From Octopus bimaculoides (Eukaryota), in contig NC_068986.1 of NCBI RefSeq assembly GCF_001194135.2, positions 45,252,979 through 45,316,978 of the forward strand: a stretch of 64,000 bases of DNA, given 5' to 3'. Below are positions 1 through 64,000 of the stretch, piece after piece. Positions within the stretch are counted from its first letter, which is position 1. Every line of letters begins with the position of its first letter. The notes under the pieces were generated by a model that searched no databases, was not told where the DNA came from, and saw only the letters and a program-made list of their open reading frames with translations. The position numbers were made by a program, and so were the translations under genes.

Positions 1-299
1 ACACACACACACACATGGTTTCCCCCCAAAATGTATATGCACTTTAATGGCTGATAACTCAATTCTTATTTCTTTATAGTTTTAACCTATAAAAAACAAT
101 CCTTTCTAATATTGGCACAAGGCTTGAAATTTGTGGAGAATAGTTAAGTCAATTACAGTGATTCCACTACTTAATTTATCAACCCCAAAAGATAAAAGGC
201 AAAGTCAACCTTAGAAGAATTTGAGCTCAGAATGTACTAAGCATTTTGTCCAGCATGCTAATGATTCTGCCAGCTCGAAGGGAGCCAGACTAAATTTTG

Positions 300-1150
300 A
301 TCGAAGGAAATTTATCTTAAAGTATCTACTAAATTTGAAAATGTAGTCAAAGTGCAAAGACAATTTTAGAGGGAGTTTTAATGAAGATGATCTGGACCGA
401 AGAGAGGAGTTTTGTGAACGGTACTTGGTAAGACATGTAGAAGATTCACACTTTCCAACAAAAATCCCTTCATGTTATCATCATCCAGTTACATTTAAAT
501 TAAATGGCTCAATTAACTCCAACAATTGCACCCACTAGGGACCTGAGAACCTGCATATTACAAAGAAACATCATGTTACAGTACAGTAAAGCTTATCACC
601 AAAAGGATTAAATTGGACCATTCATTTCTATGGTACTGTAACTGGTGCCCTTCACTTGAACTTGCTATGACAATCCATTATGCGAAGCATTCAAGAAGAC
701 TTTGAAGATGTGGAGTTTTATTTCTGGCAAGATGTTATGTGAGGGCCTACCTTGGTGAGATTTTGCCAAACAGGTGGATTTGGTGAAGAGGCTCAATAGC
801 ATACTCTGCACAATGACTATATCTCACAGCACAATACTTTTTCTATGGAGATACTTAAAAGATAAAGTTTACAGTACAAAACCAGCAAGGGTTGATGAAT
901 TGAGGGCAGTCATTCAATGGTAATGAGCACAAATACCAAATAAAACATTTCTTGATGTTTGCAATTCCATTGCTTTGTGTTATCAGCATTGTCTGAACCA
1001 GAAAAGTCATCAGTTTGAAAACAGGTGTTCATAAAAAACAAATTAAATTCCACCTGTATATTCTGATAAATTTTGAAAATGAAATGTATTTTAATAAATG
1101 GTAGCTATATAATCATTCAATGTGAGTACACATTTTTGGGAACACCCAGT
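300..1150 (+). mobile_element. Degenerate Tc1/mariner-superfamily transposase remnant
   Basis: Broken frames read like NEDDLDRREEFCERYL and FKLNGSINS.NC..WGPEN; ends in a TIR-like ttttgggaacacccagt. Confidence 0.7.
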
Positions 1151-1879
1151 GTGTGTGTGTGCATGTGTGAGTGTATTTATATATAAACTGACTGTTGACA
1201 TTTCAGAGAAGCCTCTCTAACTGGTAACACTTCAATTCTATTGCAAGCATGCTAAATAAATGATACCAGATACTTGAAAAATAATCACTGCTGAGTTAGG
1301 GGTATAGATCAATACAGCTAATGGTCACTATTATAAATTCAGATAATGGAATTGTATTTTCCTCAGAAACCATACAATGTATTGTAACAAAACTATTGTA
1401 AAGACTATAATGTGGTTTATGTTGTCTTCTGAACATGATTTCAAATTCAATAGAATGTACGTTCTGACAATGACTTCTTCAATGAGAAAACTGCTAGCAT
1501 TGGAAAATATTTCACTGTAGCATATCATGAGAAACTGAAGCAATCTTAGAATGATTTCTTAATAAGGGGATTACAGATATCTGATGAGTGTTCTAAATTG
1601 GTAATCATATTAGGAGATATACTTACTAGAAGAATTGCGTCATCCAACAAGACAACTTTAACTTTGTATAAAACATTTGAAATACATTTTACTGAAAATA
1701 GAATCATTTCTGGCTAGAAGCAAACTTTCAATAAATATTCAGAAAGAAAATAAGATAAAACATCTCTTTGGAGGTAAAGTTACAAAGAAAGTTGAATCAT
1801 GCTTATTTGAAGAAATGGTCATAAGAATCATAAAGTCTGTAAAGGGAGGAAGTACTTTCATGAAGGGTATGGGTGTTAC

Positions 1880-1915
1880 CTTATCGTAATCAGGATCATC
1901 ATCCTCACCTCCAGA
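1880..1915 (-). CDS. Candidate 36-nt in-frame microexon SGGEDDDPDYDK
   Basis: Branch-like ctaac, long pyrimidine tract, ctcag acceptor, aag|gtaaca donor; phase 0 to 0 after the GTK exon; no recognised homology. Confidence 0.45.
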
Positions 1916-2014
1916 CTGAGATAGCAAAATGAAGGGGAAAGAAATAAAACGTTAGTTCAATGAAATGTCATGTGAATGGGAAGAAAGTGCAATAATAATA
2001 ATAATAATGATAAT

Positions 2015-2630
2015 AATCCTTTCTATGATAGGTGCAAGGCCTGAAATTTTGAGGGAAGGGTTAGGTTGATTACATTGACCCCAGTACTCCACTGGTTCTT
2101 AATTCTATTGACCCCGAAAGGATGAAAGGCAAATTCGACCTTGGTAGAATTTGAACTCAGAATATAAAGTTGGATGAAATGCTGCTAAGCATTCTGTTCA
2201 GCATGCAAATGATTCTACCATCTCCCTACCTTAATAATAATAACAATAATAAACCTTTCTACTACAGGCACAAAATCTGAAATTTTGTGGGAGGAGGCTA
2301 GTCGATTACATCGATCTCAGTGCTCTACTGGTACTTATTTTATCAACCCTGAAAGGTTGAAAGGCAAAGTTGACCTTGTTGCGATATGAACGCAGAATGT
2401 AAAGCCAGAAATGCTGCAAAGCATTTTATCTGATATTATTAAAGCTCACAGCCTTAATAACAATAATCCTTTAAACCACAGTTCTCAGCTGGTACTTAGT
2501 TTATTGACCCAGAAAGGATGAAAAGCAAGGTTGACCTTGGCAGAATTCGAACTCAAAAGGCAAAGATGGCCAAAAATGCCACTAAGCATTTTGTGTAGTC
2601 TTCTAATGTTTCTGCCAGCTTGCCTCCTCT
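2015..2630 (-). mobile_element. Cluster of about three degenerate tRNA-derived SINE copies (family of 39745-39975), followed by (TAA)n
   Basis: Repeated cores cccgaaaggatgaaaggcaaagt(c/t)gacct...gaatttgaactcagaa...ctaagcatttt; another copy at about 95-275 and one at 37840-38040. Confidence 0.8.

Positions 2631-2634
<4 letters not shown>

Positions 2635-2690
<56 letters not shown>
2635..2690. repeat. (TAA)n microsatellite; other microsatellites at 5313-5343 (TG), 7335-7565 (TG/CA/TA), 10330-10415, 10800-10890 (TCCAA/TCTA), 20090-20215, 24705-24742, 38658-38915, 48560-48600 and 60021-60053 (A)n
   Basis: Directly visible. Confidence 0.95.
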
Positions 2691-2692
<2 letters not shown>

Positions 2693-4855
2693 TGAATGTA
2701 GGCTTTTTAAGGAAATTGTAACATGATGTATTGTAAAGTTGTAATGTATTGTGTTAGTAACCAATTGAGCAATGACAATTATATCACCAGTAATTTATAC
2801 TGTGTAATATTTCGTTTTGTTTTGCAAAGTATTATGTAGTATAAATTAACCTAGAAACAGATAACAGCTATGAAGAAAACAAAACACTCAGTCAATACAG
2901 TTTTTTAATCAAGCAATTACTTATGAAAATTATATATTCTATAGTCAACATTTTCATGGTTCAAAATTAAATAAGACGATGGAAATTAGCAATTTTGAAG
3001 AAGAGATGATAAATGTTGGAGAACCATGGATAGATTCAATCACATATATTTTTTTGTGATACTAGAGTACAAACATGCCTAAGATAATTGGCTAGTAAAA
3101 ACAATTACAATTATTCAAAGAAATAACAAAAGATTGTATCCGCAAGATATAAAATATTATCAAGTTTCAAATGAAATTGTATATATATCCATTTGTAATT
3201 TCTTACCTACCATAAAATGTTTACATTCTCAGATAAGTAAAATTATTTCATCTGATAGAAGCATGAATCACTGTCAAAATATTGTAAGTAAACTAAATTT
3301 GCTAGAATGTCATTTTTAATATCAACCTGCTCTCTTGGCTCTATGATACAAATTTTCTGTCTAAATTAAAACCTTCTGTCAAAAATCTCATGTTAATTTA
3401 TGTTCTAAACCAGTTTAATAATTAAAATGTTATTTTACTAAATTCTTCATTATTTTCACAATTAATTGAAACAAAAGCTGTAATTAAGAGTTAAACTGAT
3501 TACAATATTTTTCTTCCATTTCTTCATGACTATGTAGGAGGAAATTAAAAAAGGTTTTCAAATATGGTCAAATAAAGCTTTATTAAACTATAGTATATAA
3601 TATATTGAATCAACCCAGAATATCAGAATTTATTTGAGTCATGGGGGGGGGGGGGACCCCCAATTTAATCACAACAGGAACTAAACTAAGAATATAAAAG
3701 CATTTAGTCTGGTACTCTAGTATTTCTGTTTACTAGTTACACAAATATTTTGGTATAGCATAAGTAGAAAATTAAGAAAGCTTTCCATTTTAAAATTCAA
3801 CTTATGAAAAAAATGCTTCTCATTAAGATAAGATAATGGTCTCTTAAACATATCACAAACAAATTGAAAGATTTATACTAAACAGTGTAAACTATATCAA
3901 AGTCGACATTATTCATGAAAACTGGGGAAATGTTTGAATTTCCACATTTCTATCTTCCTTAATTGAACACTGTTAACATATATAGTGTAATTATCAACAA
4001 GACTTCAACACAAAAGAAAGCAAAAAAATATCAGTAAGAATAAAGAAAAACCTACTTCAATCCTCACCAGCTGGTTATTATAGAAATTAAAAAACCACTA
4101 CCAACATAATCATAGATGTATTAATAAGTTCATTTACCAAGAGGAATGAGTGTAGAAAATAACATTTCAGGTCGTTGTCTTTCATATGAGTGAAATAAGG
4201 ATTAAAAAAAAAAGTGTTGCTAACTGCCTCCAGCCTATGTGACAACATCACCAATCTTTATATTGCTCCTTTTCTTATGCACAGATGAATCGTAAAACCC
4301 AAAATATTAGATTCTACACTCATTGCAACAATGAGGTTATATCCAACTCTCTTATAGACTAATTGTGTCCAATGTAAACCATTGCTACTTACTTCAGATT
4401 TTACATTTATCTCATGAATATAATAAGCAACTTCTAATTTAGAAATTATCCATTTAAATTATTGGCTATTTTATTTTCAGAAAAATAAATAGTTGCTATG
4501 CAATTTAAGAAACATTTATAATTTTATTTTAATATGGTGTCAATTAATAGCATTCACTACAAAGAGTTGCTAATAATTCTATAGCGAAGTAAGAGAAAAA
4601 TATAACACTGTCTAGTATAGAGATGTAGATAGATTAATTTCGCAAAATAGGTTGTAGTAGTTTCACATCCTAAAGTGTGGCAATGTACATTCTTGCTTAT
4701 GATCGTTATCAAAATAATTAATGTAGCATTAGTAGTTAAAATATAATTACATAAATCCTGTTTAAGTCATGCAATTTCATACCATCATTTTTAAGTAATT
4801 AGTCAGGTTATTAAAAGTTGCATAACAGATGCTTTTAAACAACAAGCTCACTCAC

Positions 4856-4926
4856 CTTGGTTCCATTTTCCTCAGTTGTTACTATAGCAACAAAGATACC
4901 ATCTGTCAAAGGGCTGGTCATTACAC
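4856..4926 (-). CDS. MYO1C: Myosin I exon: [23 protein letters not shown] (PH domain beta5-beta6)
   Basis: Acceptor ttttgtatatag, donor gtgagt; 71 nt, phase 1 to 0; aligns with GISVSSLSDSLFVLHV of MYO1C. Confidence 0.92.
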
Positions 4927-7330
4927 CTATATACAAAAGCACAAAATGGTATATAGAATCTGACATGCTCTTATTGGAATTAGGCAAATAAATGGACTTA
5001 GAGGAAATTTGCATAAAAAAACACAAACAAAAATAAAACAAGACTTTCTTAATTCATTCATAACGAACAGTGAAACGCTCCCATAGAAACGAATGAGATG
5101 TTTTCATATAGCTGTTTTGGCCTGCCTTTTTGGCACCACTGATTTAATGCTGACTTATTTAACATCAGGCATTTTTAATATTTCACTTGCTCTCTCTCTC
5201 TCCCTTTACGTGTGTGAGGAGAAGTGCTTATGTCAATAGAGTTCAATTAATAAATTGCAATGTCTTCCTCCCTCTCTCACTCTTTCTTTCTCTATCTGTA
5301 CGTGTATATTTCTGTGTGTGTGTGTGTGTGTGTGTGCGTGTGTTTGTCACCAGTGCCAAAAAGTACTGTCACCAAACAGTTTCAATGTCCAGTAAGCTAT
5401 GCCAAACCCAATGAGTCCAAACAGCTGAGCCTCCATCATCTCATTCCATCCAAAATATGGGAATATACGATTTATTCAGTTTGGTGTTATCATAGTGCAA
5501 AAATGAAAACTGGGCTGCACATGTCTCATGTTTCAGATCAAGATAACAAAGTACTTATTTGTACAGTGATCTTACTATTTGTATGCGTGACATGCTCCTG
5601 AGAAAAGTACTTAAACTTTCAGCCCTCTGGAGTGAGTCAATGTATATTAAGCATTTTGGCAATGCCAGTTGTTGGAAAACTGCCTCTTTGCTGGTAGTAC
5701 AATACTCTGCCAAATGACAAAGAGGCATTTAATCAACTAGTTTTGAGGCACTGAATAAGCGATATCTAATACTTAGTTTAGCAATATAACTGAAGTGATA
5801 GCAGATGGTGCTGTAGTAAATAATTCTGATGTCAATGTAAATCTACAGATTTGCAGTTTAATTTCATTAATGATGGAGTTTGCCTTCAGATCATTTATGT
5901 CAATACAACCAAATTCAATAGTTTCTTGTGAAACTCTGGATGTTTTCACAAGTTCTAGAAGATATCAGTTTGGATGTACTGCTGAACATAGAGGGACAAG
6001 TAACTAAACTGTAAAATAAAATCAGAGAAAGCTCCTGGTATCGACAGCAAGACTATAGAAGTCTAAAAAGCATTATGGGAATGAATTATACTACAGATCT
6101 CTCTAATTCTTCAGAGAATGGGGCAATGTGGTAACTTACCCCAGCAATTCAAGAATGCATAGATAGTTACCATTTATAAGAGCAACTGACAGGACTGTGG
6201 AAACTACTAAGGAATTTACCTACACTCAATTGTAGGAAAATTTCTATCAAAACTACTGCTTAAAAGATTGTAAAAGATATCTGAACAAATTCCTTGTGAA
6301 ATATATTATGAGCTTCATGCATCTTGGAGCACCAATGTTCCTAAATGCACTTTCTAACACTTAACAAAAGTATAAATGGAAGATCAGGGAGTCTCTCAAT
6401 CTCCATTTCTCTGAATTGAGGGGTCGAGGCTCTGATACAAAAGACATGTGGTTAGAATGCTGCAGGAAGGGATTGCAAGAAAAATTCTTCAAGCCATGCC
6501 AACTCGCAGGAGACCTAGGGGTACTGTGAGTGAGATGGTTGGATAATATCCATTGTCTCAGTTGATCATGCTTGGGAATCCAACAGGAAAGCATAATGAG
6601 GACTGGTCCTGATAGTACCCTATGGAAGAGATGCCTTTGAGAACTCTAACCCTCAAGACCTTCCTGGGAAAAGTGAGTGGCAAAAACGGAAGGATGGATA
6701 GTTCCATACATGATGAAAGAACAGGATATCCAAGTATGTCAGAGGATAAAGTGAATACAGTGCATCAAATCACTAATAAAAGTTCATATCTTTTTCTTCA
6801 TGTAGCAGCACAAAGACTCATTTTCTTAAGGAGATCTGTGCACAAAATCTTGAAAGTTATTTTGCATAAAAAAGAGCTATCATTTGCAGGCTTTACACAA
6901 TTCAATAGGTAACTAACACCATATGCTCTTCTGTATTCACTCTAAGGGTTTGCAAAAGAAAAGCATAAAGTGAGTAATTTTTATTAAAATAAGTACCTGA
7001 CTTTATGTCCACCCAGTATCTGGAAAAGGAAATTCTCTTTTGCAACCAAATGACACTTCAAAAAGAACAAGAACACAATGACTGAAGGAACATACTTACG
7101 TTTGAGTTGCATGAAAGTTATTTTATCCTTCACTTTGAAATCTTTTTCATTCAAAACATAGAGAGCTTGGTTTGTAACAATGAGGATACGGTTTCGAGGC
7201 TTGTAACCATGACGATCATACTTGGTAACAGCAGTTGCATACTACAAGATAATTGTCTTACTAAAGTTATTCTGCATAGATTTAGGAATAAGAATGTAAT
7301 TGCACACATAGGAATAAATATACACACACC

Positions 7331-7381
<51 letters not shown>

Positions 7382-7476
7382 AGGGTGTCTATAAATTACC
7401 ATTACAATTTGAAGTATAGGAGTGTGGAAGTAGTAAAGATAATTTATAGACACCATGTATGTGTGTATGTGTGTAT

Positions 7477-7553
<77 letters not shown>

Positions 7554-10361
7554 TATATATACATATACTGTATATGCTGGTATATAATATGACTGAGTGC
7601 ATAAGACAACCCCAAGTTTTCCTGGAAAATAGCTTGAGTGGTGAAGGTACGAGGTTCTTGTTTATCGGTGAGCTGCAGCTTCCCCAGCAGCCCCTGATAT
7701 CTCTACTTTTCTTGTATTTCAATAGCATTTTAAGTATGTTTCAATCAGTAAATTCTGCAGTCTTGGTTGCTGAAAATTTATTCAGTTCTTTTTTAAAAAG
7801 TAGTCAAATATTATAAATTACCTACTATAATACACATCAAATGGTGTAATCACTACCCTAGTGATGTCACTTAGACGTCACTTATTTTACAGGAACTAAC
7901 ATGGTGTCAAGTACACCATAATAACACCATCTATTTGAAATGAATTTACAAGTTTACTTACAGTATGTATCATATTGTAATATATTAGAAATGTTGTTAT
8001 AAAGTACACTGCTAGTATTTTCTTTAATTTGTAAATTTTGTCTTGCTTCATGAGACCATTGGTCTTGAAACAGCGTATCCATTTTGATGCTGCTCACAGA
8101 CCATGTCTGTTACATACTTATCTAGAATTGGTCAGTCTGCAATGCCTCCTCTCATTGTACATTTTGTCCTGGGTACATTCCTTAATAGGTCTTAATTTAA
8201 TCTCCAAATTCTTACCATCTTCTCAGTTACACTGTATTCTCTTGCAGTAGCATAATTGTGGTAATTGGTGTATGCTACCACTTTCAGCTTAAAACCAGCT
8301 TCATATTTCCTTCATTTATCACTTGGAGCCATGAGGGAGGTTTTACAGTCGCTGGAAATTAATGTTCACCCAGTGAGAGTACTACTGCTTATGAAAGAGT
8401 GACAACTTGAGCCTTTTCAAGAAACCCTGTCTGTAAACATTTAAAAGTAAGGTTTATTGTGATTGGTCTGACCGACACAAACTGGCCAGTCACAGAAGGT
8501 ACTGATACATGCTGCTAATCTGCCATATGAAGTAGGTTAGTTACTGTAAACTACACTTGTTCTGAAAGCCCTCGGATGGTTGGGCGCTATATGAGAGAGA
8601 GCACTCTAAGGAAGCAGTGTAAACAGAACAGACCTGGGACATGGTTGAATGGGCTGATTGTTTACATTTTCTGTTTGCCAGCTGTTGCAAATGGTGACTG
8701 GTGTCTGTCCACTAAGATTGCTGTGCTGTTATTTTAATATAATTTTTATATTAATCCAGCTTCTCAAACATACATGTCAGTATCAGTAGAAAATACTGAG
8801 TTGTACAACCATAAGATCTATGTGAATGTTTTACGGTGTTCTTCATCGATTTGTCCAAGTATCAGTAGAAAATACTGTGCTGTAGGACCATAGGATCTAT
8901 GCAACTGCTTTATATTGTTTTCCATTGCCATTGGTGCTACTTTAAACCACAGGAAGTTATGGTTCAGATTTTATATGGAGTATATAAAACGACCCCCTAG
9001 TTTTGGGGTGATTTTTTTTAAAGTTCAAATTCAGTCCTGTAAGCCAGTGTATATATATATATAATTTAGAGAAAAGAACCAAAGTTCATGAATTCATCCA
9101 TGAAAATCCAGTCACATACAGAAAAAAATTAATAAGTAAATACACGATAAATAAGTATAATAAAATACAAAGTAAAAATAATAAAATAATAATAATAATA
9201 TATACACACATGGTCTGATCAAAAAGTATCTGGACTGTTGCCATAGTAACAAAGTTAAAGCACAAAGAGTGAAGCCATTTGTCAAAGACTGAACTTGAAT
9301 TCTGCTGTGCATGTGCAACTTCTGCTGTTTACAACAGTGCTTAGAAAGAAGGTGTATAGTGTGTGATCATTGCATTGACCATGACAGAGAAAGTTGTCAT
9401 GGCGGTACCTGCTCAGAGGCCTGTGCAAAGTTGAAGAAAGTGTATGAATCGCAGACATTTCGAAGATGGCCAAATAAATGTCAATATTGATGAACGTTCT
9501 GGGAGATCTGCAACCACCAGAACTGAGAAGAACATCATAGATGTGTGCACAGCTGTGAGGGGAAATCGTTGAATCACCATCTGTGAGTTATCAGAGGATG
9601 TGCAGATTAGTTATGGTTCAGTCCATTATCACTGAAGATTTGGGTATGATATGCATGTCTGCCAAGTTTGTGCCAAAACTGCTCTCAGCTGACCAAAAGG
9701 ACACTCAGGTTTCAGTTGCACAAGACTCCTTGGCTGTATCAAGAGGAAAACTTTTTGAAAACTTTGCTTAGGCCTCTGAGCAGGTATTGCCAAGCTTTTG
9801 GCAAATTTTGCTGCAGATTCTCTACTCAACTTTCTCTGTCATGGTCAATGTGACGATTACACACTACACACTTCCTTCCAAACACTGCTGTAAACAGCAG
9901 AAGTGAGCTAGAATGTTTAAACTTAGGTCAATCTTTGCCAAGTGGTTTCACTCTGTGTGGTTTAGCTTCGTTATTATGGCAACAGTCCGGATACTCATTG
10001 ATCAGACTAGGTATACATATATATGTGTGTGTGTATGTGTGATTGTAGAAGGAATATTCACAGGACTATATTGTTTATAGTAGAAGGATTCTCAGTGTTG
10101 CATGGGAAAATAAACAACTCAATTTTTGGTCAATAACTTGAATTCAAACCAGGTAATTTTGCATAAATTCATAATTTCATAGACATTATTTTCTTTGTTT
10201 TATTCATAACAGAAATAAATTTTAAAAAAATTATTGTAACATCTTTAAATTTTACTTGTATTTCAATAATTCACTATCAAAGAAGATACAACAGAGGTAT
10301 TTCAACCATGCCAATCTAGTCAATATATATATAGAGAGAGAGCATATCAGAATATAATATG

Positions 10362-10411
<50 letters not shown>

Positions 10412-13400
10412 CATATATGTAATAAATCGCCATTTGTGTGGTGTACCATGAGAATCAAAGCAATGACTTACATTTTTAATATGCTCTTGCAGATTTGAAC
10501 ACAAATATGTTAATTGCTGATGTGCTTCATCAGAGGTGAACAATTATTTCCCAACAAATGTGTATTCATAACACTTTTGATTCATTACCATAAGGGGAGA
10601 CACCAGGTGTTTTGACGTTGTTCTGTCTCATCAGCCAAAGCTATTGCAAACTAATTAATCTAACAAGAATTTGTGGCTCTTGTTTATAATTTCAGCATGC
10701 TTCAGCAATTAATTTATAATTGCTGAAGCATGATGATATCTGTTAACTAGTAATAAATCATCCTGTGCACAGTAAAAAAAATGACTTACAGATCTGTTCT
10801 TAATCCAGTCCAATCCAATCCAATCTAATCCAATCTGTCTGTTCATCTGTCTGTCTGTCTATCCATCTTTCTATTCATCTATCTATCTATTTGTTTCTCT
10901 CTATACATATGTATATACAGCCCAACCCATACTCGCATGGAAAGTAAATATCAAATGATGATGATGACGATATTGTATATATCATTTAATTCATATAGAA
11001 TATATATAAATTATATATCAGCTGATGTATGTGCATGTATGTGTGTATGAATATGTGTATGTATCTTTCCACAAAGGAAGATGTTGGTATATACAGGAAA
11101 GTGGTTTACCTTAACCTATACAGTGTTGGCTAAAAGTCTATTCTGCAGCACATTATATATATATAATGCCAACCACTTTACAGAGTGTGCCGGGTGCTTT
11201 CATGTGGAACCACACAGGTGCTTTTATGTGGCACCAGCATCGACTCTTGTAGGTCAATCCTCTCCACCAGGCTGACCGGGTTTAACACTTTTGCCATGGA
11301 GTGCAGGTCTTCTTGAGTTGAGCAAGGCACCAGGCATCCTGGTCTTTTGTCATCTTGCCTGAAAGGTTCAGCATCCTGAGATCATTCTTCAGTAATTCAG
11401 CCCATCTCTTCCTGGGTCTCCCACTTCCACATGTTCCATCTACTTTTAGAGATCAGTACTTCTTTATGGAGCTGTTGGCATCCATCTGTATCACATGACC
11501 AAACCAGCACAGTCTTCTTTCTTGCACACAGCATCTAATTCCTCTTATACCTAACTTCTCTCTTAATACACTAGAACTCTGTCGAATATAAACACTTACA
11601 TTACACATCCAGCAGAGCACACGAGCCTCATTGGTTCACATTAAAAGTAATTACAATAGAATCTGTCACTATTTAACCTATGATTTAAGTTTTTATTGCA
11701 AGCATTCAATCAAGATGGGGTAACTGATATAAGTGAAGAATGCTCAAATACTTATATACTTATACAGTGAAGGATATTTGGTAAGTGCAGATTTTTTGAC
11801 AAGTATCTGTTATGGAACTGGATCACATCACCTTCAGTAGACTGAAAAAGGGTATTTTACCTGAAATCATCATCATTTTAATGTTGACTTTGCCATGGCC
11901 ACAAAGGATGGATGAAATTTAACGAGGTGGATTTAATGGGTTTTCCTGTTGCCAACCCTCATCTGTTTCCAAGTAAGGTAATATTTCCTCATGATCAGAA
12001 ATGTTATTCATGGAAGACTGTAAATGAAGTACACTGCTTACAGCCATTACATAATGTCAAGGCACATAAACACACACACACACATGATGAGTGACTTTCA
12101 GTTTGTGTTCACAAAGTCCATTTACAAGGGCTTGGTTGGTCAGAGGGTATCATAGAAGACACTTGATCAAGGTTGCTATGCTGTGAGACTGAACCTGAAA
12201 CCATGCGTTTGGGATGCAAGCTTCTTACCACATGGCCATGCCTGGACTAAATATTTTTGAAGTAATACTTCAATAACTTTATTATTGTTGATACTTGATG
12301 TTTAACCTGCATTGCTATAGTCTTCTATAACATACAGATTTTATACCTAATATACAATGCTTCAAGCAAACTTCAACACTGATATTTTTTAAAATTTTGT
12401 TCCTATGGCTGGATGCCTTCCTTAACAACACTTTACAGAATGTACTGGGTGCTTTTGTGTGGCACTAGCATTAGAGAGGTGTCATGTCATCAATAAGACT
12501 AAAGAGTCCTCACAACTTACACTTTGTGTCTACTGGGTATGTTTTTTGAGGCACCAGCATTAGAGAGGCAGCTATGTCCTCAACATGATTGAAAGAACAG
12601 ATGAAGAATTAATATCATTACATATAATAAATATTTTGTTTTTGGATTTGGTTTGCAACATTTTTTATGTGATTTTGTGTGTTGAAACATATTCTGTTGT
12701 GTCTGGGGAGAGTCATTTTCTTATTGTGCCTTAAAATTTAACACACTCACCAAGTGGAAATTTTACCGGTAAGTGTGTTAAATTTTAAGGCACAATAAGA
12801 AAATGATGCTCCCCAGACACAACAAAATATAATAAATATATATTAAGTAAAAGATTTCAGTTTCAAATGAGTATACATGCACAGGTGTATACATATAAAT
12901 GCACTATCAATATAGTACAATGACAAAAACACAACATCTATTTGGTTCTTTTCTAGAAAATATCATTATTTCAGATAAATTTGTTCTTTATTTGTTTTCA
13001 GTTCTGAAAAGATGATAAACAGAAGTATGCTTTGGATAACTTACCACAATTTCTTCATTTTGTGCTTTTATAGTGGCATCAAAAACAGATGTTCTGAGAT
13101 GTTCATGGTGTGTTGCTGAAGAAAGAAATAAAATTTTGACTGTATTGTTCCATCAAAGAACCATTGCATATGCTTTCTTCTTCAGGTTAACTCTATTATT
13201 CAAAATGGTCAAATCTGAAAGCTATATTTGTTCAAATAGTCATATCTAGTTTTGCAGATAATGTATCACGAAATTATTCTTTTATTCTTTTACTTGTTTC
13301 AGTCTTTTGACTGCAGCCATGCTGGAGCACTGCCTTAGAGTGTTTTAGTTGAACTAATCGACCCCAGAACTTAATTTTTTTTAAGCTTAGTACTCATTCT

Positions 13401-16400
13401 TTTGATCTCTTTTACCAAACCGCCAAGTTACGGGGACGTAAACACACCAACACTGGTTGTCAAATGGTGATGGGGGACAAACACAAAGACACACATAGGT
13501 ATATACACATATATGACAGGCTCTTTTCAGTTTCCATCTACCAAATCCACTTACAAGGCTTTGGTCAGCCCGAGGCTATAGTAAAAGACACTTGTACAAG
13601 GTGCCACACAGTGGAACTGAACCTGGAACCATGTGGTTGGGAAGCAAGCTTCTTACCACACAGCCATGCCTAGTTTATATTTGTCTCGTAAATTTCTCAT
13701 TTTTATATCTATATACCATTGATATTAAGAATGTTAAAAATTTACAAAATATTTTGTTTTGTTTATTGCCAGATTAATCTGATTAAACAGAGCAATAATC
13801 AAAAACAATCCAGCTGTGATCATCTTGTATATTCATAAAAACAGTTTGGTTTGAAATGAGGGAAATTTGGTTGCTATTTCTTGAATGATCACATAAGGGG
13901 ATCTGCATTGGTGAAGCCTATCATTATTTTGTCAGTTTTTATTTTATATGCATAGGTGCCTGTAATATGATGGCTTCATTCAAATCCAGTATGAAGTAGC
14001 TATTTATCATACATCTATTAAACATACCATAATCTTCAAGAGGTATTTGGGTCATTACTTCATGCCATGTGTCAAGCACAAATCAGCATTGTGGGCCCAA
14101 CATTTTCAAAGCTATTGACTATAGTCAGAAATTGCTGGCACTAGAAATAAGAAAAGTGAAATGACTCAACCAAAAATTGAAACTGAATTGTAGATTCAGC
14201 TTTCTTGGAGATTACCACTATCCTATATCATTCACAAAAATGAACATAAAACAAACATTTTATTACTGCCAAAACATATTCATTATATGAAAACAGTTCT
14301 CACATGAGACAAAAACTTACATTGTAATGTGAACCAGCATTACTTTCTATTTTACTCTTTTTATTCTATACAGAAAAAAAAAAAAATTTACCTAGACGAT
14401 TGTTGACGAAAGGATCTTTAATGCTAAATGGATAGGATTCCTTTTGACCTCGAAATATCCGTTCTGCAAGAACTTTTTGTTCCATCTGCAAAAATATTAG
14501 GAAAATATTTAATGATGCGATGTAACACATTGACAACAATTACAGAAAAATTTTTCATCCCAGTAATCACTGACACTATCAGTATCATCTTTTGCCTTAG
14601 TATCCATTTGTTCATATAGGTGTCTTAAACTACAACCTAAGCATTTCTCCATTGTATTCATCCATTAAAAAAAATGTTAAAATTATTTTGTATGCCACAT
14701 ATATCTAAGCTTTTTACTAATTAATCTTAATTGGACTAGTCAATATATATTTCTTTATCATTTCAATTACATATTTTTTTTAGATCGTATGTTCTCCAGT
14801 TATCATCAGGTGATATTATACACATGCGTGCACACACACTACTTCAGATTAGGATTACAACAGTGTGTGACACATAAAATTTATATGCTATTCTCCTGCA
14901 ATGCCAGTATGTTCCAGTCTTTCATATTTAAACATATTTTAATAAACTTATACCACTGTCTAAAATTATAGTATGTTTAATAGATGTGTGATAAATAGCT
15001 ATTTCATACTGGATTTGAATGAAGCCATCATATTACAGGCACCTATGCATATGAAATAAAAACTGAAAAAATAATCATGGGCTTCACCATGTGATCATTC
15101 AAGAAATAGCAGTTCATTTAAACTAAGTTTTTATGGTGCTTCGTTTTCCATGATAGAAATCTTATTTGAGAATGGCATAGATTTTACATTTTTATTCCAG
15201 TTAATTTATTCCAGTCTTGACCTCTCATCAGAACTTTCCAATGTTTTTTAAATCCTTAATTTTTGGCATTATTCTGTTTCATCATTTGACAAATGTATTA
15301 TCTTTTACTTGTTGCAGACACTGGGCTCGAGCACCACCTTGAAGGAAATCACTCAAACAAATCAACCCCAGTACTTATTTTTACGCCTGGTACTTACTTT
15401 ATCAGACCATTTTGCTGAATTGCTAGTTATAGGGTATATAAACAAATGAACACCAGTTATCATATGGGATGCATGAGTGTGGGGAGCAAAGATAGACACA
15501 AATATACATATACACATACACATATGGTGGGGTTCTCCACATTTTCCATCTACCAAATTCACTCACAAGGCATTATTTGGCCTGGGGTTATTGTTGGAAA
15601 CACTTGTTAAGGGTGCCATATGATGGGACTGTTCTGAAACCACTATGTGGTTGCAAAGTAAGCTTCCACAAACGTAAGTGCAGGAATGAAGTTTGCTTAG
15701 GAGTGCAAACCCAGTTTTCAGGAGAATGTTCAAAGTTTTTCATCAACCTCAGAAACTCCTGGATTCATTTTTATCCCATGAAAATATTCTTAGTCAGTCC
15801 ACCCACTTCTCCCTTTAACTCTCCCCTTCTTGCATTACTTTTTCAGAGAATCATCATGGCTTCTTATCTTGGAAATAAATTTACTGTTTCTCAGAGAATA
15901 AGGAAGAAAACTATATTAATCTTACCTGAGTTTTTCTTTCGTTAGAAATACTACGACAATATTTCAACACCATATTTCTCATACATAGTTTACACAGCAG
16001 TGTAGACGTCTATGAACAAAAGCATAGTTAAAGTAATAGTTTATAGAATTAAGAGAAAATGTTCTGCAATAAAATCAATCAAATAATTTTGAAGATTAAT
16101 GTGATATCTTGCATGTATGTTAAGATATCTAGAATTATAGAGGTCTCAATAGTTCATCATCACCACCACACTGTATGTATCTGCCTCAACATACACACAA
16201 TTTTTAAGCAAATGTAAACTAAAATCTAACTTAGGTGGGTAATAAAACTTATTTTTACAGGTTACTATTTAAGAAAAAAATAACACACAAGCTTACCTTT
16301 TGAAGTAATTCTGGACATGGAGGCCAGGATTTATCTAAAACAGATTTTGGCAGCTTTGTTTTCAGTCTCTGAAGATAGTTATATTTAGTATATTGAACAA

Positions 16401-19400
16401 ATTCTTGATTTTCCTTACACACTGGTTTTTTGCGGTACATGAAACCTTTGATGAATCTAAAAACACAAAGCAGAATCACTGGTTAGCACAAATTGAAGAC
16501 ATTCTGAAGGAATCAATGACAAGGTTAGACGAATGCATTTATGTGAAAAAGAGCATAGCAATGAGACATCCTTTATCATTTACATAAAATATATTGAACT
16601 TATACCCAATGGATTAAGAAGAATATATTTGTCATTAAGACTTTGATAGAGAAAAAGTCATACATCAATTATTTAACTGATTGTGAAAATAAAATTACAT
16701 GCATAATGTACCTTTAAAGTAAAATGGGGAAAAATTTCAATAAAAAAATGTTTGTAGAAGTGACATTTTTGAGGACCAAATCTACATTTCTGGCAGGCAT
16801 AGCTCTCTGTTAAAAAAAATTCTTTGATCATCTGTAAAATTTTGTCTACCTTCTCTAAACATTATCACAAGTGTGTCCACATCCTAGAAACTTGCTTGCT
16901 TTATATCACTTCCACTTAACTCTTTTGAAACCAACCTTCCTGAAACTTACTCTGGTTAATATTCTAAAGTATTCATAAATTAAAAAAAAAAACAAGAAAA
17001 AACCCTTCCATCTTAATTTTATGTATGAATGTTTTGTTGTATTCCAAATATAAATTTAATAACAACAAAGTTAATTATTTTACTAAATCCCTCAAAATCT
17101 GTTAAAACATATATTACATCAGAATGGTCACAAAGGAGTTATACAAATATATCATACCTGTCTATGTTTCTTTTATCACTCATATTGTACACATATACTA
17201 AACCTTAGGTCTGTTTTGAGTTAACTAGGAGACATCTATGCCATCATATATCATCTTAAAATTGCAGCCAAGCACCCCTTGAATCACACCCTATTTTCTT
17301 AAATACAAAAGGATAGACTAGATAATGTAGTTCCTAATATAACAAGTCAACTGGATGGTTATAGCTAGAATACCTTTGATAATATACAAGCTTGATCAAG
17401 GTTGAGTTAGGGCTACAAAGCAACTACACCCAATCTTCATCATAATAAGTGTATCTCTCCAGAAGTTAGCCCCATCCCATGTTTTCTCCTTGCTACACAA
17501 CAATTCAAACTAATCTCTATATATGTTAACCACGGAGAATGATTTACCTTCAAGAAGAGTTTCTAGAACTTTGAGTTCCAACTATTTCTCCAATACCGAA
17601 AGTGATTTAACAACATGGACTTACTTGCGAATGATTTGTGTAGCTCTCTTTCGACGTTCCAACAATTTCCGGGCCAAGATTTGTCGTATCCAGCATTGCA
17701 ATACAATAGCTAAAATATAACAAATCAGAAGATTGTTAAATGCTTATTTATTAGCTTCACAAAATAATAAAAGACACCTTAAAGTTCAGTGAGTAAATTA
17801 CAAATTTAGAACCATGCAGGGTTTATTTTTAAGGCATAGTTGAGTGATTAAGAAGCTCACTTTGCAACCATATGGTTTTAGATTCAGTCCCATATACATA
17901 TACCCAGGCCTATTCCCCATTTTTTATTTAGGAGTGGGTAGCCACAATAAGACACACATCAGGCATTCTATTCATTTCCGGGGTATGACTATAAACCATA
18001 TCTGGTAGTGGGACCCTAGGGTCCTGGTTTCAGGGTCTAAGGAGTGTAGTTAAAGCCGTTGCCCGGGGCGTGGGGCTGTTGCATACAAATAGCTATTAGA
18101 AGTCACAAGTGAGAGCTGAGTGCAGGTGGGGACCAAAGCAGATCAACTACTCCGAGGTGGAGCACGACTGTTGCCCCGTCAGAGGTACTACCCCTCCCGT
18201 ACACCCCTCTTAGCCACTTTTGTTCTCAGGTCTACTCTGGCCTGGAGTGGTAGCACCTGTAAGGGTCCCAGCTATGGGTTAACTAGCAAACCCCACTGTG
18301 ACTGGGGAGTGGGAATCAGTAGAATGCAGTCATCGTATTCCCTGCATGATGTAAGAGGTGACTAAAAGGGGCTGGAGCCAGGGGGCTGGGAATCCTCTCC
18401 TCCTAGTAAATCCATAGTCTTAAAAAGATGGCAAGAAAAGAAAAATACTTCAGAATATTTCAAATGTTTCTAAAAGAATTAAAAGATGATCTTAAGCAGT
18501 TGTATTTATGCTTACATCAAAGCTAATATTTTTGCATTAAGATCATAAGCAGTGAAGATTTTCAAGAGTTATATATCATCTAATGTGTTTATTAGGCTTG
18601 CATACCAAAGATTTAATAATTGCTACAAACTTGCACCTGACTTTTGAAAAAATAATATATTTCTATCATAGGTAATTTTCTAATTTAGTAATCATCATAG
18701 ACTATTTGAGAACTTAATGTTATTCATGAAGAAATCTCACTAAATATTTCTCTTTTAGTAAGACAACTATACTGAGCAAATTTATAATTCATAAGTTTTC
18801 ACACAAGATTTCCATATAATATTGACTCAGTTCTGCTTTCATGGAAAGTTGAATAAATGTAAGTTGAAAAACATAAATGGTATCGAAAGAACGAAAATAG
18901 TTTACCTGAGAATCGTAATTTCTTGTAGATCTGTTGTTGCCTGTAGCCCTTAAACTTAGCTTGAATTTGTGTAGCTGAAAAAATAAATAAAATATATGAT
19001 AAGGTTTAAGAGATAAATAATATATCAGATAAAGTTTTATCATCACCAAGGATCAGATATTAGACATGATTCATGAGGTAAGGGCTGTCATAAATCTGCC
19101 ACACAGAGGAGATGAGTGAAATTTAGTGAATTGATACATACTTTAAAGTTAGACATTAGTGTATTGTAAGAAATCTCAGGAAGGATAAGAATTCTAAAAA
19201 ACAGTTATCATCAGAATATTGCAGATTCAGGAAAGAAACATATTATGTTGTTGTCATCATCATTTAACGTCTACAATTTTATTCTTGCATAAGTCAAATG
19301 GAATCTGTTGAGGCAGATTTTCTATGATCAGATGCCTTCTTGTTGCCAATCACCACTTGTTTCCAAGCAAAGTAATATTTCCCATAGCTTTGGTCAGTCC

Positions 19401-20114
19401 AAGGCTATAATAGAAGATACATGCCTAGGATGCTCTGCAGGGGGACTGAACCTGAGACCACATGGTTGGGAAGCAAGCTTCTCAACCACATAGACATGTC
19501 TATGTCTCATATAAATGGTAAATAGAAACACAGCTGCATCAGCTGAATCTAAGGGGAGGTGCAAACCACAAAAGAAAAAAAAAACAGAAAAAACATTCTG
19601 AAGATTAAAGTGAATTATGTCTGTTTTAGAAGAGACAGAAACGAAACAAAATCACAAGGTAAAGACTGGAGTTTTCCAAAAGGCAGGTTTGTTGATTTGC
19701 ATGTGATTTGAGATGTCAGTGATCAAAGCATCTGCACCATCTCAGAGTTGTGCTTATAGTAGGAGATAGCTAACCTTTGTAAGAGTGATAATATGGTTCC
19801 AGAACTGAGGTATTTCTTGGCTTTAAGGAGAAAATACCAAGTGTCTTAGATGCAGTTCTGGCAATGCTAAGAATGTTTGGTTTTGAACTAAGCTTAATAG
19901 GGATGGTAAGTAGTAGCATATGTGTGTGCATGTGTGTGTGTGTGTAAATATGATGAAGATAATTAGTAAAGTTGGCAGTAGTTAACAAGTCTGTGTGCTA
20001 TTTCTGTCTTTGAAATTAGTATTATTTATATTTTATGTCATTAAAAGTTATCAGATTGTAACATCTCCATTGGTGCTTGAAATGAGTACTGTGTGTGAGT
20101 ATATATATATATAT

Positions 20115-20172
<58 letters not shown>

Positions 20173-23100
20173 AGGGTGCGTGTGTATGTGATTATATGTA
20201 TATGTGAGTGTGTGTATGCGTAGACAAGTTTTTGGTATGTTGCAACATAAAATCAGTCATTGGCAGTAAGAATTCACCATTTTCACTGCTTCAGTCACTC
20301 AAATTAATATCCTCNNNNNNNNNNNNNNNNNNNNNNNNNNNNNNNNNNNNNNNNNNNNNNNNNNNNNNNNNNNNNNNNNNNNNNNNNNNNNNNNNNNNNN
20401 NNNNNNNNNNNNNNNNNNNNNNNNNNNNNNNNNNNNNNNNNNNNNNNNNNNNNNNNNNNNNNNNNNNNNNNNNNNNNNNNNNNNNNNNNNNNNNNNNNNN
20501 NNNNNNNNNNNNNNNNNNNNNNNNNNNNNNNNNNNNNNNNNNNNNNNNNNNNNNNNNNNNNNNNNNNNNNNNNNNNNNNNNNNNNNNNNNNNNNNNNNNN
20601 NNNNNNNNNNNNNNNNNNNNNNNNNNNNNNNNNNNNNNNNNNNNNNNNNNNNNNNNNNNNNNNNNNNNNNNNNNNNNNNNNNNNNNNNNNNNNNNNNNNN
20701 NNNNNNNNNNNNNNNNNNNNNNNNNNNNNNNNNNNNNNNNNNNNNNNNNNNNNNNNNNNNNNNNNNNNNNNNNNNNNNNNNNNNNNNNNNNNNNNNNNNN
20801 NNNNNNNNNNNNNNNNNNNNNNNNNNNNNNNNNNNNNNNNNNNNNNNNNNNNNNNNNNNNNNNNNNNNNNNNNNNNNNNNNNNNNNNNNNNNNNNNNNNN
20901 NNNNNNNNNNNNNNNNNNNNNNNNNNNNNNNNNNNNNNNNNNNNNNNNNNNNNNCGTTGTGAGTGTTTATTGAGCGAAAACACCTAAAGCTCCACAAGGC
21001 TCCGACAGGGGATGGTGGCGAACCGTGCTGTACTCTTTCACCACACCTTTCTCTCACTCATACTTCCTGTTTCTGTTGTGCCTGTAATTCAAAGGGTCAG
21101 CCTTGTCACACTGTGTCATGCTGAATATCCCCGAGAACTATGTTAAGGGTACACGTGTCTGTGGAGTGCTCAGGCTGTTCCGTTGATCGGATCAACTGGA
21201 ACCCTCGACGTCGTAAGCGACAGAGTGCCAACAACAACAGTACAATTAGCAAGTTCTGGATCAAGATGATTATATCTAAGCATAATACCAAAGACAGAAA
21301 GTTTATGCACTGTACTTTAGCTTCATATTTAGGGATTACACTGTGTAACAACTGTTATTTCCTATTTGCTTACTCCTTGAAAGTATGAAAAATGGCTAAT
21401 ATTTCCTTCAAACTTTGCTTTTGTTACATTTATTCAAACCCCAAAGAATCTCTCTCAACATATGATTATCATGCTCCCCCACCTTACTCCTGCTCATCAT
21501 TAGAGATGCACATATTGTCAGCCACTAAGGGACATGCTCAAGTAGTTAAGGTCAAGCAACTGACAAGTGAATCCGTGGTGCTGAGCAGAATATTTGTTAA
21601 AAACGATATTTCTGCTTCAGTAACTCAGTGCTGAATGTATCTAAACTGTAATGGAAAATTGGTCAGTTTCAAAACATTGATGTCCTGGTCACGAAAGCAA
21701 AGTTTGAAGGGAATAGTAGTAATTTCCTTTGATTCCTAGATAGAAACAAATAGGAAATAACACTTACTGACCAAAGACAAAAGAATAAAGATTTTATTAC
21801 AGTGTAATGTTATTAATTTTGGTCTTTTTTCTATTAAATTAAACAGGAAGCTTAGAACCAAGAGCAGTTTCAGACAGGTTGACATCACAAGGGTTAGGTT
21901 GACCCAATAAATGTTTGGTATTTATTTTATTGACTTCTAGAAGGAAGAAAAGTGAACATGAATCCTTGAAGGATTTCATGCAAGTTCAGAATAATGATTG
22001 ATGTCTCATAAATTATAAAGGGAATGATTAATACAATACAAAATTGGAACCAATGTCCTATACAGTGTCAGTAAAACTAAAACTGATTGTAAAATTTAAC
22101 TATACATACCAAGGCAATTTTTTTTCATTTGAAAGGCATCTTCGGTGGCAAACAGTACTCGAGGGAAACGAATGAAAAGTTTTGTTCTGAAAATAAAAAT
22201 AAATTCTAGTCAAGAAAAGATTTATCAAAAGAAAACAAAATTTTTAAAAATATCTTTTTTAACAAGCATTCAGAAATGAAATCTTGGACTTGAAGACAAA
22301 AACTGATGTAGAAACTGGGTTTACCTTAAGCTAGTTATGGACAATCTACAGACTGCAGGCTGCATAGGCCTATGGACTTTCTGAGTGGCATGCCGAATGA
22401 AAAATTGCCTTCAATATTTTTAGTTGTGTGGCCCATCTGATAATTAGCCATGTCTCAAGTGGCCTGTTTCTTGAAAAAAGTTGCCCATACCTGCCCTAAG
22501 CCAAAGCTATACACATCCTAAACAGTCAGAGAACTACTAATGTTAGAGCTCAATTGTATATGTTTAAAACATCAGTGATATCCAATATAAAAAAAATATT
22601 AGGTGCTTCTAGTTTTTACCAAGGTTGTTTGGTTGATTGATTACATCAGTGACTATGCAGATATCTCAGAAACCTTTGGAACTAAGTAGTATAAATGTTT
22701 GGTCAATGATTAAGTTCAACAAAAAAATTGTTTGCATGTTTTTTATTTATATATAATTTTGATTTCTTAGGAAATTATTGGGACACATGCTGGGGCAGTT
22801 ACGAGTTACATAACAAAAACAAAACCAGTTTATGGAAAAATTTCTGTTCGATATTAATGGTTATAATAGTTCAGAGAAAAATATCAGTCACTCCATTCAC
22901 AATATTAGTAAAAATAATTGACCCCACCCCACTTCTTTATTAATAAGACAAAATAGAGATGGTCTCCATATAATTCTTTCTTCACCATGATATTGGATAA
23001 GTTTAAAAAGTTGTCATCATCTAAATTTTATTAAACTTGGTAATTTTTCTGTCACCTTTCAATCCTCACAATGACTCTTCTACAGAAGGAGTTGCAGGTC

Positions 23101-23308
23101 CTATAAGAGGTGGTATTCAAACCATTGCATTAATTTAGGGTCTGGAGAGCGAAAGAAAAGCCTATGATTATATCCTGCTTACCAACCACATGGTTCCGGG
23201 TTCATTCCCACTGCATGGCTCCTTGGGCAAGTGTCTTCTACTATAGCTTCAGGCTGACCAAAGCCTTGTGAGTGGATTTGGTAGACGGAAACTGAAAGAA
23301 GCCCGTCG

Positions 23309-23345
<37 letters not shown>

Positions 23346-23649
23346 TTGTCTCCCCAATATCGCTTGACAACTGATGCTGGTGTGTTTAAGTCCCCATAAC
23401 TTAGCGGTTCAGCAAAAGAGACCGATAGAATAAGTACTAGGCTTACAAAGAATAAGTCCTGGGGTCGGTTTGCTCGACTAATGGCGGTGCTCCAGCATGG
23501 CCGCAGTCAAATGACTGAAACAAGNNNNNNNNNNTTCCGGGTTCATTCCCACTGCATGGCTCCTTGGGCAAGTGTCTTCTACTATAGCTTCAGGCTGACC
23601 AAAGCCTTGTGAGTGGATTTGGTAGACGGAAACTGAAAGAAGCCCGTCG

Positions 23650-23686
<37 letters not shown>

Positions 23687-24704
23687 TTGTCTCCCCAATA
23701 TCGCTTGACAACTGATGCTGGTGTGTTTAAGTCCCCATAACTTAGCGGTTCAGCAAAAGAGACCGATAGAATAAGTACTAGGCTTACAAAGAATAAGTCC
23801 TGGGGTCGGTTTGCTCGACTAATGGCGGTGCTCCAGCATGGCCGCAGTCAAATGACTGAAACAAGTAAAAGAGTAAAAAGGGTAGAGTATAACCTCACAG
23901 TTCACTCGAATTTTGAAATGACACCTTCTCCACTCCCAGGTCCCAAAAGCATCTAATGCTAACTTGCAAAATTCTTCTTGGAGACACCTGAGGTTGTTTA
24001 CACCCCCATCCATACAAAATGCTGGTTGAGTCAGAGAAAGAAGAGCAATGCTCATGATTTCTTCAGTATTTCAATTCCTTGACTATAAGGGAAAGGGAGG
24101 AGTTATATTTAGAGTAACATTCAGTTTGAATGCTTGCAGCTGAGTGGGCTCTGCTAAATGTACTAGAGAACCAGATGATGGTGACAAATTTAGGTCTCCC
24201 ACCCAAGAACATGTGCAGTCCAAATGACAGACTTCCGCACAGTTTACAGCCCTCCACCCTACCCCAGCCGTGGGTTGACCTGAAGCTATGGATAGAATGT
24301 AAAATCATGCAACTGAAAAGTGAATTTCTCAAATACACAGCCAAGCCTCTTCACACTTCAGTTTCCTGCTTGTAAAGAACAAACACCAGATCTTCAGAGA
24401 GTGCCAACAAGAGATTGGCAGCTTATCTAAGGTGGGATTTATCTCATCTTTTCATAAGTTTTTTTTTGTTTTTCTTTTTTAGTTGCTTATGAAGATATTC
24501 ATATTTACAATTTTTAAATTATTAGAAATTCGAGTGTTCAGTAATTATAAATATTTGTATAAGTTCCTGCAGTTTCTGTTTACCAAATTCTTTCACAAAG
24601 CATTGGTTGGCCTCAGGCTATAATAGGAGACACTTGCTTAAGTGCTGTGCAGTGGGACTAAGCCTGAAACCATTTGGTTTCAAAAGGAGCTTAAACACAC
24701 AGCT

Positions 24705-24742
<38 letters not shown>

Positions 24743-27700
24743 TGGGGGAGGGGATGCTGCAAGTAGCAGTGTCATTATAAAATTAAATGAATTTTCCCTT
24801 GCAGTGGCAATAATGACAATGAGATGAGGTGGAAGAAAAGGAAAAGAAAAGAAGAGAAGGGGAGGTCAGAAGAATAAGCCTAAGTAGAACTAGCTACAAT
24901 GACATCATGTCCAACCTTCTCAAATAGTCCTGAGAAGCATTTGCTTTTATAAAGAAACAATAAGATTTTAGTTTTAACCAAGGATAAATTACCTAAACAA
25001 TACCAGTTCGAACTTTTATCAATGATCAACTTTAGTTATTTGAGAAAGAACATAGGAGACCAGGATGCAAAATTTTTTTTCCCACAAGAGTTCCGGACCC
25101 CAGTTATGAACTCATTTGCATACAGCCAATCACAGCTCAACTAACAAACTAGTGTCCACCTAGTCACGAAAATACTCTAGTTGAGTTTAGTGGAAAATGT
25201 GCGTTATAGCAAAATCTAACTGTTCTAAATGGGTTAACAGGAGTAGCAAATGTGAAATTTAGTGTACAGAGTGAATGGAGAGCTGCTCACCGATGATGCC
25301 ATAAGTGTTGCCAATTTGTGTAATTTACTAGAAAATGTAAATGTGTGTAGTTTCCTAATTTTTTGACAGATTTATACATTCCTAATTTAAAATGTTGGTG
25401 TTTATCTAGAAACATCTTAATCAATATGGCGTTGTGTCATATTGCGCCCTCCTTGCATATATCAATGGGTACATGCAGTATCACTAATCTCAGTCTGAGC
25501 ATAGGTACCTAATGTTAGTTCCATATGCAATTGATCGATGAGGATGGGGTGGGGTGGGAATGTGGTGTTTATGTGTGACCTGTTATGCTGTATTCACAGA
25601 GTGGCATACACCATTCTATGCCTGACTGACTGTTCTGTAGTACTACACAGTATGTGGATTTTAAAGGTAAGCTCTGATTGGCTGTATGCAAATGAGTTCA
25701 TTACTGTGGTCTGGAACTCTTGTGAGAAAAAAAAAAATTTGTGACCAGGACATCAGCATTAGCAGTAGAGGCAGGAAAAACAGGAGTGAAAATTGAACTC
25801 ACTTTAAAATCATGTTCAGCTCACCTATTGAAATCAATCTGTGCTTTGGATTTTGTCTGCCTTTTTTTTATTTTCAGAGAGAATGTTTTTATTTTGTCTT
25901 TACACAAAAACTGTAATTTTTTTGTCAACTTATGGTTATATTTGGGGGTGGTCATATTTTTTGCCAATTAACCACACAAACTATATATACGTTCTTCACT
26001 TCAGCTTTATTATTATTATTTTAGTGTCCTTTGAAATTTTTCATCACACCTCCTGTGACCTCTTCAGTAACTCTCCACCCTCATGTCTCCTGTTCTGTTT
26101 AGTCCATTCTCCATTCCAAATTTTTTGTCAACATATTTACAATAAAGAAATGATTAAAAAAGCTTGTCAGACCACATCATGGTCCCAACAAACAAAAGAA
26201 AAGATGTCCCAGAAGATGGTGAAGGAGATGTGCTGGGAAAAACTAATTGACTCATGGGGCTCACACTTACGGATAGCCATCTCTGTTCCAACAGCAATGA
26301 GCAAGAATATGGTCCAGGGTCAAAGAAAGCCGGAGATCTTCACCACCACAGGTTTGACCATAAACCTGTCAGTATATTATGTTTCTTTTCCCCAGTTATT
26401 CTATTAATCTTTTTTGTCACAATGTTGAAAAAACATTGAAGGTGGCGAGGAGTGACTGTGTGGTAAGTAGCTTGCTTACCAACCACATGGTTCCAGGTTC
26501 ATTCCCACTGCGTGGCACCTTGGGTAAGTGTTTTCTACTATAGCCTCGGGCCGACCAAAGCCTTGTGAATGGATTTGGTAGACGGAAAGTGAAAGAAGCC
26601 TGTCGTATATATGTATATGTTTGTGTGTCTGTGTTTGTCCCCACAACATCGCTTGACAACCGATGGTGATGTGTTTAGGTCCCCGTAACTTAGCAGTTCG
26701 GCAAAAAAGACCGATAGAATAAGTACTAGGCATCCAAAGAATAAGTCCTGGGTTCGATTTTCTCGACTAAAAGGCGGTGCTCCAGCATAGCCGCAGTCAA
26801 ATGACTGANNNNNNNNNNNNNNNNNNNNNNNNNNNNNNNNNNNNNNNNNNNNNNNNNNNNNNNNNNNNNNNNNNNNNNNNNNNNNNNNNNNNNNNNNNNN
26901 NNNNNNNNNNNNNNNNNNNNNNNNNNNNNNNNNNNNNNNNNNNNNNNNNNNNNNNNNNNNNNNNNNNNNNNNNNNNNNNNNNNNNNNNNNNNNNNNNNNN
27001 NNNNNNNNNNNNNNNNNNNNNNNNNNNNNNNNNNNNNNNNNNNNATTCCGGTTTAAGCACCCCTCATAACATTTTCATTCTTTGGAATTTTCAGAAAAGT
27101 TTTGTGAATCTGTGTTCTACTCATGGGAATTCATACAATTGGGAGAGAAAAAAAAAGACAATTAGAAAAACATTTTTTAAACTAATCCCGCCTCCATAAA
27201 TCTTAAAATTACCACTCTTTTTCGAATTAAAAAAAAAATCAAACTTTAAAATAAAGACTGAATTTTTTGCTTAAATCCCAGCAATGGACCATTAAATGTG
27301 CTTATGGAATGGAAAATATTGAAAAACATCAATACATACCAGAGAGAGGGGGAGAGAGAGAGAAATGAGGAAGGTATCAGGTGGTTGTGAGAGGTGCTAA
27401 AAATAACCGCTAAATCACCCACAAACTTTTTTTTCGTAACTGTATGAATTCTCGTGTGTATAACACAAATTCAAAAAACAAATTTCTGAAAATTCCCAAA
27501 AAATAAATGTTATGAGGTGTTTAAATCTCATATGGGGTGCTTAAGCCAGAATTCTGCTAAAATATTGACAATCGAGGGCTGTCCTAAAAATATGAAACTA
27601 AATTGGGATAGAAACCGAGAATGACGACGTGAAAACCCATAAATCTTATATTAATAAACATGAAAACTATGCATAGAACCTATGTGCGTACATACAAGTT

Positions 27701-30700
27701 TTTTTCAAAGTCTTTGAACCTATTTTGTCACACATGCTCTTACAGATACGATTTAAATAAAGCATTACTCATTCCACATTGTCACCTGGATTTTTCTTGG
27801 CGAGTGTCCACCACTCTTCCTGTGTATGGATGTTCCCATCTTTAAATCAAGAAAATTTTGAAAAAAATGGTTCACACTATATATGTGGCCTTAACTAAGC
27901 TAACAAACCCATCCATCAGATACCAAACATGTTTCCGTGGCTTTTCACTTCTGTTACTTATTTAGGTATACTACTTTACAGCGGTGTACCTCATTTGCTA
28001 TTTCAGAAATGCCCATGCCCATCACTATAAGATACTACACAACAAGGAGCTGGTGTTTATGAAACTAAGGGATTTTAACTATTGTCACTTTCAGTGCAAT
28101 TTACTTTCACTTTTTTTACGGCACGAGACTGCATGTTTAACCAGAATGTTTTCGTTGTCATTCGACGCGCAAGAAAGAGGAGTTACACTTGTGCGTTGGG
28201 AAGTTGAGTTACGGATATTAGTCGCAAGAAGGAAGTCGAAATTTGTAATAATGAACAGGAACTGGGTTTCGAAGTTATTCTATTTATTTATTTTAGAGCA
28301 ATTTTGTAAACAGCATCGTTGGAAACAGGTTTTTTTTTTAAAGTCAATCACTGGTTCACTGCATTTACGATAGCAGGAGATGTCTAAAAGCACCGGTTTT
28401 CGGGTTTTCTTGCCAGTGTTGACAATTTTTCGTCAATATACATTGCTGAAAGATATACATATACTAGTGTATATAATAAGCACACAGACTTCCGCAGTTT
28501 CCGTCTACCAAATTCTGTACACTAAAGCATTAGCTAACTCTTGCCATAAGTGCTTACGTGATGGCAATGAATCCAGTATCAGGTGGTTGCGAAACGAGTT
28601 TGCAAAAACTTCGCGTCCGACTCGCTAATGCTTTATTAAACAACTACATTTTTCAATACGTGCGAACCCTTAATGTTGTTACTATAATTGTTAGCCCCGA
28701 GTCAATCTTGATTAAGCGGACCCATTATCAAAAGCATTGTTGCCTAGACCATCTCGTTTCTTCAGTGGAAATGGAGACGGTGTCCCATTTAAACTCGGTG
28801 CAGCCCGAATTTACACAGCCTGGCAGTCCCGTGTTACAAAATTACAACAGGTCTTATAAAAACTGAAGACATGAATGCCTTTCAGCTATTTTGAGGCCTC
28901 TGTGGATAGCTTGTTTAGTTTATGCCTAAATCTAACACTAAATGTAGGTAGGACATTTTCCAGTGTCATTTTTAAGTTCAAGACAGTCGAGTGTGATTTT
29001 TAGATACAGGCAGTTTCTCCTAGGTCGAGTGACTTCGACAGTTGAGCGTACTGAAACAGCGGTTACATCTCCCTTAAGTCAAAGCCCACTGCCTTGTTTT
29101 CAATTACATTTAAATATAATTGAAGACGAGGATGGATAAGAAGCCGAAGTTAACTTCGGCGGGATTCGAAACCCGAGGTGCAAAACGGGACGTGGAAATA
29201 AACTCTGAAAAATAGAGTAATATTTAAGAAAAAATGAAGTGAGAATGGACATGGCCGAACCATCTTTAGTCAGAGCTCGTTTAAGTCTAAATAAGTTCGC
29301 AACATCATTATCAGTAGATGAATAGAATACCGAATAAAATGCATTACAGTATTTCGTAGTGTATCGTAACTCACATACATACTTCCGGGTGTGATGAAAT
29401 GTATTACATGAAAAGCCTATTCTAATTGATGTCTCATTGTGAACGTTGCCGGTTATAATCTAAGCAGACTTTCCCGTAGAGATATTCTAATGCGACCTTC
29501 AGAATTTGTATATTTCTATACAACTATGACTAATTGTTTATAATACGGAATAGGGGATGGTGGTTTAGACAATTAAATCGACCTCAGTATTTCACTGGTA
29601 CTTAATTTATCCACCCTGGAGGTATAAAAAGTAATACTAGCCATCAGCGGGATATGAACTTGAATAGAAAGAACTGGAGGAAAATACCGTAAAGTATTTT
29701 TTTCCGCCTCTGTAAACGATTCTGTATATCTAACACCAAATTACTAATACTACTACAAAAATAATAATGGTTTCTGATTTAGATGTATGTTCATTAGTCG
29801 ATTACAGATGCGACAACGGTAAATTTATGATCGTAATGTTTGAATCTATCGGTATTGTTTTTAACCACGGGAAGCTTGTGATTAAACACGTTCATTCAAT
29901 CTTTAATTTAAACATAGTATATCTATTACCTCATTATTCATTAAGATTTTTTTTCTTTTCCGTTTACTTTATTTATTTTCTCTGAAGACGATAATGTGTG
30001 ATTAGAGAAAGATTTGACTGCTATTTCTACTTCCTCGAGCGACCATATAAAAAATCTCGTTGAATTGTGGTCTCCCTTGTATGAATAATAGGAAATACCC
30101 CACCACCACTTATGGAAGCAGATGAATGACTAAGTCACGTAGCAAGTATAAACTTTATCAGAAGAAATGAAAGGAATAATAAATGGAAAGAAAAGTAGTA
30201 TTTTATTAAATATACATTTAAATAAACCTTACATTTGTTACATTACTATATACATACATATGCATAAACTCCCGCACATAGGCATGTAGATAGATAGACA
30301 GATAGATAGGAGCAGGTGTGAGTGTTTTAAAGAAGTTTGCTTTCCAACAACATGGTTTCAGGCTCAGTCCTACGCCACTTTGAGCAACTGTCTTTTACTT
30401 ACTCACCAAAGCCTTGATGAAAACTGGAAGAAGCCTTGCATATGTATGTGTGTAATGTTTGTCTCTTTGTCTTGACATCGCACGATAGTTGTGAATGAAT
30501 ATCACTGTAAAAATAATGCCCCCCCCCCACGCACACACCATAGGGTAACATTACCTTGCTTGGAAACAGGCCGTAGAAAATCTATGCAGTCCGACCCATG
30601 CAAGCAGGGAAAAATGTATGTTTAAAACGATGATAATGACGGTGGTGTATATACGTACAAATGTGTATATAATGCATGCCCACCTTTATAAATTATACAC

Positions 30701-33700
30701 ATGAATAATCCCTCTTTCTCTGTCTCATATACATACATATTATACATTAATTTTATTCGAATTATTTTACTGTTTATTGTTTTGTTTAATAGCACTTTAC
30801 AATTTCCCCTTCAAAGAAAACCGTGATTATCAATGTGTCATATTTTAAAATAATTTCTTTTACTAACAACGATTCTTTAAAGAAAAAAAAATCATGTAAT
30901 CCTGTGAACTAATTGTTCCCGATACAGTTAAATCGGGTTTTCCCCCCTTTTATAATAGCGCCAACTGTTAATTCATTCATTTTACAAAAGGTACTAATAC
31001 AAACAAGGGAGTTTCTACGATTGCTAGAAACAATAGTCAAATTTTCATTAAATCGCACGCTTCCCTTTAAGACAGATGACATCAAAAACTACGTTGGATA
31101 ATATAGTATTAAACGCTCTGTCAGAAAATTCACGAGATGGTTACGACTAGAATGCTTTTGAACATAGGTTAATCAATTAGGGCCGGCTAAGGAACAACAG
31201 TTAACATCACGTGATTTAGTCTTTTACCTTCGTAAGACAATGAGGAAGGGGAATTACCTATATAAACTAAGTGAGGGAGGATCCACGCGGTTGAAATTGA
31301 AGAAAAAAGCTATAATGTGGAAGATCGCCGCACACACACACAGATACGGGTTATTTAAATGTACATGTGCGGTGTGTGTATTTATCAGTCACAAAGTTGA
31401 GATTTTCGGTCGATTGACTTGCAATCACGTGGTAACTCAACATGCTAGAATTGGCAACCAAATCTTCCACAAAACACCTTGTCTTAAATTGTAAGAACTG
31501 CGACTGCGGAACACACGAAAGTGAAAGTAGCATGTTGTATTCAAAGATCTCCGTAATCCTAGATATATCTAAATACACGATGAATATGTTTGGAACACTT
31601 GATAATTTCTGTTTAATCGATCAGGGCTGACCTAGGAGTCCATGCTGGGAGTAAAAAATGACAGTTCGAGTCAAAATATAGTGTTTGTCGTACGTCGCTA
31701 GGAATACCTATTTTAAGTTAATTTCTTATTGTCTAAAAATAGCAATGAAATGTATCAATAGAATTATTATTACAAACAATAATCCATTTCAAGGTAATAA
31801 CTTGATAGGATCACTAACTTTGCCGGGCAAAATACATCTCAAGGATCGCTAGATTGGCGGGCAAATTATCCTGCAATTCTCCTTTCCTTATATTCCGATA
31901 TGAAATCTTACTAAGGGATTTGTATTCAACTACTGACTTGATTTAATCAACTATATCCTCCCACAAAATTGTTAGACTAGAAGGATGTCTATTAAGAGTC
32001 GTTTTACTTGTTAAGAACCAAATTGAACGTGGATCAGTTTCTGTCCGCGGGAAGAATGAAATAGAAATAAAAATAACGACTTTAAATTGAAATCGTTCAG
32101 TTTAACACACACACTTTTTTTTCTTTGACGCCGTTGTTTCTGTAGTAACCCCATAATTTAGGCGCCGAAATAGAAAATTTCTAAAATTGGAAATAAACGC
32201 TTTGACTCCTTTCACATGCGTGGATTCGAGTGTACAAACGCGCGAAAACATGCGTCTTTCTGAAGGTGTTCGAACCGCGTTGAGTCTCATCTTTTAAAAG
32301 CTTTCCAAACGCGACCATCCCGTCCTGTAAAAAGAAAGTGTTCAAATTGTGCCCACAACTTTTTGTTTAGCCCAAATCTCCATACCCAACCATCGTTTTG
32401 GTTGACCTTAACGCCTTCCTTTGATTAGAGATCTACGGCATCAAAGCTGATTTGGCGGCTTAACAAAAATGACGACTAGCGATAAATTCGTGTATGTGCC
32501 TGTACAGCTGTTATCCGGCTATATTCCTTGTCACTTTCGTAGTTAAAATTCATTAAACATTATTTTAAATAAGATCTGAAAAGCAAAAGATGGATAATCA
32601 CGTGTAGAATGCCTTTGGTCATATGACTACCTAGATCAGAGCTGACCAACAACTACGGGCTGATACATCTCATCTGACGGGGAATTCTACTGTCACCACT
32701 CAGTCTGCTAGAAATAACAGCCAAATCATTACTGAAACGCCTTTCATTATACAAGCCTGTTGGATCAAGGATGACTAAAGCCTTATCAACAATAACAACA
32801 ACAGACAAAAACTATGCAGAAGTAGGGGAGATTCGTCAAGACAGATCGTGTGATCGCGTAATGGGATCCTCGTTCGCTGAGATTAAGTTTGTCGCCAGTT
32901 ATAGTCGTTTCGGCATTCCAGCTACGACCATCCCATTTTGTTTTTTCAGGCAATCGTATTATTTGAAATATGTCTGCTGTGTGTTATTATTTGTTTTTTA
33001 GTATTTCTAAGGAATGTAACTTGTTTCTAATATATTGGGTGACAATAGTACATACGCACGCGCGCACATATACAATCATAACACTATTTTGCGGTTCGTT
33101 GTTATTATTTAACTCCAGGTCAACTTTGATCGGGCAGACTTAAGATCGAAAACATTCCACATATGACCATCCCATGATTAAAGCATAACCCGGACTACAT
33201 TATTCAATGTCTTGAAGAAAAAAAAAAGTGTGAGACAAGGGAGATTTTAGCTTAAAAAAAGTGAGATGGTCACGGTTTTAAACGTGGAATGGACATGGAA
33301 CACTTTTAAAACAGAGATTGGCTGGTCGGTTTTAAACGTGGAATGGACACGGAACACTTTTCGAAGAGGAATGGATGTTCACGATTGGACCGCCTTTATA
33401 AAAATGCAGTCGCGCGTCGACACATTTCCGAGCCTTCTGTTATTTGTCTTCTCAGTTTGCACACTGGTCCGTGCACTGAATTGACTTCTTCAACCTCAGA
33501 GAACCTCCAGCACCCGAGGGTTCTCCATACAACCTGAATGCATGGAGAACTTGGAGTGCCGGACACCAGAATTCCTTCCGCACTCTGACTGGTATAGTTC
33601 AAAGGAGTGAAGATCAATGCGTTTAGCACAAGCTTCTCAAAGTAGTGTCCAGTAGATCATCAGACTGTCATTCCCCACTCCAGATTTAAAAGTTTTACTC

Positions 33701-36700
33701 CCTAAACTTTCTATCTCATCGAACCTATTCCAGGCATTCAGGTAGAGCTGTCACACTCGAAATAGTGATCTCAGCTATTAACCACAGTCCAAAGCTACGC
33801 TATACGTTTTTATTATCGTAAAAATTGAAACTTGAACACAATTGAGTTTTCAATAATATAGAAAATTTACGTAGAAAATATAGAAAAGAATACTAGAAAG
33901 TTAACAAATCACAGGCGTGATTGTGTTCTAAGAATTTTGCTTCCCAACCACATGGTTCCGCATTCAGTTCCACTGCATAGCACCTTGGGCAAGTGTTTTC
34001 CATGTGATTGGATTTGGTAGACGGAAACTGAAAGAATGTGTGTGTGTTTGTTCCACACCATCGCTTGACAACCAGTGTTGGTTTGCTTACGTCCCCGTAA
34101 ATTAGCGGTTCAGTAAGATAGACAAGATCGAATACAGTATCAGGCTTTGTAAAAAGTACTGGGTCGATTCATTCGACTAAAAATTCTTCAAGGTGGTGCC
34201 TTAGTATGGCCGCAGTTTAATGACAGGAACAAGTTTTTCTTGTTTTCTGCCTTTAGTGAAACTAAACTATACTATTATACCAAGCCAAAGTGAAAGTCAT
34301 TTTTCATTAAGCACCTAACAACACAACTTACTAAAATGCGCATTATGTAACTACAGTTTAGCGCTGTATAATTTTCTGAAAAATGCATATTTTTAAATGA
34401 AACTTTACAGAGATAGGTTTCTGAGAAATGTATGATTATGTTGATAATATTCAGAAACAAAACAAAACCTTTTTTTGGCTTGGGAAGTGAATTTCAAGTT
34501 ATTCTCTCCCCACCACTACTCCCGTTAACTTTGTTACCACCAACTCCCCTAAGTTTAACACTTTTCACATTTTAAAAAGATTTTTATGTTCGAAACTCCA
34601 ACATTACATAATGTGCACTGTCGTAAATGTATTTCTGGAAAATTTCATTTAATAAAAATATGCATTTAAAGAAAGTCGTGAAGAAACAAAGTCGAGAGAG
34701 AAAAATGATCTCAAACTCTTTGTTATCAACATAATCGTAATCTACACCCCCGGAAACGCATCACTGTAAAATTACATTTAAAAAATACGCGTTATTTAGT
34801 AAGTTGTGAAGAAAAAAATCGGTGGTAAGAATCACCAAAGTGTAGTCATGCACGTTTATCTTTTTCAATTCAAACATAACTGAAAGTTGAGAAAAATCCC
34901 TCGTTTAGTGACTTTTGAACACACACACACACACAAACAAAATTATATGATTTTTATTTAAGGACTGCATATAGTAACTTATTGTTTTATTTCAAATGTT
35001 GAAAACATGATGGAAACAAAGAATCACTTGTAGCTTCTATAAAAAAAAGGTTCTTAAATCTCCGGCCACGAACATAAGTGTTTGGAACTAAGTGATAATT
35101 AAACTGTTCAAATTCAAACCCGAATTATTTTTTTCATAACGTAATTGAAATGACCAAGTTCGTAAACTGGAAATATATTCTCCGATAATTCAATAGCCCT
35201 TACGTTCTTTCATCTAAATATGCACTAGTTTAATTAGTACAGAATTTAAAACAGNNNNNNNNNNNNNNNNNNNNNNNNNNNNNNNNNNNNNNNNNNNNNN
35301 NNNNNNNNNNNNNNNNNNNNNNNNNNNNNNNNNNNNNNNNNNNNNNNNNNNNNNNNNNNNNNNNNNNNNNNNNNNNNNNNNNNNNNNNNNNNNNNNNNNN
35401 NNNNNNNNNNNNNNNNNNNNNNNNNNNNNNNNNNNNNNNNNNNNNNNNNNNNNNNNNNNNNNNNNNNNNNNNNNNNNNNNNNNNNNNNNNNNNNNNNNNN
35501 NNNNNNNNNNNNNNNNNNNNNNNNNNNNNNNNNNNNNNNNNNNNNNNNNNNNNNNNNNNNNNNNNNNNNNNNNNNNNNNNNNNNNNNNNNNNNNNNNNNN
35601 NNNNNNNNNNNNNNNNNNNNNNNNNNNNNNNNNNNNNNNNNNNNNNNNNNNNNNNNNNNNNNNNNNNNNNNNNNNNNNNNNNNNNNNNNNNNNNNNNNNN
35701 NNNNNNNNNNNNNNNNNNNNNNNNNNNNNNNNNNNNNNNNNNNNNNNNNNNNNNNNNNNNNNNNNNNNNNNNNNNNNNNNNNNNNNNNNNNNNNNNNNNN
35801 NNNNNNNNNNNNNNNNNNNNNNNNNNNNNNNNNNNNNNNNNNNNNNNNNNNNNNNNNNNNNNNNNNNNNNNNNNNNNNNNNNNNNNNNNNNNNNNNNNNN
35901 NNNNNNNNNNNNNNNNNNNNNNNNNNNNNAACCCTAAGCCTAAAACCCCAACCATAATCCTAACCCGAAAAATTTCTGGAAATTTTTTTCAGAATCATAA
36001 TCTCCGTATTTTTTCGCATATTTTGACAAAAAAAAAAAAAAAATTTGTGAAAAAATTTTTTACAAAGAGATGAAATTAGAAAAAAAAAAAAGAAAAGAAA
36101 ATATCAGTTAATTAGTACGATGCAGGGTATTACAGGTACATTTTATTAAGACGGGAGGAGAAAATAAAAACAAGTAAAAATTAACTAGCGTTAAGAGATT
36201 CTGTCTAGTTCTTTACGATTTCGGTTATTTTGCCCCCATCCGCTCATTTTTATAATATCGGCATGAAACCTGTAGTGGGCAAACAGGATGTTATAATCAT
36301 GATTCACGACCTCATTGCGCCTAAATAAATAGAAATTTGAAATTGCAATCAACGTAAATGTGATAACAAAGGGAAGTAACTGTCAGACCTCTGTCCCAGC
36401 CTGAGTCAGTCCGGCGTAGTTTAAGCTTGAGTCATCTCCCAGTGTTAGTTTCCTATCTGTTACTCATCCTTTCATTATCCAACTTAAATTTCCAAAGTGA
36501 ACAAAGAACTGTTTTGGAGCTGAGAAATGCGTCCAATGCCGAATCTCTATGGATCCCTCTTCCAAATTCAATGAACCACCTAACGGAAAAGTGTGAGTGT
36601 GTGGTGGTGGAGAGGAATGTGCCCCAGTAAGAAATCAATAATGACGAAAAGCAATGAATCTGTGTTTAATTAAGTCAAATGTTGAAAAATAAATATTTCA

Positions 36701-38655
36701 TGAATATAGAAAAACTAATGTCATATATTTTGAGGAGAAAGCGTGAGAAATTATAATATTTATACCTTTTCTAAAGTTGTGAATTACGTGAAAACATTCA
36801 AATTAAGCTACACCAGCTGGTAATCTAGGTGGTGCAGCTTAATAGGATTATCTAATTGCATTTTTCATGTAATATTATATGTGAACGTGTTAATACGCTT
36901 GAAACAATATTCTATGGTAAATAATTACCTAATCAGCAAAATTATAGTTTAAAATTACTGAATGTCACACAAGTTATGATTAAAATAGATTGTTGCAATT
37001 ATAAATTAAGACAGGAATAAAAATTAAGAAATATAGAATCTATGATTCATAGCATTTTAATAAATCAAATATTTCATTGGCAAAAGTTTTCATTTTAAAA
37101 TTAATCTTGCTCTGATTGTAGTAATGCCATTTAACCCCAGTTTTGCATTGATTTAAGTGCACTGTCACACTAAATATAAACAGGGCTGCAGTAATAAATT
37201 AAGACAGCAATCAAAATTAAGAGATATGAAATCTATGAACCATGATGCTTTAATAGATTAAATATTTCATTGGAAATCGAACCTTAAATTTTTTTTTTAA
37301 ATTACTTTTGCTCTGAGAGTAGTACGCCATTTAACCACAGGTCTGCATTGATAGAAAGGACCATCCTGTCTTTTTTAAGAGTATTTAGGAATACATTATC
37401 CAATACGAACTTTCTATTTGCCAGGTGACAGTGTGTGATTAGAGGAACGTTTGACTGTCATTTTTAGCAAGCTGAGGGAGAACAATAAGATTCCTTTGTT
37501 GGTTTGCTTCTAGTAATATATCTGATATATTTTCTAGATGTAAACATAATGGGTTTTAGTTTATACAACTGGAAAATTTTTATATAAAAAAGAAATCTAT
37601 AATCTGAGTACAAGAGGCAAGCATTAAATAGAAAGTGATGAGCTATGGTGATATTCATTCTTTGATCTCATAGTTGAAACCACTCCATTTCATTTATATT
37701 ACTGATGGTTTAGAAAAAGCATCAACATCACAACACCACCATATTTTCAGGTGAATAATAATATTGCAATTATCTTCAATGATATGGTATGAATATAGAT
37801 ACTTTTAAGGTAAAGTCAAATAAATGTTGAAATATTGATTTCAAATTTTGGCACAAGGCCAGCAATTTCAGGGAGAGGTAAGTTGGTTACATCAATCCCC
37901 CAGTACTCAACTGGTACTTATTTTATTGACTCCTGAAAAGATGAAAAGCAAAGTTGATCTCAGCAGAATGTGAAGATGGATAAAATGCTGCTAAGCATTT
38001 TGCCTGGTGTGTTAACAATTTTGCCAGCTCATCACCTTTAAGTGTTGAAATAATATAAAAGAATACTATCCCAATTTTTTAGTTTGCTTTTTAAATTCAA
38101 TTAGTTTTCAGGTTGAAACTTCAAACCAAAAGAGGAGAGAATTGTATTGAATTTTAAAACTGATATGGAAAACCAAATGCAAATCTGAAATTTACTAAAA
38201 CAAATTGACTGTATTTAGCTTATATGCTTGTGATCTGTATTCAAATTAATTTTTTTATTTCATAATTTAAAACCTAACATTCAGTATAAATTGAATTTTC
38301 AAGTTTTGAATTTCCTTTCCAGATTCTGGAAAAATCTGAAAATTCAAACAACAAAACTAAAAAAAAAAGAAAGCCTGTTTAAATGAATTTGAATCAAAAT
38401 TTCCATCTCTGGACTAATGGCCTGTCTGTACTCAAATTATACAACTCTACACCATACCACTTAACACCAATAAAAGGCATATTACCAGATTGCTAATATA
38501 CACTCAATATTCCACACCATAAAATACAGGAGAAATTATATAGTTGCTTGACTTAACAGAAATAGCAGCAAAAATCTCTTCCAAACCCCTACCACCCCAT
38601 TACCCCATTACATTGTACAATCTAAACAAAGGACATATTGAATATTTAAGAAATA

Positions 38656-38693
<38 letters not shown>

Positions 38694-38884
38694 TGTTGGC
38701 AGTTTCTTTTCCTTCTTTGGACTTTTCCTTTTCTCCTTTCCAACGAAGAGCTTTGCTTGAAACATCAAACTCTCTCCTTTCACCGATCATCAAACTACTA
38801 CATTTTTTGTGAAGTCCTCATGTTGTCCATTTTTATTTGTTTATTTGAATTGATATATATATNNNNNNNNNNNNNNNNNNNNNN

Positions 38885-38918
<34 letters not shown>

Positions 38919-41900
38919 GGATGGTCACAGTAGGAAAGCCCCTGATCAAAGATCAGTTCAGTTAGGCCTGATTTAGAGCAAAACAACAACAGCAACAACA
39001 ACAACCATGCAAACTGTGCAGACAGACCATTATAAGGAAATATTAATTCAAATTGATTTAAAGTCTCTTCTTTTATTTTTGCTGTTTGAATTAAAAAAAA
39101 AAATTTGAGAATCTAGAGAGGAAATTCAAACACAGTTGTTCAAGGACAACCTTTAAGCTATGGGCATATTCAATCGGAAATGATTTGGTCTAAGCAACAA
39201 TCATCAATTGTCCCAACAATTCATTTTCAAATATCTAATGTTGCAGAATCATTCAACTCAGTCTAGCTAGAGTAATACTAAAAGTATTTCAGTTCTTTAT
39301 TTGTTGCTTCCAATGAGTCGAACTGGATCATATCAAAACAAAATCTACACAGTATGCTTCAGATTACAATTGACCTTATTTATCCAGGATTTCTTTAGTT
39401 ATCGTTAAGAAGATACTTAAATTTCATGACCCCCCTGATACAGACATGGCTGTGTGGTTAAGTAACTCATTTTGCAACCATATGGTTTCAGGTTCAGTTC
39501 CACTGTGTGGCACTTTGGTCAAGTGTCTTCTTATAATAGCTCCAGGCTAACCAATGCCTTGAGAGTGAATTTCATAGATGGAAACTGTGTGGAAGCCCAT
39601 CATATGTATATGTGTGTGCATACGTATCTTTGTGTTTGTTAACCTACCTCTCACTGTTTGACAATCAGTATTGGTTTGTTTAAGTCCCCATAACTTAACA
39701 GTTTAGTAAAAGAGACCAACAAAATAAGTACAAGACTTAAAGAAGGCGGTGAGCTGGCAGAAACGTTAGCACGCCGGGCGAAATGCTTAGCGGTATTTCG
39801 TCTGCCGCTACGTTCTGAGTTCAAATTCCACCGAGGTCGACTTTGCCTTTCATCCTTTCGGAGGTCGATTAAATAAGTACCAGTTACGCACTGGGGTTGA
39901 TATAATCGACTTAATCCATTTGTCTGTCCTTGTTTGTCCCCTCTGTGTGTAGCCTCTTGTGGGCAGTAAATAAATAAGACTTAAAGAAAACATAAGTACT
40001 TTGGTTGATTTCTTTCGCAAAAACTCTTCAAGGTGGTACCCCAGCATGATTTGAACAAGTAAAAGATAAAAGACCTAAAATCTGAGTATCTTTTGATGTT
40101 ACTCTCAGAGGACAGGTGACCAAACCAATGACACTTTCTTCATCTGATAATGCCCTCAACATAGAACTGACAAAAGTGACACTGAATTTAACAAGGATTT
40201 TCTCATTAAGAAATCTGTAGTGCAAATCTATCTAATCATAGCACTATCATTAGGTTTGAAGACATTGCAAATGAAAAAAATAGTAAAAATTTTAGCATAT
40301 AAATTAAAGCCTCAACGATTAATGCAAAAACTTACCTTCCAAGTCGGTAGTCATCTTCTCCATATTTTAGGTACTTGACTAAACACTGGACACCATCTTT
40401 ATGTGATCCATTGAATGAAGGCCATGTTGAAGGACATAAGGATTTATACCTGTTGGAAAGGAAATTTTATTTAAAGCAAGAAATTTGTTTTTAAATATTT
40501 AATATATTTTATCTTCAGAATGTAACCAAAAACTAAGTGCAAGTTGCTATGCAGAGCTTTTCAGCATGTTTAATACACAATTTCAGTGTCTATGGTATTC
40601 TATTAATACATACTTTTTACATATATAATCACTATTGACCACATAAATTCAGTCCATGTGCCCTGCTGCTTTGCTGGTAGACTGTGATTTGGTGCAGTGA
40701 GGATGACCCCCTCCCCTCAAAGCACTGGGTGTTAAAACACCTGAAAGTCAAAGAGAGGCAAGACAACTCACCCAAATTCCTTTCAAGCGCAAAGGACATT
40801 GATGTTTCATCACTTTCGTGACTTATCAACATCGCATATTTGAACCAAACTGGAGGTGAACTGTTAATGTTTACAACAGTAGCACTGTTTCTAATTCATA
40901 TTTGAATATATAATCACACTGAAAGATATGGTAAGACTCAAGGATCTAACTGTATACTATAACTCCCAATCTTTGAATTGTTGTTAAAAGAGCTAAAGTA
41001 TTTAATATGAATTATTTAATATTTTGTGAATACAATTGCATTGGAAATACTAACTAATATTGCTTTCCATAAAGACAAGAAAAAAAATCACCCTACATTT
41101 GTAATAGATTTTAGTATCCACATATATAGATTTACAGTCAGAGAATAGAAAGAACTAGAAAGCAGCCAGAAAGAATGTTACCAATCTTGTTTTCATAAAA
41201 GATAATTTTGGTATAAATATGTCTTTTATTCAACTGTAGTATAGATGGATGGTGAGATAAAGGAATATTTAAAGATGTTGCTTCTTGAGTAAAATGGTCA
41301 CAGTAAAAATTGAATATGCAAATTTGGGGTTAAATTCCTTAGAAAATGAATGCAAACAGGAATTTCAAGGAATAAAAACTTAAAGCACGATCTTCTACTC
41401 AAACTCATTCTGGATTTTTCAGCCAAATCAAATAGTCAGTAGACTGCTGTTGATCAATTTTGTAGTCAAACATCATAATTAGTATGTTGGTTTATATTAA
41501 TATATTTAAGAATGTAACAAAGCAAATCAAAGGAAAAACAAAAGTATTTAATTAAAAATATTAAACTGAAATGAATACCTCATTTAAAAGTTCCAAGATT
41601 TTATACAATTGATATACTTCAGAAGTTAGGTTTAATTAGGATTGATTTTTTTTATACTCCTGTTTAATTAATTTGTTTGATGCTAATTAATGTCTCATTG
41701 GAAGTATAATGATCAACATAACGGCAGATCAAAAGTGTCAATAAAAAAAAAAAAGGTTTCTTGTTTAAATTCCAGCTTCAGAACAAAAACAATACCAAAC
41801 AATCAAGAAAACCAGGGGAGTGGGTACAGCTTATATGTAATTAACTGACCAGCTCATGTAATGTTGAAATGTTCTCAAGAAATTCTGTTATTTTTAAAAT

Positions 41901-44900
41901 GAATTTCTCATTGTAACATATACACTTTTAGGAAGGGCAATTCAACCAACTTCATAATAAAAACATGATGACCAAAGAAAAACACTGATCTATAAATGAA
42001 CCAAAGAAAGAGTCTCTCTGTGGTCATTCAATCTGCTAGAAATAGCATCCAAATTCCTTCAAATTATATCTATTTTAAAAAGGACACATCATTTTAGATA
42101 TCCCTAAAATCCAGGATATTCACAACTGACCTAAAACTAAAAGCTACTACCACCAACAACTTGGTTCAAATGAACAAAGCACCTTCTGCAAGTGTCTTCT
42201 ACTATANNNNNNNNNNGGCTCATCACAGATTTCGCATAAGACACATACCTGCTCGATGAATTTCACATTTTTCCACAATACTTTTAGCCCCAAATAGCTT
42301 ATTTTTTTTTATATCTAGCACGATGTATTTATCCATTTCTAAGTTAAGGGTTAAAATAAAGCAATCCTGCAAAACACTACTGATCATTGCACACAGACTC
42401 ACAGAGTAACAGCAGTCAAATAACGACAGCGGAGTGCACAACAAACATCAGCAATCTGACTGTCGCCTGTACTCTTGACAAGACATGCCAGTTAGTCTTC
42501 TACACCTACCAGGCTCGTTCATACTAGCTCGAGTTGCTGGATAATTTTTTGTTCCTTTAAGAATATTGCAGAACGGAAACTTTTTATATTTTGGAATTTA
42601 AATCCTTGAATTTATTGTTTCAAGAAAAGATTGAATTTGAATTACTTTTAATTTTTATGAGTCAGGCACATGTGAGTGATGCTGAGAGAACTGATAATTT
42701 GTGACACAGGACACCTGTAAGGTGACTACCAGACACTGAAGGAAAATAAATGAACGGCAACCAGGCTCAATAAAAGGAGCCCGAGTTATTGGTTGCAATT
42801 ACATACTTGAAGTCAGTGTTGGTAGAAATTAAATCACCTTGCAAATATACGTTCACTTTATTAAATTTAAACTTAGGCTAAGCCTGAACAGCCTGAGTGC
42901 TAGAGTTGCCACTGATACATATATGTATGTGTATGTGTGAACATTGCATGATAATTGTAAGTAAGCATCACTGTCATACAAGTGGTGCCGCTTATTTCTA
43001 ATCTTCTATGAAAACCTATCTGGCTATGGGTAAATATTGCTTTGCTTGGAAACAGGTGGGGGATGGTGGCAGGAAGAGTATCAGGCCATAGAAAATCTGC
43101 CTCAAGGAAATCAATCTGATCTATGCAAACATGGAATGGTGAACATTAAAATGATAGTGATGTAGCAAGTATCATTAGGCTGAGTCCTTTGCTCCAGGAC
43201 ATAACACAATAACTCTAATATTTGAACTTATCACTGTGTAGTAAGTAATCCAAATCTTAACTTCACAGCCCTCCCTTGATATCTAATAAAAAGATTTCTT
43301 GAAATTGGTCAAGTCTTGCTGAAGATTTGGCTGTGGAGTTAAGCAGCTCACTTTGCAACCATGTGATTTTGGGTTCAGTCCAATATGCAACCCTTGAGCA
43401 AGTGTCTTCTACTATAGCACTGAGCCAACCAATGTGTTGTGAGTGAATTTGATAGCTGGAAGCTGTAAGGAAGCCTGTCCTATTTATGTTTGTTTCCCAC
43501 CACCACCGGACAACCAGTTAGTTTGTTTAGATCGCTGTAACTTAGTGGCTAGACAAAATAAACAAATAAAATAAGTACCAGACTCAAATGAATAAAATAA
43601 ATACTGGAATTGAATTGACTAAACTCTTCAAGGTGATACCCCAGCATGGCCACAATTCAACTACTTAAACAAGTAAAAGAAAGAAGACTACTCCTTATGT
43701 ATCATATCTAAGACATTGAGATTTTGTCTCCTTGTTATTCAGTCAATTGTCTCCACACTACAAGTCTGTTCAAGTATTGTTGACTAAGGCTATCCAACAA
43801 TGTCATCAGTCATATGAAAAGTAAATCTGATAAATGTTTCAACCAAGCCACATTCCTATGCAATATTATTATTATTTGCATGATGCACAAATAGATTTTA
43901 AAGAATTTAATGAGGTTAAAATATATAAACAAACTGTTTATAGATCTTATTTATTTACCTTTTTAAGAAAACTTCGTATGGTCTTCTGTAAGCAAAGCCA
44001 GCTCTTCGTACACGTAGATTTTCCATCAGACCAAGGTATTTCACCTGATGACTAGCAATTTGGTCATCAAAGAGGTCTAATTATAGAAAAATATTAGAAA
44101 AAGGAAAGTATTAACAGAGATAATGAAGGAGACAACCATAAAGTGATATGGATTATAAAATAAACAAACAATACCTGAAAAGTATTAGATTTTTCTCTCT
44201 GGAAAACTAAAGAGAAGTATGAGGACTTTTGAGGGTTCTGATATTATTTGATTGGCAGAATTGATAGAGGGACAGACAACATACTTTGTAGTATCGAGTT
44301 ATGTCCCTTTATCTTTTGAGTTCAAATTTCACTAACGTTGACCGTTATTCATCTTTCTGGAAGGGTCCAATAAAATAAAGTACCAGACGAGTACTGGAGT
44401 TGATTTATGTTACTAGGTCCTTTCCTCAGAATTGTGACCCTGTACCTATGCTAATTTCATGAAATAGAAGGAACCATGAAGTTTCTTTGACACATAACTA
44501 ATTTAAATTTAAAGACTGAAGTATTTTTTAATAAAAACTTTCATGTTACCATACTACTTACCAAACAATGAAGGAGCTTCTAAATGCTAGTTTTGGTATG
44601 CTAGAAGTAGCAGCAAGTACACTGTCCTTAAGCATATGTCTCCTTGATCAGGGATGACCTGAGGCTAAACAACAACAACTCCTTAGATATTTACGACGTT
44701 GAAGTGGTGAAGGACAAATAAAAAAATTGCAAACTCTAGTTGTTTCTTGTTACATATATAATAGGGGTACAATTCAGCATGCAAAGCAAGCTGATAGATT
44801 TTTTGCTGATGACAATATTTTTATGCAGTTCTGAACAGATGAAGATACATCAGAACATATCTATAGTTTACATATCTGAGACAGTACAACTGCTATATAT

Positions 44901-47900
44901 GTTGTTGGCACTCCGTCGCTTACGACGTTGAGGGTTCCAGTTGATCCGATCAATGGAACAGCCTGCTCATGAAATTAACGTGCAAGTGGCAGAGCACTCC
45001 ACAGACACGTGTACCCTTAATGTAGTTCTCGGGGATATTCAGCGTGACACACAGTATGACAAGGCTGACCCTTTGAATTACAGGCACAACAGGAAGTAAG
45101 AGTGAGAGAAAGTTGTGGTGGAAGAGTACAGCAGGGTTCGCCACCATCTCCTGCCGGAGCCTCGTGGAGCTTTAGGTGTTTTCGCTCAAAAAACACTCAC
45201 AACGCCTGGTCTGGGAATCGAAACCGCGATCCTATGACCGCAAGTCCGCTGCCCTAACCACTGGGCCATTGTGCCTCCACTCAACTGCTATATATACAAT
45301 CTTATCCACATGCAAACTATTTCCAACTAATATGAAAAGACAAAAGCAACAAAAAAAAAAAGGACAAAACCACTCATCACTGTAAGACATCACAACCACA
45401 AGCCTACAAGTATTCTATATCCTCTCTTTGATTCTTCAACTACTATCAGAGCAGACCTTGCTCGTTTGAATCAGCAACTTGTGTACTTTGTCAAGTCTAC
45501 ATCTGCTGTCTCCTTCACTTCTATGAAACTCGTCTTGCTATCATCATTCACAGTCTCTTCACTAATTCCTTCCATTCAGCGTATCATATTACTGATAGTA
45601 TCCTATATATCCAACCATCATCCTCTCTTTACTGCCAGCCACCACTCCCTCTTTCACAAGCCATTTGCAATTGACAATTATCATTCACTCTTAGCACTGT
45701 TCACCTTTGCTTCTGTTATTATCCATCACCCTTTCTCCTTCTCTACTAACTCTCCATCACCCTTTCTCCTTCTCTACTAACTCTCCATCACTAATCATGC
45801 TGCTCCTACTTTCATACTCTCGCTACCTCTGTTCACCCATCCAGGTCCTTCTTTTGTCATGACTCTATTCTATCTATCTTTTTGGTCATTTGTCGTAGTG
45901 TATCATAGATTAGTGAGAAAACTTAAGCCTTACAGCATACAAGGCAACCTTAACCAGTATACAAGTCCTGTTCCATAAAATGCACATATTACATCCATAA
46001 AATGCATACATTACACTTGGTAAAGTGATCAGCAAATGTGTGGAGATAGTGTAGGGTATAAATTTGACTTTTTAGTCAGGTATATTACAACCTCCCTTGT
46101 ACTGGTGCCACAATAAAATGCACTCTGTAATGTGGTTGGAAAGACATCCAACCAAAACGAAACATATATATGAAACATAGTCCTTCAGCCGATGCAGAAG
46201 GGCAGTAACTCTGAATAAGAACTGGCTCAGCCTGTAATAACACATACAACCCACACCAATAGGGAAAACAGACGAACAAAATAAATAAATAAATAAATAA
46301 AAATACAGCGAAGTAACACCTCTGCTTAAAAGATCTGAAGTACCTTTTCCATTAATATTGTTAACCTGAATGTATCTCACCATTCCTAATATTGTTAACC
46401 TGTACGTATCTCACCATTCCTAAACCTCATACTACATATTCTTTTAAGCCTTCTTCCCCAGAACTGCAATCATCTGAATTCTTTCCCTGTGTAAGTTTTC
46501 ATAGATATGTTGATCTGCAGACACTAAATCTAAACATCAACAACATTGATCTCACCAGCTTAGAGAGGACCTTGCAGTTTTCTCTTATTTAGTAATGTTG
46601 CTAGGGGAGGGGTGATCTGCTCTAGGCGATGCTTTTATGGGCGGGAGAGAGGCAGCACTTTTGGATCTGCTGTATAAGTCTATATAGGTTTGGAGCCCCA
46701 GGGGTAGGTGTGTGATAAAACTCATGAACTGGCTTGCATGCTACACACTCTCGCTACGACTCAGCATGAAATTATGTAATTACGACGGATTGGCCATATC
46801 GTTTGAATAGTGAACAAAATGCTTTGTGATATTTAGTGATGAATCTGGGTTCAGATCTTGACGGAGTCATCTTTGCATTTCATCTTTTAAGTTCGATGAA
46901 AGAAAGTACCAATCAAATACTAGTGATGATATTTTCAACTATACCCTCTGTCAACTTGTAGCTAAGTTAGAAATCCCGGCTATTTCATGTGTCTTTGTGT
47001 TAATACAAATAACGATTTTAAAAAAGATTATTGTTTAAATTAAATGTAATTAAAGTTTCCTCAGTAGAATTTCCCTTAGTCACGAGATTATAGCTTTTCC
47101 GTAATTTTCCTGAAGGTTAAACTTGTGTAATATGCATTTTAAAAACATTGTTGGAAGGCTGTACACCAAAAGAAAAGTTCGGCTACAAGAATTTTCATTC
47201 ATTCAATATTATAGCTTGTATTACTACTCGCCTGAAAAATTATCTCCCTTAGATCTCAACGTGCTAACTTCCCTTTTCCTGAAAGTTTACTTATTAAAAT
47301 CGATCAATGTTATTTTGTTTTTAAACTCAGTGTCAACCATGATTGAGTGGACCTATGATCAAAAGCATTCCGGCCATGACCATTCCAGCTTTTTACACTT
47401 ATCTTTACATGATCGCTCTTTTCTTGAAAAGAATAGATACATTATTTAATGTGTCTGTTTTTTTTTCAACAAAATAGGGTACAATTTATAGAGAGATTTG
47501 GCTATGATTTCTTGCAAGTCAAGTAATTACAGGGTGGCTTCTACAATGATAGTTCCTCAAGTAGTCCCACAAGGTGTGTTATATTACAATAATATAATAA
47601 CTGAAATACAAAGAGACCTAATGACAAGCTTGAAATACTGAGGACTAACCAGATCGTTTAGAATCATTTGGTTTAATGCAACGAACATAAGAAGGTTCTT
47701 TTGACATCAGATTGTCCATAAGTTGATTAAGGCTGACCTTGAATTGTGTTGCTGCCTGAAAAAAAAAACAAACCCAAAACATGATTAACTATTTGTGAAA
47801 TAAGGAATATTTTGGAGTTTATTAATATAAGAATAGAATTAGAATCAAATGTATTGGGTTGTCCGGAAAGTTCGTGCCGATTTTCAAAAGAAAGAAAAAG

Positions 47901-48559
47901 GTCAATAAACACTTGCTATTACATATTTAATCAACCAAATACGAACAATTTTGTTGCACAATGCGTCTCCATCTTTCCTTTAACTTGTAAATGCCCTCTT
48001 CCCAGAATTGAGGTGGTTTCATGGCAAATAAGTTGAAAGGTAAGCTACTATAAATCAGCACGAACTTTCCAGACAACCCAATACATGCTAGATAAAAATG
48101 AAACCATAACAGACTTATTTGCAATATAAGGAGCATTTCAGAGTTTATTCCTTTAGCAATAAAATTAGGATTGAATGTACATGCCCAGTAAAAAAATGAA
48201 ACTGTAAAAGGGAGCATTTTGGAATTTAGTCATTTAGCAATAGAATGATTATACAAAATAACAATGGAAGCAAATATTTAAATAAAATATCCACCAGTTT
48301 TACTAGCAAAACTGAATTTTTTCAGTAATATTTTTATTATTTCTATTTTAACCAAAAAAAGCTTTAATTTTTAAAATGAATGACAAACAAAAATATATAG
48401 GTGCAGGAGTGGCTGTGTGGTAAGTAGCTTGCTTACCAACCACATGGTTCCGGGTTCAGTCCGACTGTGTGGCACCTTGGGCAAGTGTCTTCTACCAAAG
48501 CCTTGGGCTGACCAAAGCTTTGTGAGTGGATTTGGTAGACTGAAACTGAAAGAAGCCCG

Positions 48560-48599
<40 letters not shown>

Positions 48600-48763
48600 C
48601 TAGCACATTAATTGTCCACGTTAGTGGTCAACGCTATTTTTAAAAATGTACCTTAATTCCCTGAGATTGCAGATATTATTTCTGAATCTCTTTGATTCTT
48701 TAGATGTGCTGGCCTCCTGATAATTAATCGATATTAATTAATATATGATTAATTACCATATTT

Positions 48764-48812
<49 letters not shown>

Positions 48813-51800
48813 TTGTGTGTCTGNNNNNNNNNNCAACACCGCTTGACAACCAATGCTGGTGTGTTTATGTCCCCGTAACTTAGCGGTTCAGCAAAAAAGA
48901 CCGATAGAATAAGTACTAGGCTTACAAAGAATCAGTCCTGGGGTCAATTTGCTTGACTAAAGGCGGTGCTCCAGCATGGCTGCAGTCAAATGACTGAAAC
49001 AAGTAAAAGAGTATGACCTTTCTCCTTTCTTGTATGAAAATTCATAAAATAAAATGGAAAATTTCACAGTAGAAAAAATATCCCTTTCAAATGGTCAAAT
49101 GGTTCGAATAAACATAGAGAACTGGCACTCCGTCAGTTATTAAGATGAGGGTTCCAGTTGTCCAATCAATGGAACAGCCTGTTCATGAAATTAATGTGTA
49201 AGTGGCTGAGCACTCGACTGACATGCATACCCTTAATGAAGTCCACAAAGAGATTCAGCATAACGCAGCTGTGACAAAGCTGGCCTCTTTGAAATACAGG
49301 TACAACTTATTTTGGCCAGCTGAGTGGACTGAAGCAATGTGAAATAGAGTATTTTGCTCAAGGATACAATGCATGGCTGGGAATTGAACTCATGACCTTA
49401 TGATTGTGAGCTAAATACTCTAACCACCAGACCATATGCCTTCACAAACATAGAGAGCTTCTGTACAAAAGCTAAACTTCTTCAATGTGTCAGTTAAATG
49501 TTCTTTAACAAATGTTCTCAATATCCTTAACTCTTTTGATATCAACTGACCTGGGACCACCCTTGGTTCTAAAATATATATTTCCTATCTAAAGTGATGT
49601 AAATTCAAATTTCCCATTAAAATTCCATGTTAATTATGTTCCAAACATCAGCATAATACTAACAAAGTTATTTTACTAAATTCTTCATAATTTTCAAAAT
49701 TAATTGAAATAATAAATGTGTATTTCAACAGAAATATGGTAACAAAAGGGTTCAGGCTAAGCAGTTAACATAAAATAGTTAACAATTTAGAATTAAGTTT
49801 CAGAGTTATGTCAGTCTTGTCATTTACCAGAGCAAGGAATTGATTTAAAAAGATTAAAAATTAAGCAATGAATGGTTGTCATAATATATGATATAACTCA
49901 CCAAATGCTTACTTATTAGATAATTTATCTTTTATCTTTTACTTATTTCAGTCACTGACTCCATGCAGAGGACTGCCTAGCAGTGTTTAGTTGAAGAAAT
50001 TGATTTGATCTTAATACTTACTTTATAGTCTGGTATTTATCCTATTGACCTTTTGCTGAATTGCTAAAGTACGAGTAATAGCTGAACCATATCTGATGAT
50101 TGTTAAATCATTCTACCACCCGTGGAAGGTTCTTTAACATGAAACTGTTCAGTAATATGAATTGGCTATTATGAGACTAAATTTATAATGTTGTATGAAT
50201 AATACACTCACTCTATTACCTAATAAGTAATTGCCTGATTTTTCCTGACTTATGAAAACTTACTGGACAGCTATATATGTGAGTATGTTTGTTTGTGATA
50301 TAGAGAGATAAATCAGTTTACAATCCCAAATTCAAGAATACTGTAAAATTCTAAAAACTAACAGTTAAAATTTTTTAATTTCACTTTCTCATAAATAAAA
50401 AAAAAATCTTAACTGATGATAAATTTCAATCTAAACAAAGGACACAGTAATAGTTTCAAATTCAAGCCTTAAGAAACACATACAGTTTCTGGTCTTTTCT
50501 TGCTGATAAGTTCTTCCTTCTGAAAACATAATGCAATTATTGGATTTGTTGCTGTACACATCACCTGAAGAGAAAAAAAAAATATATACATATATATATG
50601 TGTAGAGATAAAATGTATCAACACCACTAGAATAAATGAGCAATTTTCTTTTTATATCATAAGTATTTAGGTCGATACAGCTTGGCACCAGTGATATCGC
50701 AACTCATTTCTACAGTTGAGTGAACTGGAGCAATGTGAAATAAAGTGTCTTGCTCAAGAACTGGTGCCAAGCTGTATTGGCCTTTGTCTTTCCCTTGGAT
50801 AACATCGGTGACATGGAGAGGGGAAACTGGTATGCATGGACAACTGATGGCCTTCCATAAACAACCCTGCTCAGACTTGTGCCTTGGAAGGTAACTTTCT
50901 AGGTCCAATCCAATGGTCATTCATGACCGAAGGGGCCTTTACTTATAAGTATTTAGAAACTTTGAGAGAACGTGAAATTATTTGTTTTTAATTGTAGAAC
51001 TAAGGTTCTACAGTTAAAAAAAAAACTAATTATTTCATGTTCTATTGAAGTTTCCAAATTCTTATGATGTAAACAACATACAATTATCTGGTAAGAACAA
51101 AGCTTCTGAAACGAACAAAGAATTTTGAAGGATTGTTTTGGTCCAATGGTAGAAAGCCAGTCATGATTACAGAAGATGTGGGTCCCAGAGGCAGCCTTCA
51201 ACTTTTCTATTCACAAGGGTTTTTGACCCAATATTTACATCTATTATTTATAGCTTTATCTCATTTGAATTCAGCAGTTAAAAACTCTTCTAGTCAAGGT
51301 AGTGCCCATTGCCCTTTACAGGGTCTCCAAGACTGACAGGAAGGAAGGAGGAAGTAATCCTCAAGCCAAAGACCTAGTCTAAATGCTTGCAATAAAGTGG
51401 TGTTCACATAAGGCATCGAAGGTGTTAGATGGTGGGGTTAAACTGGTTGTCGAATTAATCCAAATAGACCATGGTAGGATTTGAACTTAGAACACAAAAG
51501 GACTGGAACAAATACTGCAAGGCATCCAGTTTGATTTTTTCAGTTCTGCCAATCCACAGCTCCAGATTGATACTTTTCTTTCTTTCTGAACTTGAAAGGT
51601 TGAAAGCAAAGATGACCACAGCAGTATTTGAACTCAGTGACTAGAGTCAAAACAAATAATATGAAGTATTATACTTAATGCTAAAATGACTGCTGACTCT
51701 TACAACATAAAAGCAAATAAGTGTGCTTATTTCATCATTGAATGCCTATGCTCCATGCTGGCATGGGTTGGACAGTTTGACAGGATCCAGTAAATCCAAG

Positions 51801-54800
51801 GACTGTTTCATGCTCCAGTGTTTGCTTTGGCATGGTTTCTGTGGATGAATGCCCTTTCTAATGCCAACTACTAAACAGCATGTGCTGGGTGCTTTTTGCA
51901 AGCTGCCAGTACCAGTGTGGTTGCCATGTGGCTCACAAGACTATAAGACTAGACAGGGAGGCTTTATGCTAGGAGAGGATGAGAAGGAGCCAGTGCAGAA
52001 CAGGTTTCTTGCTACAGAGGATTCATATGGCTACTCACATTTTAGAAGGGAATGTGAGAGTAATTGGGTAGAGCTGGAAAGAGATAAATATAGGGATGAT
52101 GAAATATCTAGATAGACTCTCAAGGTCTGAGAAATGATTGGGACAGAAGAGTCAGGAGTATGGGTGGATGGAAGCTGCAAGAATGTATGGGGGAGAGAGA
52201 GATGGGAAATGTATATGACGGAAGGGAGGTAGGTGACAAGTGTAAAGATTGGGAAGTCAGAAACGAACATCGTATAATTGTCGATGATTATCAAAGAAAA
52301 TTGTAAGCCAGAATAAAATGTAATATCACACAGTAGAAATATCAATAAATTGTATATAACTTACTTCTTTTAAGTCTCGGTAGAGAAGGTCATTGTTTTT
52401 ATCTAAAAATCCTTTGACATCATATGTAACCTCTCCAGCATAATGGATCAGACGAAATTGCTAGCAAAGTAATAATGGATCAAAAGTTAAATGAACGATC
52501 AAGGAATACATGAAGCTTTTTGGATATTCTAGTTTTAAGAAACAATACCACTTTCTTCAACTCAGGCATTTTCTATTGTTAATATTATTTTAATGAAATT
52601 ATGCATATACCATTAAAATTAATCTATTTTTAACCAATGCTTAACAATGTTATTATTTAGATAATAATATATTAGATAACAGTATAACATTTTGCAATCT
52701 CTCTTTAAATTCATTGTCTTTTCTTTAGGGTTAGTAATGATGTTTACACTAGTGTGCATGGCAGCTTTTATTGTTTAAAGGTATATCTGTGAATATGATT
52801 CAGCTTCTTGGTACTTATATATCTTACATAATTTAGACTAAAAACCTCTGTTAGTGAAAGTAGATCATACATTTGCACTTGTATGTGCAGACATAGGTAA
52901 GCTTTTTCTCAGGAAGATTGGCAGTTATCCATACATGAGATTTTTTCTTCTCTGTGCCACTAGATATGTGCAGTATTTTGGCTTTGTTTTGTGTTTTCTA
53001 TTGTATTGTTGTTGCTAATGTTTGTTACAAAACTAAATTTTTACCATGTGTATTACTGGGAAAATAATTTTATTTTATTTTATTCATTTTTTTAAAAACT
53101 AATAAATGGTTTCAGAATATCTAAAGGTCCATTCTCCACTATTACTCTGAAATTTTTTGACATTTTTATTGTGCACACATACTTCTGTAAACATCCAATT
53201 TGTTTTGCTTATTAATAGTTTAATATAGCTATCTCTAAGATAGCTGGCGGGAGTATTAGTCACTAAGATGATAGCAACAAATATACCCCAACGACCAATT
53301 TTTGAAAACACAACATAAAAACATAAAAGTAAATTTAATAACAAATAAAATTAATAGAAAAAATTACAAACACAGTTATAAACGAAGACAGTTATAATCA
53401 GATATGTATAAAAATAAGTGGTGGAAACACAAACTTGAATGACTAACAAATGCACTGACAACAACAATAACTCATTCCTTGTTAGAGTTACAAACCAAAA
53501 TAAGATATTAGACATTTGTCAACTCCAGACAAAAACAAAAAACATAGGTGAAGTATGTTGTAAAAGTGAGTGCTTCCTTACAAAACAAAATTATACAAGA
53601 GAAAACAAAAAGGTAAATGATATAGCTTTAATTTTCCAAAAAAGCAAATGTTGGCTTTCATTTATGCTTTTAAAAACGAAGTTGGATAAATCACTGGCCA
53701 ACGTGTGGCAGTGTTTGCTCCATTGACTGCAACAAGGAATATGGAAGCATGTGTCCGATCTTTAAGACCATGGGTAATGTAAAGACATAGGCAGAGCTGG
53801 TGTGCCAAGCACTTGTGGTCAGGCATTAGGAAAATAAACACAAGGGTCATGGCCAGAAATATTGGTATTCACAATGACTCTTGATTTGTCATCCTCTTTT
53901 TTCTCTCTTTAAATTCATTGTCTTTTTTTTAGGGTTAGTAATGATATTTATACTAGTGTGCATGGCAGCTAGTGTGCATGACCAAGTAATGATTGCAGAG
54001 GTGACCTGTGACAACACAAAGCCAGAGAGTAGTCTGCACGACTATACAGGTTCTGATGACCTTTGAAGATCCCCGCTCTACTCTCACTCAATCCTATATT
54101 ATTTTTATATGCACATCCCCATTGTAACATTTTGTAATGTATATATGAGCCTTTGGGACTAATAAAATATTACTACTATATATCAAAAGAAAGCATCATC
54201 ATTATTGGGGCTGTTATCAAAAGTAATACTACAGTGAAGAAGTTGAAATGATAAAGTACAAGACATTCTAAAGTTCAAATCCCATCAGATCTGAATTGAT
54301 ATTTCATTTCTTTACATAAGTTGATACAATAAGTACAAATCATGTAACAATTCGACTGACTGACAATGCTTATTTCCCATAAATGTGAGGTTTCTGTCAA
54401 AATAAACTTTAAAAAAAAAAGCCTTTATTACTACTCAAAACTTGGAAGTTTATTTTTCATGTTTTTCTCATTCTACACCTGAAAAGTTTTCAAATGCAAG
54501 TTTCTTAAGTCACAATATTGTTGATGCACAATAGATCTCTTTATATAGCAGATCATAGGAAAATCAGTATGGCCAGTTTACATACTCAAAGAAAATCAAG
54601 TCAGCACTGCAAACTAACAAATCATTTGTTAATTTTACAATCCTGCAACAGTTCAGAGCAGTGAGTTGTTTCAATCTTGTGACACTTATTTTTTTTATGT
54701 AGAAAGACTAATCTATTTGAAAATTTGTCTTGGCTATGAACAAAATTCTGAACCCTATACACTTTTAATATGATATAGTTAAAAATATCTAAGGTAATGT

Positions 54801-57800
54801 AGAAATATTTCAACACCATTTTAGGAAGTAGATGGAGTAGTCCAAACTACAGTAGATATATAAAGGTACCAAGAAATTTGAGCATGTGTATATGCATACA
54901 CATAACTATAGACAAAAAAAGCTGGTATATACATTAATATAAATAGTATTACTGGACCCTAAAGTAGAGAAAGTGGATTTAAAGCTAGAATTTAGATAAT
55001 AAATAGAAAACAACTAAACTCATATATCTTGAGCTGAAATGTACATTATTGTATCATAAATGCCTTCTAGCTGCTGAGAGTATGCATCCAATCCACTAAA
55101 AATTGTCTGAAATAAACAGGTGTCTTATCAAGTAGATTCAATTCAACTTTTGCCATTTAAATCCATGAAATTACAGCTAAATAACAACACTTTAACCACC
55201 CACCTCACTGGAGATTAGGATACATTTATATTAAATAATGCAGCTAAATTTCAGTGATCTGAATTTTGCCAAAACAGAGATGAAAATAAAGACAAAAGTA
55301 ATTATTTTAAATAGAAAATAGAACAATATTTCTTAAAATTTCAACATACATCCCGTTCAATTGTTTTTCTTGTTGCAGTGTCTGCTGATACATGAGATAT
55401 AAAATGTGCATGGTCCTTGTGAGTCTGAGATAGCTTGTCTAAGAAAGTCAAATCTGTTGGGTCCCCAGGGCGAACACATTCTTCATCCTGAAATAAAGTA
55501 AACATAGTCTACTTGTTAGAAATAAGAAATTTTACAGAGAATTACTTCGATCAACCTGTCAGTGTATATTTATGACATGTCAATGAAAGGTCATGTTAAA
55601 AAAAAAAAAAAANNNNNNNNNNNNNNNNNNNNNNNNNNNNNNNNNNNNNNNNNNNNNNNNNNNNNNNNNNNNNNNNNNNNNNNNNNNNNNNNNNNNNNNN
55701 NNNNNNNNNNNNNNNNNNNNNNNNNNNNNNNNNNNNNNNNNNNNNNNNNNNNNNNNNNNNNNNNNNNNNNNNNNNNNNNNNNNNNNNNNNNNNNNNNNNN
55801 NNNNNNNNNNNNNNNNNNNNNNNNNNNNNNNNNNNNNNNNNNNNNNNNNNNNNNNNNNNNNNNNNNNNNNNNNNNNNNNNNNNNNNNNNNNNNNNNNNNN
55901 NNNNNNNNNNNNNNNNNNNNNNNNNNNNNNNNNNNNNNNNNNNNNNNNNNNNNNNNNNNNNNNNNNNNNNNNNNNNNNNNNNNNNNNNNNNNNNNNNNNN
56001 NNNNNNNNNNNNNNNNNNNNNNNNNNNNNNNNNNNNNNNNNNNNNNNNNNNNNNNNNNNNNNNNNNNNNNNNNNNNNNNNNNNNNNNNNNNNNNNNNNNN
56101 NNNNNNNNNNNNNNNNNNNNNNNNNNNNNNNNNNNNNNNNNNNNNNNNNNNNNNNNNNNNNNNNNNNNNNNNNNNNNNNNNNNNNNNNNNNNNNNNNNNN
56201 NNNNNNNNNNNNNNNNNNNNNNNNNNNNGATTTTATAAAATAAATTTTCATTCATGATTTTATAAATAAAACCTTCATTCATGTTTATATATCTCTTTAT
56301 TCTATTCCTTTTCTTTACGCAATATTTTCACGTGACTTCATTCTAATAAACGCTAAGTTAATAGTATAATGTTTAAAATTTTATTTTAAACTAAAGCTTC
56401 GATGAGATAAGTATTGCATTTATTTTCAATAATATTGTTAAATGTTTTTCTTTTATTTATTGGTAAAATAAGTATTTTTATATAAATTCACTTGTTATTT
56501 ATTGTTGGTTGATATCTTATTTAACGCTAAGTTAATAGTATAACGTTTAACATTTTAGTTTAAACCAAAGTTTCGATAAGATTAGTATTGCATTTATTTT
56601 CGATAATATTGTTAAATGTTTTTTCTTTTATTTATTGGTGAAATAAGTATTTTTATATAAATTCATTTATTATTTTTTGTCAGTTTATATTCTAATAAAT
56701 GCAAAGTTAATAGTATAACGTTTATAATTTTAGTTTAACCTAAAACTTCGATAAGATAAGTATTGCATTTATTTTCAATAATATTGTTAAACATTTTTCT
56801 TTTATTTATTGGTAAAATAAGTATTTTTATAGAAATTCATTTGTTATATATTGTTAGCTGAAATTCTAATAAATGCTAAGTTAATAGTATAATGTTTAAA
56901 TTTTAGTTTAAACTAAAGCTTCGATAAGATAAGTATTGCCTTTATTTTCAATAATATCGTTAAATATTTTTCTTTTTATTTATTGGTAAAATAAGTATTT
57001 TTATATAAATTCATTTGTTATTTATTGTTAGTTGATATATATACATTCATTTTATTATTATTATTATTATTGTATTTTGACCCAAAGATTAGCTATATTT
57101 TTGAATAGAATTGATTTTCGATCGATTTATTTTAATCGATTTTATTTAATTTTATTTTCTATTTGAAAATGTGTTATGAAACACATGTAGTCGTTTTATT
57201 ATTTTAATAATTATTACTTTGTATTTTATTATAGTTCTTTTTAGTGTATTTACTTATTAAATTTTTCTATATGTGACTGTGGATTTTCATGGATGAGTTC
57301 AGGAATTGGGGTTCTTTTCTCTAGCCTGGGCAAAGTTTAGAGAGCTCTTACCTCTGCTGGTGACAAAGGGCCTCTCACTCAGAGTAAAAGGCAGACTGTA
57401 TGATGCANNNNNNNNNNGACCTGGGATGTGGTGGTGAAGCACAACCTTCGAACTTTAGGCCTCACCGAGGCAATGATCAGTGACCGGGACCTTTGGAAAT
57501 ATGCAGCTAATGAATTTTATTTCTGTTTTACATACATTTTTTCACACTTATGGTTTTGTAAATTTGTATAACAAAACAACCACTTTTTGCAAAAAACAAC
57601 CACTTCCTACCAAAACAACAACTGCCTATCAAAAAACCCTCCCAATTAGGGTGCAAAAGGGGAATCTGTGTCAGTCAGGAAGACAAAATTATGTATCTCA
57701 ATCAGGAGCACAATAGATCAAACATGCTTTGAATGTACATTCATGAGATCTGTAGTCCAACACCATAAAACTAACACTCATTTTCTCTTATTCTTTTATT

Positions 57801-60017
57801 ATCTATCCATCCATTCATTTTCACCCACCATTCTTGGGAAAGCCATGGGGACAGAATCTTCAAGTACTTCCGTCATAGGCTCCTATGAGAAGCAACCATC
57901 ATTAGACTTTCTGGCTGGATTCTCAAGCATGACCAACTGAGGCTAAGGATATTATTCAGCCATCTCTTTCTTGGTCAACCCCTAGATCTCTTGCTTGTTG
58001 GCATGGCTTGAAGAATCTGTCATGTGATTCTTTATTCCAAATGTTAACCACTTGTCTGTAATATTGGAGTTATGACCTCTAAATGTGGAGAAGTGACAGC
58101 TTGACCTGGAGAGATTCCTTGATATTTGAGCTATGCACCCTGTTGAGTAATGTTACTCTAGAGATCCTTCAGAGGAACACTATTTTGGTTGTTTGTGTTC
58201 ACAATCATACTCTTTCAGTCTTTATCCAACATTTATCAATGTTATTAAATTTATAAATGAGTAACATGAAGAATTGCATTGTCAATACATTGTCAATCTC
58301 ATCATCATCATCATCGTCGTTTAACGTCCGCTTTCCATGCTAGCATGGGTTGGACGATTTGACTGAGGACTGGTGAACCAGATGGCAACACCAGGCTCCA
58401 ATCTGATTTGGCAGAGTTTCTACAGCTGGATGCCCTTCCTAACGCCAACCACTCCGAGAGTGTAGTGGGTGCTTTTACGTGCCACCAGCATGAAGGCCAG
58501 TCAGGCGGTACTGACAACGGCCATGCTCAAAATGGTGTATTTTATGTTCCACCCACACAAGAGCCAGTCCAGGGGCACTGGCAACGATTTCGCTCAAAAG
58601 TCCTTACACATGCTGCAGGCACAAGTGCCAAAAAGGCAATGCTGGGCACAGGTGTCATCAATGTTTAAATTATAAAACTGAGATTCACAAAACTTGATTC
58701 AGTTGTTTCAGTATTGTTAAGTCAGACACTATCACAAACTTTTATTGAATTAGATTTTCATGTTCAATCATTTCAAGAGTTAATACAATACTAAAATGAT
58801 GCTTACCATAATAGCTATCACACCAATTGGTCTCCCTTCAACCATATCACAGATAATTTTATTGTTAAAAAATTGAACTGGTTCCCACTGAAAGGAAAAA
58901 GAAGGTAAAGTTACATTTCAAATTGCAGAAGGATTCTAAGATCCCCAAGTTATTTAGAGACAATTTACACATTTGAATCCTATGATTGAGGATAAAAATA
59001 TAAATTGATGATCAGTAAAGAGAACAAGTGCAATATTGAGAATGGCAACAATTGCTTAGTAATGTTTTTAGTCTTTGTAAATAGATTTACTATCAACCTC
59101 TGCATAACTCAATAAACATAAGGACATTACAAGATGCTACAGATGCAATGTTAGTAAAATAATACATAGTAATAATAATAATTTGGTGTTAATGTAAATA
59201 ATTAAAATAATTCGATCTCTATTTTTTTTTCATTTTCTAGACAAATTAAAATATTTTCTGAATAATAAGAAAGAGAGAGTCAAATCTAGATATTTTCTAT
59301 CACTGGAATCGAGTTTTAATTCTCCTTCACATAGCAAATGTAACTGTAAATTGGTGCCATACATGTACAATTCACTGATGTAAGGTTCAGATACACTTCA
59401 AAATTAGTGGGTATTCATTAGCTTCAGTGTTCAGTTCAAAATTAGTGAGTATTCATTAGCTTCAGTGTTCAGTTCAAAATTAGTGGGTATTCATTAGTTT
59501 CAGTGTTCAGTTCAAGTCCTTGTTCACAGTGCAACACAGTTTCAAGCAATTATATTATCAACACATTGGTATGAAAATGTGTTGGAAACTGAAACAAGTA
59601 AAAGCAGTAGCATCTGAAAACTTTCAAATAGTTTTTGAGATTCTGTTGTAAACCATTCTATGAATATAATTTAGTCAACAACATTGTCAATATTGGAGAA
59701 TTGTTCACTCTTTGATGAAACCCACTTTACAGATTTACTGCCTGTCTTTGAAATACAAGGAAAGTACTGTTCATAGGTGTGGCAAGCTAAATGATTGTGC
59801 CACAGAGTGAGTCTCTGTGCGGTTGCTTAACTTACTAGAAATAGCAGCCAAATTTCTCAGATAACAACCTGTAGCTTCTACAACAAAAGAAGATATATGT
59901 GAATCCAGGATAGTGTAGTCCCAGATTTACTATATCTTAAAAAAAGACTGGTTAATCATAGTTTCAATGCCTTTGATAGGTCTTTCGAATCAAGACTGAG
60001 CTACCTTTAAGCTAAAA

Positions 60018-60056
<39 letters not shown>

Positions 60057-61101
60057 AATGTGGTAATGTATGTGACTAATTTTGAACTGAAAACGTTTCT
60101 GACTTTGATCAGTATCACCAGTGAAGGCAAATATATTTATACTATAAGTTAAAAGGAAATAAAGAAAATACATTATTGTTGTGTAATAAAGAAAAGCTAT
60201 GTGGAAAGAATTATGTGAAAGTGTATGTAGAAACAAAGAGCCTAAAATTACATGCCATGAAAAACTTAACAAGTGACCTGAGATGGTAAAGCTATGTCAC
60301 CAAAACATTGCCATCTGCAAAAAGTAGATTATAACTTGTTTTTGCTTATGTTTATAATTTTGCTTGTGTTTATAATTCTTATTAAGTTAGTTTGTTCATA
60401 GATGAGAGTAAAGGGTAAAGACTCCCTTTGGTCATGAACGACCATTGGATTGCACCTCTGAAGTTCCCCTCTGAGGCACAAGTTTAGGCAAGGAAGAACT
60501 TGGTTGTTATGCTAGTATAATCTATAAAAGAAAATATATAAGTAGCTAACAAATGGTTCAGACATACACATAGCATGTTCCTTTCATTTATAAATGTTTC
60601 TCCAGTTCCACCATTTAAGGCTGGCAGTTACTGGCTTTAAGATAAAAGTAAGTTCCATTTGACATAAAATGCTCTACAATAACTTTCTCAGTTCCATTCA
60701 TGTATAATAACTATGTAGTTAATACAGTTTTCTTTCTTGAAATACCAAATAACCTAAATTCACAAGATCATGCCTACTTATGTTATCATGGTGGAATACT
60801 GTCATTTTTCAATTAACTCAAACCTGCCTTTTTGTTTTGTACAGTAACATAATCCAAGAGACTAAATTTAGACAGGATACAGTAAATTTTGTTTATAAGG
60901 ACTTAAGACTAACTAGTTATATTTCAGATAAGACAAATGGAAAAAAAAATGTGGCTGTGTGGTAAGATGCTTGCTTCCCTACTATACGGTTCTGGGTTCA
61001 GTCCCACTGTATGGCACTTTGGGCAAGTGTTTTCTACTATAGCCTCAGGCCGACTAAAACCTTGTGAGTGGATTTGGGAGACGGAAACTGAAAGAAACCT
61101 G

Positions 61102-61147
<46 letters not shown>

Positions 61148-63589
61148 CTTTCTACTTGTTCCCTGCCACCACCACTTGACAACTGGTGCTGGTGTGTTCA
61201 TATCCCTGTAACTTAGTGGTTCGGCAAAAGAGATTGAGAGGATAAGTACCAGGCTTAAAAAAAAAATAAGTACTGGGGTTGATTCATTAGACTAAAACAA
61301 ATTCTTCAAGGTGGCATCCTAGCATGGCTGCAGTCTAATGACTGAAACAAGTAAAAGATAAACAACTTTATTTTACAAACATTGTTCTGGAGAAAACTTT
61401 TGACAGAATTAAATGGTCTGTTGTTTAGTGGGCAATTATAGGATTAGGTGCAAAAGGACCAGTTGTGGCGCTTTCCAGGTGATATATAAAGATGCTAAAA
61501 CTAGGGTCAGTATTGGCAGTGCACTCAATTGGACTTACAATAAATGTATTCTCCACACTTTTCTTTTTGTCTTTGATTTAATTGTCCCAGAGTTCAGTGA
61601 AGGACTCCCATGGAAGATTTTGTATACTTTAACATGGTTCTCATTGTATAATCTGTCAAATAATTGTACAAGTTGCTTAAAACTTGAATGAGTTGAATTA
61701 AACGAAAAGGCATCAATCGTTTAAGTAAACAAGGCCAACTTAATATTGTGCAGTGAGTGGAAATAATGGGCACTCAACAAATTTTATGTAGTTCAAGTGG
61801 ATTGAGACTTGATCAAAGCTTCAGGTACATCAAGTATGTTGAAGCAGTTAACAATATAAAGAAGCATTGAAAAGGAGATTATGGGTCACTAGAAATTAAA
61901 CTGATGTCACAGACAAATCACTTGAAATAACAGGTAAATTTTGCTGCTCAAATTACATAAATAGTGCTGGAGATGGAGCTAGAAATATGTATAGTTCAGT
62001 GGAATGGAAAACATCAAACAAATTATTACTGCCCTCGTATGAAAAGACAGACATCTGAAGTATTATGGAATATGTCTGTGAAATTTGAAAAGCAAATATA
62101 GAGGATTTGTATCAAGTGTATAATGGTAACTTGTAAGGTTTATTGGTCAGTGAATAAAGTAACTAAGTATTAAGCACATTGACTGATGTATGCAGGTGAA
62201 ACAAATTAGGTTAGAAAAGACATATATGAGGTAATATTCTGGAAGATAAAGTATCAAGAGTTGGTAGTGGAAGATGTTACTAGCAAAAGTAAACCATAGA
62301 AAACTTGAATGAAGTAAGTTGATCACATAACAAGAGGATCTTTCAGAGTAGATAACATAAGATTTAGACATAAAAAGATTTGTTACAGTAAGCATGAAAT
62401 ACATGTGTTGTGGTGATGGTAGTAGTGAATAGCAGAAGCATTAATGATGGTTGGTAGTGACTGTAACAGTGATGGTGAAAACAAATTAAAAAAATGTTTA
62501 TCAAGAGGTGTTAGATTCCAGACCTATGTTAGGATATTATCTTTATATCTATTAAGATATACCACAGAGCTTTATCAAAGCAGAACAATTTACCCAATGA
62601 ATTTATATACAGAATAGAAGAAAAGTCATATGATATTTAAATAATGTTGCTGAAGTTTAGATATAACAACATTAAACAGTGTCGACTGTGATTTGTATAA
62701 CCTAACATTGATTGAATATTTTGTAGTGTAGTCCTTTCCTGACTATATCTCTAATGAGCAGACTACCAGTTCTTCACTTAATTTTCAAAACAATCTGGAG
62801 GAGTTTAGTTACTCTCATCCCCACCATCTCTCTCTCTTTCTCATGCTCCTTTCCATTCACATTTATAAAGAATTATAGCACTGGATCCCACCTCTACACA
62901 ATGTACTGCATCAACCTTTCAACTTTGTCTGTCTGTGTCTCTCTCCTTTTCTCACTAACCCTTGACACTACTCCTTTCCCTTCCCCTTTCTATATTTCCC
63001 TTCCCAAAACTGTTTACACTGTTAATCTCTCCATTATCACACTCACATCATATTTCACCTTCCCATCACCATGCTGAAAATCATCACTCTTTTTCCCCTT
63101 TCTCCTTCCAGTCATGGTAGTTGTTTAGTCTTGCCTGTGACAAGGTAATCTCACAAGTGCCGGTGCTACAAAAGCCAAAAACCACCTAACACACTCTATA
63201 AAGTAGTTTGCATTAGAAAGAGCAACCAGTCATAGAAACCATGTCAAAATTGAAACACTGGAGTGCAACACAGCCATTTGACTTGTCAGCTTCATGTTGA
63301 AACATCCAACCACTTATGCTAGTGAATTGATATTGATAGATTATGTTGGTGATGACCAACTAAAATCTCATTATTTCATCTATGTTAAAATGAAATTTTA
63401 GTTAAGATTTTAATTTAAATGTGAACATTTTAGAACAGATAGTCTGAGACAGATTGTTAATAAAATGGTTAAGCCATTCTTACCTCAATCCCTTCACGTT
63501 GGTACTCTTCTTGTTCTGATTTCAATGTTAGCTCAATAAACAGCTGTTGGAGTTTCTCATTACAGTAGTTGATGCAGAATTGCTCAAAC
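4856..63589 (-). CDS. MYO1C: Unconventional class I myosin (myosin-IC/IH, Myo61F-like), partial multi-exon gene: 17 exons, motor C-terminal half + IQ neck + TH1 tail; both ends outside or not identified in window
   Basis: Manual splicing gives one open frame of 1693 nt with GT-AG boundaries and matching phases. It contains the myosin motifs [37 protein letters not shown] and [13 protein letters not shown], plus IQ motifs and the Myo1c-type PH signature [12 protein letters not shown]. It is colinear with human MYO1C as recalled. Confidence 0.95.
5950..6360 (+). mobile_element. RTE-clade LINE reverse transcriptase fragment (degenerate)
   Basis: Frames give KAPGID...[16 protein letters not shown]...[23 protein letters not shown]. 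Confidence 0.75.
6600..6930 (+). mobile_element. Mariner transposase N-terminal (HTH) fragment
   Basis: [26 protein letters not shown]...RSVHKILK resembles the mariner DDERSGRP / SVHKIL motifs. Confidence 0.7.
7100..7241 (-). CDS. MYO1C: Myosin I exon: [47 protein letters not shown](R) (PH domain beta1-beta4)
   Basis: Acceptor atcttgtag, donor gtaagt; 142 nt, phase 0 to 1. Confidence 0.96.
7379..7459. mobile_element. 81-bp Tc1/mariner-type mini-MITE
   Basis: 20-bp TIRs tacagggtgtctataaatta (7379-7398) and taatttatagacaccatgta (7440-7459), 1 mismatch, TA ends, inside a TG/TA microsatellite. Confidence 0.85.
9207..10013. mobile_element. Mariner-derived non-autonomous fold-back element with ~220-250-bp inverted arms
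   Basis: Left arm ggtctgatcaaaaagtatctggactgttgcc... matches the reverse complement of the right arm ...ggcaacagtccggatactcattgatcagact; the middle encodes broken mariner motifs ([20 protein letters not shown]). Confidence 0.85.
11170..11640 (-). mobile_element. RTE LINE 3' end fragment
   Basis: Minus frame reads [29 protein letters not shown]...[20 protein letters not shown], typical of the RTE RT C-terminus. Confidence 0.85.
12689..12830. repeat. Palindromic MITE-like hairpin, ~62-bp arms, 16-nt loop
   Basis: atattctgttgtgtctggggagagtcattttcttattgtgccttaaaatttaacacactcacc followed by its near-perfect reverse complement. Confidence 0.9.
13045..13115 (-). CDS. MYO1C: Myosin I exon: [23 protein letters not shown] (divergent TH1 linker)
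   Basis: Acceptor tctttcttcag, donor gtaagt; 71 nt, phase 1 to 0; the only exon found that bridges the phases of its neighbours. Confidence 0.88.
13285..13650 (-). mobile_element. Octopus-type tRNA-derived SINE (family with internal TA/TG tract), minus copy
   Basis: Reverse complement of the family at 26445-26808; ends tacttgtttcagtc; further minus copies at about 12060-12245, 15310-15680, 19370-19500 and 24560-24700. Confidence 0.85.
13872..15111. repeat. Inverted repeat pair (13872-14033 / 14965-15111) flanking myosin exon 14392-14485
   Basis: ~145 aligned bp, about 90% complementary, with one 15-nt insertion in the left arm. Confidence 0.9.
14392..14485 (-). CDS. MYO1C: Myosin I exon: [31 protein letters not shown](A) (start of TH1)
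   Basis: Acceptor tttttgcag, donor gtaaat; 94 nt, phase 0 to 1. Confidence 0.95.
15926..16009 (-). CDS. MYO1C: Myosin I exon: [28 protein letters not shown] (post-IQ)
   Basis: Acceptor ttgttcatag, donor gtaaga; 84 nt; matches Myo1c LC..NMV.KYCRSIS. Confidence 0.95.
16297..16456 (-). CDS. MYO1C: Myosin I exon: [53 protein letters not shown] (IQ3 / post-IQ)
   Basis: Acceptor tgtttttag, donor gtaagc; 160 nt, phase 2 to 0; matches the Myo1c LP..VLD.SWP motif. Confidence 0.95.
17625..17709 (-). CDS. MYO1C: Myosin I exon: [27 protein letters not shown](K) (IQ2 and start of IQ3)
   Basis: Acceptor atattttag, donor gtaagt; 85 nt, phase 1 to 2. Confidence 0.94.
18000..18410 (+). mobile_element. GC-rich probable non-LTR retrotransposon (RTE-like) 5' region with several hairpins
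   Basis: Abrupt GC-rich island; contains ccctgcatgatgtaagaggtgactaaaagggg, resembling a motif recalled from RTE 5' ends. Confidence 0.45.
18906..18974 (-). CDS. MYO1C: Myosin I exon: [22 protein letters not shown](A) (IQ1)
   Basis: Acceptor ttttttcag, donor gtaaac; 69 nt, phase 1 to 1; IQxxxxGxxxR/Q motif. Confidence 0.94.
20955..21240 (+). mobile_element. tRNA-derived SINE with RTE-like tail (head lost in gap), (ACA)n tail
   Basis: About 90% identical to the reverse complement of 44905-45205. Confidence 0.85.
22110..22186 (-). CDS. MYO1C: Myosin I exon: [25 protein letters not shown](A) (end of converter / start of lever arm)
   Basis: Acceptor ttattttcag, donor gtatgt; 77 nt, phase 2 to 1. 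Confidence 0.96.
23178..23875 (+). mobile_element. Two tandem, essentially identical SINE copies separated by a 10-N gap
   Basis: 23195-23524 and 23535-23864 are base-for-base the same, including TA-tract length. Confidence 0.85.
25066..25742. mobile_element. ~680-bp MITE with ~68-bp TIRs and 8-bp TSD
   Basis: TIRs 25070-25137 and 25670-25740; direct repeat gaccagga at 25058-25065 and 25743-25750. Confidence 0.85.
26445..26808 (+). mobile_element. Octopus-type tRNA-derived SINE, young plus copy
   Basis: ggagtgactgtgtggtaagtagcttgcttaccaaccacatggttcc...gcatagccgcagtcaaatgactga; same family at 33900-34230, 39440-40070, 43320-43680, 48400-49012, 60950-61360 and 63650-64000. Confidence 0.9.
27045..27552. 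mobile_element. ~500-bp MITE with imperfect ~22-bp TIRs and a central GA tract
   Basis: attccggtttaagcacccctca versus tatggggtgcttaagccagaat. Confidence 0.7.
37004..37352. repeat. Old tandem duplication, ~190-bp period
   Basis: aattaagacag...aaatatttcattgg...ttgctctga...gccatttaacc...gcattgat occurs twice. Confidence 0.75.
39745..39975 (+). mobile_element. Young, full-length tRNA-derived SINE inserted into an older SINE, 13-bp TSD
   Basis: ggcggtgagctggcagaaacgttagcacgccgggcg...gagttcaaattcc (A/B-box-like); TSD aagacttaaagaa at 39732-39744 and 39976-39988. Confidence 0.9.
40336..40449 (-). CDS. MYO1C: Myosin I exon: [37 protein letters not shown](R) (converter)
   Basis: Acceptor tttccaacag, donor gtaagt; 114 nt, phase 2 to 2. 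Confidence 0.96.
43959..44076 (-). CDS. MYO1C: Myosin I exon: [38 protein letters not shown](R) (SH1-SH2 helix region)
   Basis: Acceptor tataattag, donor gtaaat; 118 nt, phase 1 to 2. Confidence 0.97.
44900..45280 (-). mobile_element. Full-length tRNA(Arg)-like-headed SINE
   Basis: Minus strand starts ggaggcacaatggcccagtggttagggcagcggacttgcggtcataggatcgcggtttcgattcccagacc and ends in an (AAC)-type tail; older copy at 49120-49450. Confidence 0.85.
47650..47755 (-). CDS. MYO1C: Myosin I exon: [35 protein letters not shown](D)
   Basis: Acceptor tttttttcag, donor gttagt; 106 nt, phase 0 to 1. Confidence 0.97.
47852..48083. mobile_element. 232-bp mariner-type MITE
   Basis: ~32-bp TIRs tattgggttgtccggaaagttcgtgccgattt / aaatcagcacgaactttccagacaacccaata; TA ends. 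Confidence 0.9.
49525..49765. mobile_element. AT-rich piggyBac-like MITE family copy
   Basis: ttaactcttttgatatc...gtaacaaaagggtt termini; related copies at about 3320-3495 and 16915-17100 share aaagttattttactaaattcttcat. Confidence 0.55.
50484..50564 (-). CDS. MYO1C: Myosin I exon: [27 protein letters not shown] (loop 2 region)
   Basis: Acceptor ttctcttcag, donor gtatgt; 81 nt. Confidence 0.95.
52365..52460 (-). CDS. MYO1C: Myosin I exon: [32 protein letters not shown]
   Basis: Acceptor actttgctag, donor gtaagt; 96 nt. Confidence 0.97.
52698..53970. repeat. 69-bp direct repeat (52698-52766 and 53902-53970)
   Basis: tctctctttaaattcattgtctttt..tagggttagtaatgat.ttta.actagtgtgcatggcagct occurs twice with about 3 differences. 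Confidence 0.85.
55350..55487 (-). CDS. MYO1C: Myosin I exon: [46 protein letters not shown]
   Basis: Acceptor tttatttcag, donor gtatgt; 138 nt, phase 0 to 0. Confidence 0.96.
56340..57050. repeat. AT-rich tandem satellite, ~174-175-bp unit, about 4 copies
   Basis: aagttaatagtata recurs at 56355, 56529, 56704 and 56878; units are similar throughout. Confidence 0.9.
58300..58660 (+). mobile_element. RTE-related SINE/LINE 3' fragment with (CAT)n
   Basis: catcatcatcgtcgtttaacgtccgctttccatgctagcatggg...ggatgcccttcctaacgccaacc; related copies at 51740-51950, 12400-12560 and 11170-11240. Confidence 0.75.
58807..58887 (-). CDS. MYO1C: Myosin I exon: [27 protein letters not shown]
   Basis: Acceptor ttcctttcag, donor gtaagc; 81 nt, phase 0 to 0. 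Confidence 0.96.
59397..59515. repeat. 38-bp minisatellite x3
   Basis: ttcaaaattagtgggtattcattagcttcagtgttcag repeated three times with single substitutions. Confidence 0.95.
61400..62100 (+). mobile_element. Degenerate RTE reverse transcriptase fragment
   Basis: [14 protein letters not shown]...[16 protein letters not shown] resembles the RTE RT segment preceding YADD. Confidence 0.65.
63484..63589 (-). CDS. MYO1C: Myosin I exon: (S)[35 protein letters not shown] (relay helix region after switch II)
   Basis: Acceptor ctttttccag, donor gtaaga; 106 nt, phase 2 to 0. Confidence 0.97.
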
Positions 63590-64000
63590 CTGGAAAAAGG
63601 AGAATGAATTCATGAACGAAACAACAAATCAGAATTTATTTAATTATATAAGCACAGGCATGGCTGTGTGGTTAAGAAGTTTACTTTGCAACTACAGGGT
63701 TTTGAGTTCAGTCCCATTATGTGGTATCTTGGGCAAGTGTCTTCTACTAAGCCCCAAGCTGACCAATGCTTTGAGAGTGAATTTGGTTGATAGAAACTGT
63801 GGGGAAGCCTGTTGTGTGTGTGAGTGTGTGTGTGTGTGTGTATGTGTGTAAGTATATATGCATGTATATGTGTATGTATATGAGTGTATGTCTTTGTGTT
63901 TGTCTCCCCTCCTGCTCACCGTTTGACAACTGGTATTGGTTTGTTTATGTCAGAGATTGATAGGATAAATATCAGACTGAAAAAAGAAAAAAAAGAAAGA

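Follow-up and report, generated by a model that had tools for sequence, protein, structure and literature searches.

The window (the whole 64-kb stretch of Octopus bimaculoides DNA analysed here) carries exons of myosin-Ic on the minus strand. A 465-aa concatenate of the exon peptides gave, in a protein search, matches of at most 808 aa and at most 62% identity, none of them from a cephalopod; the gene was assigned with a 991-aa query (Tegillarca N-terminus plus the window exons), which matched O. bimaculoides myosin-Ic and its relatives. The myosin-Ic gene ranges are 100.6 kb in O. bimaculoides, 114.5 kb in O. sinensis, 117.7 kb in O. vulgaris, and 122.9 and 123.9 kb in Argonauta.

The exon at the centre of this report (14392 to 14485, minus strand) is 94 nt long, starts in phase 0 and ends in phase 1, has AG and GT splice sites, and codes for residues 830 to 860 of O. 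bimaculoides myosin-Ic, with its last nucleotide opening the codon that follows. Pfam Myosin_TH1 begins at residue 847 of that protein and thus within the exon, which bears out an earlier reading of the letters alone (the sequence-only reading) that had called it the first TH1 exon. A 57-aa open reading frame across the exon returned no homologous candidates in a protein homology search. The neighbouring exons lie at 15926 to 16009 upstream (minus strand; 84 nt, 28 residues, ending in phase 0) and at 13045 to 13115 downstream (minus strand; 71 nt, 24 residues), and their boundaries facing the 94-nt exon, the end at 15926 and the start at 13115, are those that the same reading had given. The upstream intron (14486 to 15925, minus strand, 1,440 nt) holds the right arm of an inverted repeat and an unrelated SINE copy at 15298 to 15666; the left arm lies in the downstream intron (13116 to 14391, minus strand, 1,276 nt), which likewise has an unrelated SINE copy, at 13280 to 13670. 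The two SINE copies are 68 to 72% alike and cannot pair with each other, because they lie in direct orientation. Their near-equal distances from the arms were considered as a possibly meaningful arrangement and rejected as a coincidence, given the direct orientation and the low similarity.

The same 94-nt exon, in the same phases as in octopus, was found in the abalone Haliotis (L001, 30588 to 30681), with no bracketing inverted repeat around it. The exon peptide also aligns with shark and coral myosin-I, and these matches together indicate that the exon is ancient.

The inverted repeat consists of a left arm at 13872 to 14036 and a right arm at 14962 to 15111 (neither with a strand of its own), with the 94-nt exon as the single exon between them, as had been proposed. 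In the minus-strand pre-mRNA, the right arm is the upstream one, in the intron 5' of the exon and 476 nt before its 3' splice site; the left arm is the downstream one, in the intron 3' of the exon and 355 nt after its 5' splice site. The arms match in two blocks, one of 128 nt (13909 to 14036 with 14962 to 15089; 94% complementary, 925 nt apart) and one of 23 nt (13872 to 13894 with 15089 to 15111; 100% complementary). Arm against arm, the similarity is 86% over 165 columns with the gap included (blastn, E ~1e-53). The near-perfect inverted repeat that the sequence-only reading had placed at 13872 to 14033 and 14965 to 15111 is therefore present there; it is genuine, lies far beyond chance, and is the longest and most perfect in the window at spacings of up to 5 kb. 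It also lies nearer to the exon than the other inverted pairs found in the window.

The two blocks are separated by a segment of about 15 nt that is found in the left arm only (~13894 to 13908; no strand). Because the segment has counterparts in further copies of the dispersed motif described below, the right arm has more likely lost it. The 10 mismatches between the arms comprise eight transitions and two transversions (gapped alignment). Beyond the blocks, gapped alignment extended the similarity in a ragged, indel-rich form outward to about 13834 and 15135 and inward to about 14046 and 14950; the outer extension of the left arm (13834 to 13871, no strand) resembles that of the right arm (15112 to 15135, no strand) only with indels. 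No similarity between the two sides was found past these ends, either in the 164-nt outer spacers or in the inner spacers.

The arms are composite. In each, the outer ~45 to 90 nt come from a short repeat that is dispersed in octopus, represented in the outer part of the left arm, from 13834 to about 13925 (no strand), by the motif ...ACAG..GTTT..AAATTTGGNTGCTATTTC[TAGCAGA]TTGAATGAYCACA. This motif had seven matches in the window against 0.11 expected, and alignments placed the repeat at seven to eight other sites in the 64 kb. Two of its copies, at 30012 (+) and 31463 (−), face inward about 1.45 kb apart. The motif at the arm ends is unclassified and may deserve the attention of a repeat annotator. 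Elsewhere in the window, nhmmer searches with the arms matched the dispersed core alone. The inner ~150 nt of the arms had no further copy in the 64-kb window by blastn or nhmmer, which confirms that their central part recurs nowhere else in it, and the inner ~120 to 150 nt were found in none of the seven to eight other motif copies. The arms also differ from the abundant ~370-bp SINE of the window, and that part of the sequence-only reading holds. Its further claim, that they look like a local duplication and not a pair of repeats, is only half right: the inner part is unique in the window, and the outer ~45 to 90 nt belong to the dispersed repeat.

The arms contained nothing coding and no known RNA family. 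Rfam gave nothing at the gathering score across the window; sub-threshold matches were confined to a TA-rich palindrome at 12695 to 12823, outside the arms. Exact-sequence look-ups of two open reading frames in or near the arms and of 10 long ones from the window found none, and for a 47-aa frame in the arm the only match among 1.84 billion representatives was a chance one, to a repeat-rich, bacterial-looking protein. DNA pattern scans for the arm core in metagenome contigs and for the motif in viral contigs returned no matches.

At the RNA level, the duplex between the arms (~150 bp) is predicted at −213.8 kcal/mol, and in the predicted fold of the full 1,281 nt the arms form one long stem, in agreement with the proposal that arm pairing loops out the exon. 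The 15-nt left-arm segment would be a 15-nt bulge of this stem. Neither arm alone folds better than its shuffles (z about −1 for both), so each has the other as its partner; the candidate reading of each arm as a hairpin or MITE in its own right was rejected on the same result. ADAR hyper-editing substrates call for two near-perfect complementary segments of ~100 bp or more, a few kb apart at most in one transcript; the arms, both intronic in the myosin-Ic pre-mRNA, have this geometry, and by these predictions a duplex typical of ADAR hyper-editing substrates should form.

Such a structure fits what is reported for this genome. Long dsRNA in animals reportedly stems mainly from inverted repetitive elements that lie near each other, and such neighbouring pairs also take most of the hyper-editing (PMC5625713). 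The share of loci in long near-perfect dsRNA is reported to be exceptionally high in O. bimaculoides (4.4e-3), and ADAR activity in octopus nervous tissue is very high (PMC5625713); octopus editing occurs mostly in hairpins of introns and 3'UTRs (PMC9699675). The present repeat alone takes up 4.7e-3 of the window. One inverted repeat that brackets an exon is unsurprising, because such repeats are reported to be exceptionally frequent in O. bimaculoides.

Skipping of the 94-nt exon would add 15 codons of the downstream exon in a new frame, followed by TAA at 13070 to 13068. This premature stop lies far upstream of later exon junctions, and nonsense-mediated decay (NMD) of the skip transcript is therefore expected; the frame shift and its consequence had been foreseen correctly. 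The regulated skipping that went with them showed no sign. The exon was present in all nine cephalopod products read (out of about 19 found), a weak test of isoform use, since isoforms removed by NMD are under-represented in assembled dominant isoforms and in annotations. These products were O. bimaculoides X1 and X3, O. sinensis X1, a 1,028-aa product common to O. vulgaris and O. sinensis X2, two from Argonauta, one Logan octopod transcript, and two decapodiform transcripts. Annotated isoforms differ solely in a 12-aa microexon, and an exact protein look-up found no record of the predicted skip product. From these products the 94-nt exon looks constitutive.

Back-splicing of the exon, which had also been suggested, is disfavoured. 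Complementary arms are present in both flanking introns (476 and 355 nt away), and the exon itself, at 94 nt, is outside the favourable length range. In the minigenes of Liang and Wilusz, exons of up to 400 nt circularised poorly or not at all, and single circularised exons are longer than average (PMC4201285). Circularisation is unlikely here because exons of this size circularise poorly, and octopus circRNAs are reported to be low overall (PMC9699675).

Taken together, we think that the inverted repeat is probably a by-product of genome turnover, with a normally spliced exon, an edited stem, and no dedicated switch. By this account, a non-coding unit of ~200 bp would have arisen in two copies in the cephalopod lineage, within two ancient introns. 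The copies would pair into a near-perfect stem of ~150 bp, as folding predicts, and loop out ~925 nt including the exon. Most likely, heavy A-to-I editing and unwinding of the stem would take place in the nucleus, and splicing would include the exon as usual in almost every transcript. Transcripts without the exon would be a small fraction at most; they would run into the stop 15 codons into the next exon, and be removed by NMD; circles of the 94-nt exon should be rare. As to origin, a single copying event may have placed an inverted second unit across the exon, or the unit may have been inserted twice as a composite repeat, and we weight one inverted duplication and two insertions about equally.

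Two independent insertions, by which the arms would be ~200-bp non-autonomous MITE- or SINE-like elements in opposite orientation in adjacent introns, are a substantial possibility that falls somewhat short of an even chance. Membership of the outer 45 to 90 nt of both arms in a dispersed family with seven to eight other copies in 64 kb points this way, as do the rough coincidence of the outer limit of arm similarity (~13834 to 13840) with the left boundary of that family and the part that neighbouring inverted repetitive elements reportedly play as the main long-dsRNA source in animals (PMC5625713). However, the inner ~120 to 150 nt are absent from all of those other copies, there is no other full arm copy in the window, and no target-site duplication was seen by eye around either arm. 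Two copies 1 kb apart, of a family otherwise absent from 64 kb, would moreover be an unlikely coincidence unless the genome-wide copy number is high. The whole of 13834 to 15135 might instead be one DNA transposon with terminal inverted repeats of ~200 bp, like the mariner-like element at 9198 to 10022. The architecture is similar (inverted ends of 100 to 200 nt with ~0.6 to 0.9 kb between them), the window holds other such elements, and the inward-facing motif pair at 30012 and 31463 is in keeping with it. This reading is effectively refuted by the conserved host exon, since an inserted element cannot have brought in an exon that matches abalone in position, length, and phase and is colinear with vertebrate and coral myosin-I. 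Repeat copies of the interior are absent from the rest of the window, and no target-site duplication flanks 13834 and 15135 (by eye, at fuzzy boundaries). We likewise give almost no credence to an artefact of assembly, whether by mis-joining of an inverted haplotig or by collapse of a read. The draft assembly does contain nine N runs and at least one obvious overlap artefact, a 331-bp, 100% identical duplicate on both sides of the gap at 23525 to 23534. That known artefact, however, is a direct, identical duplicate abutting a gap, unlike this inverted repeat, in which 10 substitutions and a 15-nt indel distinguish the arms, a correctly spliced exon sits in the 925 nt between them, and no gap lies within 5 kb (the closest N run is at 20315).

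The sequence-only reading proposed that the arms could act as a switch. In a regulated switch of this kind, their pairing would loop out the exon, and ADAR editing, temperature, or helicases would tune the shares of productive myosin-Ic mRNA and of frame-shifted mRNA that is degraded. The geometry is fitting, with a stem of −214 kcal/mol and arms that lie 355 nt from one splice site and 476 nt from the other, and skipping would lead to a premature stop. Intronic inverted Alu pairs can turn a nearby constitutive exon into an alternative one, so inverted intronic repeats are able to alter the splicing mode of an exon (PMC2533698), and octopus nervous tissue supplies the very high ADAR activity (PMC5625713). 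Against this, every cephalopod product read retains the exon and the skip product is without a record, and the abalone orthologue lacks the repeat despite an exon of identical length and phase. The arms resemble drifting neutral DNA in their 10 mismatches, their ragged ends, and the 15-nt indel between them, and their outer part is a dispersed repeat; the repeat density of the genome also makes chance bracketing of an exon likely (PMC5625713). We consider such a switch improbable. Still less credible, in our judgement, is its stronger form, in which an editing- or temperature-sensitive structure kept by selection sets the myosin-Ic dose in octopods through skipping and NMD.

The inverted repeat thus looks like one of the many dsRNA-forming repeats of the octopus genome. 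If the turnover account is right, it adds little, being one more of very many intronic inverted repeats of this kind in octopus; it shows how chance can place inverted arms around a frame-shifting constitutive exon. If condition-dependent skipping did occur, the locus would be a tractable, minigene-sized case in which a cephalopod sets the output of a motor-protein gene by intron structure together with ADAR editing. A structure kept by selection would be a cephalopod instance in which ADAR affects gene output via intron structure and not via recoding.

Among known systems, human intronic inverted Alus (IRAlus) are alike in that two short non-coding repeats lie in opposite orientation in one pre-mRNA and can pair; they form long imperfect dsRNA that is hyper-edited by ADAR (PMC2533698; PMC5625713). 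Unlike them, the octopus arms are no recognised high-copy SINE, with a dispersed repeat in the outer 45 to 90 nt only, and they measure ~150 to 165 nt against 300. The octopus copies also lie one on each side of the exon; in the human case that was tested, the intron upstream of the exon contained both. The ZKSCAN1, HIPK3, and Drosophila laccase2 minigenes resemble the locus in having complementary sequences in both introns, a few hundred nt from the splice sites, and in such minigenes intronic complementary sequences of 30 to 40 nt or more were used for circularisation (PMC4201285; PMC4617980). They differ in the exon, which is 94 nt in octopus, a size class (400 nt or less) that circularised poorly there.

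Pairing between the introns that flank an exon is also a feature of the Dscam docking and selector sites and of FGFR2 IAS2-ISAR, where intronic pairing across or near an exon decides its use. Those pairings involve short boxes that selection has preserved in different species, and they act on documented alternative exons, whereas the octopus exon looks constitutive, its arms look like drifting repeat DNA, and abalone is without the pairing. DNA transposons with terminal inverted repeats, such as the mariner-like element at 9198 to 10022, share inverted arms of ~100 to 200 nt that stand several hundred nt apart and are partly multi-copy; unlike them, the octopus unit has no target-site duplication that was found, and it encloses an ancient exon of its host.

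The myosin-Ic gene lies on the minus strand. Its exon peptides in the window match residues 392-955 of Octopus bimaculoides unconventional myosin-Ic isoform X1 (XP_052824673) exactly or almost exactly, with the few mismatches located at the ends of tblastn segments. The 94-nt exon at 14485-14392 (AG acceptor, GT donor, phase 0 to 1, residues 830-860) is preceded by an exon at 16009-15926 (84 nt, phase 0 at its end) and an intron of 1440 nt (15925-14486), and followed by an intron of 1276 nt (14391-13116) and an exon at 13115-13045 (71 nt), all on the minus strand. The upstream intron contains the right arm of an inverted repeat, and the downstream intron its left arm. The Pfam domain Myosin_TH1 begins at residue 847; the tail domain therefore starts in the bracketed exon, in agreement with a sequence-only reading of this DNA that had called it the first TH1 exon. 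That reading's frame argument also held: joining 15926 to 13115 gives a stop codon (TAA, 13070-13068), so far upstream of later exon junctions that NMD of the skipped mRNA is expected by the standard rule. Elsewhere in the gene, ORF fragments inside an intron (11150-11650, minus strand) resemble a retrotransposon protein in its C-terminal part.

The inverted repeat that had been noticed is present in the window sequence (13700-15300). Repeat searching resolved it into a main block (13909-14036 and 14962-15089, 128 nt, 94% complementary, 925 nt apart) and a second block (13872-13894 and 15089-15111, 23 nt, 100%), separated by ~15 nt (about 13894-13908) in the left arm only. The arms matched each other at 86% over 165 columns with the 15-nt gap counted (blastn, E about 1e-53); in the gapped alignment, 8 of the 10 mismatches were transitions, and a ragged, indel-containing likeness ran on to about 13834/15135 on the outer side and about 14046/14950 on the inner side. 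The spacers adjoining the arms, compared in both orientations, had nothing in common. No other inverted pair with arms up to 5 kb apart in the 64-kb window is as long or as perfect, and the closest assembly gap is at 20315. The only clear assembly artefact seen differs in type: a 10-N gap (23525-23534) is flanked by two direct copies of 331 bp that are 100% identical (23194-23524 and 23535-23865), an unmerged assembly overlap, not biology, with one SINE copy doubled. The inverted repeat is therefore real, and the geometry proposed for it is correct, with arms in the introns on both sides: 476 nt separate the end of the upstream arm from the 3' splice site of the bracketed exon, and 355 nt separate its 5' splice site from the start of the downstream arm.

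The arms were compared with the abundant SINE of the window (~370 bp, at least 17 copies), and this identity was rejected; the SINE copies just outside the arms (13280-13670 and 15298-15666) are directly oriented to each other and share only about 68-72% identity. For the inner ~150 nt, neither blastn nor nhmmer with a two-arm profile found a further copy in the window, as the sequence-only reading had stated for the arm centre; the outer part, however, does recur. Its pattern ATTTGGNTGCTATTTCTAG, allowing up to 3 mismatches, had seven matches in a pattern scan of the window (13865 and 30012 on the plus strand; 31445, 31733, 32708, 42036, and 59835 on the minus strand) versus 0.11 expected, and an additional copy was found near 38543-38573. 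Copies of this dispersed motif occupy 13848-13925, 30012-30060, 31415-31463, 31733-31751, 32680-32726, 38543-38573, 42001-42058, and 59800-59857; alignments gave a common block of about 45-90 nt (...ACAGG.GTTT....AATTTGGCTGCTATTTCTAGCAGATTGAGTGACCACAgAGAgaCTC...), with otherwise unique sequence around each copy; most copies run in the same sense as the myosin gene. The motif (...AATTTGGNTGCTATTTCTAGCAGATTGAGTGACCACA...) contains a small palindrome, CTGCTA-TTTC-TAGCAG. Relative to the other copies, both arms have a 7-nt deletion (TAGCAGA), and the extra 15 nt of the left arm aligns with those copies, which indicates loss in the right arm. The motif was not found in the myosin-Ic locus of the abalone Haliotis cracherodii, no Rfam family matched the motif or the arms, and the only ORF in the arms had no real relatives.

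The proposal of a local inverted duplication rather than a SINE pair thus stands as to the SINE, whereas its other half now shares about equal weight with an origin by two insertions. A single local event that duplicated, in inverted orientation, ~200 nt of intron sequence already holding an old motif copy would fit two copies 1 kb apart, the absence of the inner part from all 7-8 other motif copies, and the lack of target-site duplications seen by eye, but under random duplication it would be a coincidence that the outer limit of arm likeness falls within a few nucleotides of the start of the dispersed family. That limit instead favors two insertions of a composite repeat, and long double-stranded RNA (dsRNA) usually derives from repeat copies lying inverted near one another (PMC5625713); against this origin, the 64 kb holds no other full copy. 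The conserved exon inside 13834-15135 excludes one transposon covering that whole segment, although elements of similar shape, with long terminal inverted repeats, do exist in the window. One (9198-10022) is a nonautonomous mariner-like DNA transposon with ~98-nt terminal inverted repeats (82%), TA-rich flanks, and an interior that, read by eye, is a putative decayed transposase frame; the second (25073-25734) has 70-nt arms at 90% with 522 nt between them. A TA-rich near-perfect palindrome (12689-12830; 63-nt arms, 94%, 16-nt loop) had subthreshold Rfam matches to several plant and animal miRNA families and was rejected as an miRNA gene, the matches being a low-complexity effect.

The abalone locus has the same exon (30588-30681), exactly 94 nt long with identical boundaries and phase, and the boundaries of the following exon are also as in octopus; intron positions of myosin-Ic are deeply conserved across molluscs. 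The exon peptide also aligned colinearly with shark and coral myosin-I. The abalone introns flanking this exon have no bracketing inverted repeat, their sole inverted pair being 26 nt and entirely inside the upstream intron. The repeat was thus added to preexisting introns, somewhere in the cephalopod lineage, in which myosin-Ic loci span 100.6-123.9 kb (O. bimaculoides chromosome assembly, O. sinensis, O. vulgaris, and both Argonauta hians copies). Divergence between the arms (6%) is below that between SINE copies of the window (12-33%), but it is not a safe clock, since gene conversion between close inverted copies could preserve their likeness.

A structure- or editing-dependent switch on myosin-I output, as had been suggested, is a legitimate hypothesis that gained no support from anything testable here. 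Inverted intronic Alus can turn a nearby constitutive exon alternative (PMC2533698), and by analogy some skipping of the bracketed exon may occur. On the other side, all nine cephalopod products compared include the exon (O. bimaculoides X1 and X3, O. sinensis X1, a 1028-aa product common to O. vulgaris and O. sinensis X2, two from Argonauta, one Logan octopod transcript, and two decapodiform transcripts), and no match to the predicted skip product is on record; as a negative this is weak, since NMD-degraded isoforms are rarely assembled or annotated. The annotated isoforms differ only by a 36-nt microexon (1915-1880, minus strand, AG and GT splice sites; cluster listing), which encodes SGGEDDDPDYDK and explains the 1040-aa versus 1028-aa octopod isoforms. 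Decapodiform transcripts of 1037 aa and 1025 aa differ by a near-identical insert (SGGDDDDPDYDK), so the alternative microexon is conserved across coleoids. Nor is bracketing unique to the 94-nt exon: it recurs at lower quality around at least one other exon of the same gene (22188-22108), between an inverted SINE pair (19380-19475 and 23176-23271; 96 nt, 75%, 3.7 kb apart), to which the arm pair is by far superior. As for back-splicing, short inverted repeats were enough for circularization in minigenes, but exons no longer than 400 nt formed circles inefficiently or failed to do so (PMC4201285), which makes a 94-nt circle unlikely and disfavors that part of the proposal.

Pairing of the arms was predicted at -213.8 kcal/mol, with a 15-nt bulge and a few mismatches; they form one long stem in the minimum-energy fold of the 1281-nt segment, and neither arm is structured when folded alone. 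The arm pair is best read as an ordinary dsRNA-forming intronic inverted repeat of cephalopod-lineage origin, which would pair in the pre-mRNA, would probably be hyper-edited, and probably alters myosin-Ic output little. Its importance would rise only if skipping were substantial or conditional in RNA-seq or if the pairing were conserved across species. Editing in O. vulgaris is mostly in introns and 3'UTRs with hairpins, and circRNAs are low overall (PMC9699675). Across animals, the majority of hyper-editing occurs in long near-perfect intramolecular duplexes from neighboring inverted repeats; the O. bimaculoides signal is among the two strongest of the species examined, and the share of loci lying in such structures, 4.4e-3, is exceptionally high (PMC5625713). 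The arm pair alone accounts for 300 of the 64000 bases of the window (4.7e-3), a density equal to the genome average, and is one more instance of a well-known kind.
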